Source: Escherichia phage vB_EcoM-Ro121c4YLVW. Taken from it: DNA of 64,000 nucleotides. Below the pieces are notes generated by a model. It was not told the DNA's origin, searched no databases, and saw only the letters and a list, made by a program, of their open reading frames with translations. Numbering within the stretch: position 1 is the first letter of the stretch; each line of letters starts with the position of its first letter. Made by a program: the position numbers and the translations under genes. The stretch lies in the sequence record NC_052654.1; one strand, 5' to 3'. Of this stretch, positions 1 to 64,000 are shown one piece after another.

Positions 1-1
1 A

Positions 2-904
2 GAAAAATATGATGGACGATTCAACCTTGGAGTAGTTTCTATCAATTTACCTCTGATTGCTGCGGAAGCGAGAAGTAAAGGAGAATCTTTCACCGACCTC
101 CTTAATAAACATATGGAGATAGCCTACGATGCTCACATGTTACGTGTAAACCGTATTAGGCATACCAAAGCATCTGAAAACCCTATTCTTTTCATGGAAG
201 GGGCTTTAGCGCGTTTAAATGCCAATGATGAAATTGGTGTTTTGTTTGAAGGTGGCTATGCTTCTATTAGTATTGGTTATGTAGGTCTTGCCGAAGCTTT
301 GGAAATCCTTTATCCAGAGGAAAAAGATAAAAAGGAACTAGGTAAAAACATTCTGCAACATATGAAAGATGTGTGTGCTGTGTTTAAAGAACGATCTAAG
401 TTGGCATTTAGTCTTTATGGAACTCCAGCAGAATCCTTGTGCTATAAATTTGCAACAGCTTTAAATGAAAAATATCCAGGTCTGGTAGAAAGAGACTATC
501 TTACTAATTCTTTTCATCAACCTGTATGGTTGGTAACAAATCCTTTTGAAAAATGGGATTATGAAGCAGGTTTTGCACAGATTAGCAATGGTGGTAACAT
601 AAGTTATGTCGAAACACCAAACTTAAAGAATAACTTAGAAGCTTTGGAGACTTTAGTAGACTACGCTTATGAACATATTCACTATTTTGGTATTAATCAG
701 CCCGTGGATCAATGCTTTAAGTGTGGTTTTCATGGAGAATTTAAGGCAACGGCTAAAGGGTTTGAGTGTCCTAATTGTGGCAACCATGAAGAAGAAACTA
801 TTTCTGTAGTTAGACGTGTATCAGGGTATCTTTCTGCCCCTAATTCACGGCCTTATAACAAAGGTAAAATGCAGGAAGTTTTGCAAAGGGAGAAACATCT
901 TTGA
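2..904 (+). CDS. nrdD: Anaerobic ribonucleoside-triphosphate reductase, C-terminal part (5' end outside window)
   Basis: The frame is open from base 2 (EKYDGRFNLGVVSINLPLIA...), so the M at 113 is internal. C-terminal Zn ribbon CFKCG...CPNCG is followed by the glycyl-radical motif RRVSGYL. The activase gene follows directly. Confidence 0.9.
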   Translation, partial: EKYDGRFNLGVVSINLPLIAAEARSKGESFTDLLNKHMEIAYDAHMLRVNRIRHTKASENPILFMEGALARLNANDEIGVLFEGGYASISIGYVGLAEALEILYPEEKDKKELGKNILQHMKDVCAVFKERSKLAFSLYGTPAESLCYKFATALNEKYPGLVERDYLTNSFHQPVWLVTNPFEKWDYEAGFAQISNGGNISYVETPNLKNNLEALETLVDYAYEHIHYFGINQPVDQCFKCGFHGEFKATAKGFECPNCGNHEEETISVVRRVSGYLSAPNSRPYNKGKMQEVLQREKHL

Positions 905-1371
905 ATTTTGCAGGATATGAACCTGTAGATCTTATTAATGGTGAGGGAGTTAGGTGCTCCCTCTGGGTTAGTGGTTGTAGCCACGGTTGTCGTGGCTGTT
1001 TTAACCAGAAAGCCTGGTCTTATTCTTATGGGAAACCGTTCACTAACGAAAATGTAGAGCAAGTTTTAAAAGATTTGTCAAGACCGTTTGTAAAAGGTTT
1101 AACAATTTTAGGAGGAGAACCATTAGATCCGCAGAATATTTACAATGTTAAAAACCTTATAGAAAAGGTTAGAGACGTTTATGGGTCAAGCAAAGATATA
1201 ATGGTGTATACAGGATATACTTTTGAGGAAGTGCCTTTGTATATTAAAAATCTTGTTGACATTATTGTAGACGGAAAGTATGAAATAAACAATCCAACCA
1301 CAAAACCTTTCAGAGGGTCAGATAATCAAAGATTATGGACCAAAACGGCGAGTGGTTGGCAATCAGATTAG
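901..1371 (+). CDS. nrdG: Anaerobic RNR activating protein (radical SAM)
   Basis: TTG start overlaps the nrdD stop. CSHGCRGCFN matches the CxxxCxxC radical-SAM cluster, and a GGEPL motif is present. Size is about 156 aa and it sits next to nrdD. Confidence 0.9.
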   Translation: MNFAGYEPVDLINGEGVRCSLWVSGCSHGCRGCFNQKAWSYSYGKPFTNENVEQVLKDLSRPFVKGLTILGGEPLDPQNIYNVKNLIEKVRDVYGSSKDIMVYTGYTFEEVPLYIKNLVDIIVDGKYEINNPTTKPFRGSDNQRLWTKTASGWQSD

Positions 1372-1384
1372 CGTAGGAGGTTTT

Positions 1385-1576
1385 ATGGTTACATATTTTG
1401 CTGTAGGAGATAGGGTAGGGACGGCAGGAGAACTTTTGAAGAACAGTGATCGGGACGTTAAGGACATTCTTGCAACCCTTGTGGATATTTTACAAAGAAA
1501 AGAGTTGCTTTCTGATCGAGATGTTGCTAAATTACTTGATATCGGAGGAGATGAACTTCAAAGACTTCCATTTTAA
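1385..1576 (+). CDS. Hypothetical small protein
   Basis: ATG at 1385 is preceded by gtaggagg, so the track start at 1352 is probably an upstream extension. No recognisable motif. Confidence 0.4.
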   Translation: MVTYFAVGDRVGTAGELLKNSDRDVKDILATLVDILQRKELLSDRDVAKLLDIGGDELQRLPF

Positions 1577-1591
1577 GTGAGGAGATAAGTA

Positions 1592-2197
1592 ATGCAACAT
1601 AGTGTAGTAGTCAACATGCCGAATAGTGGGGATAAATCTTTTGGTGTCCCTGCTAAAAAAGTGTGGAAAGCCCATTTTCATCTTACTTTATCTAACGTTA
1701 GTTCTGAAGAGTTGATGAAAGCAGCTAAGATTATTGGTGCCAAATGCACAACAATTGATTTACATCGGGATACAAAGTCTCAACGTGATCGTATGTTAAC
1801 AAAGTATCAAAGCGATCTCGACACTACTTTAATGTTGCAGTGTGTAGAAAAACTTGAGAATGCAGGTTTCAATGTTGTTCGTTACAAACTGGAACGAATG
1901 TTTAAACATGTTGCCTGTGTTCTTTTCATGGATCTAAGTAAAGAAAATTACGGAGAAGTTCACATTAAGACTTCAGCAAGTGATCCCGAAGTAGAAACAA
2001 ACTTCTTCCGTATTTCTTCTAATGCTGAAGAAATTGATTACCGATTTTATAATGCTCGCTTATATTCCGCAGAAGATAAGTTGCGTTTCAATGAAGCGTA
2101 TGATATGCTCTTGAACAGTGGGATACAGATAAAAGGCTACCACATAGAACAAGTGGTAGTGGACAGTAATCTTAACTTAGACGCATGGTGGGCTTAA
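1592..2197 (+). CDS. Hypothetical protein, first gene of the HAD/PRTase/macro operon
   Basis: RBS gaggag lies upstream and the stop is 1 nt before the HAD gene start. A single HLTL (H-x-T-x) motif is not enough for a family call. Confidence 0.6.
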   Translation: MQHSVVVNMPNSGDKSFGVPAKKVWKAHFHLTLSNVSSEELMKAAKIIGAKCTTIDLHRDTKSQRDRMLTKYQSDLDTTLMLQCVEKLENAGFNVVRYKLERMFKHVACVLFMDLSKENYGEVHIKTSASDPEVETNFFRISSNAEEIDYRFYNARLYSAEDKLRFNEAYDMLLNSGIQIKGYHIEQVVVDSNLNLDAWWA

Positions 2198-2198
2198 T

Positions 2199-2855
2199 AT
2201 GACTATTAAACATATCTCTTTTGATGTATGGAACACACTGATCACAGCAAACTCCAATTACGCAGACATGCGAGCCTGGACTATCGCAAAATATGGAGAT
2301 ATTACGGAAGTGGAAGCAAGAGCAGCTTATAAAAAGATCAAAAAGGAACTGGATAATGCAGCACTTCAAGGCAAAGCCGAGTGTGCAGCATACGCTTGGG
2401 AAAGACTTGGTTCTGAACTTGGGATAACGCCTTGGAAGTCTGCAAAGCTTCGTTTCGAGTGTGAACAGTGGTTCCTTAAGTTTCCACCACACGTAGCCGT
2501 GGATCTGCCGATGTACTTGCTGTATCTTTCGGGGCGTTATGATTTGAGTATTAAGAGCAATACCAACTTCATATCAGGGGATATCCTGCGTCGTGCTTGT
2601 AAGTTTGATAGTTGGAATTGTTTTGAGTTCACCCATTTCTCGGATGAAGCTTTACTTTGTAAACCAGATCCGCGATTCTTTGCTCGCACGCTCACGTATT
2701 CTCCGGTCCCTCTGTTAGGGCACGAAGTATTGCACGTAGGCGATAGTGAAGAATATGATGGAAAATGTGTTGACTTAGGATTTAACTTCTGTCATATTAA
2801 GAACCCTAACGACTTACTAGAGAAACTTAAAAGAGGAGAAATTGTAAATGCGTAA
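2199..2855 (+). CDS. HAD-superfamily hydrolase/phosphatase (haloacid-dehalogenase-like subfamily)
   Basis: Four HAD motifs are present: motif I FDVWNTL (compare FDxYGTL), motif II SIKSNTN, motif III CKPDPRFF, motif IV HVGDSEEYDG. Confidence 0.85.
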   Translation: MTIKHISFDVWNTLITANSNYADMRAWTIAKYGDITEVEARAAYKKIKKELDNAALQGKAECAAYAWERLGSELGITPWKSAKLRFECEQWFLKFPPHVAVDLPMYLLYLSGRYDLSIKSNTNFISGDILRRACKFDSWNCFEFTHFSDEALLCKPDPRFFARTLTYSPVPLLGHEVLHVGDSEEYDGKCVDLGFNFCHIKNPNDLLEKLKRGEIVNA

Positions 2856-3675
2856 TCAAACTCAAATTTTTGCAAATAAATTTGATGACCTGGAAACTGC
2901 TACTTTTGATATCAAAGATTATTCAAAATTGAAATTTGGTAGTAACCAAGCTGCGCGTCGTATGGGTAAAGAATTGGCACTTCAGTTTTTTGCTCAAGTG
3001 GCAATGAAACATATTGGGGAACAATTTGTTATCATCCCTTCTCCTTATAACCATGTGCATAATGCTGCAACAATGATGACAGATCATTTTATTAATTACT
3101 TTAATATGTTGCAAGCACAATATGATCAAGGTCGTTCAGCAGAACTGGATATTATTCATCGTAAAGTTAGCTATATCAACGATTATGGTTTCTTGGATAA
3201 AGCTAGTCGTAAGAAACTTATTGATGGGGATACATTCTACTGCAACAAAGAATTCTGGGGTGATAAGAAGCTTGTGTTCATTGATGATGTAAATATCACC
3301 GGAACTCATGAAGACAAACTGATTGAGATTCTTGATGAAAATCAAGTTAAAAATGATGTTTACTTCTTGTATTTTGCAAAATATGAAGGTAATCAAGCAG
3401 ATACTGAAGCTAAACTGAATTTTAACTACATCAATACACCAGAAGCGTTTGTTAAAATGATTAATGAAGAACGTGATGCACAGTGCCTTGTTCGTCCTAT
3501 TAAGTATCTTATGGGCCAAAATCACGAAGACTTCAAAATCATTCTTAGCCAATTGCCACACTACTATGTAGAGCAACTTTTCTTTGGATGTTTGGGAGAA
3601 GGTTACAACCGAATTTCAAAGTATGCTGAAAACTTTGAATTCTTGGATCGTTACACAAAACAACATATTCTGTAA
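2848..3675 (+). CDS. Phosphoribosyltransferase (type I PRTase fold, Ter-associated/ComF-like type)
   Basis: PRPP-binding loop KLVFIDDVNITGTHEDK (hydrophobic-DD-x-x-TG-T). The ORF overlaps the HAD gene by 8 nt. Confidence 0.8.
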   Translation: MRNQTQIFANKFDDLETATFDIKDYSKLKFGSNQAARRMGKELALQFFAQVAMKHIGEQFVIIPSPYNHVHNAATMMTDHFINYFNMLQAQYDQGRSAELDIIHRKVSYINDYGFLDKASRKKLIDGDTFYCNKEFWGDKKLVFIDDVNITGTHEDKLIEILDENQVKNDVYFLYFAKYEGNQADTEAKLNFNYINTPEAFVKMINEERDAQCLVRPIKYLMGQNHEDFKIILSQLPHYYVEQLFFGCLGEGYNRISKYAENFEFLDRYTKQHIL

Positions 3676-3688
3676 TAAGGAGCTAAAA

Positions 3689-4162
3689 ATGCTTAAAATG
3701 AAAACAGGTAATCTTATTGATGCCGCTAAAGCAGGAGAAGTAACTGTTATTGCTCATTGTTGCAATTGTATGTGTAATATGGGAGCAGGAATTGCTCCGC
3801 AAATTAAACGAGCATTCCCTTATGCATATGCGGCAGATTTAGACACAATGGCTGGTGATCAAAGTAAGTTAGGTTCTTTTAGTTTAGGGGTGCCAGACGA
3901 ACAATCAGACCCTTTGGTATATAATCTATACGGACAATACCGTTACGGATACAATGCTAAAGGTCGTCAGTTGGACTATGATGCACTTTACGATGCACTA
4001 ATAGCTATGGCTAATGATTTGCTTCTCCGTGACCAAAAATGTAAGATCGGCTTACCTATGATTGGCGCTGGATATGCTGGAGGTAATTGGGCTATCATCC
4101 AAGTGATGATTGAAGAAACTTTAGTAAAAACAGGTCACGATGTGACTATTTATAAACTTTAA
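3689..4162 (+). CDS. Macro-domain protein (ADP-ribose binding/processing)
   Basis: Start re-set to the ATG at 3689 (RBS aaggag, after the PRTase stop at 3675). Motifs: GNLIDA...VIAHCCNC...GAGIAPQIKRAFP and GLPMIGAGYAGGNW. Confidence 0.8.
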   Translation: MLKMKTGNLIDAAKAGEVTVIAHCCNCMCNMGAGIAPQIKRAFPYAYAADLDTMAGDQSKLGSFSLGVPDEQSDPLVYNLYGQYRYGYNAKGRQLDYDALYDALIAMANDLLLRDQKCKIGLPMIGAGYAGGNWAIIQVMIEETLVKTGHDVTIYKL

Positions 4163-4174
4163 GAGGAGATTAGT

Positions 4175-4396
4175 ATGGGTGTTTTTGCAGGTATTGTTGC
4201 AGTGGTAAGCTTTTTTGTTATTGCTTTTATGCTTAGTTTGATTCCAGCTTGGTTACTGTTGCTGGCTTACAACTATGTTGCTGAAGTTATGGGTCATGCA
4301 GATATCACTGTCCCAGTAACCTTCTGGACCGTGGTTTGTGTTTCGTTTATTCTGGCGGTATTACGAGGAATCTTTTCCTCTCATTCAACAAAATAA
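4175..4396 (+). CDS. Small membrane protein with two predicted TM helices
   Basis: RBS gaggag. The 73-aa product is almost entirely hydrophobic (VFAGIVAVVSFFVIAFMLSLIPAWLLLLAY; FWTVVCVSFILAVL). Confidence 0.55.
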   Translation: MGVFAGIVAVVSFFVIAFMLSLIPAWLLLLAYNYVAEVMGHADITVPVTFWTVVCVSFILAVLRGIFSSHSTK

Positions 4397-4399
4397 GTG

Positions 4400-4427
4400 T
4401 TGACATAGTTCTTAAAAAGAGTAAGAT
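4400..4427 (+). promoter_or_regulatory. Sigma70-like promoter upstream of the TerC gene
   Basis: TTGACA (4400-4405), about 16 nt spacer, TAAGAT (4422-4427). Confidence 0.5.
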
Positions 4428-4439
4428 ATATCACATGAA

Positions 4440-4458
4440 GCGGGGAATAGTTCCCCGC
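4440..4458 (+). promoter_or_regulatory. 5'-UTR stem-loop in the TerC leader
   Basis: GCGGGGAA-tag-TTCCCCGC forms a perfect 8-bp stem. There is no U-tract and the RBS gagaggag follows. Confidence 0.5.
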
Positions 4459-4475
4459 AAAGAGAGGAGAAAAGA

Positions 4476-5447
4476 ATGCAACTCGGTTTCCCAATTATTG
4501 ATGTAGTTGTTTTAGTTGGTATTTTGGCATTGTCTATTGGTATCGATTTCTTTGGTCATAAAGAGAATAAAGAAATTGGAATTAAATCTGCTTTGCTTTG
4601 GTCTGTTTTTTGGATTGCTTTAGCTTTAGGATATTACGCATTCATTTGGGTAGAGCATGGTAAAGAGTTTGCCGCACTTTTCCTAAGTGGATATGTGTTG
4701 GAAAAGAGTCTTTCTGTAGATAACCTAATGGTGTTCATGGCAATTTTTGCAAGCTTTGGAATTAAGAGCACACATCTCCAACATAAGATTTTACTTTGGG
4801 GTATTGCAGGTGCCATTGTCTTCCGAGGTGTTTTTGTTGCAGCAGGGACAGCTTTGTTTAACCTGCATTGGTCGGTCCAAGTGTTGTTCGGTCTGATTGT
4901 AGCTTGGTCTGCCGTTGCTATTATCAAAGGTGGTGACGAAGAAGATATTGATTACTCTAAACATTGGGCTGTTCGTTTAGTAGGTAAAGTTCTGCCTGTG
5001 CACAACGCACTGGATGGTGAAAAGTTCATTACCATTAAGAATGGTATTAAATATGCAACTCCTGCTCTTCTTTGTGTGTTTGTTATTGAGCTTACAGATA
5101 TTGTGTTCTCTTTTGATTCAGTTCCGGCTGTTATTGGTGTGACACAAGAACCTCTGCTAGTTTATTCTGCAATGCTGATGGCTGTTCTTGGTTTACGTGC
5201 ACTTTTCTTTGTGTTAAGTGTAGCTGTGAAATATCTGGTTCACTTAGAGAAAGCTGTTGCTGTGGTTCTGGTGTTTGTTGGTGCTAAACTTATGTATCAC
5301 CCGTTCGGTGAAACACTTCATGCCAAGTGGTCATTCCTCCCGCATGATATTTCCCCTAACGTAAGTCTGATGATTGTTCTAGGCACATTAGCTCTTGGTG
5401 TTATTGCAAGCTTTATCTTCCCTGAAAAAGAAGAAGCTGCTGTTTAA
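4476..5447 (+). CDS. TerC/Alx-family integral membrane protein
   Basis: Polytopic hydrophobic protein carrying the TerC signature GYVLEKSLSVDNLMVFMAIF, and a second half with FSFDSVPAVIGVT. Confidence 0.9.
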   Translation: MQLGFPIIDVVVLVGILALSIGIDFFGHKENKEIGIKSALLWSVFWIALALGYYAFIWVEHGKEFAALFLSGYVLEKSLSVDNLMVFMAIFASFGIKSTHLQHKILLWGIAGAIVFRGVFVAAGTALFNLHWSVQVLFGLIVAWSAVAIIKGGDEEDIDYSKHWAVRLVGKVLPVHNALDGEKFITIKNGIKYATPALLCVFVIELTDIVFSFDSVPAVIGVTQEPLLVYSAMLMAVLGLRALFFVLSVAVKYLVHLEKAVAVVLVFVGAKLMYHPFGETLHAKWSFLPHDISPNVSLMIVLGTLALGVIASFIFPEKEEAAV

Positions 5448-5453
5448 TAGATG

Positions 5454-5477
5454 AGCCTCCTTCGGGAGGCTATTTTA
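5454..5477 (+). terminator. Rho-independent terminator
   Basis: AGCCTCC-ttcg-GGAGGCT followed by attttat. Confidence 0.75.
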
Positions 5478-5489
5478 TAGGAGAGACTT

Positions 5490-5840
5490 ATGAGTAATTT
5501 TGATGAAATTCAAAAACTTGTTTGGGATTTACCTGATGATGTTGATTACGTTTCAGATTATCTTTCAAAAGTTTACCCTGGGGTAAGCGTTATGATTGTG
5601 ACCAAAGATCCAATTAATTTGCCTCCTAATGTGGTAGCTTGTTGTGGGAGTGGTTCAGGGGAAGTGGAGCCTGTATCCCGTTGGGAATTAACTAAAGCTG
5701 TTTCAAAACGAAACGGTGAAGTTTTGAATATTGATATCGAGCAAATATGGACTTCTCCAGCAGCTAAATGGAATGATCCGAATGGTTGGGACTTGTTCTT
5801 CTGGGATAATGAAACTGATGATGAGGTATTTTTAAAATGA
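5490..5840 (+). CDS. Hypothetical protein
   Basis: RBS aggagag. 116 aa with no recognisable motif. Confidence 0.55.
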   Translation: MSNFDEIQKLVWDLPDDVDYVSDYLSKVYPGVSVMIVTKDPINLPPNVVACCGSGSGEVEPVSRWELTKAVSKRNGEVLNIDIEQIWTSPAAKWNDPNGWDLFFWDNETDDEVFLK

Positions 5841-6082
5841 AATACTTGTTGGTTGTGTTTGAAAATATTTGTTTTGCAATAGGGTTGTTTGTTGTAATTT
5901 TTGTATTGACAAGCGTAATCAACGGCAGTAAAGTGAGTTTATACCGAGATGGAGAGCAACTTTATTGCTTCTCTGGAGATTTCAAACACAGATGTATTAA
6001 TAGCCAAAACGAGGAAAGCAAATATGAAAAAACTAGCCCTGATTTTAATTGGTTGTATCTTTTTAACAGCTTGCGAGGATGA
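5837..6082 (+). CDS. Possible small membrane protein (uncertain)
   Basis: ATGA overlap with the upstream stop and a hydrophobic N-terminus. However, it overlaps the lipoprotein gene start by 59 nt and contains a promoter-like site. Confidence 0.3.
   Translation: MKYLLVVFENICFAIGLFVVIFVLTSVINGSKVSLYRDGEQLYCFSGDFKHRCINSQNEESKYEKTSPDFNWLYLFNSLRG
5906..5934 (+). promoter_or_regulatory. Sigma70-like promoter upstream of the lipoprotein gene
   Basis: TTGACA (5906-5911), 17 nt spacer, TAAAGT (5929-5934). Confidence 0.4.
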
Positions 6083-6461
6083 AACAAATCCTGCACAATA
6101 CCAACAACCTCCTCAACAATACGCTCAACAAGGATCTGACGGAGATACAACTATTATCAACAATGGTGGCGGTTCTAGTAGTAGCGGTGTTGGTGAGTTT
6201 GCTACAGGTATGTTGTTAGGGCATATGATGAGTGGCGGTAGTAATCGTAGCAGTGGGGATTATAACGATAACAGAACGATTATTAATAAGCATTATAATA
6301 CACCTAAACCGAAAACTAATTTTTATAGTAAGCCTAAACAAGAGATAAAAACTTATGAAAAGCCGAGACAAACTTTTAAAACAAATAGTAGCTATACAAC
6401 TCGTAAATCTTACAATAGCCCTTTAAGTAAAAAGAGTTCATCTCGTAGCAAGCGACGTTAA
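6024..6461 (+). CDS. Lipoprotein with a Gly/Ser-rich middle and a Lys/Ser-rich basic tail
   Basis: Start re-set to the internal ATG. MKKLALILIGCIFLTAC is a signal peptide with a lipobox (LTAC). The RBS is gaggaaag. Confidence 0.7.
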   Translation: MKKLALILIGCIFLTACEDETNPAQYQQPPQQYAQQGSDGDTTIINNGGGSSSSGVGEFATGMLLGHMMSGGSNRSSGDYNDNRTIINKHYNTPKPKTNFYSKPKQEIKTYEKPRQTFKTNSSYTTRKSYNSPLSKKSSSRSKRR

Positions 6462-6475
6462 TAAGGAGAAAAACA

Positions 6476-7069
6476 ATGACAATTTCTATTCGTACTTCCA
6501 TCGTAGGTGTTAAAAGGTTGCCTAATGCTTTGCAAATCACACGCGCTTTGAGGGATACATTCTCTGCTGTGGACGAGCATAAGATGCTTGATAATCTTTC
6601 AAATTGGCCCTATTTCCATTATTTTAAAAATGAAGATGACGAGTTTATAGACGCTGTTTCTTATGGTTATGATTTCGGTAAGGAGGTTTCTGCTGAAGAA
6701 TTTGTAGCTATGGTGTTCCCAAACGGTTTGCCTACTCGCAGTAAACGTAAAAAAGGACCAAAAAACAAGAAACGTGCTACTAATAAAGCTACCATTTTCT
6801 TTACTGATGGCACACAATATACGATTAAAGATTTTGAAGAGGTATCTTATACAGCAGGTGGGAATCTTTCTTTCTACACCATCAAAAAACAAAACTCTAC
6901 GTTCAGCCATGTTTCTAACATGATTGAAATGTTAGTAGAAGATATTGAAAGCGTAGCTGTGTTAGGTATGCATAAAAGCTTTTTAATTACAAATATTTCA
7001 GATTTCAGTGCACGTTTATCTGGTCCTGATTTTGAAACCACGACCACGCATTTCACTTTTAAGGTGTAA
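6476..7069 (+). CDS. Hypothetical protein with a basic patch RSKRKKGPKNKKR
   Basis: RBS aaggagaa. 197 aa with no family motif recognised. Confidence 0.55.
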   Translation: MTISIRTSIVGVKRLPNALQITRALRDTFSAVDEHKMLDNLSNWPYFHYFKNEDDEFIDAVSYGYDFGKEVSAEEFVAMVFPNGLPTRSKRKKGPKNKKRATNKATIFFTDGTQYTIKDFEEVSYTAGGNLSFYTIKKQNSTFSHVSNMIEMLVEDIESVAVLGMHKSFLITNISDFSARLSGPDFETTTTHFTFKV

Positions 7070-7072
7070 GTT

Positions 7073-7663
7073 ATGTATACCGAGAGAGACTTGCAACTCT
7101 TGTGGTGGGAAGTGATGCAGGAAATAAAAGAAGATTTTCCTGTTTACTACAACATGTTACGTGAAGCAGGATATAAAGCTTGTGTTAGAAACAAAGTGAA
7201 TAACTCTTTCGGTTGGTGCAACTACCGAGATAAAATTGTTGTTGTAAATTGGCACTTGCATAAGAACTCTACAAGAGATATGATCGTGGATACAATGAAG
7301 CACGAAATTGCTCATGCTATTGATGGTTGTATGGGTAAGTTTAGTAGACACGGTGCTCATTGGCAAAAACTGGCAGCAGAGTTAGGGGCTAATCCTAAAG
7401 CCACTTCCAAAGAGCCGTTGAACCACGAATATAAATATGTTCTTGTTCTGGTAGATAGGTTTGCGACAAGATGTGTTAGAGGTTATAATCGTAAACCTAA
7501 TCGCATGTACCCAGGTAAGCAACCTAATATGTGGTTGAAATCAGATAAAGAAGGGACCGAAGGAAAATTATGGTTGTATAAATGGGACGATTGGGTTAAA
7601 GTAGCTAAAGAGTACGGTGTTTCACCATATATAAGAGATGCAGAAGAGGAGAATGAAGAATGA
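7073..7663 (+). CDS. SprT-like zinc metallopeptidase-domain protein
   Basis: MKHEIAHAIDG...HGAHWQKLAAELGANP contains the HExxH motif plus a downstream His, typical of SprT-like domains. Confidence 0.75.
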   Translation: MYTERDLQLLWWEVMQEIKEDFPVYYNMLREAGYKACVRNKVNNSFGWCNYRDKIVVVNWHLHKNSTRDMIVDTMKHEIAHAIDGCMGKFSRHGAHWQKLAAELGANPKATSKEPLNHEYKYVLVLVDRFATRCVRGYNRKPNRMYPGKQPNMWLKSDKEGTEGKLWLYKWDDWVKVAKEYGVSPYIRDAEEENEE

Positions 7664-8772
7664 CAAGTCCATTTTTAAAAGCAGCTACTGGCGGTCAGAA
7701 GAAGCCTGAAATGAGCGTATTTGCTGCAACAACAGATGCAAGTAAATCTGTATTCGCTCCAAGCGTGTTAGATGCCAGTCCTGTTTATGCACCAGCGGCA
7801 CCGCAAGAAGTTCCAGTTTTGCCTTCTATGACCCGACAAGAGATCGAAGAGATTGGGGCAGAGGCAGGAACAACCTTGCGTTCCTTGAATGCCGAGGTAT
7901 TAAAACATCAACGTAGTAATCAAGGCGATCAGATGAGTGAACGACTCACAGCTTTGATTAAACAGGCAAAACAACTTGATCCAAACTCTATTAAACAAAG
8001 CAAGGGTATTACTAAACTCATTAAAAAAGTTATGGGTATGAAAGAAGATCTGTTTGGGGAGTTTGATAATGTTAATAACCGTATTGAAGAGTTGGTAAAA
8101 AACCTTCAAATGGATATTCGCAAAGAAGAAGATTCCTTGGTATATCTTGAAAAGCTACATCAAGCTATTGGACAATATGCTGCAAGTTTGAACCGAGATA
8201 TGCAGCTTCTAACAGCAACCTATGAAAAAGAAGAACAAGCTTTGGCTGCTCTTCCAGAAGATGCAGTAGAACAGCGACAAGTGATCCGAGATACTTTGGA
8301 TCTTCTGGAGATTCGTATTGCAGATTTAAAAGCATTGCGCCTACTGTGTGTCCAAATGGGACCGCGTGTACAAGGTATGCAAAAAGTTTCTGCAAGCTTA
8401 ATGCGATCTGCGCGTAACATAGTAAATAATGTTATTCCTGCTTACTCTGCTAACTTCTCAATGTATATCGAGAGCTTACGTCAAATGAAAGCAGCAGAGA
8501 CGCAGAATAACGTTCTTGATGAATTTAACCTGGCAATTAAACTGGGTAGCGATCTTGCCACACAGAATCAGATAGAAGCAGCAGCACTGGCTAACCGTCA
8601 AGTGTTGGATATTGAAACTCTGCGTCACGATCAGGAAAACTTGGTTAAGATGTTGGAAGAAACTAACCGCATCAATACGGAAGCCCGTGCTGCTCGTGTT
8701 GATTATATTAATGAAGTTCAATCTTTGGAAGACGGGATGGTAGCTGCTGTGAAACGAGGGCTTGGTAAATGA
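7660..8772 (+). CDS. TelA-like (toxic anion resistance) protein
   Basis: ATGA overlap with the SprT gene. The 370-aa product is all-helical with a layout like TelA/KlaA/YceH: an N-terminal disordered region followed by long helices, e.g. LTALIKQAKQLDPN, NRIEELVKNLQ. Confidence 0.7.
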   Translation: MTSPFLKAATGGQKKPEMSVFAATTDASKSVFAPSVLDASPVYAPAAPQEVPVLPSMTRQEIEEIGAEAGTTLRSLNAEVLKHQRSNQGDQMSERLTALIKQAKQLDPNSIKQSKGITKLIKKVMGMKEDLFGEFDNVNNRIEELVKNLQMDIRKEEDSLVYLEKLHQAIGQYAASLNRDMQLLTATYEKEEQALAALPEDAVEQRQVIRDTLDLLEIRIADLKALRLLCVQMGPRVQGMQKVSASLMRSARNIVNNVIPAYSANFSMYIESLRQMKAAETQNNVLDEFNLAIKLGSDLATQNQIEAAALANRQVLDIETLRHDQENLVKMLEETNRINTEARAARVDYINEVQSLEDGMVAAVKRGLGK

Positions 8773-8966
8773 GAATCCGTATCTATATAATTGATGAGGA
8801 CATTGGTGTCCGTTATGATGACGAAAAACGATTCGCACCAATGGGAGGCATATATCCCCCAAGTGTTCTAGCAGTTTGTCGTGATTGTTATATTTATGAA
8901 GGTTGTCGTAACTTCCGTAAATTCCAACTCCTTGCAGATATTGACTTCAATGAGGAGGAGGAGTAA
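8769..8966 (+). CDS. Hypothetical small Cys-containing acidic protein
   Basis: ATGA overlap with the TelA stop. Contains CRDCYIYEGC and an acidic tail NEEEE. Confidence 0.45.
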   Translation: MRIRIYIIDEDIGVRYDDEKRFAPMGGIYPPSVLAVCRDCYIYEGCRNFRKFQLLADIDFNEEEE

Positions 8967-9139
8967 TGAAAATATTACGAGTGAATATTGAAACTGCTTG
9001 GTGTGGATGCAATGAGGTTGTGGATATCGAAATTGAAGATGATATGTCTCAAGAGGATATAGAAGATCTTGCCCACGAAACCTTTCAGGACTATTGTAAT
9101 TACGGGTTTCATATTTTAGAGGAGGAAGAAGATGTTTAA
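8966..9139 (+). CDS. Unlisted 57-aa strongly acidic ORF (below the track length cutoff)
   Basis: TAATG overlap with the upstream stop, and its own stop overlaps the next start (9132). Translation by hand: MKILRVNIETAWCGCNEVVDIEIEDDMSQEDIEDLAHETFQDYCNYGFHILEEEEDV. It fills an otherwise empty gap. Confidence 0.45.
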   Translation: MKILRVNIETAWCGCNEVVDIEIEDDMSQEDIEDLAHETFQDYCNYGFHILEEEEDV

Positions 9140-9335
9140 CTACGATAACGATCCTAATATTATCCAGTTAACCCGACAAGAACTGATCACAATCATTGAA
9201 GATGCTTTTATTGATGGTTGGAATACACAAGATAATGACTGGGGTGGACCCGAAGCTTTTCTGGAACATCATAAAGCTTATGGAGAATTTTGTGAAACCA
9301 CTGTAGCTCTTGATAATCTGAAGGAGGGTTTGTAA
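9132..9335 (+). CDS. Hypothetical small acidic protein
   Basis: RBS gaggaggaag. 67 aa. Confidence 0.5.
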   Translation: MFNYDNDPNIIQLTRQELITIIEDAFIDGWNTQDNDWGGPEAFLEHHKAYGEFCETTVALDNLKEGL

Positions 9336-9898
9336 TGGGTTGTTTTAGTTTTTTGTGCAAAGAATCGGGCAAAGCTGCCCTTTCTACTTCTTTCGACGGA
9401 TCACCTTGCTACCTCTTTCTTTTGAAAGACGGTGTTGTTATTGAAGAGATGTATGGCAACTATGATAGTTATGGTTGTGTTTTCTCTGGAAAAGAGGATG
9501 AAAATGGCGTTCGTGAACGGTTCGAATGGGCTATGGATTGGGGTAAGGTTTGTGATTTAATGCATTCCTCAAATCCAAGGGACGGTATTGCTATGGTGCT
9601 GGAAGAGTACTTTACAGGTGAAATCCCTACAGAACAATCTGACGGAGATCCTAATCAAGGTTGGGGTGATGGTGAAGAAGATCCAGATTGTTTTTTCAGC
9701 ACAGAAAAGAATAAGTTTAAACGTGTTGACAACCCTTATCACAAAGTGCATAATACTCTCATTGAAACAGAAGATGACAAGATGGAAATTGAAGAAGATG
9801 ATCCTCTTGTAACACTTCCTATAAGTGAGTTACAAAAGATCACTAAGGAAGCTTACGATTTGGGCTTCAAAATTGGTAGAGGAGGTATGCGTGTTTAG
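9335..9898 (+). CDS. Hypothetical protein
   Basis: TAATG coupling to the upstream ORF. 187 aa with an acidic middle region. Confidence 0.6.
   Translation: MGCFSFLCKESGKAALSTSFDGSPCYLFLLKDGVVIEEMYGNYDSYGCVFSGKEDENGVRERFEWAMDWGKVCDLMHSSNPRDGIAMVLEEYFTGEIPTEQSDGDPNQGWGDGEEDPDCFFSTEKNKFKRVDNPYHKVHNTLIETEDDKMEIEEDDPLVTLPISELQKITKEAYDLGFKIGRGGMRV
9726..9754 (+). promoter_or_regulatory. Internal sigma70-like promoter upstream of small paralog A
   Basis: TTGACA (9726-9731), 17 nt spacer, CATAAT (9749-9754) with TG just upstream. Confidence 0.4.
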
Positions 9899-10169
9899 AT
9901 TCAATATTCAAGAAGAAAAAAGTCAGGATTTACCTATTGCTTTCGAAGATCTTGACGTAGGGGCCACATTCATGTATTATGATGCCTATGAAGACGCAGG
10001 GTTGGATACCTACCGTAACTTGGTGTTCATTAAAAATTCCACAAACAGTGCGATTTGTATTAATGGATCACTAGCACAACGAGGCTATACTCATTGCATC
10101 CCACCAGATACAAATATGGTGGAAGTAGATTTAGAAGTTACCAATATTACACTTAAGAAGGAGAAATAA
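9891..10169 (+). CDS. Small beta-rich protein, paralog A (precedes the vWA gene)
   Basis: Start re-set to the GTG at 9891, 5 nt after ggagg. It aligns with the 11191-11460 product: F.I.E.K...DLDVG.TF.Y..A....GLD....V..K ... .VE.L.VT.ITLK. Confidence 0.6.
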   Translation: MFRFNIQEEKSQDLPIAFEDLDVGATFMYYDAYEDAGLDTYRNLVFIKNSTNSAICINGSLAQRGYTHCIPPDTNMVEVDLEVTNITLKKEK

Positions 10170-10170
10170 T

Positions 10171-10965
10171 ATGTCCGAGAAAATCAGCCTGAAAAAACGT
10201 CAAGAAAACCTTGCTTTCTCTCTGAAAAAGAATAAGAACCTGAATGAAGGTAAGATTGTTCTTCGTGTAGCATGTGCTCTAGATATTTCTGGTAGTATGC
10301 ATGGTCTATATTCTAGTGGGGTAGTGAGTGATTTTGTAGGTAAACTGCTTCCTTTTGGTATGCTGTTCGACGATAATCAACAAATTGATATGTGGGCCTT
10401 CAATACGAGTTCCCAAGAGCTTACTCCAGCAACAGCAGACGTTTACGATGACTATGTTGGTAAATGTATGCGTAATGTTCGTATCGGAGGTGGAACAAAT
10501 TACGCCCCTGTAATGGCAGATATCTACGATGAGTATTTTGGCACTGTTACCAAATATATTACCACTAAACAAGTGGTACAAGAGGAGGCTCCAAAGAAAG
10601 GCTTCTTTAATCGTCTGCTTGGTAAAACTGAAACAGTGTCTGTAGAGCGTGAAAAAGTTGTAGCTGTATCTGAACCAGGTGCTGACGTTACCCCTGGTGT
10701 TGTATTCTTCCAGACGGATGGTGAGAATGGTGATCCTAGTGCTGTTCGTCGTCTTATTGAAGAGAATAAGAATAAACCTATTTATTGGTTCATGGTTGGC
10801 GTTGGTAATGAGAAGTTTGGCTTCCTGAAAGAACTGGCAAATGCTTATGATAATGTTGGTTTTATTGGCATTAAAGATTTAGACTTGACAGATTCAGAGC
10901 TTTATGACAAACTCTTATCTGAAGAGTTCGGAGAGTGGGTTGTTAAAGTAGGTGCTAAAAAATGA
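10171..10965 (+). CDS. von Willebrand factor A domain protein (TerF-C-terminal-type vWA)
   Basis: MIDAS motif ACALDISGSM, downstream GGTNY, and the FFQTDGENGD motif. The N-terminus EKISLKKRQENLAFSLKK mimics the first strand of TerD domains. Confidence 0.8.
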   Translation: MSEKISLKKRQENLAFSLKKNKNLNEGKIVLRVACALDISGSMHGLYSSGVVSDFVGKLLPFGMLFDDNQQIDMWAFNTSSQELTPATADVYDDYVGKCMRNVRIGGGTNYAPVMADIYDEYFGTVTKYITTKQVVQEEAPKKGFFNRLLGKTETVSVEREKVVAVSEPGADVTPGVVFFQTDGENGDPSAVRRLIEENKNKPIYWFMVGVGNEKFGFLKELANAYDNVGFIGIKDLDLTDSELYDKLLSEEFGEWVVKVGAKK

Positions 10966-11210
10966 TCGACGAGCTTGCCTCTCAAGTCGTAGAAAATTAT
11001 TGGCGCGAGAGAGAAGCTTTCATTATGCGCAGTCTCAAAGAGTATTTCATTGGGACTGTGCGAATGGAAGATATTGTAAGTAGAGTAGAGATTCATGTAT
11101 GGCCCGATTATGAAGAATGGGTTGACAAAGAAAATGAAAATGCTATAATTCTTCGTATATACAAACCGGAGATAACATTAGGAGGAAGAAGTGTTAAACT
11201 TCGAAATTGA
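10962..11210 (+). CDS. Hypothetical protein
   Basis: ATGA overlap with the vWA stop. 82 aa. Confidence 0.5.
   Translation: MIDELASQVVENYWREREAFIMRSLKEYFIGTVRMEDIVSRVEIHVWPDYEEWVDKENENAIILRIYKPEITLGGRSVKLRN
11122..11149 (+). promoter_or_regulatory. Internal sigma70-like promoter upstream of small paralog B and TerD
   Basis: TTGACA (11122-11127), 16 nt spacer, extended -10 TGcTATAAT (11141-11149). Confidence 0.5.
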
Positions 11211-11460
11211 TGAGCAAAAAGTAAATAAACGATGCCTTACCATTAAAGATTTGGATGTAGGAGATACTTTCGTCTATGAAAATGCATTTGACGAAAATGG
11301 TTTAGACCTTAGTGAAATCATTGTTTATTTAAAAGTAGATGATGGGGAAAATGATTATTCTGCTGTAGAACTAAACCATCATGCACAATTAGTATCAATC
11401 CAAAACACATCTAAGCTTTTGGAAGTAGAATTGACTGTAACTGGTATTACACTTAAATAA
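11191..11460 (+). CDS. Small beta-rich protein, paralog B (precedes the TerD gene)
   Basis: GTG start after ggaggaag. Paralogous to 9891-10169. Confidence 0.6.
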   Translation: MLNFEIDEQKVNKRCLTIKDLDVGDTFVYENAFDENGLDLSEIIVYLKVDDGENDYSAVELNHHAQLVSIQNTSKLLEVELTVTGITLK

Positions 11461-11475
11461 TAGAGGAGACAAAAG

Positions 11476-12078
11476 ATGACTGATAAAATTTCCCTGAAAA
11501 AAGGCTCTAGCGAAAAAATTTCCCTGAAGAAAGTTGCTCCGGCTCTGAAAGAACTGCGCCTGGAATTCTCTTGGAAATCTGATTCTAAACTGGATCTGGA
11601 TGTAAGTGCACTGGTTTGTCGTCATAATGCCGCTGGCAATCCTGAAATGCTGTCCGCACGTCATCTGGTTTGCTATGCTAACAAGTTTGATCCTGAACGT
11701 TCTACCTTCGCTGGTGACGATGTTCGTGATGGGACTGGCAGCATGGAGCAGATTGATATTACTCTGGCTAAAATCTCTCCTGATGCACAAGAGATTGCCT
11801 TTGTTCTGACCATTGATGATGATACAGGTCTGAAACGTTTTGGTCATGCTTCTGAAGGTATGCTTAAAATCTTCGACTCCGAGCGTAATGTGGAAATTCT
11901 GGATTTTGACTTCCTGGCTCCTGAAGTAGCTGGCAACACAATCTGCCACGTGGCTTCCCTGGTTCGTGAAGATGGAGAATGGAAGCTGAAAGCATATGGT
12001 GTAGGTAAAGCTGGTCTGGATATTTGCGATGTGGTGATGGCCTTCGGTGGTAAAAAAGAATGGTATGAATGTCCATAA
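11476..12078 (+). CDS. TerD-domain protein (tellurium-resistance TerD family)
   Basis: DKISLKKGSSEKISLKKVAP...LDLDVSALVC and the Ca-binding-type loop FAGDDVRDGTGSMEQIDITL match E. coli TerD (VSLSKGGNVSLSK...FDLDASAF...GDNRTGEGDGDDE). 18 of 19 Leu codons are CTG. Confidence 0.9.
   Translation: MTDKISLKKGSSEKISLKKVAPALKELRLEFSWKSDSKLDLDVSALVCRHNAAGNPEMLSARHLVCYANKFDPERSTFAGDDVRDGTGSMEQIDITLAKISPDAQEIAFVLTIDDDTGLKRFGHASEGMLKIFDSERNVEILDFDFLAPEVAGNTICHVASLVREDGEWKLKAYGVGKAGLDICDVVMAFGGKKEWYECP
11485..11528 (+). repeat. 14-nt perfect direct repeat (aaaatttccctgaa) 30 nt apart, encoding the duplicated KISLKK strand
   Basis: Copies at 11485-11498 and 11515-11528, read directly from the sequence. 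Confidence 0.9.
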
Positions 12079-12096
12079 TAATTAACAAATGATTTT

Positions 12097-12116
12097 GAGG
12101 GGGAGAAATCCCCCTC
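12097..12116 (+). terminator. Stem-loop terminator after the TerD gene
   Basis: GAGGGGGA-gaaa-TCCCCCTC, with only a short T run after it. Confidence 0.55.
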
Positions 12117-12145
12117 TTGCAATAAAGCCTCTATCGTGTTATACT
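12117..12145 (+). promoter_or_regulatory. Sigma70-like promoter for the hydrolase gene
   Basis: TTGCAA (12117-12122), 17 nt spacer, TGtTATACT (extended -10, 12137-12145). Confidence 0.5.
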
Positions 12146-12177
12146 AGAAGTTCGTTAACTTAAAAAGGAGGCAAAAT

Positions 12178-12699
12178 TTGCTGATAAAAAACTTTGTAAC
12201 AGTTGCGTTACTATCCTTAACTGCTTTTACATTTACACCTGTTGTGGCGAAAGCCGAAGCTGCAAACGTAAAAACCGCTAAAGTAGTTCACAAATGTACA
12301 AAGCAATATAATGATAAAATTCTATTAGCTTGTGCAATTTACGCAGAAGGTCGCGGTCTGGGTAAAAAAGGAATGAATGCCGTTGGGAATGTGGTAATCA
12401 ACAGAAGAAATGATGCCTACTTCCCTAACACAGTCAAGGGAGTCTTGTTCCAGAAAGGGCAATTCTCATATGCGAAAACTTTTAACGTGACAGAGAAAGA
12501 TAAGTGGCAGGAAGCAAAAGCAATAGCGGAGCGTTTACTTTATTTAGAGAAACATTTTCCTGAATTGCGGTCTGTTTTAGATGTTACTAAAGGTGCTCTA
12601 TACTTCAAGAAACGGAATATAAGGACACACTGGGAGCGTGATATGCGTCTTGTTTATCGAGATAAAGTGCATGGTTTCTATCTACCAAAGGGGAGTTAA
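12178..12699 (+). CDS. Secreted cell-wall hydrolase, SleB-like (candidate endolysin)
   Basis: TTG start after aaggagg. N-terminal signal or SAR-like segment LIKNFVTVALLSLTAFTFTPVVAKAEA. Core motifs: CAIYAEGRGLG..GMNAVGNVVINRRND.YFPNTVKGV..QKGQFSY. Confidence 0.75.
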   Translation: MLIKNFVTVALLSLTAFTFTPVVAKAEAANVKTAKVVHKCTKQYNDKILLACAIYAEGRGLGKKGMNAVGNVVINRRNDAYFPNTVKGVLFQKGQFSYAKTFNVTEKDKWQEAKAIAERLLYLEKHFPELRSVLDVTKGALYFKKRNIRTHWERDMRLVYRDKVHGFYLPKGS

Positions 12700-12700
12700 A

Positions 12701-12985
12701 ATGCAAGAAGATAATACTGTTGTTGTAGCAAGTTACCTGGTTGTCGGTCTTACCGAAGAGGACGTATACTACACCCGTAAACATTTGGAAGCATACACTA
12801 CTTTGTTTATGGAAGATGAAAAAGATGTAGATAAATATAGCATTGATATGATCAACGACAGTATTTATCCTTGTATGGTTCTTAAAGTAGATGCTGTGCT
12901 GTGGGAGCGTTTTGCAAGGACTCATGATGCTGTAGAATGCTCCGCAGTAATGTCTCAAAACAACATTTTAGGGGAGATTCACTGA
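12701..12985 (+). CDS. Hypothetical protein
   Basis: Start re-set to the ATG at 12701, 2 nt after the hydrolase stop (RBS ggggag). The track extension from 12638 overlaps the hydrolase gene. Confidence 0.5.
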   Translation: MQEDNTVVVASYLVVGLTEEDVYYTRKHLEAYTTLFMEDEKDVDKYSIDMINDSIYPCMVLKVDAVLWERFARTHDAVECSAVMSQNNILGEIH

Positions 12986-13215
12986 TGGGAGAAGTCATTG
13001 AAGTAAATTTTCGCACTAAACAAAAAGTGCAAAAATATGTTGTTATTAAAAACATTTGCGTTGTCTGCTTCAATACTGTAATATACGATTCACGACGCGG
13101 AGAAAACGAAAATGAACCTTACATTGAAATTTCTAAGAACAAAGGTCAATGTATTTGTAAGAACTGTGCAGTAGCTATTAAGGAGGTTGTAAATGAAAAC
13201 GCTTGGGACCAATGA
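12985..13215 (+). CDS. Small zinc-ribbon-like protein
   Basis: TGATG coupling at 12985. Contains CVVCFN...CICKNC (CxxC...CxxC). Confidence 0.5.
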   Translation: MGEVIEVNFRTKQKVQKYVVIKNICVVCFNTVIYDSRRGENENEPYIEISKNKGQCICKNCAVAIKEVVNENAWDQ

Positions 13216-13384
13216 AACTGGCGAGATCTCTCTTCAAGAAGTGACAAACGACAAGCTGATTAAACTACGGGATGTAGCTCGTGACCATCTCCAAGAATCT
13301 TTTAAAGAATATATGGAAGCACGAGATCGTGTCATCCAAATCCAACAAGAAATGATTAAACGTGGGATTGTAGCTGACAGTTAA
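13193..13384 (+). CDS. Hypothetical small helical protein
   Basis: RBS aaggaggt. 63 aa. Confidence 0.45.
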   Translation: MKTLGTNETGEISLQEVTNDKLIKLRDVARDHLQESFKEYMEARDRVIQIQQEMIKRGIVADS

Positions 13385-13400
13385 TATAACGGAGGGGAGA

Positions 13401-13964
13401 ATGATTTATTATATTACTCCCTATCTGACAGGAAATATCGGCAAGGCTATCAATGAAGCTATTGCCGTTCTTCCAGATGATAGTTGGGTGTGCTTAAGAG
13501 ATACCGATACAATGTTCCTCCTGCCTGATCAACCATCTATGCTTGAAGAGCTTGTTATGTCAAACCCGCCTTTTGATGTAATAGGTGCAACTTGTAACAG
13601 GTTAGGTAGTGGTTATCAGCTTTTCTCTAACCAAATTAACGATGATCCAGATATTCTAAACCATATAGAATATGCTAAGATTGCAAGAGAATATCATAAA
13701 GTGAGTGTTGAAGAAGTTCCTTTCGGAACACCTCTGGCAGGTTTCTTTTTGCTTTTTAGAAAATCATTGTGGAATGAAATTCCTTTCGAAGAAAAATCTA
13801 TCCAATTCGACCTAATTTTCTCTCGCACTTTACATGAAAAAGGAAAGAGGTTAGGATTGATGCGGGGAATGTATCTGTTTCACATTTACAGATTAGGTCA
13901 AACAAATCCTCAACGGTCTATACATCATTTATTACACTGTCACGATCACAGTAAAACTATCTAG
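13401..13964 (+). CDS. Putative GT-A-fold glycosyltransferase
   Basis: N-terminal IYYITPY...NEAI..LPDDSWVCLRDTDTMF has a Rossmann-like start and a DxD-type motif (DTD). Confidence 0.5.
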   Translation: MIYYITPYLTGNIGKAINEAIAVLPDDSWVCLRDTDTMFLLPDQPSMLEELVMSNPPFDVIGATCNRLGSGYQLFSNQINDDPDILNHIEYAKIAREYHKVSVEEVPFGTPLAGFFLLFRKSLWNEIPFEEKSIQFDLIFSRTLHEKGKRLGLMRGMYLFHIYRLGQTNPQRSIHHLLHCHDHSKTI

Positions 13965-13972
13965 GAGAGAAA

Positions 13973-14656
13973 ATGGAAAATATTAAAATCGGAGTGGGTG
14001 TTATCACTGTAGGTGTCCGTCCACTTAAAGACTATCTTGTAACAGATCCACATGCAGATTTTCGAGTATTCAACGATCCAGATCGTAAAGGTGTAGCTTA
14101 CGCCAGGAATGAACTTATGCACCAGTTTTATGAAGAAGGTTATGATTATTGGTTTATTTTTGACGACGATTGCTACCCAATCATGGAGGGATGGGAAACA
14201 TATTTTGTAGATCAAGCTGTCTCTGGAAGATGGGATTTCTTTGGTATGCCGGAGTATTTCAAAGATAAAGTTGTTGGGAGTAAAGGAGAAGTTATTCTCT
14301 GGGAACTTGCAATGTGTCAATTTGCAATGTATTCTCGTGCCGTTGTTGAGAAGATGGGTTATTTCCGCCCTTACACTCACGGCTATGGTTTTGAAGATGC
14401 TGAATGGGTACACCGTTTGAAAGCTGCTGGTTTGAATCAGGGTATTCAGGCAATACCTTGTCCACTTCGTATCATGGCTTATATCCACCCAGACGATGTT
14501 TTTGGAAACAATCCTATGCCTTTTGCTAATCTGACAAAAGAAGAGAAAGAAGCTGCTATTGGCATTAACTGGGAAGAATATAAAGCGTCTTTAGAAGATA
14601 TTAAAAATGGGAAAATCCGAATTTCTTATGAGGAGGCACTGGCACATGTCAAATAA
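13973..14656 (+). CDS. Family-2-like glycosyltransferase (GT-A)
   Basis: IGVGVITVG...GVAYARNELMHQFYEEGYDYWFIFDDDCYP (DDD motif)...FEDAEW. Confidence 0.6.
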   Translation: MENIKIGVGVITVGVRPLKDYLVTDPHADFRVFNDPDRKGVAYARNELMHQFYEEGYDYWFIFDDDCYPIMEGWETYFVDQAVSGRWDFFGMPEYFKDKVVGSKGEVILWELAMCQFAMYSRAVVEKMGYFRPYTHGYGFEDAEWVHRLKAAGLNQGIQAIPCPLRIMAYIHPDDVFGNNPMPFANLTKEEKEAAIGINWEEYKASLEDIKNGKIRISYEEALAHVK

Positions 14657-15593
14657 AAAATGGACTAAACTGAAAATTGATGCAAAACCTCACAGTGGTT
14701 GTGATTATCATCGTATTGTTATACCATTTAACAACAATAATTTTCAGCCTAAGAAAGATGTTGTCGTGTTTAACCGTATTCATTCTAAAGGTGCAGAATA
14801 CGTTTTATCTTTGAAACGTCAAGGTGTTAAGATTGTTGTAGATTTAGATGATTTCTACCAACTTAATCCAGAACATTATTTAGCAAGTCTATACGAGTCA
14901 AACACTCATGCTATTGTAGCTATGGTTAAGCTTGCTGATGTGGTTATTGTGACTACGGAATATTTAGCATATAAGATCCGTCACTTAAATAGGAATGTTG
15001 TTGTGATCCGAAATGCACTTCCTTTTGATAGCGGACAATTCACTTTGTCAAATGATCGTTCATCCGGTACCCCTGTTGTATGGGCTGGCGGTGCTAGTCA
15101 CGAACCAGACTTACGACTAGTCTCTAATACTTTCGATGATGAACTTCTTACTATTGCGGGATATGAAGCATCACAAAGCATCACGGGACAAGAGTGGATT
15201 AAGATTCGCAGAAATTTACCAAATGCCAAATATAAAGCCGCCGTAAAAGATTTAGATAATTACATGAGTGTTTACGAAAGTCATGCTATTGCTATAGCTC
15301 CTTTGGTAGATAATGATTTTAATAATTGTAAAAGTAATCTCAAAATCCTGGAAGCTGGAGCAAAAGGTATTCCGATTGTTTGTTCTAAGGTATTACCTTA
15401 TTTTAACCCTGTAGATGCTCGCGCTGTTGCTTACGCAGAGAATAAAGCAGAATGGCATTACGAAATTGTTAAGCTTCTTCGCAATCCAAACTATCGGGAA
15501 GATCGTGGCTTGTTCTTGGCTGAACATGTTCGAACACATTATAATCTGGCAGATGCAAACGAGTTGCGACGCCAGGTTATTGAAAGTTTGTAG
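14646..15593 (+). CDS. GT-B-type glycosyltransferase, paralog 1
   Basis: Start re-set to the ATG at 14646 (RBS gaggagg). Shares CDYHRIVIPF, VVWAGGASH and SNLKILEAGAKGIPIVCS with the next gene. Confidence 0.6.
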   Translation: MSNKKWTKLKIDAKPHSGCDYHRIVIPFNNNNFQPKKDVVVFNRIHSKGAEYVLSLKRQGVKIVVDLDDFYQLNPEHYLASLYESNTHAIVAMVKLADVVIVTTEYLAYKIRHLNRNVVVIRNALPFDSGQFTLSNDRSSGTPVVWAGGASHEPDLRLVSNTFDDELLTIAGYEASQSITGQEWIKIRRNLPNAKYKAAVKDLDNYMSVYESHAIAIAPLVDNDFNNCKSNLKILEAGAKGIPIVCSKVLPYFNPVDARAVAYAENKAEWHYEIVKLLRNPNYREDRGLFLAEHVRTHYNLADANELRRQVIESL

Positions 15594-15600
15594 GTGAAGT

Positions 15601-16545
15601 ATGGGACAAATAATTCTTGACAATCGTAACGGAATCAATTATAGTGTCTGCGATTTCCATAGGGTAGTGCTGCCTTACTCAAGGCAGTTCTCTTCACAAC
15701 CTAAACACAACGTTTTCGTTTTTAACGGAGTGCCAACAAAAGGTAAAGAGGGCTTTTTAGCCCTTAAAAACCTGGGCTTTAAAATGGTTATGGATTTGGA
15801 TGACTCTTTAGTTATTCCAAAAGGACACATGTTAGAAGGTATTTTTGAATCAGGTATTCGTGAACATTTAAAATGGTTTTTAGAGCACAGTGATCTTGTT
15901 ACAACTACGACACCTGCCTTGCAAGTTGAACTTTCACAATACAATGATAATGTGCACATAATCCCTAATGGACTTCCTTATGATGAAGGTCAATTTGTGT
16001 TGACCCGTGATCGCTACTCCAAAACTCCATTAGTCTGGGCTGGAAGTGAAACACATAAACAAGATTTGGCTATCTTGCCCGATTTTGGTAAAGATCTTAC
16101 AATATGTGGTTTTCGTAGGGATTCTGAAGTTTTAAGTAGTCGTGAATGGTCTGTAATTAGAGAAAATGTAGCACCAACTAGTGTTTATGAAGGTGTAAGA
16201 CCATATGCCAACTACATGGAATCTTACGATGGTCATCAAATCAGTCTTGCACCATTGGTCGATAACGTGTTTAATAATGCAAAAAGCAATCTTAAAATTC
16301 TTGAGGCAGGTGCTAAGGGTTTACCTTTAATCTGCTCTCCTCGTGAGAATTATCATACGCAAGAGTTTAAAGATTTGTTATTCTTTGCTGAAACACTTTC
16401 CGAGTGGAAAGATATTACGGAATACTTATTAAGTGCTCCCGATGTTTGCATGGAGAAAGGATTAGCATTAGCTAAGTATGTCAGGACTCATTATCACATT
16501 GATGTGTTGAATGAGCGTCGTAGACTTTTATTTGAGGAGCTATAA
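15601..16545 (+). CDS. GT-B-type glycosyltransferase, paralog 2
   Basis: CDFHRVVLPY, LVWAGSETH and SNLKILEAGAKGLPLICS. It is a tandem paralog of 14646-15593. Confidence 0.6.
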   Translation: MGQIILDNRNGINYSVCDFHRVVLPYSRQFSSQPKHNVFVFNGVPTKGKEGFLALKNLGFKMVMDLDDSLVIPKGHMLEGIFESGIREHLKWFLEHSDLVTTTTPALQVELSQYNDNVHIIPNGLPYDEGQFVLTRDRYSKTPLVWAGSETHKQDLAILPDFGKDLTICGFRRDSEVLSSREWSVIRENVAPTSVYEGVRPYANYMESYDGHQISLAPLVDNVFNNAKSNLKILEAGAKGLPLICSPRENYHTQEFKDLLFFAETLSEWKDITEYLLSAPDVCMEKGLALAKYVRTHYHIDVLNERRRLLFEEL

Positions 16546-16823
16546 TGATTAACACTTTTGATTTTGAATACACCACTCGTAACGGGAAAGCCTTGGTTGT
16601 GGAGGTGGATTACTATTATGAAGAACCTAATCCACTTTCTCGTGAAAGCGATTGGGATTACCACGGAGGGCTTTTAATTGACGGTATTCGTTTTTATGAA
16701 GGATCTACAGAAGTTTTTGAAAAAGATTTAAATGTAACTGTAGCAGAAATTGCTTTCCAATTTAGAAAGCACATGGAAGAACTAGAAGCAGAATATATGA
16801 TGGAGACTAACGAACCATTTTAA
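16545..16823 (+). CDS. Hypothetical protein
   Basis: TAATG coupling to the upstream gene. 92 aa. Confidence 0.5.
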   Translation: MINTFDFEYTTRNGKALVVEVDYYYEEPNPLSRESDWDYHGGLLIDGIRFYEGSTEVFEKDLNVTVAEIAFQFRKHMEELEAEYMMETNEPF

Positions 16824-16835
16824 CAGGAGAACAAA

Positions 16836-18614
16836 GTGTCGCACATTATAACTAAATATGGATTTGATGTTGATCTTAGCAAGGAAGGGCATACAGGTTG
16901 TCCGCGCTGCATGAAAAATGGCAAGGATCGCTCTCGTAATAACCTGATGGTTTATGGATTAGATTCTAATGGAGAGCATAAAGGTGCTAAGTGCTTTGCG
17001 TGTGAATACACTATTCCTAGCGTAGAATGGTTACGAGAAAATGGTGAAGTTTTAGAAGAAGAGGAGGAGATTGTGGGTTCGGAATTTAATAAACAGATTC
17101 ATCGTAAAATTGTTCAAGAAACATCAACCAACCCACGTGGTTATCGAGGCATTAAAGAAAAAGTTTCATCTTTCTATGGTGTTCGTTATGAATACCGTCA
17201 GGAAGGGGATCAGATGGTAGTAGAAAGTTGTTTATATCCGACTACCATCGGTAAAGAATTGGTTGGTTTTAAGCGTCGTATTCATCCTAAAGATTTCAGT
17301 AAACCTATTGGTCAAGTAGGTAAAGATGTAGATCTTTTTGGACAAATTCGTTTTGCAGACCGTTCTCATACTGTGGTAATTACAGGTGGTGAACACGATG
17401 CTCTGGCAGCTTATCAAATGCTGTCTGAAAACTTGGACAACAAATATGAACTTCCAGCAGTAGTTAGTGGCACAACTGGTGAAACCAGTATGTATAAACA
17501 AGTTCAGGCACAATATCCTTTCTTTGAAAAATTTAAGAAGATTATTGTTTGCATGGATAATGACAAAGCAGGTAATGAGGCATTTGAAAATATTGTTAAG
17601 GTGCTACCTCGTAACAAAGTCTACCGTATGCAGATGGATCTTAAGGATGCCAATCAGTATCTGGAAGAAGGTCGTGCAAAGGATTTCGTAAAGGCTTTTT
17701 GGAGTGCTCGTCTATACACCCCAGCAGGTGTTTATGCTTCTAATGTCTTGTATGAAGCTGCATTAGAATGCTTGGAATCCAAGATGATTACCTTGCCTCC
17801 TTTTATGCGTGTTGCTGCAAATATGCTGGGTGGTGGTTTAGTAGAGGAAGAGATTACAGTCATCCTAGCAAAGACCAGTATCGGTAAAACTTTGATGGTG
17901 AACGAGATCACCAAACATATTATTGTTGCGCACCCAGAACATACCCTAGGTATTCTGTCATTGGAAGCAACTTATAAGAAATATTCTCGTAACCTGTTGT
18001 CCTCGTTCCTGCATATTCCTCTACATAGGAAAACACCGGAAGAGAAATTTCAAATCTTGGAAGAGAATAAAGAAAAAATCCTAGATTTTTACGAAAGAGA
18101 AGATGGATCACCACGTTTTTATGTGTGTGATGATCGTGGAGCAGATGTGGAGTCTATCAAAGAAAAAGTTTTGGAGATGATCATCTATTTTGGAGTAACA
18201 ATTCTTGTTATCGACCCTTATTCTGATTTGCTTTCTGGTATGGATGTTCAAGCCCAAGAAGAGTTAGCAACATGGTTGAAGCGTATCATGAAAGAGTATG
18301 CTATAACTATTATCGTCATCTCACACGTTAAGAAATCGGCTAATGGTGGCAATGAACACTTAACAGAGGACGATGCAATGGGTAGTAGTTTCTTGGCTAA
18401 AGGTGCTGGTATTACCTTGGCTTTGGAACGAGATAAAGCCGCTGAAGACCCTGTAGAACGCAATACGACTCATTGCTTTATCCTAAAAAACCGTGAGTTC
18501 TCGGAGACTGGTCCGGCAGGGCAGTTTTACTATGACATTAGAACTGCAACTCTGCATGACAAAGAGCAGTATTTCAACAACCCTGCTAATTTGCCTACGG
18601 ATAGCAACTATTAA
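16836..18614 (+). CDS. Bifunctional DNA primase-helicase (T7 gp4-like)
   Basis: GTG start after caggagaa. Zn finger CPRC...CFAC, TOPRIM region VITGGEHDALAAYQ...CMDNDKAGNEA, Walker A AKTSIGKT, Walker B LVIDPYSD. Confidence 0.9.
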   Translation: MSHIITKYGFDVDLSKEGHTGCPRCMKNGKDRSRNNLMVYGLDSNGEHKGAKCFACEYTIPSVEWLRENGEVLEEEEEIVGSEFNKQIHRKIVQETSTNPRGYRGIKEKVSSFYGVRYEYRQEGDQMVVESCLYPTTIGKELVGFKRRIHPKDFSKPIGQVGKDVDLFGQIRFADRSHTVVITGGEHDALAAYQMLSENLDNKYELPAVVSGTTGETSMYKQVQAQYPFFEKFKKIIVCMDNDKAGNEAFENIVKVLPRNKVYRMQMDLKDANQYLEEGRAKDFVKAFWSARLYTPAGVYASNVLYEAALECLESKMITLPPFMRVAANMLGGGLVEEEITVILAKTSIGKTLMVNEITKHIIVAHPEHTLGILSLEATYKKYSRNLLSSFLHIPLHRKTPEEKFQILEENKEKILDFYEREDGSPRFYVCDDRGADVESIKEKVLEMIIYFGVTILVIDPYSDLLSGMDVQAQEELATWLKRIMKEYAITIIVISHVKKSANGGNEHLTEDDAMGSSFLAKGAGITLALERDKAAEDPVERNTTHCFILKNREFSETGPAGQFYYDIRTATLHDKEQYFNNPANLPTDSNY

Positions 18615-18631
18615 GGGCTTCGGCCCTTTTA
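18614..18631 (+). terminator. Rho-independent terminator
   Basis: AGGGC-ttcg-GCCCT followed by tttatt. Confidence 0.75.
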
Positions 18632-18644
18632 TTAAAAATACCTG

Positions 18645-18673
18645 TTGACAACTTTGCGGAAGGGACTTATACT
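18645..18673 (+). promoter_or_regulatory. Near-consensus sigma70 promoter
   Basis: TTGACA (18645-18650), 17 nt spacer, TATACT (18668-18673). Confidence 0.65.
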
Positions 18674-18706
18674 TGTCTCATCAACCAAACAAGAGGAGAA
18701 GTAAAA

Positions 18707-19138
18707 ATGCGTATGACAATCGATTTGAATGCAAAAGTTAAAGCTGCTGGTGCTCTGGGTGCTGGTGTTATTAAACACAAACAAGCGTTGGCATTTGCCA
18801 TCCCACATATGATTGTTGAGGATCATCCTGAAGAGTTTGCTGTAAAAGTTGTTGAGAACAATGTTTCTGTTATTGAACATATCCCAACTGGACGTTCTTA
18901 CCGTGTTGTTTCTTCTAAAGGTTTCCGTTTCGATGTAAGCCCTTCTTTCACAAAAGGTGCTGGTCGTAGTAAAGTGGGTATTCTTTCTTACAAATATTAT
19001 ATCGATAAAGTTGCAGATGGTGTTGCATTCTGTCGTGTAAGTGAAGGTAAAGTAGATATCATCTTTAAAAATACTAAAAACATGGTTATTTCTGATGATG
19101 GTAAAGTTGACCTCACTATTGAGTTCGCTAACAACTAA
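18707..19138 (+). CDS. Hypothetical protein with its own strong expression signals
   Basis: It has its own near-consensus promoter, the RBS aagaggag, and a codon choice rich in cgt/ggt/gct. No family motif recognised. Confidence 0.7.
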   Translation: MRMTIDLNAKVKAAGALGAGVIKHKQALAFAIPHMIVEDHPEEFAVKVVENNVSVIEHIPTGRSYRVVSSKGFRFDVSPSFTKGAGRSKVGILSYKYYIDKVADGVAFCRVSEGKVDIIFKNTKNMVISDDGKVDLTIEFANN

Positions 19139-19147
19139 GGAGGACTA

Positions 19148-19942
19148 TTGAGCAAGTTGAACACACTTGATCAATATTACACTAACCCCGCTTATGCGGG
19201 GTTCTTATGTGATAAGATCAAAGAAATTTTTGGAGAGGAAGCTAACTACGTAGAACCATCTGCGGGAGAAGGAGCTTTCTCTTCTTGTTTTAAAAACATA
19301 ACTTCTTTTGATATTGACCCTAAGTTTGAAGATTGTATTGAGGCAGATTTTTTAGCTCAATCTGTTGAGTCTGTTGGTAGCGTAACTGCTTTTGTCGGTA
19401 ATCCTCCATTTGGAAAAAATGCTAGTCTTGCCATTAAATTCTTTAACCATTGTGCTGAAATGCTGGATAACGAAGGTGGTATTTGTTTTATCTTGCCTCG
19501 CACATTTCAAAAAATCTTTTTTGCACACAAACTAAATCCCCATATGCATCTTCTTTACGAAGAAGAATGTCCAAAAGGATCTTTTATTCTTCATGGAGAA
19601 CCTTGGGATGTTCCTTGTGTATTCCAGGTATGGATTAAACGCAACGAGAAGCGTTCTCCCGTTGTTTTAGGAGAGAATCGACTATTCGTATTAGGTAACA
19701 GTAAAGACTACGATATAGCTGTTAGGAGAGCGGGAGCAAGTGCAGGTAGAGTGTTATCAGAAGAAGATTCTTTATCTGAAGCATCTACCTATTTTTTAAA
19801 AGCCTTGACTTCTGATCTTAAAACGCGTATCATTGAGGCTTACCCGTTACTTAAAGCTGAAGCTAGTAAAACTGCGGGAGTAAGAAGTTTAAGTTTAAAA
19901 GAACTTCAGTGGGTTCTGGAGAACATTAGAAAGGAGGAATAG
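19148..19942 (+). CDS. DNA N6-adenine methyltransferase
   Basis: TTG start after aaggagg. Motif I VEPSAGEGAF and motif IV GNPPFGKN (NPPF). Confidence 0.8.
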   Translation: MSKLNTLDQYYTNPAYAGFLCDKIKEIFGEEANYVEPSAGEGAFSSCFKNITSFDIDPKFEDCIEADFLAQSVESVGSVTAFVGNPPFGKNASLAIKFFNHCAEMLDNEGGICFILPRTFQKIFFAHKLNPHMHLLYEEECPKGSFILHGEPWDVPCVFQVWIKRNEKRSPVVLGENRLFVLGNSKDYDIAVRRAGASAGRVLSEEDSLSEASTYFLKALTSDLKTRIIEAYPLLKAEASKTAGVRSLSLKELQWVLENIRKEE

Positions 19943-22900
19943 TGAGTAAGTTTACATGGGATATTGAAGCAAACGGATTGTTGAATAATGACACTATTGA
20001 TTATTTAGCTAGTCCTTATCGTCTCAAAGACACATTTCAAATGCACTGTATTGTCTTAGAGAACCATGAAACAGGAGAAATAGTAGCTTTCCACGATGGC
20101 CCTAAATACATCTTTGATGGGCGTCCTTATGAAGAGTCAGATGGTAAATACACATATGTTCTTAAAGAGTATGTGGCGCAAGATTACACACATTTTCAAC
20201 TAAAAGATTTCCCAGACTTTATTAATCATGAAGGTTATTTTAAAGATAAGCCTGAATATCTGGTTGAAATGGCTGTGGCTCACAACGGTATCAACTACGA
20301 CTGGTTGGCTACAAAACTGTTTTATGGATTAGATTACAGTGTTAAATATAATACGTGGGGCAAAAATAAGGTAAAACTTATTGACTCCTTGATTTTGAGT
20401 AAAGTGTTAAACCCAGATCGAAAGATTGAGGGCAAATCAGGACATAGCTTGGCAGCACTTTCTCGAAAAGCAGGTGGTGATGTAAAAATAGATTTCCGTA
20501 AAGAGATTCCAGAAGAAGATCGATTTAAGACTTTTGCTGCGGATATGCTTTATTACTGTATCTATGACAACAAAGCCAATACGAGCGTATATAATTACCT
20601 TATGGAAGAATGGGGCGATTATGATAAATGGGAAGGTCCATTTGAACTTGAACAACGTGTAGCAGACATTATTACACGCCAGGAACACCGTGGGTTTGCT
20701 TTTAACATGAAGCAAGCAGAAGAGAACCTTGCTTTTTTGGATGCAGAAATGGAGCGTCTTCGTTTACTCGTTGAGCCTATTTTGCCACCTAAACCAGCAA
20801 CAAAAGGTTATCTTAAGGCTTTTATTCCACCTAAGTTGCAAATTAAAAAGAACTTAGAGCCAACTAACCATATGATCAATTTTGCTAAGAAACATGATGG
20901 TCATTTGGAAGAGAGGGATGGCGATTGGTGGTTAGTTATGTTGGGGAAAGAGTGGAAACTGCCAGTTGCAGCAGATGAGCCTCTATGTGATCCTAACATC
21001 CCTGCAACATTGAACGATACAACCCATATTAAAAACTGGCTCGTAGGATTAGGTTGGGTACCGTCTGAATATAAAGATAAAGACTTGACGCTTAAATCTG
21101 GCACCAAAATTAAAAAGAGCGAGGAAGAACTTCAGAAAGGTATTAGAGCTTACGTTGAGCAAACTCTATCTTCTAATTTTTGTCAGGATCGTTGTGATCA
21201 TCTGGAGTGCACACCGGAAACTTTGGAAAGGAAGATTCAAGAGCGTATAGCAAAAGGTAAAGGTCGCGGTCTTAAAGTATTGACTAACCCATGTTTTACC
21301 AAAGGTCAGGAAAAAGAAATTTGTCCTAACCTGCAAGCTTTGGGTGAGAAATTTCCTTATGCTACACAGATTGTAGAATACTTAACGTATAAGCATCGTA
21401 GGAACTCTATTTTAGGTGGCGGTGCTGATTGGGAAGAAGATGAAGAAGATCAAGAATACGATAAAGGTTTCTTAGCCGCAGTAAGGGCGGATGGGCGTAT
21501 TCCTACACCAGCCGCTACATGTGATGCTGCAACCTCTCGTATGAAACATAGATCTGTAGCTAATATTCCTCGTGTCACATCTTTGTTTGGATGGGAGATG
21601 CGTAACTTGTTTGGTGTAGAAGTTCCTAAATACTTCCAGATCGGTTATGACTTCGACTCTTTGGAAGCAAAGATTGAGTCGCATTACTGTGTGCCGATGG
21701 ATGCTCAAGCTTTGACTCGTAAAGGTTGGGTAGGATATCACGACCTGAAGGAAGGGGATGAGATTTTAGGGTACAATGCTGAAACAGGTATGAAAGAATG
21801 GACTAAAGTAAAAGGTAAGGTCTTCTATAAAAATAGTAAGACGTTTGAGATTAAAGGGAAATCACACACTTACCGTGCAACAGCAGATCACCGTTGGTAT
21901 GTTAATACCCGTAGTAAAGGGAATACTTATGTGCCTAAAGTCAGAACAACTGCCGAGCTTTGCACAGGAGATAATATTATTTGTAATGCTCCATTTAACA
22001 TGGAACAAGATCAGGTAAATAGTTTAACTTCTGTTCAACAAGGTAAATGGGATGTTCCGTGGGTAGAGCGTGTAGTTAATATGTCTCATGCCGAGCGTGT
22101 AGCTTTCTTGGAAGGTTTCTTGATTGCAGATGGTTACTGGCATGAACATAAACAAAAACCTGTTTGGCGTTGGGCGCAGAACCCAGGTGAACTTTTTGAA
22201 GCAGCTTTAACTGCCTCGTACCTGGTGCATGGAGGCAATATCTCTGTAGCTTTCAATACAAAAGAGCAGAAAGTAAAAGTGGCAACATTGACTAACCGCT
22301 CTCACATTCCTGTTCAAAGTTTGACTATTGAAGAGTGGGGTGTAGAGGATGTTTGGTGTCCACAAACAGAACTTGGTACGTGGGTCATGCGTCAGAAAGA
22401 CTGCATTACCATCACAGGAAACTGTTGGCGCTACGAACCGGAGCCTCATGAATACTGTAACGCTCTCTTGTTAGAGAAGCCTAACGATGTTCATACCATG
22501 ATGGCAAAACGTATTACAGATACTATTGGGCGTAAATTTGAACGTAGTCCGGCGAAATCTGTTAAATACGGGATCACTTATGGTGCACAAGCAGACAAGG
22601 TTGCTAAAACAATTGGTAGCGATAAATACACAGGGCAACTGGTGTTCGATGCTTTCTGGGAAGCTGCATTCCCACTGGCGCGTCTTAAAGAACGTTTAAA
22701 CGATTTCTGGGTTAAGACTGGTAAACAGTATGTTTTGGGTATTGACGGTCGTAAGGTTCCTACTCGTTCTGCTCACGCGATTCTTAACTCTCTGTTCCAA
22801 AGTGGTGGGGTTATCTGTGCTAAACGTGCAATGGTTATTTATGACGACATGATCGAAGAAGAAGGGCTAAGTGTTGACTTCTTTAAAGATGACTGGAAGA

Positions 22901-23274
22901 ATAAAGACTTCGTGCAACAAATGATTGCATATCACGATGAAGCCCAGCTTGAAGTTTCTCGTAACCTTGTAGAATTTAAATGGTTTTCACCTGAATCATT
23001 AGGTTGGAAGAAAGTAGACGATCCTGAAGAACAAAAGAAAATTGATAAAGAATGCCTTGCTAAAGTTGAAGAATGGAAACATAATAAGGAAAAAGAGACA
23101 GGGCAAATTTGGGCTAACATTCATGAATCTCCCAAAGGTGGATGGTTTACAGCCTATAGTCGGGCAGGTGAACTTGCTGCTTTAGCTGTTACTAAGGCTG
23201 GAGAATTTTACAATCTTAATGTTCAGCTTACTGCCGGATATGATGTGGGTAACTCCTGGGCGTCCTGTCACTAG
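19942..23274 (+). CDS. Family A DNA polymerase with 3'-5' exonuclease domain, interrupted by an intein
   Basis: Exo I FTWDIEANGL, motif A GYDFDSLEAKIESHY, motif B RSPAKSVKYGITYGA, motif C AYHDEAQLEV. The extein junction HY|CWRYEPEPHEY is colinear with T7 DNAP LAHF-MARFDNGEY. Confidence 0.9.
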   Translation: MSKFTWDIEANGLLNNDTIDYLASPYRLKDTFQMHCIVLENHETGEIVAFHDGPKYIFDGRPYEESDGKYTYVLKEYVAQDYTHFQLKDFPDFINHEGYFKDKPEYLVEMAVAHNGINYDWLATKLFYGLDYSVKYNTWGKNKVKLIDSLILSKVLNPDRKIEGKSGHSLAALSRKAGGDVKIDFRKEIPEEDRFKTFAADMLYYCIYDNKANTSVYNYLMEEWGDYDKWEGPFELEQRVADIITRQEHRGFAFNMKQAEENLAFLDAEMERLRLLVEPILPPKPATKGYLKAFIPPKLQIKKNLEPTNHMINFAKKHDGHLEERDGDWWLVMLGKEWKLPVAADEPLCDPNIPATLNDTTHIKNWLVGLGWVPSEYKDKDLTLKSGTKIKKSEEELQKGIRAYVEQTLSSNFCQDRCDHLECTPETLERKIQERIAKGKGRGLKVLTNPCFTKGQEKEICPNLQALGEKFPYATQIVEYLTYKHRRNSILGGGADWEEDEEDQEYDKGFLAAVRADGRIPTPAATCDAATSRMKHRSVANIPRVTSLFGWEMRNLFGVEVPKYFQIGYDFDSLEAKIESHYCVPMDAQALTRKGWVGYHDLKEGDEILGYNAETGMKEWTKVKGKVFYKNSKTFEIKGKSHTYRATADHRWYVNTRSKGNTYVPKVRTTAELCTGDNIICNAPFNMEQDQVNSLTSVQQGKWDVPWVERVVNMSHAERVAFLEGFLIADGYWHEHKQKPVWRWAQNPGELFEAALTASYLVHGGNISVAFNTKEQKVKVATLTNRSHIPVQSLTIEEWGVEDVWCPQTELGTWVMRQKDCITITGNCWRYEPEPHEYCNALLLEKPNDVHTMMAKRITDTIGRKFERSPAKSVKYGITYGAQADKVAKTIGSDKYTGQLVFDAFWEAAFPLARLKERLNDFWVKTGKQYVLGIDGRKVPTRSAHAILNSLFQSGGVICAKRAMVIYDDMIEEEGLSVDFFKDDWKNKDFVQQMIAYHDEAQLEVSRNLVEFKWFSPESLGWKKVDDPEEQKKIDKECLAKVEEWKHNKEKETGQIWANIHESPKGGWFTAYSRAGELAALAVTKAGEFYNLNVQLTAGYDVGNSWASCH
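21688..22422 (+). mobile_element. Intein (245 aa) with a LAGLIDADG-type motif, inserted just after polymerase motif A
   Basis: It starts at Cys (CVPMDAQALTRKGW.., Hint block A). Block B is TADH, the endonuclease-like motif is FLEGFLIADGYW, and it ends ..DCITITGN followed by a +1 Cys. Removing it restores a contiguous motif A to motif B region. Confidence 0.85.
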
Positions 23275-23291
23275 TTAACTCATTGTTTTAT

Positions 23292-23310
23292 AAGGGGCTT
23301 CTGCCCCTTT
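23292..23310 (+). terminator. Rho-independent terminator after the polymerase gene
   Basis: AAGGGGC-ttct-GCCCCTT followed by t. Confidence 0.65.
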
Positions 23311-23322
23311 ATAGGAGGAGAT

Positions 23323-23514
23323 ATGCATTACGATTTAGATTGTCTTGGTATGCCTTATCTACCAGATGAATTTGAAGGTGAAGAAGAACGTGAATGGGAC
23401 GATGGGGATATCCGTTGTTGGTCTTGTGGTAAAGATATGTCCTATGAACAACATATGCACAATGATGGTTTCTGCATACATTGTTATAATGAAATTGATC
23501 TGGAGGAAGATTAA
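23323..23514 (+). CDS. Small acidic zinc-ribbon protein
   Basis: RBS aggaggag. Contains CWSCG...CIHC. Confidence 0.5.
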   Translation: MHYDLDCLGMPYLPDEFEGEEEREWDDGDIRCWSCGKDMSYEQHMHNDGFCIHCYNEIDLEED

Positions 23515-23681
23515 TGGGAAATGGTATCATGATTTGCTATAAAATTGTGCGTATTGTCGGAGACGAAGTTATCACTCGGTATTTTATGATAGAGTCTCAA
23601 GCCGATGAGGTTTACAATGACTGGCTTGAAAAAGGTGGATACGATTTTGTATCTAAAGAAACTTTCCGTTTAGAAGTATAA
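23514..23681 (+). CDS. Unlisted 55-aa ORF (below the track cutoff)
   Basis: TAATG coupling to the upstream stop. Hand translation: MGNGIMICYKIVRIVGDEVITRYFMIESQADEVYNDWLEKGGYDFVSKETFRLEV. It fills the gap up to the RBS of the next gene. Confidence 0.4.
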   Translation: MGNGIMICYKIVRIVGDEVITRYFMIESQADEVYNDWLEKGGYDFVSKETFRLEV

Positions 23682-23691
23682 GGAGAAAACA

Positions 23692-23910
23692 ATGCGTAAA
23701 TTAGTGAGCTTTAATGTTTCAATTCTTGTTGATGAACAAAATGAAGATGTTATTAAAGGTCTTGCAAATAAGATTGCAGGTGGAATGACGGAAGCTGAAG
23801 TGTGGGAAGAATGTGCTCGACTTTATGAGGAAGGTGTTATTGAGGTCTTGGGGGATGAGATTAATATGGACGATGTTGTAAAAGTAACTGTGGAGCGTAT
23901 CCATGACTAA
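23692..23910 (+). CDS. Hypothetical small acidic protein
   Basis: RBS aaggagaa. 72 aa. Confidence 0.5.
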   Translation: MRKLVSFNVSILVDEQNEDVIKGLANKIAGGMTEAEVWEECARLYEEGVIEVLGDEINMDDVVKVTVERIHD

Positions 23911-24496
23911 ATCAAAACAAATCAATATTGCCAAAGAAATTCTTACCGTATTAAAGATTGCTGATCCTAATTCTGTCTTGGCTGGCGGCGCTGTTCGTGA
24001 TTGGCGTATTCTTGATATTGCTGGACGTGATCTGGATTTTTACACGTCTCTTCCTGCACATCGATCAGAAGAGCAAATACAAGAATTGATTGCATCTGCT
24101 TTGATGGGAACTAATGTTCGTAAATTAGGAAACAAAGAGGCTTCTGACAATTATGAAGGTGTTACTGGTCTTAAACACGTTTTTGAGTTTGAACGTGATG
24201 GTCAGCTTTGCAACCTTATGATTATGGAACCAAGCGTAATGACAACCTTTCTAAATGAGTTTGATCTGTCCATCTGCCAGGCTGCATTTGATGGGAAGGA
24301 TTGTTATTACTCTAAAGATTTTGAAACAACTTTGGAAACAGGGATCTGCTTCTTGCACAAAGATGTTAGAGAAGATGCCAAACACGTTATTAAAATTGCT
24401 ACACGTTTCCCATATCTTCGTTTTGTGAAAGAGGTTAAGGTTCCACGTCCACCTCAAGTAGATACCAGATTGGAAGAAGATGATATTCCTTGGTAA
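23903..24496 (+). CDS. Minimal Pol-beta-superfamily nucleotidyltransferase (CCA-adding/poly(A) polymerase head-domain type) with an SSB-like acidic tip
   Basis: LAGGAVRDWRIL...GRDLDFYT matches GGxVRD...DxD of class II CCA/PAP enzymes, and EFDLSICQAAFD resembles the RRDFTINA region. The C-terminus is RLEEDDIPW. Confidence 0.65.
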   Translation: MTKSKQINIAKEILTVLKIADPNSVLAGGAVRDWRILDIAGRDLDFYTSLPAHRSEEQIQELIASALMGTNVRKLGNKEASDNYEGVTGLKHVFEFERDGQLCNLMIMEPSVMTTFLNEFDLSICQAAFDGKDCYYSKDFETTLETGICFLHKDVREDAKHVIKIATRFPYLRFVKEVKVPRPPQVDTRLEEDDIPW

Positions 24497-24503
24497 TTAA
24501 AGC

Positions 24504-24533
24504 TTGACAATATTAAACATTTTATGATAGGAT
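24504..24533 (+). promoter_or_regulatory. Promoter-like element
   Basis: TTGACA (24504-24509), about 18 nt spacer, TAGGAT (24528-24533). The -10 assignment is uncertain and lies very close to the ATG at 24542. Confidence 0.35.
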
Positions 24534-24541
24534 AGCATTCA

Positions 24542-24934
24542 ATGACTGAACGTTCTAAGATAGCTGTTGAAACTGTTTATGGAAACTACACCAGTTTGAC
24601 ACTAGTTGAGAAAAATGTTGTAGGTCTTGACAACTCTTTTTATTTTCAAATTTTGGTTATTCAAGGTGGAAACAAGAAGCTAACTGCTCGTGTCGAAACA
24701 TCTGAAATAATTGAAACCACTGTTACAAACAAAGAATTCATTTCACTGCAAGATACAATCCGAAACGTTATAGACGAAGAAGGCAAAGCTGCCACAATTA
24801 AACTCGGAGGTTTCCCAGTGCAAATAGTTCATTTTCCTAATGGTGAAATTGGAGTTGGAATAGGTAAAGGTAAATACCTGTTAGAGCAAGATGATATGGA
24901 AAGACTCCGCTCTTTCTGTGCAAAATTAATGTAA
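24542..24934 (+). CDS. Hypothetical protein
   Basis: 130-aa ORF between the promoter-like element and the SSB gene. Confidence 0.55.
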   Translation: MTERSKIAVETVYGNYTSLTLVEKNVVGLDNSFYFQILVIQGGNKKLTARVETSEIIETTVTNKEFISLQDTIRNVIDEEGKAATIKLGGFPVQIVHFPNGEIGVGIGKGKYLLEQDDMERLRSFCAKLM

Positions 24935-24950
24935 TGTAGAGGAGATAATA

Positions 24951-25838
24951 ATGTCCGTAATTAATACTGAAACTGATCGTAAAGGCAAAACCGTAACTTA
25001 TGCAACTGGTATCGTAGACTACGTTAAACTGGATAAATTCGCTGAACCTAAAACTTTTCATTGGGAAGGAAAAACGATTGTTTCAACTCACCGAGCCTCT
25101 CTTGTTCTGAAAGAGAAAGGTGCTAAACCAGATGAGAAAGGTGTTTGGATTTCTCTTGGTGACATTGAACTGAAAGAAGGTTATGAAAACCTGCAAGTCA
25201 AAGAAGGTGATAATTGGATCACTATTGAAAAAGGTGTAGAAGTAAGTATTGATATTGATCGCGTTGATAATAAAGGCGGTAAAACTTACTACAATACTAA
25301 AAAATCTCGTATTACAGTATTGTCTACCGATGGTGTTCAGAAGTCTAACAAATCTTCTGGTAATAAAGGTTCCAACGATGCTGCTCCTAAGCAGTCCTAT
25401 AAAAAACGTGATACTGTAGGTCTGGAAACTGGTCACGCAGTAAATGGTGCACTGGAACTGATTCGTAATGGTGTTAAAGGCGATGCTTTCGATATCGCTG
25501 GGGTTGTTCAATCTGCAACTGTCACGCTGAAATCTGAAATTGCTGAATCTCGTGGCGTTGATATTAATGATTATGATCTTGGGGCATCTGTTGGTCACGC
25601 TATTCTCAATGCTTGTAAAGACCATACCATTAAGACTGTCTCTGTAGAAGATCTGATTGATTCTGCTCGTAAAGTTCTGGCTCTGTCTGATAAAGTTGCT
25701 GCTGCCATTCGTGGTTCCGCAGAACAGCCTAAGAAAGAAGAGAAGAAAGAAGTTAAGAAACCTGAACCACAACCAGAACCAACTCCAAGTAATCAAGAAG
25801 AACCTCCAATGGACTTCGACGATGATATTCCATTCTGA
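24951..25838 (+). CDS. ssb: Single-stranded DNA-binding protein
   Basis: RBS gaggag. The N-terminal part is beta-rich, followed by a Gly/Ser/Lys/Pro-rich linker. The C-terminal tip PPMDFDDDIPF is identical to the E. coli SSB tip. Confidence 0.75.
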   Translation: MSVINTETDRKGKTVTYATGIVDYVKLDKFAEPKTFHWEGKTIVSTHRASLVLKEKGAKPDEKGVWISLGDIELKEGYENLQVKEGDNWITIEKGVEVSIDIDRVDNKGGKTYYNTKKSRITVLSTDGVQKSNKSSGNKGSNDAAPKQSYKKRDTVGLETGHAVNGALELIRNGVKGDAFDIAGVVQSATVTLKSEIAESRGVDINDYDLGASVGHAILNACKDHTIKTVSVEDLIDSARKVLALSDKVAAAIRGSAEQPKKEEKKEVKKPEPQPEPTPSNQEEPPMDFDDDIPF

Positions 25839-25870
25839 TCTTATTGATTTATAAAGAGTTTTTATAAAAG

Positions 25871-25900
25871 AAAAGGGAACCTTTGCGGGTTCCCTTTTTT
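25871..25900. terminator. Bidirectional rho-independent terminator between the convergent early and late blocks
   Basis: aaaaGGGAACC-tttgcg-GGTTCCCtttttt, with an A-run on one side and a T-run on the other. Confidence 0.85.
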
Positions 25901-25901
25901 A

Positions 25902-28577
25902 TTAGTCGTAATATTTCAAACCTGTAATGAACTTCGATCCCCAATCCGCACTTGCGGCGGTGAACGTCAACATCCAAGTTGTAGCTGTACCAGTGAAGAC
26001 CTCTCGTTGCACAGTACCATCAGTGTGGTAAATGTCCACGCCAGTATGTCCATTCTTAGGAATAGTGAAGGTAACAGCACTGGTAGTGTCTCGTGCATAA
26101 GAACAAACAAATGGTGTCCCCGCCCAAACTGGATTTGTCATATCACCCATCTCAAGCTGTGGAACCCAAGCAATAAGACCTGCCGTACCATCTCCTGCGA
26201 AAGTGTCTGATCCACTTGCATTCAAAGCTATAATCTCATAGGTTATAGATGCTTGTTTGGCAACTGTCACTTTGTGTAGAATTACACGATACCAACCATT
26301 CCCCATATCGATTATGTTTGCATCTGCACCTGTAAATGTTCCAGCTACAAGATCATAAGTCCCTTCGTTAATCTCATCTCCTGAAGTCAATTTGAGTTTC
26401 ACTTTAGTGATCCCATCTGGCTTCAAGAATACGGATGCCGCCCAGTGCTTACCTGCTGTAATATCAGAAGCTGTATTCACTGCTGATAAAATATGTTGTC
26501 CTGAAGTTGTAGAAGGTGTTAACTTGTAAGTGTTAGCCGTAGTTCCAACCGGAGAGTTGATTGTTGATGCTGTGACTGTCAAGTTCGTCTTCAACCACGG
26601 GGAAGCTGTTGTCAAGTTATTGTTGATAAAGATATGTGTACGGTTGGCTGCTACAACACGTCTACCTTGTGGAGTTGTACCAACATATTCTAAAGGTGCT
26701 ACGGGAGCAGAACTCTCTGTAGGTACAAGGATATCTCCAGAAGCCCTGGCATAACGGTTACTCCTATTGACCTTTACATCCGTTGGAATAGTTTCTTGCG
26801 TCAAATCATAGTCCATCACAATCACCACAGCATTCACTGCGAGATAAGAACTATCTTCGGCAGTTACCACACCTTGATAAGTTGCTCTACAACCGATACG
26901 ACAATCACCATCAGCAACCGCTGTAATAACGCCTGTAACGGGGTCAACTGTTGCTACCGTAGGGTCATTAGAGAAATACTCAACAACCATACCAGGTAAG
27001 CTTGCTGCCCCTGTTGGCGTTATTTCTGCTACCATTGTTTGTGTTGTTCCTACTTCCATCGCAGATAAGCTAGGAGTGTAAACGCTCAATGTTGAAGCAT
27101 ATCCTCCAGAGGTATCTGATAAAGTTGTTCCTTCAGCGTTTAAGGCTGTCATACCTGCATCAAAACCACCTTCTGCATGGAAAGTCATTAAACCAGTAGA
27201 TGATATTGTCATGTTTGCAGGGGCAGAAGAAGTGTATTTAATATTGAAAAGTTTACCTCCTTCTGGGCTAACAGAATGTGTCAACTGTTTAGTTCCGCCT
27301 ACAATACAAATTCCTAAAGAATCTGTAGTTAAGCCAGTTGCCAGAATATCACCCGTAATCACGGAGCTTGCTATTGGTGTGAATTTATTATAGTTTAGAC
27401 CACTATTGAACAGATACGAGGCTTTCCCATCTTTCCAAATACCGGAATAATACATATCTCCATTATAAACGAAAAAGGTTCCTTGATAACCTAATTGGTT
27501 AGTAACATCCATATTCAGCGTATGAACGCTTGTGAGCTTGTTTATATCCCAAGAACCCACTCCTTCAGGTTTAACTGGTTTTCCCACCTGGAGTGGATCT
27601 CCGCTCGCAGAATCATACCCCAAACCTAAGTTTGCAGTGTAGTTCTTACCAATAGCCCACAAGGAATTATTGATCCCAACGAAAAAAGAGTGGCGGCTTG
27701 GTGGAAATTTCCATGTTGAAAAACCTGCTGCAAAGGTGTCCAGTTTAGTGTAGGTTGTTTCTGTATTAGACCTAACATACAAGTAGTTTACCGTACCCGT
27801 ACCACCGGAGGTATCTCCTACAACTATTGTCTGGGAAACTGTATTGATGTAATCTTTGACATACACTGTTTCAGTAGCGGATATCTTGGCATTGACAAAA
27901 GCTGTTGTTGTGTTATTATTACCTGCTAAACCTTTACTGGCTCCACAAACACGCAAGGTTCCCACATTGTTGACATAAGAACATTGGTTGTAACCTGCAT
28001 CAAAAGCAACTGCTGCGCTTGTTATCTGACGAGGAGTAGAAACTTCGTTAGTAGTGCTTGCACCTAAACTGCCTACTGTATTTTGACCCGATCCATAAAG
28101 AACACCACTATTCATTAACCAGAGAGTATTGTTATACCCTCCTTTAACCTCTTTAAGATTGGCTAAAGAAATAGTCCCTGTTATTACAGATGGAAAGCTG
28201 GTCCAAGTAGTTACACATGCATCCGTACCACCTGCTGCTATAGATCCTACCAACCCTGCTGTCAATCCTGAATATTGCCATCCCCCACTGTTAGTTTTAA
28301 TAACAAAACAACGATCTGCGGTAAACACATCTGCTACTACAGTAGAAGCTAAGTGGAAATTATTGAATCGTGCACTACGAGTTCCATCTGCAATCTCACC
28401 AAAAAGGTTTGCGCCTTGAGTAAACAATCTACCATCATTAAGCAAAATTGCTAAACTGCTATTAGAATTACCAGCATTATCTGGGTAATCTAAAGTGATT
28501 ACTTTTTTAACAATACCTGCTGGCAGAGGAACGACACCAGTGCTGGTCATAATAGTAAATATTGGAATTGGAAACAT
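25902..28577 (-). CDS. Tail fibre/receptor-binding protein with Gly-rich propeller-like repeats and a Big_2 Ig-like domain
   Basis: Repeats of the type GANLFGEIADGT, GSGQNTVGSLGAST and GKNYTANLGLGYD. Big_2-like segment TQTMVAEITPTGAA...FSNDPTVATVDPVTGVITAVADGDCRI. It lies at the distal end of the fibre cluster. Confidence 0.7.
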   Translation of the reverse strand: MFPIPIFTIMTSTGVVPLPAGIVKKVITLDYPDNAGNSNSSLAILLNDGRLFTQGANLFGEIADGTRSARFNNFHLASTVVADVFTADRCFVIKTNSGGWQYSGLTAGLVGSIAAGGTDACVTTWTSFPSVITGTISLANLKEVKGGYNNTLWLMNSGVLYGSGQNTVGSLGASTTNEVSTPRQITSAAVAFDAGYNQCSYVNNVGTLRVCGASKGLAGNNNTTTAFVNAKISATETVYVKDYINTVSQTIVVGDTSGGTGTVNYLYVRSNTETTYTKLDTFAAGFSTWKFPPSRHSFFVGINNSLWAIGKNYTANLGLGYDSASGDPLQVGKPVKPEGVGSWDINKLTSVHTLNMDVTNQLGYQGTFFVYNGDMYYSGIWKDGKASYLFNSGLNYNKFTPIASSVITGDILATGLTTDSLGICIVGGTKQLTHSVSPEGGKLFNIKYTSSAPANMTISSTGLMTFHAEGGFDAGMTALNAEGTTLSDTSGGYASTLSVYTPSLSAMEVGTTQTMVAEITPTGAASLPGMVVEYFSNDPTVATVDPVTGVITAVADGDCRIGCRATYQGVVTAEDSSYLAVNAVVIVMDYDLTQETIPTDVKVNRSNRYARASGDILVPTESSAPVAPLEYVGTTPQGRRVVAANRTHIFINNNLTTASPWLKTNLTVTASTINSPVGTTANTYKLTPSTTSGQHILSAVNTASDITAGKHWAASVFLKPDGITKVKLKLTSGDEINEGTYDLVAGTFTGADANIIDMGNGWYRVILHKVTVAKQASITYEIIALNASGSDTFAGDGTAGLIAWVPQLEMGDMTNPVWAGTPFVCSYARDTTSAVTFTIPKNGHTGVDIYHTDGTVQREVFTGTATTWMLTFTAASADWGSKFITGLKYYD

Positions 28578-28590
28578 TTAAACCCTCCAT

Positions 28591-28614
28591 AAAAAGAAAG
28601 CCCCTTTCGGGGCT
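28591..28614 (-). terminator. Stem-loop with a T-rich tail after the collagen-like fibre gene
   Basis: Minus strand reads AGCCCC-gaaa-GGGGCT followed by ttcttttta. Confidence 0.6.
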
Positions 28615-28618
28615 TCTG

Positions 28619-30643
28619 TTATCGTGTTACAACAACCATGTCCACGATATCACCCACACCAGGATACGTTAATTGCAAAATTGTTACTGCGTTAGCAGTA
28701 GTTGCTATTTCTGTATCATTTAGTGCTCCATAAGACGCATCTAGTGTAACCGTGTGTCCCGTTGTATCTTGAATCAAATAAATCATTGCTGAAAACGCTT
28801 TAGGTTTTGTAGAGCCAGTGACACCAGGCCATGCTCCAACTGTCAGAGCGTCAGTTACTGTAACAACATACATATTGGAAGTTCCAGAAGGAGTCCAAGA
28901 TGCTCCAGAGTTGGCAGTAGTTGTTTCAAGTTCCATGAAACCTGCTGTAACTTTAGTTGGTGTTATAGCTTCCGTAGGATCTGATCCTGATATTTCGATC
29001 CAGTTTCCATCAGACCGACCATACGTCAAGCCGTCTTGAGGGGCTTCTGGTATACTAGGAAGAGTGCCTATAAGCGTCCACGTAGAAGAATCTGTTTTCT
29101 TAAACACTGCTCCAGTGGTAGTATTGAAGGCGTAATCATTGATAACACCGTCTCCTGTGACTGGATTAGTTGTTGCTACAAACCACTGTGCGCCATCCTT
29201 ACCGTTGGTCCCATCAGTACCGTTGGTTCCGTTTGTTCCAGGATCACCCTTATCTCCTTTATCCCCTTTTTCACCTTTGTCGCCTTTAATACTTCCCATG
29301 TCAACAAAAGATGCGGAATTGGTGTCTTGATCGTAGGTATAGATGTAAAGATTACTAGTGTCTTCAGTTAAGTAAGCATCACCATAGTTATTGTAAACAG
29401 GGAGAGCTTCACTGTTCGGAACATGACCTTTAGCTGTAATTGATGTTCCTCCAAGACTGCCAACATTCATCCATTCCGTAGCATCTTGGACCCAAACATA
29501 TAAATCATTATTAATTTTATATGCGTCACCTACTTCTCCAGTAGGAGGAAGTTCAGCTTCACTGTTCAGAACCCCGATAATCTCTAAGCCTGATCCTGTT
29601 GCACCCACTGGTCCTTGTGGACCTAGTTCACCTTGTGGACCTCGCTCTCCTTGATCACCCTTGTCTCCTTTTGGACCTTTAAGTGAGGCAATAAAATCTA
29701 CTTCTGTCCCTTCATTACCAGCATCCAGCCAACTTTGATATGCAGATTTCCCTTCATCTCCATCTGTTCCATCAAGACCGTCTTTACCTGCCTCACCTTG
29801 TGGACCTTGAGGACCAACAATATTACCCATGTTGACCCAAGCTGTCCCATTAGAGACATAAAGATTACCATTGATAGAATAAGCTTGGCTTACGTTTTCA
29901 GAGTTAGGTTGTGGTAAGTTACTTGTAGAAGGTAAATCCCCACGATAATCAAAACCGTTGGCGTTAACACCAGGTGCTCCCTGTGGCCCTGTAGGACCAA
30001 CATCACCTTTATCACCTTTTATAGAGGTAAGAAAGTCATAAACAGATCCTGTATTACCATCTGCCAACCATACCTCATAAGCTGATTTCCCTTCTGGTCC
30101 AAGAGAAGAAATAAGTTTCCAAACAGAACCATCCCAAGCGTAAATCACATCACCTACGATATAACCATCTCCTGCGATGTTACCTGTAGATGGTAGTTCA
30201 CTAGTGCTTGCTAATGATCCCTTAATATTAAGTTGAGCACCAGTATCTCCTTTCAAAGAAGCAAGCCACTGGGCTTCTGTTCCAACAAAACCATTATCAA
30301 GTGCGATCTGATAAGCCGATTTACCAGCTTCAGGTATTGCTTCTGACAAATCATTAATCTGTTGTTGCACTGCCGTAAACTTGGCATTGATAATTGCTAT
30401 ATCATCAGCGGTCCCAACATTTTGCCATGCAAGGGAAGAAATACCACCTGTGGTGGCTGGCGTAGAGTTTGCTGGAACTACTTTAGGAAAAGTTCCTTTC
30501 CATTGGTAATAATTCCCTTCTGCTGCTAACAGCAAAACTTCACGGGAATTACGTAATGTAAAACCTGCCTCAAAGCTGCGACGTTTTCGATAAGTAGCTT
30601 CTACCAGATCGGCTATCGCACTATTAGGTCTTGTTAAATTCAT
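28619..30643 (-). CDS. Tail fibre with collagen-like G-X-Y tracts
   Basis: G-X-Y tracts: GDKGDVGPTGPQGAPG, GPQGPQGEAGKDGLDGTDGDEG, GPKGDKGDQGERGPQGELGPQGPVGATG, GDKGEKGDKGDKGDPGTNGTNGTDGTNGKDG. There are three GKSAY(Q/E)..L..G...(F/W)..S(L/I)KG modules. Confidence 0.8.
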   Translation of the reverse strand: MNLTRPNSAIADLVEATYRKRRSFEAGFTLRNSREVLLLAAEGNYYQWKGTFPKVVPANSTPATTGGISSLAWQNVGTADDIAIINAKFTAVQQQINDLSEAIPEAGKSAYQIALDNGFVGTEAQWLASLKGDTGAQLNIKGSLASTSELPSTGNIAGDGYIVGDVIYAWDGSVWKLISSLGPEGKSAYEVWLADGNTGSVYDFLTSIKGDKGDVGPTGPQGAPGVNANGFDYRGDLPSTSNLPQPNSENVSQAYSINGNLYVSNGTAWVNMGNIVGPQGPQGEAGKDGLDGTDGDEGKSAYQSWLDAGNEGTEVDFIASLKGPKGDKGDQGERGPQGELGPQGPVGATGSGLEIIGVLNSEAELPPTGEVGDAYKINNDLYVWVQDATEWMNVGSLGGTSITAKGHVPNSEALPVYNNYGDAYLTEDTSNLYIYTYDQDTNSASFVDMGSIKGDKGEKGDKGDKGDPGTNGTNGTDGTNGKDGAQWFVATTNPVTGDGVINDYAFNTTTGAVFKKTDSSTWTLIGTLPSIPEAPQDGLTYGRSDGNWIEISGSDPTEAITPTKVTAGFMELETTTANSGASWTPSGTSNMYVVTVTDALTVGAWPGVTGSTKPKAFSAMIYLIQDTTGHTVTLDASYGALNDTEIATTANAVTILQLTYPGVGDIVDMVVVTR

Positions 30644-30680
30644 TTATCTCTCCTATCATTAGACCATTCTATTGGAAGAA

Positions 30681-30697
30681 GAGGGGGAATCCCCCTC
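30681..30697 (-). terminator. Stem-loop downstream of the tailspike gene
   Basis: GAGGGGG-aat-CCCCCTC. The T-tract on the minus strand is weak. Confidence 0.45.
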
Positions 30698-30704
30698 TAT
30701 TCCA

Positions 30705-33700
30705 TTAGGTTGTTGGCACATCTACTACTGGCGTTGGGCGAATAACCGCAGTATTACCTACAGAAACATTACTGGAATCATTAGGTATGGTTTTAATTCT
30801 AACTCCAGCACTTGTAGGCGTTACAATTGGATCTGCAATGTCTATTTTAACTGGGTTAGTCCACGTATCATTATCTTGATAAGGTGCACGAGTAATAACT
30901 GTGTCCAAATCTGCTCCACCTACGCCAGCACCAGGAATACGGATACGTGTCCCTGCTGACAGAGGGTAATGATACAACCAAGAAGCATTTGTTGCTGTCC
31001 CGTTAGGAGTCAAGTTCTGTGTCAGGAAGGTATCTCCTGCCTGTGTAGCTCGAATACCGAAAGCTGGGATATCTGGAATATATGCCCCACTTGTTGTTAC
31101 AAGGAAGAACGTATTATCCGCCTTGACTATCATATCACCTTTGTCAAACTCTTTCCCTGTTGGGAAATGCATTCCATCAATGTTTCGACTAGGATTAGGT
31201 TCTAAGTAATAAACTTTGCCCGTTGTCCCTACAATAGCTCCAATACCACCTGCGATATTGGTATACATATTAGCTTCAACATTACAGTTGACACGATGAA
31301 TATCCGAGTAACGGCAACGGCTCCACTGTGGACGACCAGTAACCATCGTCTTGCCATCTGGGTAACAGTTCACGTTAACCATTTCAAGAACAGATTTTTC
31401 TCTACGGAAGAATCCATCATAAAATGTCCCTGGACCAGATTCAGGTTGACCAACACAATCGAAGATATTACAGGTGATGTTAGACATTGAAAGCCAAGAA
31501 GCTATACCGAACAACTGCAATGCAGCGCAACGAATATTTTCAAAGCTAACTCTGTTTTCATAACCTGGCCCAGCGGAAACTCCTGCAAAAACACGCCCAG
31601 TTTTGGTGTGAATATTACGAACAGAATAGTTAAAGCATGGGTTTGAAGGTCTACCCTGTGCCGGAACTACCGGATTACCCTCTTCGTCCAGAACTGCGTT
31701 AGTTCCCCACTCCAAATAAATCATACGGATATTACTTGCAAGTGTGCTACCGTCTGTTTTAGGCTCTCCGTAAACACCGTCAATCGTAAAATCTTTACTT
31801 CCATACATTACAACTGCGCCAGTTGCCAAACCTGTCCCAACAGATACAGTCTGGTCTGGATCGCCATGAATGTTTTCGATAGAGATATTACGACCAACTT
31901 CTACGTGGACAATCTGACGACAACGTTTTGCAAAAACGTTACGAATTGTAATATTCTTGCAATATTGATCATCAGGGATTCCGTAACCATATGGTCCTTT
32001 ACCAGCTACACCGATACCGATACCCCAGTTGGACAGAGGAATAGGAGCGTTAGTCCCATCGATATTAGACAGGTAAATATTCTCAATCACACAACCATCG
32101 TCATAATGTTTATTGATGACGTTCAGTTCTATTGCATCACCTTGCATATCCATGAAGGTAAGGTTACGGAAGACACCACGTGTTACTGGTTCCCCTGTTC
32201 CTTGTTGAAGGATGCCATACAACCCGTTTTTAAAAGTACAATTATCAATTTCAAAAGTACCTGATATTGGGTTGCCTTGGAATACCAAGCTACCAACTTG
32301 ACCTGCGCGAGGAGCACCGTCCCACAAACAATCGAACATGCGCACAGCACCACCCCAATACATAACACGAGAGTTACGGAAAGTTGTGCCTTCTACTGTA
32401 GCATTTTGCACACGATAGTCGCGTTGACCACGGAACACACCCCCACGCAAAGTGATACCTTGAATATCAAAAGAGCTTGTCGTGAAAGTCATATCGCAAC
32501 CGTAAGCATCGAGAATCTTGCTTTTCGAAGCTTTTGCTGCTAACAGTGCCGCTTGGAAAGCTGCTTCTGGTGTGGTATATGTTGTTGTGTTGTTAGCAAA
32601 TTCTGACAAGTAGACAACATCGAATAAATCGTTGTATGTTCCACCACGAGGGGTTAACAGTCCTTCTGTATTGGTCAGAACCCATGCATTTGGACCTAAT
32701 CCACCGCTTGTCTCCAATGTATCGGAGGCCAAAATACTTTTTGGTAAACTTCCAGCCCAACGATAACGACCAGCACCACGTCCAATCGTCTGATTTTTAG
32801 CTGTCAGAGTTACGTTATTACCAAAGCTTGTAGGCAAATGAACAAACTGTCCACGTTCAACAGCTAGTGCAGAAAGATCTACAGACCCCCCAGAATAAGT
32901 CATTACTCCAGAAACAGACAAGGATGTTAAAGTTCCTGTGATGTTAGGAGGTAATGTGTAGGAAGACTGTGCTACTGGATCATACAGAGCTTTAATCCCT
33001 GTTAATGATTGACCTGCTGTTGCGTAAGCCACCTCATCATCTAACAAACCATATTTACGAGCAATAGTTTGCAGAGGGACTTTATCCATGCTTTCTGTTA
33101 GTTCTTCCGTTTTTGTTTCTAAACTAACAAGACGGTTCTCTAGATTAGGATCTGTATCTGCTGAAGCTACGATTTTACCAATATAAGCAAAAAGCTTGTT
33201 TGGTAGTCCTGTTGCAGGATCGTGTCCCAAAGGTTCAGATAAGATGATCTTACTATCTTCTATACGGAAAGCTTCCCCCAGAACCTGAATAACACCATTG
33301 ATCGTAACAATAGCACTATCAAAGATGTAAGGAGGACTAATTACTGTTTCATAACCCGTTGCACCAGAGTATACCCACGGGGTGACTTCTGTTGCTAATT
33401 GTTCTGTTTTCAGTCCCCACAATACCCAGTTGTTATCTCCTACTGGAGTCCCTTGCATAGGGATTGGGTTAACCAATGTAGCGTTAGGGGCATAGTAATA
33501 ACCGCTCAATACTCCATTCTGGAAATAACGAAGTTGGTTAAAAACTGTTTCGTTTGTGCCTTGCGCCCAATCCAATGGGCTTTTAAAGAAAAAGTTGTCA
33601 ACAAGGGCTTTTCTCAGGGTTGGTATCAACCCTGATTCTGTTTCAATACTCTCTGTAGCACTTCCATTAATAACATCATGGAGTTGGTTAGATGAGAAAA

Positions 33701-33758
33701 TAACCAGGTCTACGCCCTGTTCGAGAGACGTTGCTGGATATGTTGGGAATGTTGCCAT
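30705..33758 (-). CDS. Tailspike with a beta-helix-type (pectate-lyase-like) central region
   Basis: 1017 aa. An N-terminal anchor is followed by an internal docking module (residues about 229-361, ..IARKYGLLDDEVAY...GGSVDLSALAV...YRWAGSLPK...SGGLGPNAW). After that come long repetitive N/G/V-rich beta-strand repeats, e.g. NITIRNVFAKRC and ISIENIHGD. Confidence 0.75.
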   Translation of the reverse strand: MATFPTYPATSLEQGVDLVIFSSNQLHDVINGSATESIETESGLIPTLRKALVDNFFFKSPLDWAQGTNETVFNQLRYFQNGVLSGYYYAPNATLVNPIPMQGTPVGDNNWVLWGLKTEQLATEVTPWVYSGATGYETVISPPYIFDSAIVTINGVIQVLGEAFRIEDSKIILSEPLGHDPATGLPNKLFAYIGKIVASADTDPNLENRLVSLETKTEELTESMDKVPLQTIARKYGLLDDEVAYATAGQSLTGIKALYDPVAQSSYTLPPNITGTLTSLSVSGVMTYSGGSVDLSALAVERGQFVHLPTSFGNNVTLTAKNQTIGRGAGRYRWAGSLPKSILASDTLETSGGLGPNAWVLTNTEGLLTPRGGTYNDLFDVVYLSEFANNTTTYTTPEAAFQAALLAAKASKSKILDAYGCDMTFTTSSFDIQGITLRGGVFRGQRDYRVQNATVEGTTFRNSRVMYWGGAVRMFDCLWDGAPRAGQVGSLVFQGNPISGTFEIDNCTFKNGLYGILQQGTGEPVTRGVFRNLTFMDMQGDAIELNVINKHYDDGCVIENIYLSNIDGTNAPIPLSNWGIGIGVAGKGPYGYGIPDDQYCKNITIRNVFAKRCRQIVHVEVGRNISIENIHGDPDQTVSVGTGLATGAVVMYGSKDFTIDGVYGEPKTDGSTLASNIRMIYLEWGTNAVLDEEGNPVVPAQGRPSNPCFNYSVRNIHTKTGRVFAGVSAGPGYENRVSFENIRCAALQLFGIASWLSMSNITCNIFDCVGQPESGPGTFYDGFFRREKSVLEMVNVNCYPDGKTMVTGRPQWSRCRYSDIHRVNCNVEANMYTNIAGGIGAIVGTTGKVYYLEPNPSRNIDGMHFPTGKEFDKGDMIVKADNTFFLVTTSGAYIPDIPAFGIRATQAGDTFLTQNLTPNGTATNASWLYHYPLSAGTRIRIPGAGVGGADLDTVITRAPYQDNDTWTNPVKIDIADPIVTPTSAGVRIKTIPNDSSNVSVGNTAVIRPTPVVDVPTT

Positions 33759-33761
33759 TAA

Positions 33762-34097
33762 TTACCCCTTATTCTGTGTACGTTTAACTATGTCATCTAG
33801 CATCATTTGGATAGTCGCATTCTTGAGGTCCATAATCTTTTCAATTTTTTGCTCAAGGGTGTTATTATTTGCCATTAATGTAGAGTTAATTTGATTTAGC
33901 ATCTGGGTAAGTTCGGCTTTAGTTGCATAAGTTGATTCAACAAAGACCAACTTCTTCTCTAGCTCTCGACTTTTCTCCTCCATTTCCTCAAGATCAGAGC
34001 CGAATTTATCCATTTTTTGTTTGAAAAAGAACCAGATGACTCCGATTAAAGGGATTATTGCATCCTTTGCAAGTCCCCATGCTTCTTGAAATTCCAT
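33762..34097 (-). CDS. Small protein with one N-terminal TM helix followed by a coiled coil
   Basis: The TM segment is AIIPLIGVIWFFF. It is followed by heptad-rich EEMEEKSRELEKKLVFVE...LEQKIEKIMDL. Confidence 0.5.
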   Translation of the reverse strand: MEFQEAWGLAKDAIIPLIGVIWFFFKQKMDKFGSDLEEMEEKSRELEKKLVFVESTYATKAELTQMLNQINSTLMANNNTLEQKIEKIMDLKNATIQMMLDDIVKRTQNKG

Positions 34098-34106
34098 AGT
34101 GATCCC

Positions 34107-34652
34107 TTATTCTGTCGGTAATGTAGGCCAATCTATAGCGTAAGGATAGTCTTTTTGGAGCGGAACACGATTTAGTTTAACTACATAAACTTGAAGATTT
34201 TTAAGATAAGCTAATTCGTCTTCAGTAGCCATTTCTAAATCTTTAGCATACTGTAAAGGTGTTATAAGTGCTACCGCTGTTTCTTGTAAAGAGCGAATTT
34301 TTGCACTAGCTTGTGTCATCAACTCTTCACGGGAATACTCTTTATCCTTAAGAGTTAAGGTTTCTAAATCCAGAACCTTGTTCCTAATATCCTCAAAAGT
34401 ATCTATATTAAAGTCTACTTGTGCTATAGAAAGATCTTCAGGGCAAAGTAGTGTAGGATCAGTATTCCAAAACACAATACGATTTTGATCATCAAAAACG
34501 ACTTTCATTTTATCGTTATTGAATTCTGTGCTACGTAAATCATACCAATCGTAACCTTGATCGCAACGAAGAAAAAGAATGTTCTCTGCTTCTACCAATT
34601 CTTTTAGTTCAGGGTCTTCAGGAATATATTTTTTAAAGTTTGTAAATATCAT
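34107..34652 (-). CDS. Tail fibre assembly chaperone (Tfa family)
   Basis: C-terminal PLQYAKDLEMATEDELAYLKNLQVYVVKLNRV....YPYAIDWPTLP is the typical Tfa signature. It lies immediately downstream of a fibre gene. Confidence 0.85.
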   Translation of the reverse strand: MIFTNFKKYIPEDPELKELVEAENILFLRCDQGYDWYDLRSTEFNNDKMKVVFDDQNRIVFWNTDPTLLCPEDLSIAQVDFNIDTFEDIRNKVLDLETLTLKDKEYSREELMTQASAKIRSLQETAVALITPLQYAKDLEMATEDELAYLKNLQVYVVKLNRVPLQKDYPYAIDWPTLPTE

Positions 34653-35714
34653 TTAGCCTCCAATATCGTACCAGTTTCCGTTAACGTTGCGCTGGAGGCG
34701 TTTGAAGTAAACCCCACCGATGTTATCCGCAGAGCTACGTCCTGTTTCCTGTACGATAATACCAGAAAGAACATAACCAGAAGAACAGATATAAGTCCAA
34801 GAAACCTCGTTCCCTGGTGGATAATACACACCTTGGCTAGTATAACGAATATCTCTTACAAAGGTTCCGTTAGCATAGTTGTAGTTATTTGTAATCTGAC
34901 TTTGATGATTACTTTCTACATTGTTTATACGAGAAGAGAGGTTGTTGTTAACATTATTCAAGTTGTTTTGAACACTGTTAATATTCGTCTGCAATGTGTT
35001 CTGAAGGGAAGTCAAACGAGAGTTCAGATAATCTAAACGAACTAAAGCATTTCCGTTAGAAGTATCTTGTCCACTGTTCGATCTTGGATTATCTATTAGA
35101 ACATAACCTGCATCATATAAACGAACACCTGCCGATATACTACCTGTGCTAGGATTTCTACGATAGATGTAAAGCTGACCTCCGCTTTGATACTCGGCAG
35201 AAATCTCACCATTTGTTTGTCCTGCAAAGTTTTTGAAGAACAGTGTTGCAGGATCTGTTGTGGAAGTACCGTTAACATAAACATCGCCACCATAAATAGC
35301 ACCACCCGCATCACGTTTTACCAACACGTTTGGTGTTACTGTTGAACTAGTGGCATCTGTAATGTTTGCCGACAAGTGATTATGACTGTTATCTTGAACC
35401 TGGATAGATAAAGTAACTTCTTTGTTACCGTTCCAAGTAGCCTCACCCGTAGCATCACCTGCCATTGTAATCTTAGTTCCCACTAAAGGCAAGTAGGTAT
35501 TAGGTAAAGTTGGAAGAAAGTCATCCACCAAATAGCGAATCCATAAACCGATATTATTAAGAATCCAGTTCATTTCTTCGCAAGTCATGATTTGACCATA
35601 ATCCATACCAACTGTGCGGATGGTTTCTTTAGGTCTAATTTTGTTTGTGTTTAAAGTTCCTGGGAGCGTTACAGTTTGTGTAGCCCAGTCAGGATAATAT
35701 ATTGGCTTCGCCAT
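34653..35714 (-). CDS. Tail fibre protein (P2 gpH-like position)
   Basis: N-terminus YYPDWATQ...MNWILNNIGLWIRYL, then a repetitive Asn/Ser/Thr-rich shaft. It is followed by the Tfa gene. Confidence 0.8.
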   Translation of the reverse strand: MAKPIYYPDWATQTVTLPGTLNTNKIRPKETIRTVGMDYGQIMTCEEMNWILNNIGLWIRYLVDDFLPTLPNTYLPLVGTKITMAGDATGEATWNGNKEVTLSIQVQDNSHNHLSANITDATSSTVTPNVLVKRDAGGAIYGGDVYVNGTSTTDPATLFFKNFAGQTNGEISAEYQSGGQLYIYRRNPSTGSISAGVRLYDAGYVLIDNPRSNSGQDTSNGNALVRLDYLNSRLTSLQNTLQTNINSVQNNLNNVNNNLSSRINNVESNHQSQITNNYNYANGTFVRDIRYTSQGVYYPPGNEVSWTYICSSGYVLSGIIVQETGRSSADNIGGVYFKRLQRNVNGNWYDIGG

Positions 35715-35723
35715 TTAAACTCC

Positions 35724-36353
35724 TTAATCTATTTGCTTGAGAAGCGTACACATGCGTCCTGTTTCATCCCCAGTAGATTCCATGTACAGGGAACCTAAAC
35801 CACCAATACCATGAGGCGGTTTGGTAGCATAATAAGAACTAAAACCAAAAGCTGATCCTGCTTTTGCTCCAAGACGGTAGCTACTAATAATAGGGAAAAC
35901 ACTTAGCAACTGCTCTAAAGCTTGATCAGATTGAAGACACAGGTTGTAGAAAAACACATCAAAGGTTTTATTCAAACCTACGTAAGTATTAAGCGTTTCA
36001 CGCTCTGTTCCTGTGAAACGGGCGAAGATATCAATTATGTCACCACGAGTCCCCGATGAGGCTACGCGGTAAGCCCTGATTTTTAATATTGTTCTATACT
36101 CTTCATCATCAGAGCCATTACGTTCGATCCCCATTTCTTCCCCTAGAATATCTAAGTATTTGCCTGTGGCTGTAGAGATCAAGCGGTGTTTAGCAAGATA
36201 GATCATTGCCTGATCTATCTTTTGCTTTTCACTGGATACGATGTAGAGGAGCTTGACAATGTTAGGAGAAGATTTAAAATCTTCAATCAGAAGGTTTTTA
36301 ACATCTTCATTGATACTGGCCCAAGTTGTTACATGGTCAACACTCACTGCCAT
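35724..36353 (-). CDS. Baseplate wedge protein (P2 gpI-like position)
   Basis: It follows the J-like gene. Contains the GKYLDILGEEMGIERNG.DDEEYR..LK motif. Confidence 0.55.
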   Translation of the reverse strand: MAVSVDHVTTWASINEDVKNLLIEDFKSSPNIVKLLYIVSSEKQKIDQAMIYLAKHRLISTATGKYLDILGEEMGIERNGSDDEEYRTILKIRAYRVASSGTRGDIIDIFARFTGTERETLNTYVGLNKTFDVFFYNLCLQSDQALEQLLSVFPIISSYRLGAKAGSAFGFSSYYATKPPHGIGGLGSLYMESTGDETGRMCTLLKQID

Positions 36354-36355
36354 TT

Positions 36356-37843
36356 TTACACTCCATACTCGTAAGAAATGTTATCAAGGTCAAAAGAAGG
36401 GACAACATTATAAGCAGGAACTATATTATTCTCTGTATATTTACTGTCATCCTCAGTATTAAGTTTAACATAAACACGAAGAGAAGTCAAGCGTCCAAAA
36501 GCAAGTGCTGCATAAATAACACCTTTGATTTGATCGTTCGTTACTGAAGAACCTAATTCAAAGTAAGCTTGCAGGTTTTGTAAAGCTTCTACAATGTTTT
36601 GTTTTTCTGTTCCACTTAAAGTTGTTCCGTTGACAGTTTGATAAACAAGTTTTACGGAATACATAGCAGAAGCACCAGGAGAGAAGCGAATAATTTCTTG
36701 TCCTCCATCTTCTGTTGTAACTGTTATGTTAGTTGTTCCGTGTGTCAAAGTGTTGATTGGTTTGGTTTTATAGATAACATTTGCAATTTCTTCTGCACTG
36801 CCACCATAAACTATAGTCTGGAAAGTCATAGCTGGAGCGTGTTCTTGATCATGTAACGTAGGGTTATCATAAATCTTCACCTTAGTGACACCATCTGTAA
36901 GTAACAGAGCTTTCACAATAGCTGCTCGTGTCCCTGCGTTAGCTTCGTCAACGTTGTCATTGAAACGAGAGCGGAATTCTGCATCTGTCTCAACATCTCG
37001 ACCAGGAGAAAATGAATAGAAGTTACCACTGTCAAGATAACCTGTAAAGGTAGAAGATATCCCTGTAATAGACTCCACACCAACAGGATTGTATCCTTTC
37101 TCTGCTGCAACTACCGGAATCTCACTCCATTTGGTTCCAACCGGAACACTAGCATAAAATTTAATAGGAGTTACCAGCCCCACTGGAGTATCACTGGTTA
37201 AAGAAGTAAAACCAATTGATAAGTTACCTGAATCAGAAAATACAAGACTACGATCAGCTTCTGTTAAATTTGCCTTGATAAAAGTTTCAAGATCGGTTAT
37301 AAATGTAGAAGAACCAGGTGCAAGTGTTTTACTGTTTAGTCCTCCATCGACCGCACTTTGTGCATAAAAAGTAATATTCGGAACACCTGTAGCAGTTGCA
37401 TTAGCACGAGAGATTTGATAAGCTGCAATCTTAGCATTCAACATAGTTGGTGTGCTAACATAGTAGTTCATATCACTATCAGAGTTGAAGTAAATATCCG
37501 TGCCTAGCTCATAAGTCCAAGCTGCTTTGTTATTACTCTTAACATATGCATAACCTGTACTTGCTGCTGCACCTGCTCGATAGAAACCGCGTTTAGAAAA
37601 GATTTCATCAAGATAAATACCTTCTGCACCATCCAGTGTTTGAGTATTATAAACACCTTGCATACCTTCCCACAATGTGTAATCTGTGTATGCAATTATT
37701 CTAAACAGTTGTCCGATCACAGTATCTTCCGAAGTGGCTGCATCTGCACCAAATGTGTTTTTTACTGCTGTCATGTAGTTGTTTAAAACATCGTCAAAAG
37801 TCGGGATTACAAATCCCGCATCTGTCAAACCATATTCGTCCAT
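36356..37843 (-). CDS. Baseplate J-like protein
   Basis: 495 aa. The N-terminus GFVIPTFDDVLNNY...AEGIYLDEIFSKRGFYRAGAAASTGY fits the Baseplate_J pattern. Confidence 0.75.
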   Translation of the reverse strand: MDEYGLTDAGFVIPTFDDVLNNYMTAVKNTFGADAATSEDTVIGQLFRIIAYTDYTLWEGMQGVYNTQTLDGAEGIYLDEIFSKRGFYRAGAAASTGYAYVKSNNKAAWTYELGTDIYFNSDSDMNYYVSTPTMLNAKIAAYQISRANATATGVPNITFYAQSAVDGGLNSKTLAPGSSTFITDLETFIKANLTEADRSLVFSDSGNLSIGFTSLTSDTPVGLVTPIKFYASVPVGTKWSEIPVVAAEKGYNPVGVESITGISSTFTGYLDSGNFYSFSPGRDVETDAEFRSRFNDNVDEANAGTRAAIVKALLLTDGVTKVKIYDNPTLHDQEHAPAMTFQTIVYGGSAEEIANVIYKTKPINTLTHGTTNITVTTEDGGQEIIRFSPGASAMYSVKLVYQTVNGTTLSGTEKQNIVEALQNLQAYFELGSSVTNDQIKGVIYAALAFGRLTSLRVYVKLNTEDDSKYTENNIVPAYNVVPSFDLDNISYEYGV

Positions 37844-38085
37844 TAGTCATCCTCTTTGGTAGATTGTGATCTGCCCCAGCGTAAATCAATAAGATTTTTC
37901 ATGAGGCGAGAAGGAGTTATCATGAAAACAAAAGCCCAACCCATCCATTCAGGAATTTCTTTTTCTATTCCTAAAAAGATAAACATGCCTGTCATAACCG
38001 ACATGCCTACAGCGTTCCAGACTTTCGTAGAACTGACTTTATTATCAGGATATGTACAGAACATACCTATTAAAAATTTTCTCAT
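37843..38085 (-). CDS. Small two-TM membrane protein (holin-like topology) inside the baseplate operon
   Basis: Hydrophobic segments VWNAVGMSVMTGMFIFLGI and WMGWAFVFMITP, with a charged tail RWGRSQSTKEDD. There is an ATGA overlap upstream and a TAATG overlap with the J-like gene start. Confidence 0.5.
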   Translation of the reverse strand: MRKFLIGMFCTYPDNKVSSTKVWNAVGMSVMTGMFIFLGIEKEIPEWMGWAFVFMITPSRLMKNLIDLRWGRSQSTKEDD

Positions 38086-38390
38086 AGTGCGTTCTCATTA
38101 CTTTTTAAATCACAAGATATAGCTAATTCCCCAAGGTCTACAGAACCCGCTGAATGCACAAGTACAGCAGCACTAAGACTAATGGCAGTAGTACCTGGGG
38201 CAATATCAGCAGGTAGGGAATACGCCCTTTGCGTCTCCTTATCATAGATAACCTTATACCCACCCAAATCCACACCAACTGAGAAGTAAACAACCTCAGA
38301 TTGTTTAACTCCAAAGTGACGGGCTACTGCTTGTTTATTGGTTAAGATTCCGGTTGAACCTTTACCACCTTGGGAGAACATTTCGTTCAT
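38082..38390 (-). CDS. Stand-alone tailspike N-terminal docking-domain protein (102 aa)
   Basis: NKQAVARHFGVKQSEVVYFSVGVDLGGYKVIYDKETQRAYSLP...HSAGSVDLGELAI aligns with residues about 229-300 of the 1017-aa tailspike in this window. It stops where full-length spikes continue. Confidence 0.6.
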   Translation of the reverse strand: MNEMFSQGGKGSTGILTNKQAVARHFGVKQSEVVYFSVGVDLGGYKVIYDKETQRAYSLPADIAPGTTAISLSAAVLVHSAGSVDLGELAISCDLKSNENAL

Positions 38391-38414
38391 AACAACCTCT
38401 TTGTTTTTCTAAGT

Positions 38415-38436
38415 AAGCCCCTCTTTGGAGGGGCTT
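38415..38436. other. Strong stem-loop in the 249-bp non-coding gap
   Basis: AAGCCCCTC-tttg-GAGGGGCTT. There is no U-tract on either strand. It sits about 25 nt upstream of the 102-aa ORF start. Confidence 0.5.
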
Positions 38437-38617
38437 GCAGTGGTAGTGACAACACTTTGAGTTAGTACGATAGTAACTAAAGACAAGATTAACCCTGCTA
38501 CGATATGTTTTCATCATTTTATCACATGGCGATGACATGCACTTGCAGGACATAGCTTGTGTGGATTGTGCTGAATGCAATTTTGGCCTATTGTCATCAG
38601 TAAGAAAGCATTCATTC

Positions 38618-38638
38618 CCCCGCCGAAGCGGGGTTTTT
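38618..38638 (+). terminator. Hairpin plus T5 run, oriented as a plus-strand terminator and abutting the stop of a minus-strand tailspike gene
   Basis: CCCCGC-cgaa-GCGGGG followed by ttttt on the plus strand. The same core recurs at 50051-50066. Confidence 0.45.
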
Positions 38639-38639
38639 G

Positions 38640-40928
38640 TTATATAACTGAAGTAACAACACCATTGATTGTTGCTTTTATCTGTGCAGTTGGATGAGGT
38701 CTAACATTAATGGTTCCTCTATTGCTTGATGCCCCAATGAATACATCATACCCTGAAGTTGCGTTGAAATCCGAGAACAGGCTAACCGGGCTTGCATTCT
38801 GAGTGGCAGGCACAGCAGATGATGTTCCATAACGCTTCAGGATACCTGGTGTTGCTAAGGATGATGCAGCATCGCGACGGCAAGTAACGTCAAGATCAAA
38901 TGTGTATCCATCAAACCCGTATTGTGTTGAATCCTGATAAAGTTTCATTACTTCTACTGTTGAACCTCCGACAGAAGAGTTATGGTTAAGTCCTGTGAAC
39001 TTCATTCTGGTAAATCGATTGTCCTGCGCAACTGTATCGAATGTCTTTTCAATTTTAAGGCTGCTTAAACCATATACACCGTTCAGAAGTATAGGGTTCT
39101 GAACACGCGTACTCATGCTTATATCAATAGTCGGCGCGTTATACAGGTCAATCCTGTCACCAATGGAACCTGAACGATCTTTGATATTTACGGCAATAGA
39201 AAATGTAGCATCATTATTATCAATTTTTATTGTCGATCTCTTATCTACCTCTATTGTCATAGATGGAGATGACTCTGCTACTGAAGTTCCTGTTATTGTC
39301 AAAGAACGTGGATATTTAGTTACATATATTTTTGCTTCTTCGCTATAGTTTCCCGCCACAAAGGTTGCCTGGCTGTCTCCTATGCGTATTTCACCAGTTT
39401 CAACAGTTGCAGCAATAACAGACGTTCCAATAATCGGAACCTCTACTTTAGTTCCGGAAGGGAAATCAGATGTCATTGCTCGATCAAGAGTAATGACGTT
39501 TCCCGATATTGCTGTAATTCTTCGAGTCTCAACACCGCCAGTCGAGTTTGTAAAAGCAATCTCAAACCAGGTATCAAAACCAGAGGCATCTGCAACAGTA
39601 ACAGTGTTGTCATTGATAGATGCTGGCGATGTTAGTGTGGTGCTCATACCCTCAATAGACAAAGTACATTGGGCTTTGTCACTACTACCAATGTAACCCA
39701 TCAACTTGATGGAGTTATTACGAACTCGAACACCGTATTTAGTAGCCGTCGAGCCGTTTTTTGTTCCCTGTGAGTGTCCATACCAATACATAACAAGATG
39801 TAAAAGATCGTAGTTGCTGATACGGTGATCAATTGATTTATTACGAACAGTAGCATAAGGCGCAGTATAGATAGCTCTGGCTGCTGCGCTGGCACCATTA
39901 TTAGAAATGTTGCCATTTACGGTGAACCCTTCGACGGTTTGGTGCCAGTGGAAACGGTCACGGTTCCTGTCACGCGGATCAATTCCGACATGGTGCAGTG
40001 AAATGTCAGATGACGTTGACATGATTATTGTTGCGTCATTTCCGGCACCGGAAAAAGTAAATCCTCGACGATCAACATCAAGGTTGATTGTATTTGATAG
40101 ATAACTTCCGGAAGGGAATGATAACTTAGATATTATACTGTTAGCCCTTGCAACCCTGTTTGCTTCATCTATAGCAACTGAGTTTTCATCTGCGTCTGCA
40201 CCGCCAAAACCGAATTCATCATACCCCATGCTCTCTCTTACAATTAAGTTGGCATTAAACCCGCCCGCTATTGGGATTGAGTATGTATCATCATTTTGTG
40301 TTGTTGATATTAACCATTCTGACTCAGATCTTATTCCATGTTTGTTTTTATATGTTTTTACAGTCATCCCTTCGCTGAATGTGGCACCATCCCCTGATGG
40401 CAGAATTCCAGATATTAACTCTGAAACGCTATTAAATATTATAGTTGTGTTTTTATTAACCCACAATCTCAAAGAAGCATCGCCAACACTAACCCACGCA
40501 CTAGGACCAACGCCACCAGTTGATGTAGGGGTTGATTTAGGTGGTACATCTTTAGGGAAACCAGACCCCCATGTGTAGCACTGAGCACCCGCTATGTACC
40601 AGACAGCATCAGTTACACTGCCCACTGTAGCCCCTTCTTCAAAACTACCATCAACAAGAGTTAACCCAGCCTCGGCAAGACTACGACGCCACTGTTCACG
40701 ATCATTAAGAAGATTGTTATTCAACTCTTCCTGAACAGTATTACCATTTGAGGATTGTATTAAATCTGCTCCATCTGTATCTTTCAACTGGGTGGCTAAA
40801 ACCACCCCAGTGTCAGTAAGAAAGTTGGAAACTGTGCTTTTAACAGTCTTATCAGGTTGGTCTAAAACCAGGTAATCAGAACCATTAACTTTTGATGTTT
40901 CGGGTAAATTAGTAATTGTAGTTGACAT
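38640..40928 (-). CDS. Tailspike/tail fibre protein
   Basis: N-terminus ITNLPETSKVNGSDYLVLDQPDKTVKSTVSNFL is a fibre attachment motif. It is followed by RRSLAEAGLTLVDGSFEEG...YTWGSGFPKDVPPKSTPTSTGGVGPSAWVSVGD and then a beta-rich body. Confidence 0.75.
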   Translation of the reverse strand: MSTTITNLPETSKVNGSDYLVLDQPDKTVKSTVSNFLTDTGVVLATQLKDTDGADLIQSSNGNTVQEELNNNLLNDREQWRRSLAEAGLTLVDGSFEEGATVGSVTDAVWYIAGAQCYTWGSGFPKDVPPKSTPTSTGGVGPSAWVSVGDASLRLWVNKNTTIIFNSVSELISGILPSGDGATFSEGMTVKTYKNKHGIRSESEWLISTTQNDDTYSIPIAGGFNANLIVRESMGYDEFGFGGADADENSVAIDEANRVARANSIISKLSFPSGSYLSNTINLDVDRRGFTFSGAGNDATIIMSTSSDISLHHVGIDPRDRNRDRFHWHQTVEGFTVNGNISNNGASAAARAIYTAPYATVRNKSIDHRISNYDLLHLVMYWYGHSQGTKNGSTATKYGVRVRNNSIKLMGYIGSSDKAQCTLSIEGMSTTLTSPASINDNTVTVADASGFDTWFEIAFTNSTGGVETRRITAISGNVITLDRAMTSDFPSGTKVEVPIIGTSVIAATVETGEIRIGDSQATFVAGNYSEEAKIYVTKYPRSLTITGTSVAESSPSMTIEVDKRSTIKIDNNDATFSIAVNIKDRSGSIGDRIDLYNAPTIDISMSTRVQNPILLNGVYGLSSLKIEKTFDTVAQDNRFTRMKFTGLNHNSSVGGSTVEVMKLYQDSTQYGFDGYTFDLDVTCRRDAASSLATPGILKRYGTSSAVPATQNASPVSLFSDFNATSGYDVFIGASSNRGTINVRPHPTAQIKATINGVVTSVI

Positions 40929-40936
40929 TTTTACTC

Positions 40937-43090
40937 CTATATATAAAATTTTTGTGTTGTTACTAAATCTTCTCCAGATTTAGTAGCTAATGTAATTCCA
41001 CTTATGGTAGCAATCTCAACATTTGCTTGTTTAAGAGTGATATCTTGCAAATAACAATTCAAAGGCACATTACCCATATAGAAAACTTGGGATTGAGAAT
41101 TAACTACCGTGATGGAATCATGCATTATTTGAGGATAGGCCCATATATATTGTGTAAGCCCATTGAACTTATTGGCGTTCAACACTATATTACCTATAAT
41201 CATTTTCCAAAGATACGTGCGGTAGTTTGATTCAGGATCGAAGCCATACAAAGGTGCAAGAGTAGCATCTGGAACAAAACCCGAAAGATAGTGAATATCA
41301 GAATATTCAAAACCTAATTTTTCATGTGGTATGGTAATTGCATCGAATGCTTTCATCATTTTACCTTCCAGAAGCCAGTCGTAACACTCTGAACAGTAAA
41401 AATCAAAAGTTTCAGGAATGTAGTAATCAGACGGAAAGTTAACTTTCTCCATCAAACCGTTGCCAATAATTGACGGTAAGAACGGAAGCAATGTTACTTT
41501 AGCCCCTGGATAAGTTGCTCTGGTGTCTGTTGCAAACTTTGTAACTCTTAACCCTAGTTTACGAGACAAAAATGCATAGTATTCGTCAAATGGTGTTCCT
41601 GTTTTATAATTATCTATTGTTCCTGCATCTTGTGCAAATAAGCCTGTTTCTGTATTGAATGCCAGTTTGGTAGTGTAATCATATATACAAGGCATTTTAC
41701 TTGCTGTATTATACCACCACCAAGGTTCACCAATTTGAATGACGACTGGAATATTGTTAGCTTGAGAAATAGATGCTATTTTGTTAATAACATTTTGCAA
41801 ATATTCCATGCCTTCGTCAATAGTTGGAGACAACACGTAACTAGGAGGCTTATACCCTGTTGCTGCAAGAGCATCGTTCCAATCATGCTGGACCCATTCA
41901 ACAGGACAAACTGTGCTCATCAACTCAAAACTTAAAGAGTTCATTATTGTGTAACCCTTCTCGTTCGCTATAGAATGGAAACTATTTAGCCAAGCTTCTG
42001 TAGCTGGATTCAGGAAGACAGATCTATTTAAAGCCCAAGATGTTCCGTTCCATGAGAACTCATAATAGTGAGACATTCCGTTGTAATGGTTAATCATTCC
42101 ACGATAACCTAGTGCATATGTATTATAAATAACTCTCTCTGGAGTCAGGTTATACATATCATCATAAGATGTGCACATGCGAATATCATGTTCAGGCTGG
42201 ACAAGGTTGCTGACTTTCATCATACTGTAACCAGAAGTAGGTTCAAGAAGAGTGAAAGTAAACCAAGCCTCTTGACTGGCAATAGGTACAATCTCTTCTA
42301 TTTCTTCATACCTTGCTGTAATCAAAGAGAAGAAAATATTATCTACAGCACTCATATCCAAAGGAATATCATTATTAGGGCCAGAAAAGATATTACCAAA
42401 ATCTAACTTTATTGTGGCTGTTTTACCATCTTCTGAAATATCTGAAGCGTAGAATCCTAAACTGACATAATGAACACTTTTATCCAGGAGAGTTACAGTC
42501 AAAGTCGGCACCAAAGGTTCTTCTTTAAAACCTGGCATGTTTTGACTAATTTCCATTTTAAACCAAAGTTTCTCTGAACTTAAATCTGTGTGAGGCAAAT
42601 ACCCAACACCTTTATGGTCATATTTGTCAACTGTGCTCCAAATAACCCCTGCCAAACCTGCTGTTGTTCTGTTTACAAATCTTGCAGTAAAAGAGTCTCC
42701 ATGAGATACAATAGAACAACTTTCCGTTGCTTGAGAATCTATTGTCCAATACATAGGAGAGAACATTTTAACGTCTTTTGTAGTCCAAGTTATTGGAGTA
42801 GTATTTTCTTGGATAGTAGTTATAATACAATTGATGGTTGTTTCAACCATCATGTTATTTTGACTAATCCCTGAAACTTGGAGGGAGAAGTTAAGATCTA
42901 TTGAGTTCTTTGGTCGTTCAAATACTTCAACCACAATAGTAGCAGAATCAGCATCATCAGGGAACACAAGTGTTCCCGATTTTGCAATATAATCTCTACC
43001 AGCGACTGCTGTTCCGTCAACAGTCGTGTAGTTAAATGAACTCGCATTTACTCTCTTGTCTCGCGTGACAGTAAATATAGCTTGTTTCAT
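40937..43090 (-). CDS. Tail-associated protein with an N-terminal Calx-beta domain and a glycosidase-like (TIM-barrel-like) body
   Basis: FTVTRDKRVNASSFNYTTVDGTAVAGRDYIAKSGTLVFPDDADSATIVVEVF fits Calx-beta. The later segment NIPVVIQIGEPWWWYN and its surroundings suggest a TIM-barrel enzyme, but that is tentative. Confidence 0.6.
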   Translation of the reverse strand: MKQAIFTVTRDKRVNASSFNYTTVDGTAVAGRDYIAKSGTLVFPDDADSATIVVEVFERPKNSIDLNFSLQVSGISQNNMMVETTINCIITTIQENTTPITWTTKDVKMFSPMYWTIDSQATESCSIVSHGDSFTARFVNRTTAGLAGVIWSTVDKYDHKGVGYLPHTDLSSEKLWFKMEISQNMPGFKEEPLVPTLTVTLLDKSVHYVSLGFYASDISEDGKTATIKLDFGNIFSGPNNDIPLDMSAVDNIFFSLITARYEEIEEIVPIASQEAWFTFTLLEPTSGYSMMKVSNLVQPEHDIRMCTSYDDMYNLTPERVIYNTYALGYRGMINHYNGMSHYYEFSWNGTSWALNRSVFLNPATEAWLNSFHSIANEKGYTIMNSLSFELMSTVCPVEWVQHDWNDALAATGYKPPSYVLSPTIDEGMEYLQNVINKIASISQANNIPVVIQIGEPWWWYNTASKMPCIYDYTTKLAFNTETGLFAQDAGTIDNYKTGTPFDEYYAFLSRKLGLRVTKFATDTRATYPGAKVTLLPFLPSIIGNGLMEKVNFPSDYYIPETFDFYCSECYDWLLEGKMMKAFDAITIPHEKLGFEYSDIHYLSGFVPDATLAPLYGFDPESNYRTYLWKMIIGNIVLNANKFNGLTQYIWAYPQIMHDSITVVNSQSQVFYMGNVPLNCYLQDITLKQANVEIATISGITLATKSGEDLVTTQKFYI

Positions 43091-43098
43091 TTTACCCC

Positions 43099-45975
43099 TT
43101 ACTCGGTAACGTCCACACTAATGTTTGCCATTGTCAAAACAGTAAGTGCAGGAATATTGCTCGAATCCAAAACAGGTAATGCATTTTGGGGATTAAGTTT
43201 TTTGTATAAAGCATACAACCCAAAACCACGTAACAACTCTCCAGCGTGGAAGCCAAAGAAGACTCCGTTATCACTGTCTGGTCTAGGAGCAGCACTCCAA
43301 CAACCATTCATAACGTGATTAGGACCAAGAACAATATAGTTTTCCTGAATAAGTTCAAAACAGCGGTCTGCTACTATTTTAATGTTAGGAATTTCTGAAT
43401 CATATCCAGCCATCCCCATTATAGCACATCCCGCCATAAAGAGCGCAGACATGTGACTTGTAAAATCATCTACAGGCGCAGCCACTTCTCCATTGGGATA
43501 AAATATTGTTGGTGTTCTTCCTTCGTTGTTATCTTGGAACCACTTCAGATAGTTGATCCAGTTTTTACAAACTGTTAAAAGTTTTTCAGGAACTTCTGCT
43601 CCTCGTTGTTTCAGTTCGTATACTGTATGACACGCACAGAAGAATGCTCGTGCTTCATAACCATCCCAAGCTTTATCGTTCCAATGATACATTGTGAACT
43701 CATTCTTGTTTCCGTATTTATGAGCATCCCAACGATCCCAAACATAAGCTTGTGCCATTGGCCCAGGCATCACAGGGGCAAACTTATTATAAAACCACAT
43801 TTGTGAATCATATAAAAAGTCTATACTGTTGTTCATACGAACCCAGTCAATATCTCTCCCTTTAAAACAATATAAGGATGGGTATTGATAACCTGGGTAA
43901 GGAATACCACGCCAACCGTCATATAATGCTGTGTTAGGATCACTAATATTGGAAAATGGAATGATTCCTGGAGTATAATTCAAACTGTCAAGTTTATAGT
44001 CCAGTATTGTACAATCTCCAAGTTTTGCTGTATAAGGATTTTCAGATGAAACTGTAACCCTGAAATACATTGTGTAATCATCGCCAGCGGCTGAAGAATA
44101 CAAAGATGGGATATCGTTAACGCAATAAAAGTCGATTGCCCCTGTCAAGCCATTTGCAGGTTCAGAATCCAATGCAATGTTGATCTGATCAACAGTAGTC
44201 AGGTTTATTGACGAAGGTTTTGTCTCTGTGTCATTGTGATTAGGTTGCCAAGTGCTTAATTTGAAATCAGCAGGACTTAAAGCTTTAGTAACCCATGCAG
44301 AATTTGTTTTTTCTAACATGGCCCACCATCTCCAACCTGCGGAATCCGTAATAGTGATGTTAAAATCATCTGCGTATGAACGATATGTAATAGATTTTAA
44401 ATTGGCTGTTTTAGTTGGTGTTAACCAAAACCCAACAGTAAAACCACCATCTGAATCCATATTAGCAGAAACTATCTGATCACTATTTGTCCCAGCAATA
44501 CCAGTTGCATATTTATATTGTATCACAGTATTGCTTCCCCAGTCAACAATAATTCTGGGTTCAGCAATAATATATACACCACCTCCAGGAGGTTCGGTGC
44601 GCATAAAACTAGATAAAGGTATATCCATCTTAGTCATATTAGCTGCACCAAGAGGTAAGCCACAACGATATGTCACTGTGTCTGTTTCACTCTTAGTTTT
44701 GCTTAATTCTAGCTCTGGACGGAAAAGAACACCTTCCCCTGCATCATCTACACCTTGAAACTCAATACGCAGTTTTGAATTCTGATCTACTCTGAACCAA
44801 ACTGCCTGTTGTTCTAGAGTTGTTTGTGCTGAAACATCTTGGCGAATTACTGTGTATCCTAATTCGTCACGAGAATATTTAGGTATTGCTGTAGATGGGT
44901 ATGAGTAATCATACGAGATACCATCTGTAAAAGGAATTATTGCTGTCGTAGATCTACGGAAGAATTTATCAAACATATCGATGTTTGAGTAGTCTTGACA
45001 CAACAATAAAGAAGATTGCCAGCAAAGCCAGTATTTTCTCTCTCCTGTGATCTGATACATCAAGTAGTTTGCATCACACCACCACGTTTCAGCATCGGAA
45101 GCATTATCTTGATAGCCTAACTCTACCGGAACGTTTACAGGACGGTTATGCCACATCTCATTACGCTTAAGCAGATATCCACCGTGTTCTACAGGATTGC
45201 ATGTAGCGTAGTTGAATTTATAGTCCCCGTTCACAGAAGCATTTTTAAGTTGCACTGTTCCATATTCTGCAAAGCTATGACCAGTAGATAAAATGTTACC
45301 ATCCCAATCAACTTTACGTCCTAGACGGTCTATAATCCATTCAACGTCCCACTGATCTCCATATTCTTTCCAGTTGGTTGAACCATCTGGGTTAGTTGCA
45401 TAAACTGTTGCGTTAACGGAGTTCCAACCAAGATTGCCATTGAAAGCAAACCAAGCTTTATCTAAGTATTCCCCCCAATGCGGTGCACCTTTAGGAATAA
45501 CAGTCCTTCCGTTAATCCAAGTCATCATGCTACCTTTGAACCCGCCGTGCGTAGGATACCCATCATCTGTGAGAGGGTAATGTGCTAAACGTGGTTCTTT
45601 ACCATTGATGATCCAGTTGGGACGATATTTAGCTGGAGGATCAGGAATAGGTTGGCCCCCGAAGAAGTGATCTATGTAGGCTTGCCAATACTTCTCGGCA
45701 GATTCAAGATATTTTTTATCCCCTGTAGCCAAATATGTATAAGCAAAACCAGTGATAAGCACAGATTGACCTTCGGTAGTAGCGTCACCGTTTGGTTGCC
45801 CTTCCTGCGCTGTCCAGTTAATAAAGTGTCTGTTGTTCGCCAATACGTTTTGTGGGTTGATAATGTAATGCTGAACCGTAGGATCTATGGTAAGCCCAGT
45901 ATTTCTTTCCAAAAACTGAACCAACCCTTCAATCAACTGAAACGTGTTGTCAATATTGTGCTTAACTTTTGACAT
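43099..45975 (-). CDS. Large tail-associated protein, possibly an alpha/alpha-toroid polysaccharide-degrading enzyme
   Basis: 958 aa. Helical repeat signatures are GFAYTYLATGDKKYLESAEKYWQAY and ALFMAGCAIMGMAGYD...GFHAGELLRGFGLYALY. Only its position in the baseplate/fibre block supports a structural role. Confidence 0.45.
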   Translation of the reverse strand: MSKVKHNIDNTFQLIEGLVQFLERNTGLTIDPTVQHYIINPQNVLANNRHFINWTAQEGQPNGDATTEGQSVLITGFAYTYLATGDKKYLESAEKYWQAYIDHFFGGQPIPDPPAKYRPNWIINGKEPRLAHYPLTDDGYPTHGGFKGSMMTWINGRTVIPKGAPHWGEYLDKAWFAFNGNLGWNSVNATVYATNPDGSTNWKEYGDQWDVEWIIDRLGRKVDWDGNILSTGHSFAEYGTVQLKNASVNGDYKFNYATCNPVEHGGYLLKRNEMWHNRPVNVPVELGYQDNASDAETWWCDANYLMYQITGERKYWLCWQSSLLLCQDYSNIDMFDKFFRRSTTAIIPFTDGISYDYSYPSTAIPKYSRDELGYTVIRQDVSAQTTLEQQAVWFRVDQNSKLRIEFQGVDDAGEGVLFRPELELSKTKSETDTVTYRCGLPLGAANMTKMDIPLSSFMRTEPPGGGVYIIAEPRIIVDWGSNTVIQYKYATGIAGTNSDQIVSANMDSDGGFTVGFWLTPTKTANLKSITYRSYADDFNITITDSAGWRWWAMLEKTNSAWVTKALSPADFKLSTWQPNHNDTETKPSSINLTTVDQINIALDSEPANGLTGAIDFYCVNDIPSLYSSAAGDDYTMYFRVTVSSENPYTAKLGDCTILDYKLDSLNYTPGIIPFSNISDPNTALYDGWRGIPYPGYQYPSLYCFKGRDIDWVRMNNSIDFLYDSQMWFYNKFAPVMPGPMAQAYVWDRWDAHKYGNKNEFTMYHWNDKAWDGYEARAFFCACHTVYELKQRGAEVPEKLLTVCKNWINYLKWFQDNNEGRTPTIFYPNGEVAAPVDDFTSHMSALFMAGCAIMGMAGYDSEIPNIKIVADRCFELIQENYIVLGPNHVMNGCWSAAPRPDSDNGVFFGFHAGELLRGFGLYALYKKLNPQNALPVLDSSNIPALTVLTMANISVDVTE

Positions 45976-46448
45976 TAAATAACTCCTGCTAAAACTAAGC
46001 TACCTGTCCAAGTTGCTCCATTATCATAACTGATAAACTCAAAAGTGTCTGTTGCACCTTGACGATAACTCAAAACTGGGGAACGACCAAAACTCCATTT
46101 TACAGAAGAAGGCCATACGACTTTATTTGCACCACTTCCTTGACGCAAAGCTAAAGTAAAGTTTAAAACTGCATTTGTTGCTACTGGAATATTAGTAAAA
46201 CTAATTGTGCACGTTGCAGAAGATAAAGTTGCTGAAAAATATTCTGCCGAACTAATATCTAATGCCAGGGTGCTAGTTACTGTTCCCCGTGCATTCAGAC
46301 GGTTTCTAGTTACCCCTGCACCACTCAACAACACTTTCAAAGAAGTTTTCTTTGTTATTCCAGCCTGATCTGTTACAAAGAAATCTGTATCAGACACAGA
46401 GGTTGTTTGTGTAAGATCAGAAATTTTGATCGTAGTTAAATCTGCCAT
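45975..46448 (-). CDS. Small fibre/adaptor protein
   Basis: N-terminus IKISDLTQTTSVSDTDFFVTDQAGITKKTSLKVLL matches the same attachment motif as the 38640-40928 product. Confidence 0.5.
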   Translation of the reverse strand: MADLTTIKISDLTQTTSVSDTDFFVTDQAGITKKTSLKVLLSGAGVTRNRLNARGTVTSTLALDISSAEYFSATLSSATCTISFTNIPVATNAVLNFTLALRQGSGANKVVWPSSVKWSFGRSPVLSYRQGATDTFEFISYDNGATWTGSLVLAGVI

Positions 46449-47074
46449 TACTCTTCTACTCCTGTCATAGCTGTTATACCGAAATTATTGTTTGTAGCTA
46501 ATGCATCACCTTTTTCGTTAACCATGATTCTTTCCACTGCTGACTCTGTAGACCATTCATTCCACCAAGTAGAGTAGGTATCACGTGGCAAACCAACAAA
46601 GTTGATAAAGCGATAAAGTCTATTCGAATTCTCAACAATACTGTAAGCTTCACAAATGATCGCTGCATTGTCTTCACCAGCTTCAGGGTAAATAAACTCT
46701 TCAGAAGGTTGAGTATTGAATATAGATGTTACTGTATCTGCTCCTACTGTTACCATAACTGTCATTGAGTAATAACGTTGATCCATATCATAAGCAGATT
46801 TATAACTGTTTATTGTATCTATGTAAACGTTTTTGGCAATCTCTGCTAAAAATATTCTGTCTACAATATCTTTCTTTCTAGCAACACCAATAATCTCTTG
46901 TAAGTAAGGAACACCGAAGTTAGTATTTAAAAACCACTCCCCACGATACGTGTTCAGAGTTATCCCAAGAGTTTGTGCTGCAATTTCTGTTCTGGTTGTA
47001 GTGAGGACCAAATCCCCATCATCCATGATGAGGTCGTTGTTTGGCCCAAGTTTTAAGTCAAAAGGGATTCCCAT
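46448..47074 (-). CDS. Baseplate wedge protein, gp25/gpW-like
   Basis: GIPFDL....GDLVL......IAQTLGITLNTYRGEWFLNTNFGVPY fits the GPW/gp25 pattern, and there is an additional C-terminal extension. Confidence 0.7.
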   Translation of the reverse strand: MGIPFDLKLGPNNDLIMDDGDLVLTTTRTEIAAQTLGITLNTYRGEWFLNTNFGVPYLQEIIGVARKKDIVDRIFLAEIAKNVYIDTINSYKSAYDMDQRYYSMTVMVTVGADTVTSIFNTQPSEEFIYPEAGEDNAAIICEAYSIVENSNRLYRFINFVGLPRDTYSTWWNEWSTESAVERIMVNEKGDALATNNNFGITAMTGVEE

Positions 47075-47075
47075 G

Positions 47076-47810
47076 TTAGGCTCCTGTTGGTTTTAAGGAC
47101 TCGGCACTTGAGTTACCGCTCTGAATGTTACGAACCGTGTGCGTGTGAGTATGGAATCCGATGCCATTACCATCTGTCATCAAACCGTTCTGATCTATTT
47201 TAAGACCATTGATATCTGCCACGCCGCCTTTGAAAGTTAAATTACCACCTTTTAGATCCAAAGTCCCTATGCCATCTGTAATAGTAATACCGGAGGTAGT
47301 AATATCTATTTTCATCCCTTGACTATTCCATATTGAAATATTACCTGTAGGGTCGAAAGAAGCGTACGTGTTTTTGTTATTAGAAATAACTACCTTTTCA
47401 GAATCTACAGCTTCTGTTGAATCTGTTCCTGTAGCTATTTTGGGAATAAAACAAATAGGGTATAATCCACAAGGCTGCATAAAAGTGGATGATGAAGAGG
47501 TTTCTCCACTAGTTTGCAGTGCATTAGAAGGATCTCTTTCAGAAAATATAACAGTTCCTAAATCGCCAGCTTTAATAGGGAATGAGATTCTTCCTGTCCC
47601 ACCCCCATTAACCATAAAAGGAACATCTTCAAAAGTAGGATAATCTATTTCATCTTCACTAGATCGTGTGTTTTTAACAATAGATTCTAAAGTGACAGTT
47701 TTAGCACCATAATTAACGCCAGTCACACGGACTGGCAGGGCTGTATGGACTTCTGCTAATTGTTCTGTCATTAAGCCACGCATTGCTGTGACAAAATTCA
47801 ATGCATCCAT
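47076..47810 (-). CDS. Central baseplate spike (P2 gpV / phi92 gp138-like)
   Basis: An N-terminal OB-like region, then beta-helical repeats (ITITDGIGTLDLKGGNLTFKGGVADINGLKID), and an apex motif GFHTHTHTV (HxH repeats). Confidence 0.75.
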   Translation of the reverse strand: MDALNFVTAMRGLMTEQLAEVHTALPVRVTGVNYGAKTVTLESIVKNTRSSEDEIDYPTFEDVPFMVNGGGTGRISFPIKAGDLGTVIFSERDPSNALQTSGETSSSSTFMQPCGLYPICFIPKIATGTDSTEAVDSEKVVISNNKNTYASFDPTGNISIWNSQGMKIDITTSGITITDGIGTLDLKGGNLTFKGGVADINGLKIDQNGLMTDGNGIGFHTHTHTVRNIQSGNSSAESLKPTGA

Positions 47811-48820
47811 TATTTCTCCTTAGTCATTATTTCAGACACGGATACACATTCCACTTCAGTAACCCACTCTTTACCTTCTTTATCTCCGTTGTGAGAAACA
47901 GAAACTACTTTAAATGGACCATCATAATCTCGGCTTTTTAACCAGATTGTTTTTTCTGGTAATATTGCACCATTCATTTGGCATTTGAATTTAACACCAT
48001 CTGTAGGTTTCTTTGCCTTCTTAGAGGACTTGGTAACTTTTTTAGTAGGTTTTATATCGTTGTGGAATGGTTCTGGACTTCCTATCAGACCAGTTTCAGG
48101 GCTAATATAGGCGCTACGTGCACTAGACATTTGTGAACGAGGAGTGACATAAACAGATCCATCTTGTATTGACACATTGTGATCAATACTTTTACAAATA
48201 TGTTCTAGGTAATGTGAAGTGTTTCCACACATAGCTGTTGCTGAGGATAAGGTTTGATCATTATCTACGTGTATATTACCTTCTGTAGTTCCTAAATCCT
48301 TTACCAAATCTGTCACAACACGTTTGATTTTAGTTCCTTTTGGATAACTGCGGCTTGTTCTTGCTTCTGCAATGTTAATACCGCCATCCAAACAGTGTAA
48401 AGTGGTTTTCCTGTCTACCGAGTCAAAAGTGTCACTAACCCACTGGATAGTTCCTTTGAAGACCATAACCAACTCTTCACCTTCGTATCCTACCGCTAAA
48501 GCAACAGCCAAGTTATTTCGGATACCACGGTTTATATAGTTAACAGTATCATCCGAAAGGTTATAAACTACAATCTCTGCTTGGTTAGGATCTTTGTTAT
48601 TATCTTTCTTAATACTGAAGGTTATTTGATGGTCTTGCAACAAATACAAATTAGAAGAGGATTTTTCTGTTGTTCCTAACTTGGTATCCAAATCTACTGT
48701 AGATTTAAATGCCGAGTTCTTAGTTCTCTTCTGTATTGTGTTTGTGGCAGAACCAATTAATAATTTGTATGCCCTGTTTAAATTAGGGGCAGGAGCTTTT
48801 GTATACTCTCTTTCTGCCAT
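47810..48820 (-). CDS. Baseplate hub protein (gpD/XkdQ-like position)
   Basis: 336 aa, immediately upstream of the spike gene with an ATGA-type junction. This is mainly a positional call. Confidence 0.5.
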   Translation of the reverse strand: MAEREYTKAPAPNLNRAYKLLIGSATNTIQKRTKNSAFKSTVDLDTKLGTTEKSSSNLYLLQDHQITFSIKKDNNKDPNQAEIVVYNLSDDTVNYINRGIRNNLAVALAVGYEGEELVMVFKGTIQWVSDTFDSVDRKTTLHCLDGGINIAEARTSRSYPKGTKIKRVVTDLVKDLGTTEGNIHVDNDQTLSSATAMCGNTSHYLEHICKSIDHNVSIQDGSVYVTPRSQMSSARSAYISPETGLIGSPEPFHNDIKPTKKVTKSSKKAKKPTDGVKFKCQMNGAILPEKTIWLKSRDYDGPFKVVSVSHNGDKEGKEWVTEVECVSVSEIMTKEK

Positions 48821-48829
48821 ATTATCTCC

Positions 48830-49243
48830 TTACGCCTGATTAGGTTTGTTATCAATATAAACCAATACAAAACGTTTATCTCGACCTGTAGTTGTATACC
48901 CAGGACGACCATTAATCTTAACTGTATCTACTATATACAATTGACCATCTGGCACACTTTCAAGATATTTATAAGGTTTAAGAAGATCTAAACCATTTGT
49001 AACTTTGAAACTTATACTTGGATCATCTCCAGATAATCCTATCTGACATTGCCAAGACTCGTCCCTCGTGTTCCACCTTAAACGAATGTCATAATCAACT
49101 CCATCCAATGTAACTGTATATGTTTGATCAGGGTACTCTTCAGTTTTCAGATACCATGCAAAATAAGTAGAATGGTCCTCCAGATAAACTGCACTGTAGC
49201 CAGTATTACTTGTAGACCTTGTTGTTTTAGAATAAGTTGTCAC
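48830..49243 (-). CDS. Tail/baseplate-associated protein, function unassigned
   Basis: Lies between the tape measure and the hub genes. 137 aa. Confidence 0.45.
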   Translation of the reverse strand: MTTYSKTTRSTSNTGYSAVYLEDHSTYFAWYLKTEEYPDQTYTVTLDGVDYDIRLRWNTRDESWQCQIGLSGDDPSISFKVTNGLDLLKPYKYLESVPDGQLYIVDTVKINGRPGYTTTGRDKRFVLVYIDNKPNQA

Positions 49244-49245
49244 TA

Positions 49246-49947
49246 TTAACCTCCGTTGTTTGTTGGGGTATTAGTAGCTTCAGCAGTTCTTACTGTAATA
49301 TCTGACTTAGGACCATTAGAAGCGACTTGACCTTTCACATCACCACCAGTTGACTTATTTGGTGCTGTTTTTACAGCAATAGCATTAGTAGTGGCCTTAG
49401 AGACTAGACGAATTTGTTCGAACTCTAAATCAAATTGCATAGCAAATTCAGATTTATAATCATAAGAGTAGCCTTTCAGAATAACATTTTCAAAAGTCCT
49501 GTGTTCTGTCAAAAGAACTATTGGTTGTCTTGACTCAAATATTTGATCTAGATATTCTATTGCTTGAGAAATCCTTGCCCCATTTACACCTGCACTGTAT
49601 AATTGATCTCGCATAAGCCGAATTGGTGTTTCGGTAATTATACCTGAAAGTTTAAATCTGTTGTTTTTTATTTGAACGTGGTCACTTACATCCGATCCTG
49701 ATTCTACTGGAAAACTTGTAACATCTGCCTCACGAGTTACACCTACTTCAGGGACCGAATCGAAAGTAATTGCTTTAAAGTTTTGAATGTATTGATCACT
49801 TGAACTATTATAAACACTTGCTAAAATGCAGAAACCATTATCACCCTTTACAGTAGATGCCGAGGTATTTTTATTCTCGGTAGAGTTGATTTCCTGTTCT
49901 GCCTTATAGACGGCTCTCACCGACTGTTGTGGAGTCATTGCTGCCAT
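49246..49947 (-). CDS. Tail/baseplate-associated protein, function unassigned
   Basis: It is the first gene after the promoter that follows the tape measure gene. 233 aa. Confidence 0.45.
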   Translation of the reverse strand: MAAMTPQQSVRAVYKAEQEINSTENKNTSASTVKGDNGFCILASVYNSSSDQYIQNFKAITFDSVPEVGVTREADVTSFPVESGSDVSDHVQIKNNRFKLSGIITETPIRLMRDQLYSAGVNGARISQAIEYLDQIFESRQPIVLLTEHRTFENVILKGYSYDYKSEFAMQFDLEFEQIRLVSKATTNAIAVKTAPNKSTGGDVKGQVASNGPKSDITVRTAEATNTPTNNGG

Positions 49948-50006
49948 GATAACCTCGTAGTAATGATAATGCCAAAAGGAAGATGCAAGATCTTCCCATA
50001 TTGATT

Positions 50007-50036
50007 ATTGTAACACATATAGAAACTTCGTGTCAA
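50007..50036 (-). promoter_or_regulatory. Sigma70-like promoter for the baseplate operon
   Basis: Minus strand reads TTGACA (50036-50031), 18 nt spacer, TGtTACAAT (-10 at 50012-50007). Confidence 0.55.
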
Positions 50037-50044
50037 GGGAAACG

Positions 50045-50067
50045 AAAAAACCCCGCCGAAGCGAGGT
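50045..50067 (-). terminator. Rho-independent terminator after the tape measure gene
   Basis: Minus strand reads ACCTCGC-ttcg-GCGGGGT followed by tttttt. The stem has one mismatch. Confidence 0.65.
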
Positions 50068-50073
50068 ATTTTA

Positions 50074-52062
50074 TTAACCACCAGTGTTAGATTGTCCACT
50101 TAGAGTTGAAAGAGACAAACGTTGGAAAATGCTATTTCCGCTATTTTGAATTCTTGCATCAAGAATATTTCCAAACTCTGAAGAAGGGCTGATCGTAACT
50201 TTGATAAGATCACTTGGTATTGCTACCGTATTCTCAACAACAGGTTGATTACGAGCCAAACTTACGTTAGGTGTATAGGCTGATTCACGTAAATCTTCAA
50301 GAGGATTACCAAATCCAAAAGCACGTGTCCTTGTTTGTTCTCCTCTCCACATACGACCAATGTCTTGTGTATCAATACCTGTTAAATTGTACAACCAATC
50401 TGCTACAGGATTGCTGTCTCCACTTTGCGTTGCCTCGTATGCTTTTTGTGCCATAGATTTATTAGGATCTGTGTTGTCTCCGAATGTATCTGGGAATGTT
50501 TCTTTAAGCCAATTGGTAAAAGATCCGAAACCATCTCCCAACTCTTTAGCAAAACCTCCTAATTGAACTGTTGTCTTACCGAGTTCTTCACCTAAATCTT
50601 TGGCAAACTGATCTAGCACTTTAACGTTATCCAACCAAGAATCATCTTTAGGTAAGGCTTTCACAAAACCCTCTAAGAAGTGGTTCTGCATACCTTGACC
50701 TACAAGCTGAACTGTTGCAGCAAAACGAGTAAACTCTTTAGAAGCATCTATTTGTTCTTGAGTTAATGTTGCACCTGTTCTTTGAAGCATTTTCAATACT
50801 TCATTATACCCTTCGCCGTTTTTACTAAACATACGTTGGTAGTGCATAAGGTCATCACCAAGGTTTTCAAGAAGTCGCCCGATTTGAGCAGAGTTCATAC
50901 CTCGACGCTCACCTTCATTAACAGTAGCCTGAATAAAAGCTAAAGGATCGTTCTGTAAAGGTTTAAGCTGTTCTGGATTCCATCCAAACAAGTTCATAAT
51001 GTCATTTATGCCATTATCACCGCCTTTCCACTTCCCTTCTTTTTCATTCCACTTTGCAGCTAAAACGGTATTACCAAGACGTTCACGAACGTCTTTAATA
51101 TTATCTATTGATTTAATAATATTTGCAGAGTCTACACCGTTCTGTTCACCCCAAGCCGTCATTGCCAAAATAGCGTTGGCGTTTGTCTGAACGTTTTCAG
51201 CACCACGGCTTACAAGTTTAATTCTTTCGTTAGTATTCATCAACGTGTTACCAACTACAGAACCACCTGCAAACAGACCAGCACCTATCAAAGAGGATGC
51301 AATCATACGTGGATTAAGACCTGCTGCACCTTCTTTTAATTGTCCGTATCTACGATCACGATCACGTTTCTGTTGAGCTAATTCACGCTTACGGTTGCGT
51401 TCTATATCTCTAAGTTCACGATTTCGCATACGTATACGCATTTTAGCTTCTGCTTCTAGCTCTCTACGAATACGGCGACGACCGCGAACCTCGTCTTCTA
51501 TTTCAGCATTCTTTTCACGATGAGATCTGCGTAAAGCATCCAACTGGTGAGCAAGAGCTTGGTTCATACGTTGAAGAGTTATTTCACCCTTTTTGTATTG
51601 CTCTACAGCTTTACCCATAACGTCCCTAGCTTCTTGCATAGCGCCAGGACTGGCTTTACTAAATGCTCTTGCTCTGTAGTTAAAGTTCTGCAAACGAAGA
51701 TTACCTAAATCTTCCCTACGTGCTGCTGCTTTAGCTTCGCGTTCAGCAGCTTTACGAGCTTTTTCTTCTTCTCTTCCTTGCGGGGTTTTAGGAGTTCTAG
51801 GTCTACCAGATCCTCCTACAGGAGCACCCGCTCCAGCGGGAGTAGGTGCTCGCATAGGTTTTTGACTTTGAGTTTGAGCTTTCTTAAGTTCACGCTCAAT
51901 CTCTTTCATTTGTTGTCTAAACTTGGTCATGTTCATAGTGGGTTGCATTTTATTTGCAAACTTCTGAACACTCAACACGGCATCTTTTGCTTCCTTGAGA
52001 CTGTTCTTGTCCACCTTAAACGTAACCACGTTACTAATTTTGGAGGCGTTAATTTCTAACAA
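50074..52062 (-). CDS. Tail tape measure protein
   Basis: 662 aa. It has a long Arg/Lys/Glu-rich coiled region and a hydrophobic segment (MIASSLIGAGLFAGGSVVG). It sits after the chaperone genes. Confidence 0.85.
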   Translation of the reverse strand: MLEINASKISNVVTFKVDKNSLKEAKDAVLSVQKFANKMQPTMNMTKFRQQMKEIERELKKAQTQSQKPMRAPTPAGAGAPVGGSGRPRTPKTPQGREEEKARKAAEREAKAAARREDLGNLRLQNFNYRARAFSKASPGAMQEARDVMGKAVEQYKKGEITLQRMNQALAHQLDALRRSHREKNAEIEDEVRGRRRIRRELEAEAKMRIRMRNRELRDIERNRKRELAQQKRDRDRRYGQLKEGAAGLNPRMIASSLIGAGLFAGGSVVGNTLMNTNERIKLVSRGAENVQTNANAILAMTAWGEQNGVDSANIIKSIDNIKDVRERLGNTVLAAKWNEKEGKWKGGDNGINDIMNLFGWNPEQLKPLQNDPLAFIQATVNEGERRGMNSAQIGRLLENLGDDLMHYQRMFSKNGEGYNEVLKMLQRTGATLTQEQIDASKEFTRFAATVQLVGQGMQNHFLEGFVKALPKDDSWLDNVKVLDQFAKDLGEELGKTTVQLGGFAKELGDGFGSFTNWLKETFPDTFGDNTDPNKSMAQKAYEATQSGDSNPVADWLYNLTGIDTQDIGRMWRGEQTRTRAFGFGNPLEDLRESAYTPNVSLARNQPVVENTVAIPSDLIKVTISPSSEFGNILDARIQNSGNSIFQRLSLSTLSGQSNTGG

Positions 52063-52082
52063 AGTATGTTCCTCGTGTTGGA

Positions 52083-52831
52083 TTAAACAAGTTTCTTAAA
52101 CAAATCTGACATTTTATTTGTCTGGTTTTGATGTTTTCTCTTTATTGAAGTGTCTTTAACATACATGGCTTCAACATACTCTTCGTATGTTAAATACTCA
52201 TATAGTTTTAAAAGATAATCTACACCGTAGTTATCCAATGTTTTCAGTGTTTCCGAGGTATCTTTAACGACTTTGCAAAGAATAACCTCATACCACTTCA
52301 AAGTAAGGGTTTTCGTTGCTGTGTCGATAGCATGTTCAATCGCAGGTGTTAATTTGCTGCTAAACTCGTCATCGCCTGAAGCTGTGTGAACAGTTTTCCG
52401 AAACCTCGTTTGAAAAAAGGGCCGTAGTTTACCTCCAGAACTTTAGCAGTAAGATCTAACACTAGTTCTGGGTGAGCCATAAATAATTCATCAAAATTTT
52501 CTGCAACGTTATAACCGTCTTGCGTATAAACCTCATCTAAAATTTTACGCAAAAAGACAGTTAAATTCTTTTCTTCCAAACCTGCAAAAAGTTGGATCAG
52601 TGCCATAGCAATACGTGACTCAAGGTCTTCGTCTGCCGACATTGTTGCTGTGCTATACATAGTCATAGGAACAACCAGAACACTACCCAATTCTGGAATC
52701 CTGTCAAACACTTTAGATGGACTCCACTTCATAATACGGAAAGTAACAGATCTGTTTCCATCTAACGGAATCTCAACTACTTCTTCTGGTCGAGCATATT
52801 TTTGAATTGTGTTATCTTGTTCTTGTGACAT
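52083..52831 (-). CDS. Tail assembly chaperone, long form made by a programmed -1 frameshift (GT-like)
   Basis: The -1 frame is open from the slippery site (52418-52412) through the 52301-52083 ORF, with no stop. The downstream ORF has no RBS and only a TTG start. Confidence 0.6.
52349..52831 (-). CDS. Tail assembly chaperone, short form (G-like)
   Basis: 160 aa, between the tube and tape measure genes. RBS gagaggaa. Confidence 0.7.
   Translation of the reverse strand: MSQEQDNTIQKYARPEEVVEIPLDGNRSVTFRIMKWSPSKVFDRIPELGSVLVVPMTMYSTATMSADEDLESRIAMALIQLFAGLEEKNLTVFLRKILDEVYTQDGYNVAENFDELFMAHPELVLDLTAKVLEVNYGPFFKRGFGKLFTQLQAMTSLAAN
52412..52418 (-). other. Slippery heptamer T_TTT_TTC (X_XXY_YYZ) for -1 ribosomal frameshifting
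   Basis: Minus strand reads GGC CCT TTT TTC AAA in frame 0. A shift to -1 reads ..TTT TTT CAA ACG AGG..., which continues into the next ORF. Confidence 0.6.
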
Positions 52832-52849
52832 ATTTTCCTCTCTAATGAT

Positions 52850-52870
52850 AAAAAGGGCATTTCTGCCCTT
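52850..52870 (-). terminator. Rho-independent terminator after the tail tube gene
   Basis: Minus strand reads AGGGCA-gaaa-TGCCCT followed by ttttat. Confidence 0.7.
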
Positions 52871-52876
52871 TATTTA

Positions 52877-53356
52877 TTATTGAATTGTCAGAGCAGAGAT
52901 TGAGTTAAGGGTGCTCAAACCTACACCAACTTCATTACGCAGAAGGCTTGCATCTTTAAGACCAATAACCCATTGGTTCTCTGTAATCATTTCGCCAATA
53001 GTATCTTCAGGCTGACTTTGAATCCATCCAATCGTGCTAATGTAATAGCCACGTGGGTCTTCCAAGTAAACACTGAATGCTACTTGACGAGTAGAATACA
53101 TTGTTTGTGCATATGTTGCAAGTACTTCGTTAGCTGGAGATGTGCGTTGCAAAGACATTGTGAGTGTTCCCAAACGGTTACGACTCAAAGCTAGTGAAAC
53201 GTCGCCATCAGTCCCTGAATAAGGGTTGATAATATCGTTAGATTTAGCAATAACGATTTTAGTATCAGCCGCAAAACCCCACGGTTCCCAACCACCTAAT
53301 GAAAGGATAACTTGAGATGGGTCGTAGGCCATTACGCCAGTAAGCATTTTATCCAT
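52877..53356 (-). CDS. Tail tube protein
   Basis: 159 aa, directly after the sheath gene. Motif: ILSLGGWEPWGFAADTKIVIAKSND...GTDGDVSLALSRNRLGTLTMSLQRTSPANEVL. Confidence 0.75.
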   Translation of the reverse strand: MDKMLTGVMAYDPSQVILSLGGWEPWGFAADTKIVIAKSNDIINPYSGTDGDVSLALSRNRLGTLTMSLQRTSPANEVLATYAQTMYSTRQVAFSVYLEDPRGYYISTIGWIQSQPEDTIGEMITENQWVIGLKDASLLRNEVGVGLSTLNSISALTIQ

Positions 53357-53380
53357 TATAGATCCTCTTTATTTTGATAA

Positions 53381-53397
53381 CGGGGGCTTAACCCCCG
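53381..53397 (-). terminator. Stem-loop after the sheath gene
   Basis: CGGGGG-cttaa-CCCCCG. The T-tract is weak. Confidence 0.4.
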
Positions 53398-53402
53398 CCG
53401 TA

Positions 53403-54776
53403 TTAGTTTGCAGTACGGTTAGTCAGGACGTTGACCTGAACTTTAACGTAATGGAAGAAGCCAGCGTAAACATATTCAATCTTCATCCCATCAACCAGAC
53501 GAGCATTGATTTGCGCATCAGTCATATCGGCACGAGAAGGAATATAAACAATAGGTTTCAGATCGACACGCAAACCAGTCTCTTCAGAAGTAACAACTTC
53601 ATTAGCGATGGAACCGTTGAGGATACCTACTTGGATCGGGTTAGCCAGAACAGCTTGTCGAATCAAAGCCAGACCGTTTGAAGTAGCACGAACACCACCA
53701 CCCAGCATAGACTGTTGTTTAAACAGTGTAAACAGTGATTCTTCTGTGCGAGCTTTAAACCACAAAGCATGAACAACATAGTCAACAAAGAAACCGCTAA
53801 CCATCAATCCGTCACGATAGAACAGAGTTCCATGCTCTTTACGATAGATGTTACCGTTCTGTTGAACAATATTGTTTTCCGAAGTCTGATCCAGTTTCTC
53901 GATCTCTACACCTACCAGTGTTTTACCGTGAAGAGTAGTCAAACCAGGTTGACGAGAACAGATTGCACCAACAACTGCTGCTTCTGGGAATACAGAATCT
54001 GCATCGGTCATCCACAAAGCAAAGCAAGTGTTATTATAACCGAGGTCATTCAGTCGTTCCAGAACGTTGTCTTCTGCTTTCGTTTTAATTCCAGGTTCAG
54101 AGCTAGAGAAGAAGTAAACTTTATCATTCTCTTCTACCCATGCAGCCAAAGCTAGAACATCTTCTGTTTCATGGGAATCTGAAAGGGTCCAGAACCAGCT
54201 ACTATCAATATCATGCAGAGCAGCAATATCTTCCGTAATAGCATTAGCATAGACAGTTTCTTGAGTGAAACCTGTGCTGTCAATAGAACCAAACTTACCT
54301 TCTACTGGAGTGAAAGTCATTGCAGCGCCGTTGTTAGCTACTGTAAACAGTGGGCCATAAACAAGATCTGCATTGATCATTTCAGTCAGACCAACTACAA
54401 TCTCTTGTGCAGTTGCAGTGTCATCAGCAATGAATTTAAATTCTTTTTTCTTGGTACCATTTTTGATGGTAATTGTGTAAGTTGCACTATCTTCTACGAT
54501 TGGAGTTAGAGTAAAGTTTGTAACTTCACGCTTACCAACCATGACTTGATCTGGTGGGAACAAACCGTTAAACAGTTTGACTGCCATAATATACGCTGGA
54601 TCATTTAATCCATAACCTGCTTCCAAAAGTGCATCGGAAGAAGAGTAATATTGAATCGCTTCGCCAGTTACGTTCTGACCTGTAAGGATCAGAGGAATAT
54701 CGAACTGGGTTTCACGAATTGATGTAGCACCATACAGTAAAGTTACGGTTGCTACCTTTTCACGAAAAGTTGCCAT
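53403..54776 (-). CDS. Tail sheath protein
   Basis: 457 aa, upstream of the tube gene. The codon usage is typical of highly expressed genes. This is a call based on position and size. Confidence 0.8.
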   Translation of the reverse strand: MATFREKVATVTLLYGATSIRETQFDIPLILTGQNVTGEAIQYYSSSDALLEAGYGLNDPAYIMAVKLFNGLFPPDQVMVGKREVTNFTLTPIVEDSATYTITIKNGTKKKEFKFIADDTATAQEIVVGLTEMINADLVYGPLFTVANNGAAMTFTPVEGKFGSIDSTGFTQETVYANAITEDIAALHDIDSSWFWTLSDSHETEDVLALAAWVEENDKVYFFSSSEPGIKTKAEDNVLERLNDLGYNNTCFALWMTDADSVFPEAAVVGAICSRQPGLTTLHGKTLVGVEIEKLDQTSENNIVQQNGNIYRKEHGTLFYRDGLMVSGFFVDYVVHALWFKARTEESLFTLFKQQSMLGGGVRATSNGLALIRQAVLANPIQVGILNGSIANEVVTSEETGLRVDLKPIVYIPSRADMTDAQINARLVDGMKIEYVYAGFFHYVKVQVNVLTNRTAN

Positions 54777-54810
54777 TTATGCTCCTGTTAGAAACTTAAT
54801 TCCAATGAGT

Positions 54811-55470
54811 TTATTCGGTAGGGTTGTTAAATAATGATCCATTTTGATTAACTGACGAGTATTCGCCTGGAACCAAAGTAATTGCATAAACCCTGTTTAG
54901 AATTAAATCTAAAGGGATAGGATCATTGTAACTATCTCTGAATGAACGGATGTGCATGTTGATTGCTTCTATTGGTGTAGTAGCAATATCTTCAATACTC
55001 ATACGAGTGTTGAACGTCATAACCATACGCGCTCTTAATTCAGTCTTATCTCCGTCTACAATCGTATTGGCTTGAGCTATATTAGAGGCTCCTAAAAAAC
55101 CAAGACCTTTAGAATAGAGATGTTTGTATTTTAATTCCTCTGCACCACGGAGAGCAGCCAGAACATAGCTCATCAAAGTGGTAGGTCTTCCACGATAGGC
55201 TACAAGTTCAATCTCGTAGGTATTATCCATCTCGTAGGAATACATATCATTTTGAATAGAGCTTCGGTAAGACCAACCTCCAGAATCGCTGGAAGTGATA
55301 ATACGTAGTGCTAGGTAAGGAGTATCCGGTTTAATGAATGGCTTATCCATAACATAGACTGGCAACCCCACTAATTCTTGAAGGAAGCCACCTATATTTA
55401 AGTAGATGGCATTTTCGTATGCTTCTATTTGTTGGTAAATATTAGCCAAAGTTTCCTCCTTCTGTTCCAT
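54811..55470 (-). CDS. Neck/tail-completion protein (positional)
   Basis: 219 aa, between the head-completion genes and the sheath gene. Confidence 0.4.
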   Translation of the reverse strand: MEQKEETLANIYQQIEAYENAIYLNIGGFLQELVGLPVYVMDKPFIKPDTPYLALRIITSSDSGGWSYRSSIQNDMYSYEMDNTYEIELVAYRGRPTTLMSYVLAALRGAEELKYKHLYSKGLGFLGASNIAQANTIVDGDKTELRARMVMTFNTRMSIEDIATTPIEAINMHIRSFRDSYNDPIPLDLILNRVYAITLVPGEYSSVNQNGSLFNNPTE

Positions 55471-55891
55471 AAGACCAGGAGTTGTTTTGATCGTCTAATA
55501 TTGCAACACAGTGATGATGGACTAAGAAAGATGTTCTGGTCCAATCTTTAAGGGAATAAACAGAATACCATTTACCATCTATCAATATCTGATCTGATAA
55601 CTGTTCTGTTCCTTGTTGTAACCCCTTCATTTCTGTTTTAGTCCAGAAACTATATTGAGCCTTAGATCTGTAACCTTCAGGTAGTGCATTCAGTGTTTTA
55701 CCAGATATCGGTTGTAAGCTTGCCGCTTCAATAGTAAATGGTTCATATTCTACACTACTGTCTAAGTTAGCAATAACTGAATCAACTGCCTCTTTGTAGA
55801 TTCGTCTACGACCTTGGTATTCAGTTAGATCAAGGAGAGTAAATTGATCTAGTAACACTTGTATCTCCTTTTTAGTATACATCAAAAACAA
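55442..55891 (-). CDS. Neck/tail-completion protein (positional)
   Basis: 149 aa. It overlaps the next gene by 29 nt. Confidence 0.4.
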   Translation of the reverse strand: MFLMYTKKEIQVLLDQFTLLDLTEYQGRRRIYKEAVDSVIANLDSSVEYEPFTIEAASLQPISGKTLNALPEGYRSKAQYSFWTKTEMKGLQQGTEQLSDQILIDGKWYSVYSLKDWTRTSFLVHHHCVAILDDQNNSWSYGTEGGNFG

Positions 55892-55903
55892 AGTTTATGC
55901 AAG

Positions 55904-56392
55904 TTATTTTTTAGACTTGCTTTTTGTGATTTTTGTTTCGATTGCATTTATCATGTGTGCCGTATCTATTAAGATATGATTAGAATAGTTGCCTTTATCT
56001 TGTCGTATCTTAATTGTCACAGGAGATAAAGGACGATAACGTTGCATTGCAATCGCTTGAGCTATTCCTTCTCTAGAGGCTCTCGCTATAGGCTCAAAAA
56101 CAGCTAACCCGACATTATTCATTAAGTAATTTGCAAACACCTGCTTCATCTTTTTAGCGATATTGTTCTGTGAGATAACAGCGCCATCTGTTATAAAAGG
56201 GCGAGCAGGTATGTTATTTGTTTCATTACCATATTGTTGAATAGCTGCTATTGCAGGAATAGTGAGATCTGATTCAGGATGCCTTTTGTTTGTTAAAAAA
56301 CCAGCTTCGATTTGAACTTGTTCAAGGTCCATCATCTTTTTGATAATGGTTTCCCAATCCGTATCATCACCTGGTAAGATCTCACTTTCCAT
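55904..56392 (-). CDS. HK97 gp10-like head-tail joining protein
   Basis: AIAAIQQYGNETNNIPARPFITDG fits the gp10-family motif (..yG...iPaRPF.). Confidence 0.55.
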   Translation of the reverse strand: MESEILPGDDTDWETIIKKMMDLEQVQIEAGFLTNKRHPESDLTIPAIAAIQQYGNETNNIPARPFITDGAVISQNNIAKKMKQVFANYLMNNVGLAVFEPIARASREGIAQAIAMQRYRPLSPVTIKIRQDKGNYSNHILIDTAHMINAIETKITKSKSKK

Positions 56393-56940
56393 TATTTGTC
56401 CCTACGATAAAAAGAAACAGGTCCATAATTTCGCAAATAATTAACGTTGCGTGTATTACGATCAACACTTGCAACATTACCAAGACCATTTACAGAGTTA
56501 GGATCACTGTTTACTCGATCAATCTCACGAGCATCAACACCACCAATAAGAACTTTACTGGTTGCTCCTCGTCCTGCCGTGCACCCAGGAATGACCATAA
56601 GACCATTTAAATAGTTATGATAGATATCTTCCCACGGAGATTTATAAGTGACTTGACCGTTGTTAAATTTAACTTCAACTTCGACTTCACCCATCTTTTC
56701 TCTGCGGGACATAGCTCCTCCTGTTTGAGTACTGTTGTTAAGAACATCGTTGTTCCATAAATACTCTAAAACAGAAATCAAGCTGTTCCACAATACTGCA
56801 CACTTATCCTTATCTTCATTCCCTATAATATCAATCCAAGTTTGGATGATCTGAATCAGCATCGCATCTGGCAATACTTCTTGAGAAGGGTTATAAACAA
56901 GAATTCGGATCAGTGGTGCCAACTCTACCGCATTCAGCAT
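56392..56940 (-). CDS. Head-tail connector/adaptor protein (positional)
   Basis: 182 aa. Its start/stop is coupled to the next gene. Confidence 0.45.
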   Translation of the reverse strand: MLNAVELAPLIRILVYNPSQEVLPDAMLIQIIQTWIDIIGNEDKDKCAVLWNSLISVLEYLWNNDVLNNSTQTGGAMSRREKMGEVEVEVKFNNGQVTYKSPWEDIYHNYLNGLMVIPGCTAGRGATSKVLIGGVDAREIDRVNSDPNSVNGLGNVASVDRNTRNVNYLRNYGPVSFYRRDK

Positions 56941-56949
56941 AAGCCCACC

Positions 56950-57294
56950 TTATTTTTTACGAAGGGAACGTTTTTTAGCTGGAGTGTCTACCGCTTCTAC
57001 TTTTAAAACTTCTTCTTTGATTTTTACAGGTGCATAGTCTTCGTAACTTACAAGATAGTAACCCATGTGTTCTTCACTTGCAAAAGGATGCACAAGAATA
57101 CCTGTTTCTTCTCTCAAACGCGTGAGGAAGTGAATGAAGTTTCCACCTAATGCAATACGACCATCTTTCAGATAGAAAGACATTGGTGGCGCAGATACTA
57201 ATGTTTTATCAGCATCAATCAGTGGTGAAAGCGATTCGAAATCACGAATCATTTCGTGATAACTAAAGTAACGTTTCAATTCTGGGTTTGACAT
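56950..57294 (-). CDS. Hypothetical head-associated protein
   Basis: Start re-set to the ATG at 57294 (RBS gaggag). The track start at 57348 lies inside the capsid-gene terminator hairpin. Confidence 0.45.
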   Translation of the reverse strand: MSNPELKRYFSYHEMIRDFESLSPLIDADKTLVSAPPMSFYLKDGRIALGGNFIHFLTRLREETGILVHPFASEEHMGYYLVSYEDYAPVKIKEEVLKVEAVDTPAKKRSLRKK

Positions 57295-57326
57295 ATCAAT
57301 CTCCTCGTTGTAAACTCTTATTGTAA

Positions 57327-57358
57327 ACAGAAAAGGCTCGCCCATCACGGACGAGCCT
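57327..57358 (-). terminator. Rho-independent terminator after the major capsid gene
   Basis: Minus strand reads GGCTCG-tccgtgatggg-CGAGCC followed by ttttctgttt. Confidence 0.6.
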
Positions 57359-57378
57359 CTAATCTTAACAGAGTTCTA

Positions 57379-58380
57379 TTAAGCCGTAGTCAGTTTAACT
57401 ACCAGTTCTGGACGGGTGTTAACTGCGAGCAGCGAGAATTCAGACTGAAGCTGAATAGTGCGGTGCTGGCTGATCATGAAGGTATACAGTTCACGAGCCT
57501 GGGTGTTAGCCAGTTCTGGAGTATCCGCAGGAGCGTAGTGCGCCTGGAACATACCTTCGATACCCATAGGCAGAACATATGCTTCACCAGCAGGGATGTT
57601 ACCGTGGATATCTTCAATGTAAGTTACACCATTCCATTCAAACACCTGAACATCCATGTTACCGCTAAGGCGGTCACGCAGAAGGTTAGGAGTTCCCTGG
57701 AAATACTGATATGCCTGGCGAACAAATGGAGAGTTAACCAGAGATGCGAAAAATTCACGAGAACACAGAGCTACGATACGAGTAGCGGTAGAGCCATCTT
57801 GTTTAGTATCGATGATGTAAGCACGAGCTTCTTGCTCGATAGTGGCTGCTGGAGAAACAGTGGTAGAAGCAAAGTCTACAGCAACAGATTTCTGGGTAGC
57901 ATTCCACTCGGTATACCAGTTGTATGCAGAGTTAGCTGCACCACCTACGCCGTTATAGGCACGACCCATAACTGCTTCTGCAAAGATTTTCTCTTTGGTT
58001 TTTGCTACGTCACGCAGAATCTGGGACATATAGCGGTTAACAACTTCAGCGTCTGTGCGCAGAGAGTCATTGATTCCTGCCATTGCAAAGCTACGGAAAG
58101 ATTGAATATCTTGAGCTTTGATGTTTTTATCCAGAGGGAAGAACGGAATGCGGAACGCTTTCAGTTCTGGATTTTTCATGGTCAGGAAGTTACGCTCACC
58201 ACCACGCTCACGAGCGGAGATCAGAGCATCTTCAGCTTTTTCTTTACCGATTTCAATAGCGGTAGTTGAATGATAGTCAACACTGAACAGATTCAGGCTG
58301 GCAATCAGTGTATCAGGGGAATCCTGAAGTTCGATCATAGGGCTGAAATCTACAACCTGATCTAAAATTACTGCTGGCAT
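57379..58380 (-). CDS. Major capsid protein (lambda gpE-like family)
   Basis: 333 aa with strong codon bias. The segment KAFRIPFFPLDKNIKAQDIQSFRSFAMAG and the overall layout resemble Phage_cap_E proteins. A D-like decoration gene lies upstream. Confidence 0.85.
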   Translation of the reverse strand: MPAVILDQVVDFSPMIELQDSPDTLIASLNLFSVDYHSTTAIEIGKEKAEDALISARERGGERNFLTMKNPELKAFRIPFFPLDKNIKAQDIQSFRSFAMAGINDSLRTDAEVVNRYMSQILRDVAKTKEKIFAEAVMGRAYNGVGGAANSAYNWYTEWNATQKSVAVDFASTTVSPAATIEQEARAYIIDTKQDGSTATRIVALCSREFFASLVNSPFVRQAYQYFQGTPNLLRDRLSGNMDVQVFEWNGVTYIEDIHGNIPAGEAYVLPMGIEGMFQAHYAPADTPELANTQARELYTFMISQHRTIQLQSEFSLLAVNTRPELVVKLTTA

Positions 58381-58401
58381 TATATTAATCTCCTATTAAA
58401 A

Positions 58402-58800
58402 TTAAGAAGTGAAAACGACTTTTTCGGTCAGTTTCAGATCATGTGTTTCCAGTGCTGCTACGCCAGCGTCATCTACCAGGGAGCCATCTTTGTAGTATAC
58501 TGCAAAGCGGTTCAGAGTAAGATCACGTACGCCAACAACTGCGGTGAAAGTGTCACCTACTGCTACATCGTCAATACCGAACAGAGCATCAGTCCAAATC
58601 AGAACTTTAGCAGCATCGGCAGCTTCAGCTTTAGCAGCTTCAGTGTTGTCAGCTTTCAGGATAGAACCAATTTTCATGGTTGCTGTTTTAACCAGGTTAA
58701 CTTCACGTACACAGTGTCCAAGGTCAGAGCTAAACACTCCACCCAGAACCAGGTGTCCGAATTCCTGGCGAGAGTTAGATAAAGTAATTCCTTTAGCCAT
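58402..58800 (-). CDS. Head decoration protein (lambda gpD-like position)
   Basis: 132 aa, immediately upstream of the capsid gene and codon-optimised. Confidence 0.55.
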   Translation of the reverse strand: MAKGITLSNSRQEFGHLVLGGVFSSDLGHCVREVNLVKTATMKIGSILKADNTEAAKAEAADAAKVLIWTDALFGIDDVAVGDTFTAVVGVRDLTLNRFAVYYKDGSLVDDAGVAALETHDLKLTEKVVFTS

Positions 58801-58819
58801 TTAATTTAATCTCCTAAGA

Positions 58820-59935
58820 TTATTGTTTCTGGGCTTTTTTAAGTTCAGCAGCTTTCTGACTAATCAGTTCAGAAGAAGATTTAGCTACAGGTTGAGTATT
58901 GATCACATCAACACCACGTTCTGTTCCAAATTCTTTCTTAACTGCGTCCACTTCTGCACGTGCTTTTTCGAATGCTTTGACGATAGTTTCAGCGATATCT
59001 TTATTGTCTACCAGATATTTAACGAGAGCTTCAACTTTGTCTTCTTCTACGAAAGAATAGGATTTAACAACAGTTGTATATTCTTCTTCGATACGAGCTT
59101 GTTCAGCTTTACGAAGTTCTTCTGCTTCCTGTTCTGCCTTAGCGATTTTTTCCTGTGCTTCAAGTTCTGCGGCTGCACGTGCATCTGCGGCTGCTTTTTC
59201 TACAGCTTCAGCGATCTGTGCTTTCATCAGTTCTTGGAATTCAGCAGATTTCAGGAATTCTTCTTTGTTGATATTTTCCAAAGGGGTTTCTCCTTTATTG
59301 ATTCCAGTTGTGTTTGCAGATTTATCACCTGCGGGGTTAGCCTCTGCATCCACAGAGTTTGTATTAGCTTTAGCGTGAGCTTTCACTAAATAATCTTTAA
59401 CTTGACTTTGTTTCAAGGAACTCTTAACGAGATTACTCAAAGCATCGTCTAAAACGTCCTCAAAGAAATCAATGGAGATCATTACATCACCATCAACAAC
59501 TTGATAATCAGTAACACGAACAACAGGTTTAGCAACCTCTTCAACTTCAACATTCAGTCCGTCAACTTTAAAGCCAACAGAGAACATACCGTTATCTGAA
59601 CAGAAAATTGCAACGTTCGCATCGAAGTCAGCATCAATAACGTAAACCCAATCCCAACCAGCTTCAAATTTTTCACGCACTTTTTCAGAAATGCGATCCA
59701 TCACTTGTTGAATATAGCTTTTACGTAACTCTGTAACATCTTCTCCCATTTTAGTGAGAGCTTCTAACTTTTCAAAAGTTATGTCTGGAGATCCGTCTGA
59801 CTTAAATAAAAGGGGGGTATTGTAACCAGATGCCGCTCCACCTTGAAAATCAAAAGTGTAAGCAATATGAGCACCTAGTGACTCTTCCGTAGCTTTTCCA
59901 GAAAAGTCTACGTTAGTTAAATATGTATTTGCCAC
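58820..59935 (-). CDS. Scaffolding protein
   Basis: 371 aa. The C-terminal half is Ala/Glu/Lys coiled coil (AEAVEKAAADARAAAELEAQEKIAKAEQEAEELRKAEQARIEEE). It lies between the protease and the decoration/capsid genes. Confidence 0.65.
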   Translation of the reverse strand: MANTYLTNVDFSGKATEESLGAHIAYTFDFQGGAASGYNTPLLFKSDGSPDITFEKLEALTKMGEDVTELRKSYIQQVMDRISEKVREKFEAGWDWVYVIDADFDANVAIFCSDNGMFSVGFKVDGLNVEVEEVAKPVVRVTDYQVVDGDVMISIDFFEDVLDDALSNLVKSSLKQSQVKDYLVKAHAKANTNSVDAEANPAGDKSANTTGINKGETPLENINKEEFLKSAEFQELMKAQIAEAVEKAAADARAAAELEAQEKIAKAEQEAEELRKAEQARIEEEYTTVVKSYSFVEEDKVEALVKYLVDNKDIAETIVKAFEKARAEVDAVKKEFGTERGVDVINTQPVAKSSSELISQKAAELKKAQKQ

Positions 59936-59937
59936 GA

Positions 59938-60417
59938 TTAGTCCTTCTTGACTTTAACGCCCATTGCGCCTATACTCAAACCTTTAAGAACGCCGTCTTT
60001 ACGAGCTTGATATAATTCAGGGTCGTTGAATTGGATTTTAACGAGGGGAGTTCCTTCCACAACGAGTTCGTCACCAATGTAACAATCGACTTCATTTACC
60101 CAAGCTTTAATTGGAGAAAACTTATCGGTGTTCTTCATGTGACCAAGATTACCACTAATATTGGTAATATTCTCATTGAAGTTGTCAACCATCTTCCTGA
60201 TTTCCAAATCAGACATGCGCTCTCCGTGGAGATCGTCTTCTTCAGGTGGACAATACAAGACCTCAATAACCTGCATCTTTTCTTCATCAAATTTATTTTG
60301 TTTGACTAGAGTTTCAGGTTTTTGAGATGGTATAGAATCTTGTTGGGATTCAGAATTCTCTTTAAAACCAGCGAAGGTTTTGAAGAGTTCCCACAGTGTA
60401 TCTTTATTGAGTTCCAT
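59938..60417 (-). CDS. XkdF-like putative prohead serine protease
   Basis: DLHGERMSDLEIRKMVDNF...GHMKN....IKAWVNE...GTPLVKIQFNDPELYQARKDGVLKGLSIGAMG matches the XkdF-type pattern. Confidence 0.6.
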   Translation of the reverse strand: MELNKDTLWELFKTFAGFKENSESQQDSIPSQKPETLVKQNKFDEEKMQVIEVLYCPPEEDDLHGERMSDLEIRKMVDNFNENITNISGNLGHMKNTDKFSPIKAWVNEVDCYIGDELVVEGTPLVKIQFNDPELYQARKDGVLKGLSIGAMGVKVKKD

Positions 60418-60453
60418 TTGAAACCTCTTAAAAACAGATATCCCATAAATCTT

Positions 60454-60482
60454 AGTCTACAGGATATTTGTTGTTTTGTCAA
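60454..60482 (-). promoter_or_regulatory. Sigma70-like promoter upstream of the protease/scaffold/capsid genes
   Basis: Minus strand reads TTGACA (60482-60477), 17 nt spacer, TAGACT (60459-60454). Confidence 0.5.
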
Positions 60483-60510
60483 TAGAAAAATTAAAAAATA
60501 TTAAATATTT

Positions 60511-62076
60511 TTAATTCGACAGGTTTTGTGCTGAAGGATCTAAAGCAGAAACAGTATCAGATGTTCCAGTTCCCGCTGTAGCTAAACCATCTCCTGATCG
60601 TGAAGTTTTATCAGGCATATAGTTATCCATGAATTCAAAGAATTTCTCTTTATTGGCAACAATATCGTCAGGGATGCGATATTCAAAACCAATTTTTTCA
60701 AGGAACTCGTTAATAACTTCTGGGGTTAAAGGTATTGCACCAGAGGCTACCAACTGCTGAATAGCTTTAGCATTTACTTCAATATCAGGATCACCCATTT
60801 CACCACTGACAAACTTAGGCATATCTTCATCAGAAAGGAAGATATTGTTTAGTCGTAGTGTTTGAGGGATCAGTTGAGAGTTTATAGCTTCTACAACAAT
60901 ATCTACATCTCGCTCAATAAAATGAGACAATAGTGTTTGTTTGTTGTCAGAAAGCGCAAAACTTCCTGCATCACCATCACCCATAATCAACACACCCGCA
61001 CCAAAGCGGTTATAAATATCTAGCTTGCGTTGTTTGATTAGTGCTTGAGTGTCAAACTGTTTACCCGTGCCATCAACACCTTGGAATACAAGATCGTATT
61101 GACGCATCACTGTGCCTTCATAAACGTCTGAAGGCAATACCATGTAGGCTTGCTCACCAGAGTGCAGGTTAGCGATGTTGGCTTGGAGAACTCGAAGAGA
61201 TTGTGCTTCATCCCCAGCAGGATCTAAAGATGCCCTGTTTAGAATGTCACTTGGAACCTTAAGAACTGGCATACCGCCTAAATCTTTAGATACCCCAATA
61301 ACCTCAAATTCCTGAATAAGAGATTTTTCACGCCAGCTACGATATACAGCTAAAAGCGGACTAACTCCTAGTGGGTTATTCTCTGTAATGTTACTACCAA
61401 CAAATAAAACTTTACTGAAAGGAATTTCTTTAATACCAGTTTCTAAAGTTGTATTACCTGGAGCTAACATCGTATTGGTGATATTCTGGTTAACAGATAG
61501 AATAGAACGTCCGTCTGCCGAATATGTAAAAGGTTGAGCCATGTGAAGAGTGTCTTGTGGTCTAAAAGCCAGTTTGGTCAATCGCCAATACCCAAAGTAA
61601 GGACTTTTAGGATCTTCATCCAACTCATAAACTTTCTCTGCGAATGCAAAACCATATTGCTTATATGTCAAAAGTGATCTAACATATTGACGTAGAGGGG
61701 CTTGCATATTGCGTAACATGTAATCAATAAACTTAGCAGCTTTTCTTGACTTTGCCGAGTTTACATTGTATTTTATCTTGAAATCAAAGAATGCTCTATC
61801 TACAAAGATATATGTAGCGTCAAGAGCAGTAGCTACATCAGGGTCTTCACCCATCTCTTTAAAAGTGCGAATACATTCTGGGAAACGAGTCTCATAAGGT
61901 TGCATGAAATTCGTAAATGCTTTGATTGAGTTTAATCCGATCGTTCCTATTTCAGGTGACAGGAGTAACGTTTTCTCTTTCTCTGCCTCTTTTGTTGGAG
62001 AGAGAGCAGCTTTATTTGCAGCACCTTTGTCCCAGTATTCTGACTTTTTAGTGTACGTTCTTTTTCCTGTTGACAC
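60511..62076 (-). CDS. Portal protein
   Basis: 521 aa with a GTG start, directly downstream of the terminase large subunit and upstream of the protease. Confidence 0.8.
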   Translation of the reverse strand: MSTGKRTYTKKSEYWDKGAANKAALSPTKEAEKEKTLLLSPEIGTIGLNSIKAFTNFMQPYETRFPECIRTFKEMGEDPDVATALDATYIFVDRAFFDFKIKYNVNSAKSRKAAKFIDYMLRNMQAPLRQYVRSLLTYKQYGFAFAEKVYELDEDPKSPYFGYWRLTKLAFRPQDTLHMAQPFTYSADGRSILSVNQNITNTMLAPGNTTLETGIKEIPFSKVLFVGSNITENNPLGVSPLLAVYRSWREKSLIQEFEVIGVSKDLGGMPVLKVPSDILNRASLDPAGDEAQSLRVLQANIANLHSGEQAYMVLPSDVYEGTVMRQYDLVFQGVDGTGKQFDTQALIKQRKLDIYNRFGAGVLIMGDGDAGSFALSDNKQTLLSHFIERDVDIVVEAINSQLIPQTLRLNNIFLSDEDMPKFVSGEMGDPDIEVNAKAIQQLVASGAIPLTPEVINEFLEKIGFEYRIPDDIVANKEKFFEFMDNYMPDKTSRSGDGLATAGTGTSDTVSALDPSAQNLSN

Positions 62077-62145
62077 TTGTTCCTCCAGTCAGGTATAAAA
62101 TCGTTAAGGCAAGGCTGTATTATATACAACCTCACCTATCTAGTT

Positions 62146-62174
62146 ATAATACACTTTAAAGTGACTTTTGTCAA
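62146..62174 (-). promoter_or_regulatory. Sigma70-like promoter upstream of the portal gene
   Basis: Minus strand reads TTGACA (62174-62169), 17 nt spacer, TATTAT (62151-62146). Confidence 0.5.
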
Positions 62175-62177
62175 CAA

Positions 62178-64000
62178 TTATCTTTTACGGACACTATACG
62201 GTTGGTGAAATCCGCTGTTCATTCTACTGTATCCTGTAGGAGCATTTGTTGTTGCAGGGATAGCTACTGCTTTGAAAGTATTCTCTTTTGACAGAGTATT
62301 GAAACAAGAAGCAGCAGCATCGGGAATGTCATCTTTAATAGTGGCTGTAGATCTTTCACCATTGAAAGATTCCAATTCTTTATAAAAGTGGGTTAAAGTT
62401 TCCACATTAGGGAAAGAATCTTCAACAATATAAACAAAACCGTTTTGACACGCACTACTAAAAGGCATAAAACGCTGAAGCTTTTTCTTGTTGCCTGGCA
62501 TAGCATCTGGTTTAACAACAAAACCCTCTAGAATAAGTTTCTTTGCAGACTCTGTATATTCTATTGTCCCAGCACCAGATGGGTCTTTAGGAAGAACTAC
62601 TGTAACTTCTGGTCCATCAATCTTACATTGATTTAGAATCAGGTTATCCCTTTCCCCAGGTAATCTTCGAAACCTTCCGAAAATTTTACTTTTCTCATCC
62701 ACAGCATCATAATCATAGTCACCAAAGATGTAGATATTACCATCTTGGTCTTTACCCATTTTGACAGATGTTGTATAGTCTGGATAACGATAAGTTTCTG
62801 TAGGAACTGAAACAGCTTTATCCCATGCTCGCATTAGTTTAAGATTATTAGGAACATCTTTATAAGATATCTTATGCAACCATTCACGTTGGAAGAAAGA
62901 CTCTTTCTGTATACGTGCAAACCAACAGCCGTCCAAGAGTTGTGCTCTTTTGATTGCTGTTTGTGATTTAAGCTGTGCTAAATAATTAGGGTTAAGCCTA
63001 ATCAATTCTGGGTTATCAAATATTGTCCCACCGATAAATACGAAAGTTTGTGGTTCAATAACAACTGTCTCCCCTGTATTAGGGTTTTCCATGAAACAGT
63101 TTTCTGGATATTTTTCTTTCAGTTCTTCAGGTGTGTCAGCAAAAACAGGTTCATCGTTAACAATGATGAAATATTTTTGTTTACCACACATATCTTCTCT
63201 AGGATAACCGCCCTCATCGAGATAAGGTAGTACCCAATTCAAAACCCAACTATCTGCATCGGGGTTACATGTGCACAACATGAAGCTTGTTTCTGATTCT
63301 GAACGCATACGTCCCAGAAGATAGAGCATTTCATACTGTGTGAAGTGGGTTAACTCGTCAAAACCTACCATTGAATACTGTGTACCCTGATGGTTTGTTT
63401 CTGCGGTTACGTTATCGTTTTCCAAATGGTCAAATTTGAGGGTTCCGCCGCCAGTGGCTTCAAAAATGATATCCATTGTACTTTCTTTTACGTGTGGTTG
63501 TAAAGGAAGATACAAACGTTTTGCTTCTGTAAACAGACCACCTGGTTTACGGTGAGCAGTGGTGTTCTTACGGAAAAGTATTCCACCAAACAAAGGGTCT
63601 TTGTAGGCGTATTTTAAAGCTTTCAGCAATAGCAGACGAGACTTGCCGCTATTCCCAGTAACGAAGCAGTGATCGCCACGTCTAAAGACAATATAGCTGC
63701 TTGGAGTCTCAAAACAATATTTCTTATCATCTGTTGAAATAACCTCGTGTATTTTTAAGTAAGTGCTCTTTTTACCAGGTATGTTAAAAGGAACACGTTT
63801 ACCGAATGGATTTTCTACATAACCTTGCAGGGGTTTTCCTATTTGCTGTAATGCAATAAGATCTCCTACAAGAATCTCGAAATGTTTCTTTGATTTCTTT
63901 TTCTTATAGAATACAAAACGGTGTTCCATACTAAGTTCTTGGAACAATCCTACACCATTTGTTATTCTGTATAGATTATCTCCATTTAAATCGTATTCTA
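62178..64000 (-). CDS. Terminase large subunit (5' end outside window)
   Basis: P-loop ..SGKSRLLLL, Walker B MVGFDELTHF, coupling motif CTCNPD, and a C-terminal nuclease half. The frame stays open upstream of the track's TTG (63947) to the window edge. Confidence 0.9.
   Translation of the reverse strand, partial: EYDLNGDNLYRITNGVGLFQELSMEHRFVFYKKKKSKKHFEILVGDLIALQQIGKPLQGYVENPFGKRVPFNIPGKKSTYLKIHEVISTDDKKYCFETPSSYIVFRRGDHCFVTGNSGKSRLLLLKALKYAYKDPLFGGILFRKNTTAHRKPGGLFTEAKRLYLPLQPHVKESTMDIIFEATGGGTLKFDHLENDNVTAETNHQGTQYSMVGFDELTHFTQYEMLYLLGRMRSESETSFMLCTCNPDADSWVLNWVLPYLDEGGYPREDMCGKQKYFIIVNDEPVFADTPEELKEKYPENCFMENPNTGETVVIEPQTFVFIGGTIFDNPELIRLNPNYLAQLKSQTAIKRAQLLDGCWFARIQKESFFQREWLHKISYKDVPNNLKLMRAWDKAVSVPTETYRYPDYTTSVKMGKDQDGNIYIFGDYDYDAVDEKSKIFGRFRRLPGERDNLILNQCKIDGPEVTVVLPKDPSGAGTIEYTESAKKLILEGFVVKPDAMPGNKKKLQRFMPFSSACQNGFVYIVEDSFPNVETLTHFYKELESFNGERSTATIKDDIPDAAASCFNTLSKENTFKAVAIPATTNAPTGYSRMNSGFHQPYSVRKR
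63651..64000 (-). mobile_element. Possible C-terminal part of an intein inserted in the TerL P-loop (hypothesis)
   Basis: ..KYCFETPSSYIVFRRGDHCFVTGN|SGKS aligns without gaps to the polymerase intein end ..VWCPQTELGTWVMRQKDCITITGN|C, with 8 of 24 residues identical including the terminal TGN. A Ser is at +1 and the GKS of Walker A follows directly. Confidence 0.4.

Follow-up and report, generated by a model that had tools for sequence, protein, structure and literature searches.

A four-gene Ter core interleaved with accessory genes on the replication arm of a Phapecoctavirus

Gene content and genomic setting

The window analysed here is a stretch of 64,000 nucleotides from Escherichia phage vB_EcoM-Ro121c4YLVW (NC_052654.1), a Phapecoctavirus. 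Over 60 deposited genomes match it at 97-99% identity, including Escherichia phage MirsaeidiM_Esher1 (99.2% identity) and phAPEC8 (97.7%). Within it, a block of about 10 kb carries genes of the Ter (tellurite resistance) families together with other genes. All of the ORFs named in an earlier sequence-only reading were located on the + strand at the coordinates it had given, and the profile-HMM searches that it proposed were performed, with curated models recovering the TerC, TelA, vWA-TerF-like, TerD, PRTase_3 and SprT-like families. That gene list was right about families but overlooked a Macro-domain gene, and ~13 unassigned ORFs were counted rather than "about 10" orphans. The features are:

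1592-2197, +, protein of 201 aa at the block's 5′ edge, outside the Ter set (resembles PADLOC "AbiEi" models)
2199-2855, +, HAD-superfamily hydrolase, PRTase_3-coupled subfamily (Pfam HAD 3.6e-4, 21.4 bits, under the cutoff of 26.4)
2848-3675, +, PRTase_3, a ComF-like type I phosphoribosyltransferase of a Ter-associated PRTase family (Pfam PF15610 6e-42, over cutoff)
3689-4162, +, Macro domain of the TARG1/DarG/SCO6735/Poa1p class (Pfam Macro 22.7 bits, cutoff 22)
4175-4396, +, small protein with two hydrophobic segments (read from the translation)
4400-4427, +, σ70-type promoter-like site directly 5′ of TerC: TTGACA, 16 nt spacer, TAAGAT (scan)
4440-4458, +, 5′-UTR hairpin after the promoter-like site, directly 5′ of TerC
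4476-5447, +, TerC/Alx-family integral membrane protein (Pfam TerC 7.5e-40)
5454-5471, +, intrinsic-terminator-like hairpin 3′ of TerC: 7 bp stem with 5 G-C pairs, TTCG loop, T-rich tail
5837-6082, +, small envelope protein with a single TM segment (read from the translation)
6024-6461, +, putative lipoprotein with a MKKLALILIGCIFLTAC lipobox (read from the translation)
7073-7663, +, SprT-like zinc metallopeptidase (Pfam SprT-like 4e-9, over cutoff; HEIAH motif)
7660-8772, +, TelA-family protein (Pfam TelA 3.2e-33, over cutoff)
9335-9898, +, protein of a family that is common and highly conserved in phages, not Ter-specific (members elsewhere without Ter genes)
9891-10169, +, small protein, paralogue of 11191-11460, coupled to the vWA gene directly 3′ of it
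10171-10965, +, stand-alone vWA-TerF-like protein with intact MIDAS (Pfam PF10138 1.6e-37, over cutoff)
11122-11149, +, perfect σ70 consensus inside ORF 10962-11210: TTGACA, 16 nt spacer with TG, TATAAT
11191-11460, +, small protein, paralogue of 9891-10169, directly 5′ of TerD
11476-12078, +, TerD-domain protein whose acidic (Ca2+-site) loop is shortened (Pfam TerD 3.2e-28, over cutoff)

The block is situated on the replication arm, directly 3′ of anaerobic ribonucleotide reductase genes and 5′ of a signal-peptide endolysin gene, which is on the same side as the glycosyltransferase, primase and DNA polymerase genes. This position, together with the identity of the phage, bears out its initial description as the early region of a lytic-looking myovirus. 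Because the arm serves replication and nucleotide metabolism, expression in early or mid-infection is likely.

The Ter core

The proposed TerC, TelA and TerF-type vWA genes were all recovered by their family models. TerC scored 319 bits against the TIGR03718 Alx/TerC model (cutoff 246) and is 72% identical to its counterpart in Justusliebigvirus muut; by family it would be a TerC/Alx-type inner-membrane divalent-cation transporter. TelA has homologs in 223 phage records, and no homolog of solved structure was found for it. In the vWA protein the MIDAS residues (D38-x-S40-x-S42, T109 and D183) are invariant in four phage lineages. Its nearest homologs are stand-alone proteins encoded on contigs of ~140-150 kb, and the bacterial TerD-vWA fusions are distant. 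None of the four core proteins was matched by a PADLOC model.

The fourth protein belongs to the TerD family, but it is not fully the canonical TerD that had been claimed. Alignment with the solved Klebsiella TerD (PDB 2KXT, 1.5e-15) exposed a degenerate acidic loop, which reads GDD-VRDGTGSM-EQ in the block protein compared with GDNRTGEGDGDDE in 2KXT. Other phage TerDs keep the acidic insertion that is missing here, and the degenerate loop weakens the idea of Ca2+ sensing in this lineage.

TelA, TerD, PRTase, TerC and HAD are under strong purifying selection (dN/dS of ~0.03, ~0.05, ~0.05, ~0.10 and ~0.11, respectively), a range of 0.03-0.11 that is similar to that of NrdG and the glycosyltransferases.

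The HAD–PRTase_3 pair

The 3′ end of the HAD gene runs 8 nt into the PRTase gene, and in every instance (phages, one plasmid and one MAG) the HAD gene precedes PRTase_3. On a plasmid and in a phage of Rhizobium, as well as in a bacterial MAG, the pair has no Ter genes nearby. Four independent lineages of viruses (L035, L036, L049 and L060) have it embedded in their Ter clusters. It is thus an autonomous overlapping cassette that also exists apart from Ter genes.

A HAD phosphatase and a PRTase had been proposed at 2199-3675. The PRTase assignment stood, with an invariant PRPP loop (DDVxITGxHE). Assignment of the HAD protein was weaker, falling below the Pfam cutoff, with support from NCBIfam HAD-IA models (2.5e-8) and from homologs of lineages L036 and L049 that exceed the cutoff; the allele is recombinant. 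HAD phosphatases are expected to carry an Asp+2 general acid/base, whereas motif I of this protein is D-V-W-N-T and the +2 position is aromatic in 15/15 family members examined. Therefore, an order of PRTase then phosphatase yielding a nucleoside is not secure. The pair is predicted to use PRPP in making or processing a small molecule that resembles a ribonucleotide.

Accessory genes

The Macro protein was matched by NCBIfam DarG (1.5e-8) and PADLOC DarG (2.4e-10) models, and its PDB matches include 5e3b, TARG1, DarG and Poa1p. It probably serves, independently of the other genes, in counter-defence or in ADP-ribose processing. The SprT-like zinc protease was correctly described as coupled to the TelA-like gene, the two overlapping by ATGA (translational coupling). 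Nevertheless, its homologs (365 phage records) are found mostly in Klebsiella, Vibrio and Streptomyces phage groups missing from the TelA matches, and it is not Ter-specific.

The protein at 1592-2197 was matched by PADLOC AbiEi over nearly its full length (4.7e-13), while neither Pfam nor PDB sequence searches produced a match. Its AF2 model (pLDDT 82) shows ferredoxin-like repeats and gave no match to 2H-phosphoesterases. Homologs are present in Rheinheimera phages. Taken together with the 9335 family, the SprT, Macro and AbiEi-like proteins are widespread phage accessory genes that also occur without Ter genes.

Among the small proteins, 4175-4396 is kept 5′ of TerC in both Phapecoctavirus and Justusliebigvirus (60% identity in muut, same position). 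The ORFs of the single-TM protein and the lipoprotein overlap, and both are conserved in muut. The paralogues 9891-10169 and 11191-11460 are 33% identical (E 5e-10); the former has no Pfam match and has homologs in Stephanstirmvirinae-like phage records (Escherichia, Klebsiella and others).

Transcription signals

TerC appears, from the signals flanking it, to be transcribed by host RNA polymerase as a separate unit. A host-dependent promoter is annotated in the phAPEC8 record at the position of the TerC promoter-like site, and in muut both promoter and 5′ hairpin are retained, the stem with a compensatory G-C to A-T change. No Rfam family matched this hairpin, and neither a Mn2+ riboswitch nor another known RNA element was detected 5′ of TerC. 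The hairpin 3′ of TerC was the top-listed terminator-like site of the scan, and muut has an equivalent GC hairpin. Since TerC has a promoter-like site to itself and is followed by a strong hairpin of terminator type, the block is unlikely to be a single co-expressed unit.

Most ORF junctions between 7073 and 11476 overlap or abut. The core genes are spread across 7.6 kb with the terminator-like hairpin between them, so stoichiometric co-expression is not evident. The site at 11122-11149, 5′ of 11191-11460 and TerD, was the sole 12/12 match in a 17 kb scan; it is a putative promoter, since promoter-like counts were not above chance (56 found, 49.6 ± 5.2 expected).

Distribution across viruses

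Synteny is kept between Phapecoctavirus and Justusliebigvirus; the Ter core proteins of the two genera share 66-81% of their amino acids, HAD and PRTase_3 50-65%. All four core families are retained in these genera and in related Klebsiella phages. Missing from muut are SprT, the 1592 protein and the ORFs starting at 5490, 8769, 10962 and 11191, and phiWec179 has no orthologue of the 9335 protein or the lipoprotein.

TelA, vWA, TerC and TerD are contiguous in Caulobacter phage CcrBL9 and Otagovirus phiPsa397. Among 52 IMG/VR loci with this vWA, neighbours within 10 kb included TerD (32/52), TerC (30/52) and TelA (27/52), while 18/52 had no other Ter gene nearby. Contiguity and co-occurrence suggest that the core behaves as a unit. 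Clustering vWA at 50% identity defined, by this single marker, 12 Ter-positive viral lineages (Pfam validated the matches for ORFs sampled from L036 and L049).

The 10 kb is therefore modular, comprising a four-gene Ter core (TerC, TelA, vWA and TerD) found in 12 viral lineages, and accessory genes. It had been read as one rearranged system, but SprT, the 9335 protein, the 1592 protein and HAD–PRTase are all found apart from Ter genes. Two modules are Ter-related, the core and HAD–PRTase_3, with unrelated phage accessory genes interleaved.

Proposed function and alternatives

The block is an abbreviated phage-borne Ter set typical of Stephanstirmvirinae (phAPEC8- and phi92-like myoviruses), for which we favour the following mechanism. 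TerC would enter the inner membrane early in infection, and TelA, vWA and TerD would gather beneath it via metal-dependent contacts. The resulting complex could change ion or membrane status, such that the infected cell resists attacks on its membrane, whether from a second phage injecting its DNA (superinfection exclusion), from colicins that form pores or from abortive-infection effectors that target the membrane. The HAD–PRTase product might be a signal or cofactor of the complex, as proposed for bacterial Ter systems. Plasmid ter operons are known to confer such phenotypes. By this analogy the favoured role is to protect the envelope or to exclude superinfecting phages, and the mechanism as a whole, a membrane complex protecting the infected cell, is tentative and stands well short of an even chance.

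An unlikely alternative, but the one that survives best, is counter-defence via nucleotide or NAD+ metabolism. Here the Ter core with PRPP- or ADPR-PP-dependent transferases (HAD–PRTase_3 in this phage, NARP1- or NARP2-type genes in others) and Macro would form an anti-defence island rather than an exclusion device, which would sense, buffer or rebuild a nucleotide pool depleted or turned into signals by host immunity. Consistent with this, HAD–PRTase_3 and/or a Nampt-type gene lies within 10 kb in 8/12 Ter-positive viral lineages and 0/6 vWA-only lineages (Fisher one-sided p = 0.011, with few lineages and a one-marker definition), the Nampt-type genes coming with a Prs-like or NMNAT/Nudix gene. 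A Neobacillus prophage-like locus has the order TerD-vWA-TerC-Prs-like-NAMPT, and adjacent Prs-like and Nampt-like pairs define NARP1. Macro proteins associated with NARP1 are ADPR-1''-phosphate phosphatases, and the block Macro is 40.6% identical to an Otagovirus Macro adjoining such a pair, in a NARP1-like position. The block also contains candidate antitoxin-like genes (DarG-like and AbiEi-like). However, phage early regions cluster accessory and anti-defence genes anyway and large phages carry more of them, making proximity within 10 kb a weak criterion. Moreover, Prs-like, Nampt and NMNAT genes were not found in a complete Phapecoctavirus genome, HAD–PRTase_3 accompanies NARP-type genes in L036 and L049 and is thus not a simple substitute for them, and there is no biochemical link from NAD+ to TerC, TelA or TerD.

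Less probable again is metal homeostasis for the phage itself. A TerC/Alx-type protein would export or deliver Mn2+ (or Ca2+/Zn2+), so that phage enzymes are not mis-metalated while nucleotides and DNA are being made on a massive scale, or so that exported phage proteins are metalated, with TelA, vWA and TerD as metal-binding regulators. The TerC score above the curated Alx/TerC cutoff, the intact metal site of the vWA MIDAS and the location between ribonucleotide reductase and endolysin genes fit this reading, as do published descriptions of TerC/Alx proteins as Mn2+ exporters or metal chaperones. Against it, no Mn2+ riboswitch was found 5′ of TerC, the TerD metal loop is degenerate, and neither TelA nor the association with HAD–PRTase is explained. 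The E. coli host, furthermore, already has Alx and MntP.

That there is no system, the Ter-family genes having been acquired independently and acting separately in a shared variable region or being in part dispensable passengers, is improbable. The mosaic make-up of the block, with genes absent from muut and phiWec179, the recombinant HAD allele and the 18 isolated vWA loci point this way, but the four families occur together in bacteria and in 12 viral lineages, in many cases contiguously, are strongly constrained, and are retained across related genera. Finally, tellurite or xenobiotic resistance benefiting infected or pseudolysogenic cells, as family names and database annotations ("tellurite resistance") and Iyer et al. 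2021 (PMC7824862) would allow, is very improbable, given that the phage is virulent and the infected cell dies before any benefit, that TerB and the TerZ/A/E paralogues are missing, and that the PhiPsa374 authors (PMC9796965) rate tellurium resistance unlikely for an incomplete phage set.

Relation to known Ter systems

The phage Ter gene set itself is no new observation. GenBank records of related phages already annotate TerC, TelA, TerE/TerD, VWA, PRTase, hydrolase and phosphatase, and the Ter genes of virulent phages have been discussed for phiKp34 (PMC8386662), PhiPsa374 (PMC9796965) and phi92-like phages (PMC11162368). Iyer et al. 2021 (PMC7824862, section 3.4.10), writing a comparative review for the Aravind group, cover phage Ter systems with PRTase and HAD; their review had already proposed superinfection exclusion, which the sequence-only reading offered as speculation, and adds xenobiotic resistance in pseudolysogeny as a further possibility. 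No experiments on phage Ter genes were found in the literature searched. What is new here is the modularity of the 10 kb, TerC as an apparent unit of its own and the viral-lineage census of gene associations.

Regarding the components reported as missing, tblastn of a complete Phapecoctavirus genome with ATPgrasp_Ter, C-C lyase, PRTase_2, StiP and AIM24 from one bacterial locus gave no match at E < 0.01, which upholds the absence of the ATP-grasp and lyase; for TerB, the result is no Pfam match among the block ORFs. Bacterial systems have TerB, multiple TerD paralogues, ATP-grasp and lyase, whereas the phage set does not, and so bacterial phenotypes may not transfer. The suggested link to bacterial ter/telA neighbourhoods, whose operons have been described as a membrane-linked stress-response and anti-viral system, is supported by the one bacterial Ter locus retrieved, which shows the classical set: C-C lyase, StiP/PELOTA, PRTase_2, TerC, TerD, TerF, AIM24, ATPgrasp_Ter and TelA.

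The Ter core and its conservation

Curated profile HMMs recovered the TerC, TelA, vWA-TerF-like, TerD, PRTase_3 and SprT-like families that a sequence-only reading had named in this block. For the four proteins of the Ter core, the Pfam matches were:

4476-5447, + strand: TerC (PF03741, 7.5e-40, 137 bits against a cutoff of 27.8)
7660-8772, + strand: TelA (PF05816, 3.2e-33, 115.7 bits against a cutoff of 30)
10171-10965, + strand: vWA-TerF-like protein (PF10138, 1.6e-37, 130 bits against a cutoff of 29.4)
11476-12078, + strand: TerD (PF02342, 3.2e-28, 98.9 bits against a cutoff of 25.3)

TerC also matched the NCBIfam Alx/TerC model TIGR03718 over residues 10-317 (318.9 bits against a cutoff of 246.4) and its translation contains several hydrophobic segments, while the TelA match spans profile positions 13-327 of 332. 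In the vWA protein the MIDAS residues (DxSxS...T...D: D38, S40, S42, T109 and D183) were invariant in four phage lineages; assembly of the core is predicted to be metal-dependent through this motif, and the core itself to be membrane-associated. TerF proper combines a TerD domain with a C-terminal vWA, and in the 264-amino-acid phage protein Pfam detected the vWA only, with the N-terminal TerD domain absent. TerD-vWA fusions (~424-459 amino acids, PF02342 plus PF10138) are distant homologs of the phage vWA, with 28-31% identity.

The phage TerD matched the solved structure of Klebsiella TerD (PDB 2KXT) at 1.5e-15. Pan and co-workers are said to have described, in 2011, the signature GDNxTGEGDGDDE for the Ca2+-binding loop of the Klebsiella protein. 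The phage loop reads GDD-VRDGTGSM-EQ, with several acidic positions replaced relative to Klebsiella TerD and without the 3-5 residue acidic segment (DDE-containing) that other phage TerDs keep. The earlier description of a canonical TerD holds only in part, as the acidic loop is shortened and carries fewer acidic residues than in either Klebsiella TerD or the other phage proteins.

The four core proteins share 66-81% amino-acid identity between Phapecoctavirus and its sister genus (Justusliebigvirus muut), and the core is contiguous in phage CcrBL9 (TelA-vWA-TerC-TerD) and in phiPsa397. Core genes and the HAD-PRTase_3 cassette showed dN/dS ratios of 0.03-0.11, indicating purifying selection comparable to that on NrdG and the glycosyltransferases, although these values are only approximate because dS between the window and the divergent Phapecoctavirus-like phage phiWec179 was saturated for many genes. 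We are highly confident that the gene set is an abbreviated, phage-borne Ter set.

The set had thus been recognised correctly and is a real feature, but it is a rediscovery rather than a new finding, because both GenBank annotations and published papers already cover it. Records of relatives annotate TerC, TelA, TerE/TerD, VWA, ‘orotate phosphoribosyltransferase’, hydrolase and phosphatase. For phiKp34, terC, a terF vWA, terD and telA were noted as having ‘possible anti-viral functions’, citing Anantharaman 2012 (PMC8386662), and the PhiPsa374 paper calls ter genes widespread in phages, their functions being ‘unknown’ (PMC9796965). Caulobacter jumbo phages, and likewise ‘certain other related smaller tailed phages’, were reported to carry abbreviated TerD-TerC-TerF-TelA operons, for which a role in competing with superinfecting phages was proposed (PMC7824862). 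The literature searched yielded no experimental study on a phage Ter gene.

A HAD-PRTase_3 cassette accompanies the core

Upstream of the core lie two overlapping genes:

2199-2855, + strand: putative HAD-superfamily protein (Pfam 21.4 bits, below the cutoff of 26.4; NCBIfam HAD-IA, 2.5e-8)
2848-3675, + strand: PRTase_3 (Pfam PF15610, 6e-42, 144 bits against a cutoff of 28.7)

The PRTase_3 match covers profile positions 9-264 of 264 and the PRPP loop DDVxITGxHE is invariant; we regard PF15610 as a type I (ComF-like) PRTase, with Nampt being a type II enzyme. The product of 2199-2855 likely belongs to the HAD superfamily, since members of its orthologous family in other viral lineages pass the Pfam cutoff and the nucleophile Asp, motif III Lys and motif IV Asp residues are conserved. 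In HAD phosphatases the Asp+2 residue is the general acid/base, and an aromatic residue at this position is found in dehalogenase-type HADs. Trp or Tyr occupies Asp+2 in 15/15 of the PRTase_3-coupled HADs compared, bacterial members included, within a common motif K-H-[IV]-S-F-D-x-[W/Y]-x-T (the window, muut (L002), loci L004, L005, L011 and L014, and viral loci L021-L060). Because an aromatic residue replaces Asp+2, the label ‘phosphatase’ may be wrong for these proteins. Of the proposed HAD phosphatase and PRTase, the PRTase stands, the HAD assignment has weaker, sub-cutoff Pfam support, and phosphatase chemistry is less secure.

HAD and PRTase_3 were always adjacent, with HAD first and the genes mostly overlapping, in the window, muut, phiWec179 and distant phages. 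The pair is also found away from Ter genes, in a Rhizobium phage, the Rhizobium plasmid pRL10 and a Fibrobacterota MAG. Searches for bacterial relatives of the phage PRTase in genome contigs yielded nothing beyond the phage itself, within a MAG, and a single Fibrobacterota contig carrying HAD-PRTase alone. Among plasmids (E <= 1e-3), matches were confined to rhizobial (Rhizobium/Sinorhizobium) plasmids and one Hymenobacter plasmid, with none on enterobacterial plasmids, ter-bearing IncHI2 types included.

The HAD gene is itself a recombination mosaic: its protein is 76.6% identical to that of ESCO13 where the neighbours are 99-100% identical, and against phiWec179 it shows 93% identity and a dS of 0.32, with neighbouring genes at 73-79% and dS above 2.

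The block is built of several modules

The block had been read as one rearranged Ter system. Comparison of its anatomy with muut, phiWec179 and distant phages resolved it instead into modules in several layers: the Ter core, HAD-PRTase_3, accessory genes and small ORFs. Three of the accessory genes are:

1592-2197, + strand: 201-amino-acid protein with many invariant charged and His residues (PADLOC AbiEi, 4.7e-13, nearly full length)
3689-4162, + strand: Macro domain, between PRTase and TerC (Pfam PF01661, 22.7 bits against a cutoff of 22, borderline)
7073-7663, + strand: SprT-like metallopeptidase (Pfam PF10263, 4e-9, 36.7 bits against a cutoff of 25.6; HEIAH in the translation)

SprT homologs were found in 365 phage records, mostly from groups missing among the TelA matches, and are absent from muut. 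The Macro protein, overlooked by the sequence-only reading, belongs to the TARG1/DarG/SCO6735/Poa1p class; PDB macrodomains matched down to 5e-13 and the muut orthologue scored 29 bits. Its longest ORF begins at a TTG (3584) that overlaps PRTase, and the annotated ATG at 3689 is the more plausible start. Against the DarG antitoxin model (NF048014) the protein scored 34.3 bits, with an equivalog cutoff of 250, over the first 147 of 338 profile positions; at 157 amino acids it has no C-terminal DarT-binding domain of DarG. The phAPEC8 record notes that this gene is shared with FelixO1, rV5 and PVP-SE1. In phages, Macro-class proteins are documented to reverse the ADP-ribosylation of DNA by DarT and to act as ADPR-1''-phosphate phosphatases (Adpp).

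ORF 1592-2197 had zero matches in Pfam (AbiEi included) and zero sequence matches in the PDB, and annotated neighbours include no adjacent AbiEii-like partner. Its AF2 model (pLDDT 82) shows ferredoxin-like βαβ repeats with no obvious wHTH. An assignment as a 2H-phosphoesterase found no support, the model giving generic ferredoxin-like matches only. Muut lacks the protein; 110 records of Rheinheimera ‘Barba’ phages contain it. Because PADLOC AbiEi models match nearly full length, the protein could be an antitoxin mimic against AbiE-type abortive infection. Together with the DarG-like Macro it suggests that the region may also host counter-defence genes; orphan antitoxin-like counter-defence genes of phages are documented (DarG-like macrodomains, NADAR AdfN).

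The family of ORF 9335 has 314 homologs, lies elsewhere beside RNA-ligase, kinase and metallophosphatase genes, and is missing from phiWec179. Lineage-specific small ORFs flanking TerC encode proteins with two TM segments, with one TM segment and with a lipobox. ORFs 9891-10169 and 11191-11460 are paralogues of ~90 amino acids (33% identity, common motif DLDVGxTF), the first directly upstream of and coupled to vWA and the second likewise to TerD; the pair occurs in Stephanstirmvirinae-like phage records (Escherichia, Klebsiella and others) and matched no known family. Between TelA and ORF 9335 lie three consecutive small acidic ORFs (8769-9335), among them 8966-9139, whose acidic product of 57 amino acids matches DUF7167 below threshold (23.2 bits, cutoff 24.4).

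Genomic setting and transcription signals

Over the 10.5 kb block, identity is 99.2% with Escherichia phage MirsaeidiM_Esher1 and 97-98.6% with ~60 further Phapecoctavirus genomes, phAPEC8 and ESCO13 among them. This group of virulent myoviruses, with genomes of ~150 kb, belongs to the subfamily Stephanstirmvirinae. Deposits attributed to Campylobacter and Acinetobacter hosts, such as ‘Campylobacter phage B15’ (MG065650) and ‘Acinetobacter phage vB_AbaM_ABPW7’ (OP562383), show ~98.5% identity over the whole 10.5 kb, and such near-identity to E. coli Phapecoctavirus suggests that the hosts may be mislabelled or the deposits contaminated.

Upstream of the block lie the ribonucleotide reductase genes:

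113-1371: NrdD/NrdG

Downstream are an endolysin with a signal peptide, four glycosyltransferases, a primase/helicase, a Dam-type methylase and DNA polymerase I, past which structural genes converge from the opposite strand and the GC skew switches near 26 kb. The nrd genes, replication genes and converging structural genes place the block in the early/middle region of a lytic myovirus, and with the virulent relatives they bear out the proposed position; the block would accordingly be expressed early. G+C is even over the whole arm (0.37-0.40), so recent import is not indicated. The SleB-like endolysin (12178-12699) has a TTG start and an N-terminal signal-like hydrophobic segment, and within 12178-16545 it is followed by three small ORFs and then four consecutive glycosyltransferase genes (13401-16545), before the primase/helicase.

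Sequence scans placed signals around TerC and TerD:

4400-4427, + strand: σ70-type promoter-like site upstream of TerC
4440-4458 (7208-7226 in muut): hairpin in the TerC 5′ leader, shortly before the ribosome-binding site
11122-11149: perfect σ70 consensus preceding small paralogue 11191-11460 and TerD

Promoter-like sites overall were no more frequent than in shuffled sequence; the phAPEC8 record annotates a host-dependent promoter at the place matching 4400-4427. The leader hairpin is kept in muut through a compensatory G-C to A-T change, and a strong terminator-like hairpin lies 3′ of TerC in both the window (5454-5471) and muut. Because the promoter-like site, the kept hairpin and the terminator-like hairpin bracket TerC, it is predicted to be a separate unit transcribed by the host polymerase. 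A yybP-ykoY or other riboswitch upstream of TerC was rejected, as an Rfam scan of 1-13000 at E <= 1 gave zero matches, the leader hairpin included; the stem-loop could act as a stabiliser or in translational control. Genes 7073 to 11476 overlap or abut, consistent with translational coupling.

NAD+-reconstitution genes near viral Ter clusters

IMG/VR was scanned with the vWA alignment, yielding 52 loci, and all of their ORFs were searched with HMMs built from collected sequences; Pfam spot-checks of an ORF sample from two independent lineages (L036 and L049) agreed with this census. Within 10 kb of vWA we found TerD in 32/52 loci, TerC in 30/52 and TelA in 27/52, and in 18/52 vWA had no other Ter gene within that distance. 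Clustering at 50% vWA identity gave 18 clusters, of which 12 were Ter-positive (at least two of TerC, TerD and TelA).

HAD-PRTase_3 lay inside the Ter cluster in four viral loci (L035, L036, L049 and L060), back to back in L049 as TerD-HAD-PRTase_3-vWA-TerC, which supports a real link between cassette and core in phages. Five Ter-positive clusters carried a Nampt-type gene together with a Prs-like or NMNAT/Nudix gene within 10 kb, and a Neobacillus prophage-like locus has the order TerD-vWA-TerC-Prs-like-NAMPT. Pairs of Prs-like and Nampt-like genes, or of Nampt and NMNAT, define NARP1 and NARP2, two pathways of NAD+ reconstitution (Osterman et al.). In total, 8/12 Ter-positive clusters had HAD-PRTase_3 and/or a NARP-type pair within 10 kb, versus 0/6 vWA-only clusters (Fisher one-sided p = 0.011). 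The Otagovirus Macro, 40.6% identical to that of the window, lies at most two genes from a Prs-like and Nampt-like pair, and recent work identified Macro proteins associated with NARP1 as ADPR-1''-phosphate phosphatases. The proximity of Ter cores to NARP-type genes or HAD-PRTase_3 offers a modest new lead but is suggestive only: regions of this kind tend to gather accessory genes, few lineages are involved, and genes of this sort are more numerous in large phages. This association was not mentioned in the literature searched.

Possible roles of the phage Ter set

The best-supported reading, already in the literature, is that a membrane-associated Ter complex would protect the envelope of the infected cell and exclude competitor phages, by analogy with plasmid ter operons, whose phenotypes include phage inhibition and colicin resistance. 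This specific mechanism is tentative, and we give it well below an even chance.

The heaviest rival, a role in counter-defence linked to the metabolism of nucleotides or NAD+, appears unlikely. The phage set shares PRPP-type transferase chemistry with NARP1, NARP1-AP and NARP2 (Osterman et al.), and NARP1-AP has a Macro partner, Adpp. However, tblastn with phage proteins of the Nampt (three), Prs-like (two) and NMNAT (two) types gave zero matches in one complete Phapecoctavirus genome, so neither pathway (Prs-like/Adps, Nampt/Namat, NMNAT) was found there, and the phage PRTase matches PF15610, not NAPRTase/NAMPT_N, the families by which Nampt is recognised.

The second rival, metal homeostasis serving phage enzymes, is unlikely. 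Phage TerC passes the cutoff of the Alx/TerC model TIGR03718 over its full length; the TerC family includes E. coli Alx and B. subtilis MeeF/MeeY, which are Mn2+ exporters or metal chaperones. The leader of phage TerC is a short hairpin in which Rfam detected nothing riboswitch-like. TelA, vWA and TerD are not known to accompany these housekeeping paralogues, and phage TerC is accompanied by all three.

A more specific proposal, which we consider distinctly unlikely, is that the Ter core is wired to PRPP-/ADPR-PP-type transferase modules, that the ‘nucleoside-like metabolite’ would belong to NAD+/ADP-ribose metabolism, and that the set would counter NAD+- or nucleotide-directed immunity rather than act as an exclusion device. 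The modules may be HAD-PRTase_3 here and NARP1-/NARP2-like genes elsewhere, with a Macro phosphatase added in one lineage (Otagovirus-like). If so, the metabolite long postulated for Ter would be placed in NAD+/ADP-ribose metabolism.

Independent passenger genes, the third rival, we judge improbable; next to the loci with vWA alone stand the purifying selection on core and cassette and their recurrence in other phage lineages. Host tellurite or xenobiotic resistance comes last and is very improbable.

Ter/TelA loci are among the most widespread bacterial stress/defence loci without a mechanism. In their compact phage form they offer a natural minimal system, with four core genes plus a cassette of two enzyme genes, in an E. 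coli phage that is genetically tractable. What the set does (a block to phage entry, membrane stabilisation or metal handling) and what the PRTase makes are genuine, experimentally tractable questions, to which the proximity of core and NAD+-reconstitution genes adds a concrete, testable lead.

Comparison with known systems

Bacterial and plasmid ter/telA loci (terZABCDEF of IncHI2 R478, E. coli O157) combine TerC, TerD, vWA-TerF-like and TelA with a PRTase and a HAD, as in the phage. They differ in having four to six TerD paralogues, whereas the phage has one, in a TerF fused to TerD, whereas the phage vWA stands alone, and in PRTase_2/TRSP, whereas the phage carries PRTase_3. The absence of TerB, ATP-grasp and lyase noted earlier was upheld: block ORFs gave zero Pfam matches to them, and tblastn with one exemplar each of ATPgrasp_Ter, C-C lyase, StiP/PELOTA, AIM24 and PRTase_2 from a bacterial Ter locus (L017) found none at E < 0.01 in a complete Phapecoctavirus genome. 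By these searches, of which the Pfam one covered TerB, a complete bacterial ter operon or biosynthetic module was not found, with TerB, multiple TerZ/A/D/E paralogues, ATPgrasp_Ter, the C-C bond lyase and PRTase_2/TRSP missing.

Orphan antitoxin mimics are documented in phages; the window Macro matches DarG models, far below the equivalog cutoff.

Lytic-phage Ter sets (phi92/Justusliebigvirus, phAPEC8 relatives, phiKp34, PhiPsa374, Caulobacter jumbo phages and Acinetobacter phage ME3) have the four core families in common with the window. In Otagovirus and the Caulobacter phages the four core genes are contiguous, whereas Stephanstirmvirinae, sister genus included, have them distributed across 7.6 kb, TerC standing apart as a probable promoter-terminator unit and small lineage-specific genes lying in between. 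Some of these sets, like that of the window, also carry the PRTase plus HAD, and all of them lie in non-structural regions of virulent phages.

Follow-up and report, generated by a model that had tools for sequence, protein, structure and literature searches.

Why does one phage locus carry two related genes for small proteins, one in front of a stand-alone vWA gene and the other in front of a TerD gene, and what could such proteins contribute to the function of their neighbours? Ter systems (TerD, TerF-type vWA, TelA and TerC) are found widely in bacteria, plasmids and virulent phages, and their biochemical mechanism is poorly understood. In the plasmid terZABCDEF operon, TerF unites TerD and vWA domains in a single fusion protein. 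Two questions can be asked of the phage locus: how its genes were assembled and which role the small proteins may play.

The phage is a Phapecoctavirus, i.e. a phAPEC8-like E. coli phage. The window (the whole 64,000-nucleotide stretch of DNA analysed) contains one block of co-oriented genes with Pfam or profile matches to PRTase_3 (E 6e-42), HAD (weak), macro (E 1e-4), TerC (E 7.5e-40), TelA (E 3.2e-33), vWA-TerF-like and TerD, in which TerC, TelA, TerD and vWA are co-located with PRTase and HAD, as in the definition of a Ter gene neighbourhood. The region probably forms the distal portion of a Ter stress module carried by the phage (PRTase, HAD, macro, TerC, SprT-like, TelA, vWA-TerF-like and TerD), a reading that, jointly with the accessory role of the small proteins discussed below, is given a confidence somewhat above even. 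No PADLOC model was matched by the small proteins, vWA, TerD, TelA or TerC.

The genes described next all lie on the plus strand. The first small protein (copy 1, 92 aa, GTG start, 9891..10169) belongs to the pre-vWA type of phrog_11278. A longer frame could be opened from a GTG at 9825, yet in all homologs the start, M(F/L)xF, coincides with 9891. The ATG of the vWA gene (10171..10965) is found 1 nt past the copy 1 stop, with its ribosome-binding site within the small ORF. The encoded stand-alone vWA-TerF-like protein of 264 aa matches Pfam PF10138 (E 1.6e-37; 130.1 bits versus a cut-off of 29.4), has the MIDAS sequence DISGSM, in agreement with DxSxS, at residue 38, and starts with the basic leader MSEKISLKKRQENLAFSLKK. 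An 82-aa ORF (10962..11210; phrog_22387, with no function listed), which is present in the two-copy layout only, precedes the second small protein (copy 2, 89 aa, 11191..11460), of the pre-TerD type of phrog_11278, which has a GTG start where its relatives have ATG. Finally, the 200-aa TerD-domain protein (11476..12078) matches Pfam PF02342 (E 3.2e-28; 98.9 bits, the cut-off being 25.3; residues 5-179 aligned to positions 3-177 of the 187-position profile), and its codons are strongly biased, CTG encoding 18 of its 19 Leu residues. Both small ORFs are preceded by an AGGAGG ribosome-binding site, and the annotation of phage ESCO13 has both in the same places. The promoters, the GTG-initiated ORFs and the vWA and TerD genes that the earlier note had described are all present at the coordinates it gave.

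That the two small ORFs are paralogs, as the same note had proposed, is borne out by a significant full-length alignment (34% identity, BLASTP E 2e-14), by a Smith-Waterman score of 123 compared with 26 +/- 4.5 for shuffled sequences (z = 21, with 0 of 5000 shuffles reaching 123) and by their end-to-end matches to a common PHROG, phrog_11278 (copy 1, residues 1-92 on profile positions 1-92, E 4.2e-51; copy 2, 1-89 on 1-89, E 7e-45). It had also held that no characterised family corresponds to them; indeed, Pfam, NCBIfam and PADLOC gave nothing significant, the lone sub-threshold Pfam match being DUF5006, and PHROGs lists the family as of unknown function. A literature search found no study of these small genes.

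The family is narrowly distributed. It is carried by 125 phage records, those inspected being Stephanstirmvirinae, and it was found solely in phages of this subfamily and in related uncultured phages. A profile search of 1.84 billion representative sequences recovered 16 to approximately 20 small relatives (16 of them with 54-93 aa), besides the matches to repeat proteins considered later, and no small relative from a bacterial genome was identified among the minority of matches of which the origin was checked. In IMG/VR, no related loci were found with either copy 2 or the protein of L009, a metagenomic locus of the vWA-small-TerD layout, as the query. The middle type of the family is known from metagenomes only, since tblastn against isolated phages yielded one marginal match. 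The vWA-TerF-like gene is found in 208 phage records, at least 83 of which (e.g. Caulobacter, Pseudomonas and Rhizobium phages, whose Ter versions differ from that of the window in lacking the small family) gave no small-protein tblastn match. These records, along with the lack of an identified bacterial relative, indicate that vWA and TerD do not generally need the small protein in order to function.

Within this lineage, on the other hand, the association is strict. In 13 of 13 contexts examined the small gene adjoins the vWA-TerF-like gene, the TerD gene or both, so that the co-occurrence expected by the earlier note is found in every one of them. In all cases the small gene is co-oriented with these neighbours and lies no more than about 35 nt away or overlaps them, as in L008, where the vWA stop overlaps its start. 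Three layouts were encountered, namely small-vWA-TerD (phi92, 05F01, L010 and L011), small-vWA-81aa-small-TerD (the window, L004, L005 and L006) and vWA-small-TerD (L007, L008, L009 and L012), and synteny holds across approximately 23-40% protein identity. The single-copy layouts suggest that the small protein is associated with the vWA-TerD pair as a whole rather than with one of the two genes. The ORFs flanking vWA or TerD in L002, L007, L009, L012, L014 and L015 revealed no hidden copy of the small family; in L014 and L015, an unrelated family of 110-116 aa occupies the same two slots around vWA and TerD, moving between both.

On the basis of adjacency and co-orientation with vWA and/or TerD in every context, the small proteins are regarded, with the same modest preference stated above for the module, as subunits or adaptors that are accessory to the TelA-vWA-TerD module of the phage and specific to its lineage. 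It could be argued instead that they are unrelated 'filler' or host-takeover genes inserted in permissive slots around vWA-TerD, their synteny reflecting shared ancestry and not function. The confinement of the family to one phage lineage, the presence of different small ORFs in these slots as well (the 82-aa ORF, the 110-116 aa family of L014 and L015) and the lack of any functional annotation of the small proteins would agree with such an origin. However, adjacency persists down to approximately 23-30% identity while the position shifts from before vWA to between vWA and TerD, when passive inheritance would be expected to break it; the gene junctions are tight or overlapping, and the shuttling of the 110-116 aa family between the same two slots looks functional rather than random. 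Filler genes are, therefore, considered unlikely, if still deserving of some weight, and an accessory function remains the preferred explanation.

How did two copies arise? According to the earlier note, a small gene plus TerD-vWA unit was duplicated whole, after which one copy lost TerD and the other lost vWA, the KISLKK start common to the two large proteins being the relic of this event. The common (S/T)(E/D)KISLKK start is indeed present, the vWA and TerD proteins of one phage being nearly identical in their first nine residues, and a co-linear DNA similarity is found at a constant offset of 1300-1305 nt, in two short stretches, one of 37 nt (76%) at the 3' end of the small genes and one of 39 nt (77%) that takes in the ribosome-binding site, the ATG and the codons for KISLKK. 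Furthermore, when the vWA leader and the N-terminus of TerD are compared as profiles, hhalign gives a weak positive signal (E 3.8e-4, probability 36%). The DNA similarity is, however, accounted for by the paralogy of the 3' ends, a Shine-Dalgarno sequence of consensus type and the identity of the encoded peptides, and the comparison of lineages contradicts the model. Intact vWA and TerD genes are found side by side in phages with one small gene (phi92 and 05F01; L007-L009 and L012), so that neither can be one half of a unit that was duplicated. All lineages have the TerD start (M..KISLKKG..KISLKK) as a native feature, whether their phages carry a single small gene or none (L014 and L015). The leader (hydrophobic-x-L-x-K(R/K) followed by x-L-x-K, approximately 30-37 residues before the MIDAS) is a feature of every vWA-TerF-like protein checked, among them one from Neobacillus as well as TerD-vWA fusions, in which it is located downstream of a complete TerD domain. 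It follows that no lineage-specific TerD remnant lies N-terminal to the vWA domain, as descent of the gene from a TerF-type fusion would imply, and the vWA protein gave no Pfam TerD match at E up to 0.1. A longer duplication unit, including the 187-aa and 82-aa ORFs upstream of the respective small genes as homologs, was considered and rejected (BLASTP E 0.055; hhalign probability 1%). Duplication and truncation of a whole cassette is, thus, highly improbable. With respect to plasmid TerF, the phage vWA protein belongs to the same Pfam family PF10138, with the bacterial TerD-vWA fusions (P0100-P0103) as distant homologs; in contrast, each phage lineage examined encodes vWA and TerD in separate genes, the phage vWA protein lacks a TerD domain, and its KISLKK leader belongs to the vWA family, not to a truncated TerD.

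In the sequences compared, detectable duplication is confined to the small ORF. In the family tree, copies form position-specific clades (bootstrap 87% for the pre-vWA core, 70% for the pre-TerD and 88% for the middle type), window copy 2 falling into one clade with those that precede TerD in L004 and L005 (70%). As copies cluster by position, the duplication is taken to be old. Window copy 1 has the single copy of phi92 as its sister (96%), and the latter is nested among two-copy lineages, a placement suggesting loss of the second copy in phi92. The deep nodes have bootstrap values of 7-52%, which makes the order of duplication and loss uncertain. The two position-specific copies of Phapecoctavirus-type phages would, then, go back to an old duplication confined to the small gene.

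The two copies may also differ in the way they are expressed. Copy 1 would be translationally coupled to the vWA gene. A sigma-70-like site (TTGACA-17-CATAAT, 11/12, 9726..9754, plus strand) lies 137 nt upstream of copy 1, inside the 187-aa gene. One-mismatch sites with this 17-nt spacing number four in the window, where 0.8 are expected. The site is kept in phi92 and L004 and absent in L005, 05F01 and L010, and it overlaps codons for an invariant peptide (RVDNPYHKVHN), so that its conservation is not separable from coding constraint. Copy 2 and TerD could be transcribed together, starting at a strong host-type promoter of their own. The candidate, harboured by the 82-aa ORF, is a perfect sigma-70 sequence with an extended -10 element (TTGACA-16-TGcTATAAT, 12/12, 11122..11149, plus strand), approximately 35 nt before the copy 2 ribosome-binding site; it is the sole 12/12 match in the 64 kb (chance expectation 0.13, with at least one such site in 13 of 100 shuffles), and it is identical in the divergent relatives L004, L005 and L006 although the overlapping codon varies among V, I and L. 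A GC-rich hairpin without a U tract (12097..12116, plus strand; -17.2 kcal/mol, z = -3.1), 18 nt past the TerD stop and not called by the terminator scan of the window, may mark the end of this transcription unit. The GTG start and unbiased codons of copy 2, as opposed to the strong codon optimization of TerD, argue against a 1:1 structural partnership between these two proteins.

The nature of the small proteins was addressed by structure prediction. AF2 models obtained with nine close sequences reached a pLDDT of 39, which rose to 85.8 when distant homologs from the search of representatives were added, and the latter model resembles SH3-like barrels, not sandwiches. The phrog_11278 family, copy 1 included, is therefore predicted to be a small SH3-like beta-barrel. 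With respect to known SH3-like small beta-barrel adaptors (FeoA, the DtxR/IdeR C-terminal domain, HspQ/YccV, KOW and Tudor), sequence identity is 4-19%, i.e. there is no similarity, and the model differs by a helix inserted at residues 30-36. Profile searches of PDB sequences with the family gave chance-level matches only (E >= 0.13), Foldseek of the model against the PDB gave nothing significant, and structure matches in BFVD were limited to the paralog and unnamed small phage proteins. A different fold, that of the repeat-type Ig-like or DUF11-like beta-sandwich domains of giant bacterial surface proteins, was brought to attention by the matches of the family profile to giant repeat proteins (up to 22 matched stretches in one protein, with the GDTFxY region at their centre) and by the DUF11, DUF7507 or HYR repeats carried by the six shorter repeat proteins scanned (485-1258 aa). 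These matches are, however, sums of short stretches (16-56 residues) taken over numerous repeats, Pfam gives no DUF11 match for the small proteins at E up to 0.1, and the confident AF2 model fits barrels; hence, a sandwich seems very hard to credit. The DUF11 lead was dropped, being based on reverse matches of the family profile only, with a barrel-like AF2 model.

The small protein would serve the vWA-TerD pair as an adaptor, assembly factor or regulator, presumably through physical association with vWA and/or TerD, and with a possible division of labour between the two copies. The suggestion of the earlier note that each small protein may be the dedicated partner of the protein encoded just downstream would agree with the clustering of copies by position. 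Net charge ranges from -2 to -11 in the 14 family members compared, each of which is acidic, and the leaders of vWA and TerD each carry a +5 charge. As a speculative and rather improbable extension, for which there are hints only, the acidic barrels could be peptide-binding adaptors reading the basic leader (MSEKISLKK...SLKK) of the vWA-TerF-like and TerD proteins and, in this way, controlling when and where a sub-membrane TerD-vWA-TelA assembly forms during infection, with one adaptor per client after the duplication and the 110-116 aa family of L014 and L015 as an analogous solution. The hints are the opposite charges, the common leader and the movement of both small-protein families between the same two slots.

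The excerpted texts of two reports describe phage-encoded Ter subsets (TerC, TelA, TerF-type vWA and TerD, with PRTase and HAD) in jumbo and other virulent phages, propose a role in competition with superinfecting phages or in the response to membrane stress, and make no mention of a small SH3-like accessory gene or of its duplication (PMC7824862; PMC8386662). The present finding is incremental, since the family is restricted to one lineage and was already on record as one of unknown function; the PHROGs entry 11278 states neither function nor fold nor context. Added here are its association with vWA and TerD, its two position-specific subtypes, the predicted fold and a corrected evolutionary story. 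The role proposed in those excerpts for phage Ter systems would apply to the module of the window as well, and a small, strictly linked accessory in tractable E. coli phages such as phAPEC8 and phi92 offers a concrete handle on what the vWA-TerD pair binds and when.

The genes on the + strand of the window make up a phage-borne Ter module, encoding a HAD hydrolase (2199-2855), a PRTase_3 protein (2848-3675), a macro domain protein (3584-4162), TerC (4476-5447), a SprT-like protein (7073-7663), TelA (7660-8772), a vWA-TerF-like protein (10171-10965), TerD (11476-12078) and a cell-wall hydrolase (12178-12699). Ter subsets have already been described in virulent phages, with a proposed role in membrane stress resistance or in competition against superinfecting phages (PMC7824862, PMC8386662). 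The macro domain protein gives a weak DarG-like match (E 2e-8) and its gene is directly 3′ of the Ter-type PRTase_3 and HAD genes (block 2199-4162), which suggests that the module may involve ADP-ribose or nucleotide-derivative chemistry.

Within this module, short GTG-initiated ORFs of 92 aa (9891-10169; small1, or copy 1) and 89 aa (11191-11460; small2, or copy 2) precede the vWA and TerD genes, respectively. Both follow an AGGAGG ribosome-binding site, and phage ESCO13 carries the same annotation for each; every element of the duplicated cassette listed in the earlier note, i.e. promoter-like sites, small ORFs and the shared KISLKK start of the vWA and TerD proteins, was found in place. The paralogy of small1 and small2 proposed there is confirmed by a full-length BLASTP alignment (E 2e-14, 34% identity) and by a Smith-Waterman z of 21 against 5000 shuffles. 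Both belong to phrog_11278, of unknown function, and neither has a significant match in Pfam, NCBIfam or PADLOC; acidity is shared by all of the family members compared (n = 14, net charge from -2 to -11). A word-indexed search returned close relatives only, whereas 1.84 billion representatives, searched exhaustively with a profile, yielded 16 small proteins of 54-93 aa, along with giant repeat proteins matched over short stretches around a GDTFxY motif. DUF11, DUF7507 or HYR repeats were present in the six shorter repeat-protein matches scanned; kinship with them was dismissed as accumulation of a short motif, because the small proteins have no DUF11 match and their predicted structure is not a sandwich. 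That AlphaFold prediction, from 19 diverse sequences (alignment A3), reached pLDDT 85.8 and pTM 0.73, as against pLDDT 39 from 9 close sequences alone.

Among isolated phages, the small family is encoded in 125 records and, among those listed, Phapecoctavirus members carry two copies, while Justusliebigvirus (phi92-like) and other relatives carry one. Over the 2.9 kb around the locus, Escherichia phage nieznany shares 99.5% identity with the window, and ~60 further phAPEC8-like phages (Phapecoctavirus, a genus of the subfamily Stephanstirmvirinae) share about 99%. Identity of ~99% to E. coli Phapecoctavirus phages over 9300-12200 is also seen in Campylobacter phage B15, Acinetobacter phage vB_AbaM_ABPW7 and Klebsiella phage ZCKP1, and the small protein of Campylobacter phage C3 is of the phi92 type, 63% identical with copy 1; these four (GenBank MG065650, MG065656, OP562383, NC_047994) look like cases of doubtful host labels or else of unusually broad host range.

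Three gene orders were found: small-vWA-TerD in phi92 (gp174-gp173-gp172), Klebsiella phage 05F01 and the relative loci L010 and L011; small-vWA-81 aa-small-TerD in the window and in L004, L005 and L006, divergent metagenomic relatives with copy 2 only 46-48% identical to that of the window; and vWA-small-TerD in the most distant members (L007, L008, L009, L012). The co-occurrence anticipated in the earlier note holds in every context read apart from L013, a contig too short for its flanking genes to be seen complete: each time, the small gene directly adjoins vWA, TerD or both, in the same orientation, at junctions ranging from a 4-nt overlap up to about 35 nt. In a neighbour-joining tree, in which deep nodes lack resolution, the small copies cluster by position (bootstrap 87% for the pre-vWA core, 70% for the pre-TerD clade, 88% for the ‘middle’ type) and the single copy of phi92 branches as sister to copy 1 of the window (96%), inside the two-copy lineages; the small gene was therefore duplicated before these lineages arose, and copy 2 and the 81-aa ORF were probably lost together in phi92-like phages. 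Of the 208 phage records with vWA-TerF-like genes, many, from phages of Caulobacter, Pseudomonas, Rhizobium and Brevundimonas, lack any detectable small homolog, and the small family is therefore a lineage-specific addition.

A larger ancestral unit, in which a small gene and a TerF-like (TerD-vWA) gene were duplicated together and then differentially truncated, had also been proposed. It is not supported, because KISLKK is native to TerD, the leader is present in every vWA-TerF-like protein inspected and the upstream ORFs show no homology; both proteins do share the KISLKK start, yet it is weaker evidence for a truncated common unit than was proposed. Indeed, TerD begins M..K(I/V)SLKK(G/S)..K(I/V)SLKK in all lineages, including single-copy phages and those without the small family, and this region belongs to the Pfam TerD model, the match beginning at residue 5. 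In every vWA-TerF-like protein inspected, a leader (hydrophobic-x-L-x-K(R/K), then x-L-x-K) lies ~30-37 residues before the MIDAS motif, also in a Neobacillus protein and in four bacterial TerD-vWA fusions, where it is C-terminal to a complete TerD domain. The window vWA protein has no TerD match in Pfam, and no homology was found between the ORFs upstream of small1 and of small2. Residual co-linear DNA similarity between the copies (76-77% over 37 and 39 nt) lies in the 3′ ends of the paralogous small genes, in the Shine-Dalgarno sequence and in the identical KISLKK codons, and is explicable without any larger duplication. Comparison of the vWA leader and TerD N-terminus profiles by hhalign gives a weak positive signal (E 3.8e-4, probability 36%, 40 columns), a resemblance which is family-wide, of uncertain meaning and not special to this locus. 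A basic double x-SL-x-K motif is common to TerD N-termini and the leaders of all vWA-TerF-like proteins (window 10171-10290 and 11476-11600; compared proteins P0094-P0103), and the first nine residues of the two proteins can be identical within one phage.

Of the sigma-70 matches in the 10 kb scanned, those at 9726 and 11122 score highest. The latter fits TTGACA-16-TATAAT perfectly, with a TG-extended -10, and is the sole such site in the 64 kb; it sits inside an 82-aa ORF and is exact in L004, L005 and L006, though the overlapping codon varies (GTT, ATT, CTT; V, I, L). Its -10 ends at 11149, with a predicted transcript start ~35 nt before small2. The 9726 site (11/12) is kept in phi92 and L004, but within an invariant peptide, and is absent from L005, 05F01 and L010, so that its function is less certain; in single-copy phages, 10/12 sites also precede TerD. 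A stable, GC-rich hairpin without a U tract follows TerD (-17.2 kcal/mol, z = -3.1) and suggests that small2-TerD may be one transcription unit. At 12097-12145 this hairpin is immediately followed by an overlapping TTGCAA-17-TATACT site, again with a TG-extended -10, before the cell-wall hydrolase gene. TerD (11476-12078) has the extreme codon bias of highly expressed E. coli genes (CTG for 18/19 Leu, CGT or CGC for 8/8 Arg), its preferred-codon fraction being 0.65 versus 0.34-0.49 in 22 neighbouring genes; along with the perfect promoter, this suggests that TerD may be made in large amounts. By contrast, small2, on the same putative transcript, is not biased (CTG for 0/12 Leu), which argues against equimolar production of the two.

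Upstream of small1, a very acidic 187-aa protein (9335-9898; net charge -20), starting MGCFSFLC and for which no family match was found, is kept in phi92 (gp175) and L004; in 05F01 and L010, an unrelated-looking protein of 231-239 aa stands in its place.

The best-supported reading is a putative accessory role, in which the small proteins would act on the vWA-TerD part of the module as adaptors, regulators or assembly factors, the ancient duplication having given two position-specific subtypes. It rests on conserved synteny, in which the gene is mobile yet always adjacent, on tight gene coupling and on a predicted adaptor-type fold. The main rival is that the small genes are unrelated to vWA-TerD and merely occupy permissive slots. 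Bearing on both, these two alternative slots are taken in other phages by an unrelated small family, found upstream of vWA in L014 (3653-3985, 110 aa) and between vWA and TerD in L015 (4744-5094, 116 aa); its members are mutually homologous (E 5e-10) and match neither Pfam nor the phrog_11278-type profile. This can be read either way, and is taken here to favour a functional slot slightly. Overall, with paralogy and co-occurrence supported and truncated TerF-like ancestry not, the small family is a modest addition to an already known type of phage Ter module.

Follow-up and report, generated by a model that had tools for sequence, protein, structure and literature searches.

The window analysed here, a stretch of 64,000 nucleotides, belongs to a Phapecoctavirus, a phAPEC8-like Escherichia coli phage, and carries a cluster of four genes encoding soluble cytoplasmic Leloir-type glycosyltransferases, two of the GT-A type (GT1 and GT2) and a duplicated GT-B (GT3 and GT4). 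The four same-strand ORFs of the original prediction are all present in the ORF list. GT1 (13401..13964, + strand) specifies a soluble, acidic, minimal GT-A glycosyltransferase of 187 amino acids (pI 6.0) with an invariant D34-x-D36, and is followed by GT2 (13973..14656, +), whose soluble, acidic product of 227 amino acids (pI 5.0) appears, from its invariant FIFDDD and YG(F/Y)ED motifs, to be a GT-A enzyme of the GT2/GT7C type. GT3 (14646..15593, +) encodes a basic GT-B glycosyltransferase of 315 amino acids (pI 8.5), the paralog of GT4 (15601..16545, +), an acidic GT-B protein of 314 amino acids (pI 5.7) with a fold like that of GT4-family enzymes and the KSNLKILEAGAKG motif. The GT3 ORF as listed opens at 14607; its start is nonetheless most likely the RefSeq start at 14646, since a GAGGAGG Shine-Dalgarno sequence precedes the ATG there and the ATG at 14607 lacks one. 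From 14646, the 5' end of GT3 overlaps the 3' end of GT2 by 11 nucleotides.

All junctions between the four genes are tight or overlapping and the run continues into the primase-helicase gene without an intervening terminator-like site, none having been found on the + strand from 10.5 to 17.7 kb, which together suggests that the cluster is co-transcribed through to that gene. Transcription is thus probably shared with the primase-helicase gene and not with the late genes; the nearest virion gene is about 8.6 kb away. The predicted location of the cluster is correct, with small ORFs on one side and the primase-helicase, methyltransferase and polymerase genes on the other. Two flanking ORFs, at 12701-13384 and 16545-16823 (the latter encoding an acidic protein of 92 amino acids), were rejected as cluster components or acceptor, being kept only in the large-myovirus lineage. 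No transmembrane segment was detected in the four transferases or in the products of the two nearest flanking small ORFs (maximum 19-residue hydropathy ≤1.65). The genes are not orphans: all four proteins are already annotated as glycosyltransferases in RefSeq and PHROGs, and some 130 genomes of Stephanstirmvirinae keep the cluster, among them that of phi92 (genes 163-166).

The division into two GT-A enzymes and a GT-B paralog pair is supported by folds, motifs, the identity between GT3 and GT4 and the distant relatives of GT2. Structure prediction upheld the GT-A assignment of GT1 and the GT-B assignments, while GT2 is placed in GT-A by sequence alone. The model of GT1 shows a single Rossmann-like alpha/beta/alpha GT-A fold, in which D34 and D36, invariant across 23 homologs, directly follow the strand at residues 29-33. 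In GT2, F61-I-F-D64-D65-D66 and a downstream acidic motif, E141-D142, are invariant among 14 homologs. The protein belongs to phrog_2456 (E=6e-79) and yields Pfam matches below threshold only (Glycos_transf_2, 13.0 bits against a cut-off of 23.3 bits). A search with the family profile returned 956 relatives, and a Pfam scan of distant ones detected Glycos_transf_2 in 36/62 (PF00535 at E ≤0.001, best 2e-17) and Glyco_transf_7C in 27/62. GT2 can thus be described, on sequence grounds, as a divergent relative of Glycos_transf_2 and not as a scoring member.

GT3 and GT4 align over 303 amino acids at 42% identity (E=2e-77) and have CD(Y/F)HR, VWAG and KSNLKILEAGAKG in common. These motifs, like the DTD, DDD and C-terminal ones also noted originally, are all present and occupy conserved positions of each family. 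GT3 falls in phrog_7162 (E=7e-149), with all family-invariant residues kept, and the pair displays two Rossmann domains separated by a cleft. Against Pfam Glyco_trans_1_4, Glyco_trans_1_2 and Glycos_transf_1, both proteins score below threshold (GT3 22.6 versus 27 bits, GT4 23.8 versus 25 bits), and many GT-B homologs carry a precomputed PF13524 match. The C-terminal donor-binding E-x7-E motif is altered, with a nearly invariant second glutamate (E235 in LKILEAG) and an invariant K228-S-N at the site of the first. Among structural matches, some fifteen GT4-family enzymes are closer in fold than T4 AGT and BGT, and EarP is absent from the top 60. Neither of the rhamnosyltransferases EarP and WsaF is a close match, and likeness of fold cannot name a donor or an acceptor. 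When GT1, GT2 and GT4 were compared with the sequences of the PDB, neither single-sequence nor profile queries gave anything usable.

The original prediction saw no sugar-nucleotide synthesis genes in the window, which is accurate for the window itself, but outside it the genome of a 99.9%-identical relative carries rmlA, rmlB, rmlC and rmlD at 30995-34273, a complete dTDP-L-rhamnose pathway located amid nucleotide-metabolism genes. In this phage lineage the transferase genes co-occur with this phage-encoded pathway: phage-genome matches to GT1, GT-B and RmlC number 104, 105 and 104 in Escherichia, five each among genomes labelled Campylobacter, and three each in Phapecoctavirus and in Justusliebigvirus. 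The rmlC gene is also present in Klebsiella relatives carrying GT1 and GT-B. This co-occurrence largely concerns one lineage and is phylogenetically confounded. In phage ESCO37, rmlA and rmlB are missing and the cluster is kept at 98% identity, a pattern consistent with the host supplying the early rhamnose steps.

Relatives of these genes extend well beyond this lineage, and the four-gene cluster represents an expanded form, specific to this lineage, of a portable phage cassette. The core of the cassette is constant, comprising a GT-B gene and a GT-A partner, while GT1, a hexapeptide acetyltransferase or a methyltransferase may be added. At least 571 viral loci in IMG/VR hold relatives of the cassette; across 35 dereplicated groups, a GT-A gene adjoins it in 20 and an acetyltransferase accompanies it in 10, and in at least 15 of the 35 TerL lies ≤6 kb away, nearly always downstream. 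Carriers include lambdoid and HK97-like temperate phages. In small temperate phages the cassette occupies the late region, between Q and lysis genes, lysis and terminase genes or terminase and portal genes, or just upstream of the terminase. Lambdoid phages have GT2 and GT-B between antiterminator Q and holin, an Sf6-like contig has the cassette between terminase and portal, and a Cellulophaga phage has a gene with a GT1-like domain between its portal and capsid genes. A Serratia prophage retains GT1-GT2-GT-B in unchanged order between lysis and terminase genes, and one Serratia genome contains two prophages, each with a separate cassette. The emphasis originally placed on a replication-gene neighbourhood is misleading, although the location itself is right: unrelated small phages carry the same cassette among their late or packaging genes. 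The small-phage cassettes come without rml genes, so that rhamnose cannot be an inherent part of the cassette. Four recurrent neighbours in environmental phages (c1, c2, c5 and c6) have no Pfam and no informative PHROG match.

The best explanation of these data, albeit one that falls short of probable, is that a short, rhamnose-containing glycan is assembled in the cytoplasm on virion proteins. The enzymes would act one after another, one priming the acceptor and the others extending the chain, to yield a short oligosaccharide that probably contains rhamnose. Donors would be host UDP-sugars and phage-made dTDP-L-rhamnose, with GT1 as a weak candidate for the rhamnosyltransferase. The acceptor would be the phage's own structural proteins and not its DNA, and the particle would leave the cell with a glycan coat, as in mycobacteriophages. 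Placement of the cassette in late operons and head modules fits a product needed at assembly, and the two Serratia prophages with cassettes of their own fit a phage-autonomous acceptor. The junction just upstream of the terminase is, however, a general hotspot for accessory genes, DNA-modification genes among them, and cassette position is therefore weak evidence. Against a virion target stands the location of the Phapecoctavirus genes in the replication region, probably not expressed with the late genes. Literature searches turned up no experiments that address the acceptor of these enzymes, and glycosylated virions are not known to us from any coliphage. A broader proposal, possible but doubtful, is that virion glycosylation is the general role of the GT-B and GT-A cassette, which would be a widespread and horizontally mobile module among phages with Gram-negative hosts; the Stephanstirmvirinae would have extended it to four transferases, with their own dTDP-L-rhamnose and a rhamnose-containing coat on capsid or tail proteins.

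The closest parallel is found in mycobacteriophages, whose soluble glycosyltransferases, sometimes accompanied by methyltransferases, reportedly modify a product of the phage within the cytoplasm. Both systems have soluble phage-encoded transferases with optional methyl- or acetyltransferases, in cassettes scattered over unrelated phage lineages, and the small-phage relatives described above lie in or next to head and packaging genes, often with an acetyltransferase or methyltransferase. Unlike mycobacteriophages, the Stephanstirmvirinae have Gram-negative hosts, and in the phage of the window the genes lie in the replication region. In Bacillus subtilis, the spore surface is glycosylated by a machinery including the GT-A enzyme SpsA, CgeB-type GT-B enzymes (PF13524) and SpsI-L, equivalent to RmlABCD. 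The likeness is at family level only, the Pfam matches of the window proteins being sub-threshold, and the Sps acceptor is the spore crust and not a virion. Giant viruses such as chloroviruses and mimivirus also glycosylate autonomously, and the mimivirus pathway uses UDP-L-rhamnose. They differ in having eukaryotic hosts, whereas a bacterial dTDP route is used here, and there is no close sequence relationship. As precedent for a virion acceptor, an account citing Freeman (2023) describes mycobacteriophage capsid and tail-tube subunits glycosylated at their C-termini (PMC12619734).

The main rival to a virion target is modification of a host envelope glycolipid, which we consider unlikely. The enzymes would work from the cytoplasmic side of the inner membrane and add rhamnose or other sugars to a lipid-linked host glycan, either the LPS core or an undecaprenyl-PP-linked intermediate of ECA or O-antigen. 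The receptors of these phages (ECA, LPS core) would be altered or blocked, so that superinfecting phages are excluded or fewer progeny are lost on cell debris; in temperate carriers the effect would be lysogenic conversion. The basic pI of GT3 is as expected for binding to an anionic membrane, infection by Stephanstirmvirinae needs wecB (ECA) and the LPS core (PMC8594841), and many cassette carriers are temperate phages or prophages. In this last respect the cassette recalls the GtrABC systems of serotype-converting phages and prophage wall-glycan transferases such as TarP, where phage transferases change a surface glycan of the host that acts as a phage receptor. The Gtr system, however, needs the membrane proteins GtrA (a flippase), GtrB (a bactoprenol transferase) and GtrC, and no membrane protein, flippase or Gtr-like component occurs in or beside the cassette; the Stephanstirmvirinae are, moreover, strictly lytic, and with such a phage the LPS or ECA synthesised anew amounts to little beside the existing surface stock. 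A cassette moving among phages of different hosts would require a conserved acceptor. Lambdoid carriers have the cassette on the late-gene strand, immediately upstream of the holin gene, which points to expression during lytic growth and not in lysogens. The two Serratia prophages, each with a cassette of its own in the same genome, would duplicate each other's effect if the role were conversion.

A target elsewhere in the cytoplasm, which we also regard as improbable, would be a host or phage non-structural protein modified for takeover or counter-defence, or a small molecule. The protein version would resemble the way in which EarP rhamnosylates an arginine of EF-P, or the action of glucosylating toxins; the small molecule could be a defence signal or a compound made by the neighbouring Ter-type biosynthetic genes. 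It accords with the solubility of the four enzymes and their probable early or middle synthesis along with replication genes. In the large-myovirus lineage, the cluster always adjoins a Ter-type cluster (ComF-like PRTase, phosphatase, vWA-TerF, TelA), a module for which Anantharaman, Iyer and Aravind (2012) reportedly proposed the synthesis of a nucleoside-like metabolite. No small-phage carrier has the Ter cluster, however; the adjacency is therefore attributed to lineage synteny, and a functional link between the two clusters was rejected. A regulatory modification would hardly call for as much as four transferases and a dedicated sugar pathway, EarP is missing from the leading structural matches, and no candidate substrate was found for a non-structural acceptor.

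For the three acceptor options of the original prediction, phage DNA, virion proteins and the host envelope, the evidence shifts the weights: DNA is now disfavoured, and it is very improbable that rhamnose or other sugars are placed on phage bases to evade nucleases, like the T4 glucose on 5-hydroxymethylcytosine. What speaks for it is the setting, with primase-helicase, N6-adenine methyltransferase and DNA polymerase genes adjoining the cluster and nucleotide-metabolism genes around rml, together with weak Pfam TAGT matches in 13 of 14 GT2 family members and a match of GT2 to phrog_842 (beta-glucosyl-HMC alpha-glucosyltransferase) at 4e-6. The TAGT family (PF20691) comprises TET/5mYOX-associated glycosyltransferases, reportedly described by Burke (2021) and Pyle (2024), which GT2 resembles as a phage GT-A with a weak match near the DxD. 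That match scores 19.2 bits against a cut-off of 27.5 over residues 33-68 only, and both it and the phrog_842 match are below threshold and limited to about 36-40 residues around the DxD. TAGT is matched by just 7 of the 62 wider relatives (best 4e-5), and a TAGT identity was rejected as unspecific, the distant relatives retrieved by exhaustive profile search and scanned against Pfam being ordinary Glycos_transf_2 and 7C proteins.

Unlike TAGT systems, no TET or C5-methyltransferase partner was detected in the genome scan or among recurrent cassette neighbours, including those in lambdoid and HK97-like temperate phages. In the near-identical relative, 45 of the larger proteins, either unannotated or annotated as methyltransferases, were scanned against Pfam and included no TET/JBP, C5 DNA methylase or ThyA-type hydroxymethylase, and the whole-genome annotation holds only ThyX; there is no equivalent of the dCMP hydroxymethylase and dCTPase through which T4 makes hmC DNA. 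Three of the four transferases are acidic, and T4 AGT and BGT are outranked by other structural matches. Furthermore, T4 DNA resists restriction, whereas phi92-like phages, a sister genus sharing rml and the same four transferases, are described as "exceptionally susceptible" to restriction-modification (PMC8594841), and HincII cuts the DNA of Phapecoctavirus and Justusliebigvirus phages (PMC10269720). DNA modification by this system has been raised in two papers, as speculation only, one of which proposed rhamnosylation of hydroxymethylated nucleotides from gene neighbourhood (Olsen et al., 2020; PMC7552041).

The glycosyltransferase annotation was already known; the rmlABCD genes outside the window, the occurrence of the cassette in hundreds of phages and the unspecific nature of the TAGT signal are new. 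The question is thereby narrowed to real enzymes, in a mobile cassette found in hundreds of unrelated phages, for which DNA is an unlikely target. About 6 kb of each member genome is devoted to the four transferases and rmlABCD. If the target is the virion, immune recognition, stability, clearance and pharmacokinetics of therapeutic coliphages would be affected, and to our knowledge this would be the first glycan-coated coliphage virion to be documented; an envelope target would instead reveal a receptor-editing strategy in a lytic phage. Phapecoctavirus and phi92-like phages have a broad host range and have repeatedly been isolated for therapy and biocontrol. For phi92, recent structures are available with cryo-EM maps (PDB 21uy, 21vm and 21wl).

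The four consecutive open reading frames assigned by the original prediction to a single strand at 13401-16545 are present on the + strand of this phAPEC8-like myovirus (Phapecoctavirus, Stephanstirmvirinae), and their identity as glycosyltransferases is sound. Two encode GT-A proteins, GT1 (187 aa, 13401-13964) and GT2 (227 aa, 13973-14656), and two encode GT-B proteins, GT3 (315 aa, 14646-15593) and GT4 (314 aa, 15601-16545). All of the motifs quoted in that prediction have been recovered and correspond to the conserved positions of each family, with D34-x-D36 of GT1 invariant in 23 homologs and both FIFD64D65D66 and YG(F/Y)E141D142 of GT2 invariant in 14. The paralogy proposed for GT3 and GT4 was likewise borne out, the two proteins sharing 42% identity (E=2e-77) as well as CD(Y/F)HR, VWAG and KSNLKILEAGAKG, and for GT4, as for the majority of its homologs, PF13524 is the best-matching Pfam family. 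The Pfam matches of GT2 itself are all sub-threshold, comprising TAGT (19.2 bits), Glyco_transf_7C and Glycos_transf_2. An exhaustive profile search for GT2 yielded 956 cluster representatives, and among 62 more distant relatives that were sampled, Glycos_transf_2 was matched by 36 and Glyco_transf_7C by 27, with TAGT matched weakly by only seven, so that the TAGT signal has been rejected as unspecific. No transmembrane segment has been detected in any of the four proteins, three of which are acidic, GT3 being basic. Two metagenomic homologs of the 14646-16545 pair (P0013 and P0015) are chimeras with a GT3-like N-terminal half and a GT4-like C-terminal half, which could derive from recombination between tandem paralogs or from assembly artefacts. 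There is no novelty at the level of annotation, as RefSeq and PHROGs already label all four proteins 'glycosyltransferase'; the cluster belongs among phage Leloir glycosyltransferase cassettes, and what is added here is its link to rhamnose genes, the picture of a portable cassette and a downgrading of the DNA hypothesis.

The region 13401-16545 shares 99.9% identity with Escherichia phage vB_EcoM_3A1_SA_NWU, in whose record the window corresponds to approximately 58.9-121.3 kb on the reverse strand, and is found at 95% identity or more in 63 phage records, with 69 matching records overall. Some of the matching records bear the names of Campylobacter, Acinetobacter, Pseudomonas and Klebsiella phages; their identity to the coliphages here is about 98%, and their host labels are doubtful. 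The true start of GT3 is almost certainly at 14646 and not at 14607, since a GAGGAGG Shine-Dalgarno sequence precedes the ATG at the former position, where RefSeq also places the start, and none precedes the ATG at the latter. Junctions between the four genes are tight or overlapping, and no + strand terminator-like site occurs between 10.5 and 17.7 kb of the window, so co-transcription with the primase-helicase gene that follows them is probable. Upstream of the TerD gene, at 11122-11149 (+), is a promoter that matches the sigma-70 consensus perfectly (TTGACA, 16 nt, TATAAT, and the TG of an extended -10 element); it may be the start of a long transcription unit containing the glycosyltransferases, as the first + strand terminator-like site after it is at 17716. 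Upstream of the cluster, at approximately 4400-12100 (+), lies a Ter-type cluster with a TerC membrane protein, TelA and TerD, and, as seen in the near-identical relative, ComF-like PRTase, vWA-TerF-like, SprT-like and NT5C/HAD phosphatase proteins. The stretch with TerC, TelA, vWA, SprT and TerD keeps its synteny with the glycosyltransferases in Klebsiella relatives, and the Ter-type cluster is absent from the small phages that carry the cassette. Between the two clusters, a 173-aa protein (12178-12699, +), annotated as 'endolysin' in relatives, has a hydrophobic, signal-like N-terminal segment and a likeness by eye to SleB-type cell-wall hydrolases, and its gene is distant from the terminase-proximal spanin gene.

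Sugar-nucleotide synthesis genes had been described as missing from the window, which holds for the rml (dTDP-L-rhamnose pathway) genes. In the near-identical genome, that of a phage with 99.9% identity, the complete pathway (rmlD, rmlC, rmlA and rmlB) is found at 30995-34273, adjoining glutaredoxin, class Ia ribonucleotide reductase and ThyX genes. The pathway had already been noted in phapecoctaviruses and phi92-like phages, with the guess that its role is the rhamnosylation of hydroxymethylated nucleotides (Olsen et al., 2020; PMC7552041). In a phage genome collection, the counts of GT1, GT-B and RmlC agreed closely, at 104, 105 and 104 for Escherichia phages, five each for Campylobacter-labelled phages and three each for both Phapecoctavirus and Justusliebigvirus, the carriers of these sets including phi92 (genes 163-166) and the BASEL phages EmilieFrey, JohannJBalmer and PaulScherrer. 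In Klebsiella relatives that are further removed, the corresponding site has just GT1 and a single GT-B, and rmlC is likewise present in these phages. Phage ESCO37 is without rmlA and rmlB, its retention of rmlC and rmlD being implied and not stated (PMC10269720); its glycosyltransferase cluster shows 98% identity, a case that fits host supply of the first two steps. Support from this co-occurrence for a putative tie between the glycosyltransferases and rhamnose is modest, because it comes largely from one lineage.

Homologs of the GT-B proteins have been found well outside the large-myovirus lineage. In Serratia sp. M24T3, a prophage-like contig carries counterparts of GT1 (hhalign E=1.7e-63), GT2 (1.8e-50) and GT-B in unchanged order, flanked by the lysis cassette on one side and by HNH, terminase and HK97-type capsid genes on the other; GT2 and GT-B are located between antiterminator Q and holin/lysozyme genes in lambdoid contigs, and between terminase and portal in an Sf6/P22-like contig. 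A Cellulophaga siphovirus encodes, between its portal and capsid genes, a protein of 407 aa whose C-terminal domain is GT1-like, adjacent to a methyltransferase. The Serratia genome (IMG/VR UViG 2531839312) has two prophage contigs (L021 and L024) with different versions of the cassette, GT1+GT2+GT-B and GT2+GT-B. A scan of IMG/VR revealed at least 571 loci with relatives carrying the KSNLK[IVM]LE motif, 80 of which were analysed; after dereplication, those from outside the large-myovirus lineage formed 35 groups. A GT-A gene is adjacent in 20 of the 35, a hexapeptide-repeat acetyltransferase is present in 10 and a class I methyltransferase in four, and a large terminase lies within 6 kb in at least 15, almost always downstream. 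From these neighbour counts, the constant core of the cassette is a GT-B and a GT-A, with GT1, acetyltransferases and methyltransferases as optional members, and the four-gene cluster of the window is an expanded cassette whose GT-B has been duplicated. Small ORFs on either side of the cluster were rejected as cassette parts, being conserved within the large-myovirus lineage only. A large clade of small phages among environmental contigs (L036-L091) has a conserved block directly upstream of the terminase genes, in the order c1 (~160 aa), c2 (~80 aa), c6 (~120 aa), optional acetyltransferase and GT-A, GT-B, and c5 or a methyltransferase; c1, c2, c5 and c6 matched nothing in Pfam and nothing informative in PHROGs.

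As to the acceptor of GT1-GT4, it is tentatively suggested, in preference to the other options, that the cassette products would glycosylate the phage's own structural proteins. This reading is favoured because five independent small-phage contexts place the cassette in a late or head-packaging region, because sugar-tailoring enzymes are its frequent companions, because the possession of a separate cassette by each of the two Serratia prophages fits a phage-autonomous target, and because of the mycobacteriophage precedent, in which, by Freeman's 2023 account, capsid and tail-tube subunits reportedly bear glycans at their C-termini. No experimental paper on the acceptor was found in the literature. 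A suggestive parallel to the set of the window phage is the Bacillus subtilis spore surface, a protein shell within a cytoplasm that is decorated by SpsA (GT-A), CgeB (a PF13524-type GT-B) and homologs of RmlABCD. Counting against virion proteins, the window genes belong to the replication region, with the nearest virion gene about 8.6 kb away; accessory genes in general tend to accumulate upstream of the terminase, and glycosylated virions are not known to have been reported for any coliphage. The window's major capsid protein (57379-58380, -) and tail sheath (53403-54776, -) have near-identical solved counterparts in phi92, namely 21uy (gp124 capsid) and 21vm and 21wl (gp130 sheath), these PDB entries being recent high-resolution virion structures from the sister genus.

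The main rival, somewhat improbable, is that the enzymes act at the inner membrane to remodel a lipid-linked glycan of the host, either the LPS core or ECA/O-antigen intermediates, glycans which are receptors of these phages (PMC8594841). It would be consistent with the predicted structural resemblance of the GT-B proteins to PglH, PimA, WaaG and WaaB and with the basic charge of GT3, but no membrane component is present and the lifestyle is strictly lytic. Another cytoplasmic acceptor, be it a small molecule or a protein of host or phage, is about as unlikely. Known phage DNA glycosylation requires a hydroxylated base, and the idea that a modified base is made elsewhere in the genome was not upheld: a scan of the near-identical genome that covered 45 larger proteins, unannotated or annotated as methyltransferases, detected no TET/JBP, C5 DNA methylase or ThyA-like hydroxymethylase, ThyX alone being present there. 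DNA is thus the least likely acceptor, and a very improbable one, given this missing route to a hydroxylated base, the unspecific TAGT signal of GT2, the finding in BASEL that phi92-like phages, carriers of the same glycosyltransferases and rml genes, are 'exceptionally susceptible' to restriction-modification 'despite a putative dTDP glycosylation machinery' (PMC8594841), the cutting of both Phapecoctavirus and Justusliebigvirus DNA by HincII (PMC10269720), and the occurrence of the cassette in ordinary temperate phages, with neither TET nor C5-methyltransferase among its recurrent neighbours.

Outside the window, a Pfam scan of hypothetical proteins from the relative OR062524.1 (L002-L004) detected NADAR, Macro domain, resolvase, RdgC and proteasome-like proteins, the NADAR and Macro domain proteins being associated with ADP-ribose processing and possibly with counter-defence. 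Its small proteins annotated as 'DNA methyltransferase' gave no methyltransferase-family match at E<=0.001, and its ThyX is unusually long (332 aa), with a modest Thy1 match (5e-8). Within the window, the DNA polymerase I ORF (19942-23274) encodes 1110 aa, compared to 865 aa in ESCO13 and 3A1, owing to an in-frame insertion of ~730 bp at 21691-22420 that is absent from the nearest relative. This insertion is probably an intein, as it has a weak, sub-threshold match to Pfam Intein_splicing (E=0.004).
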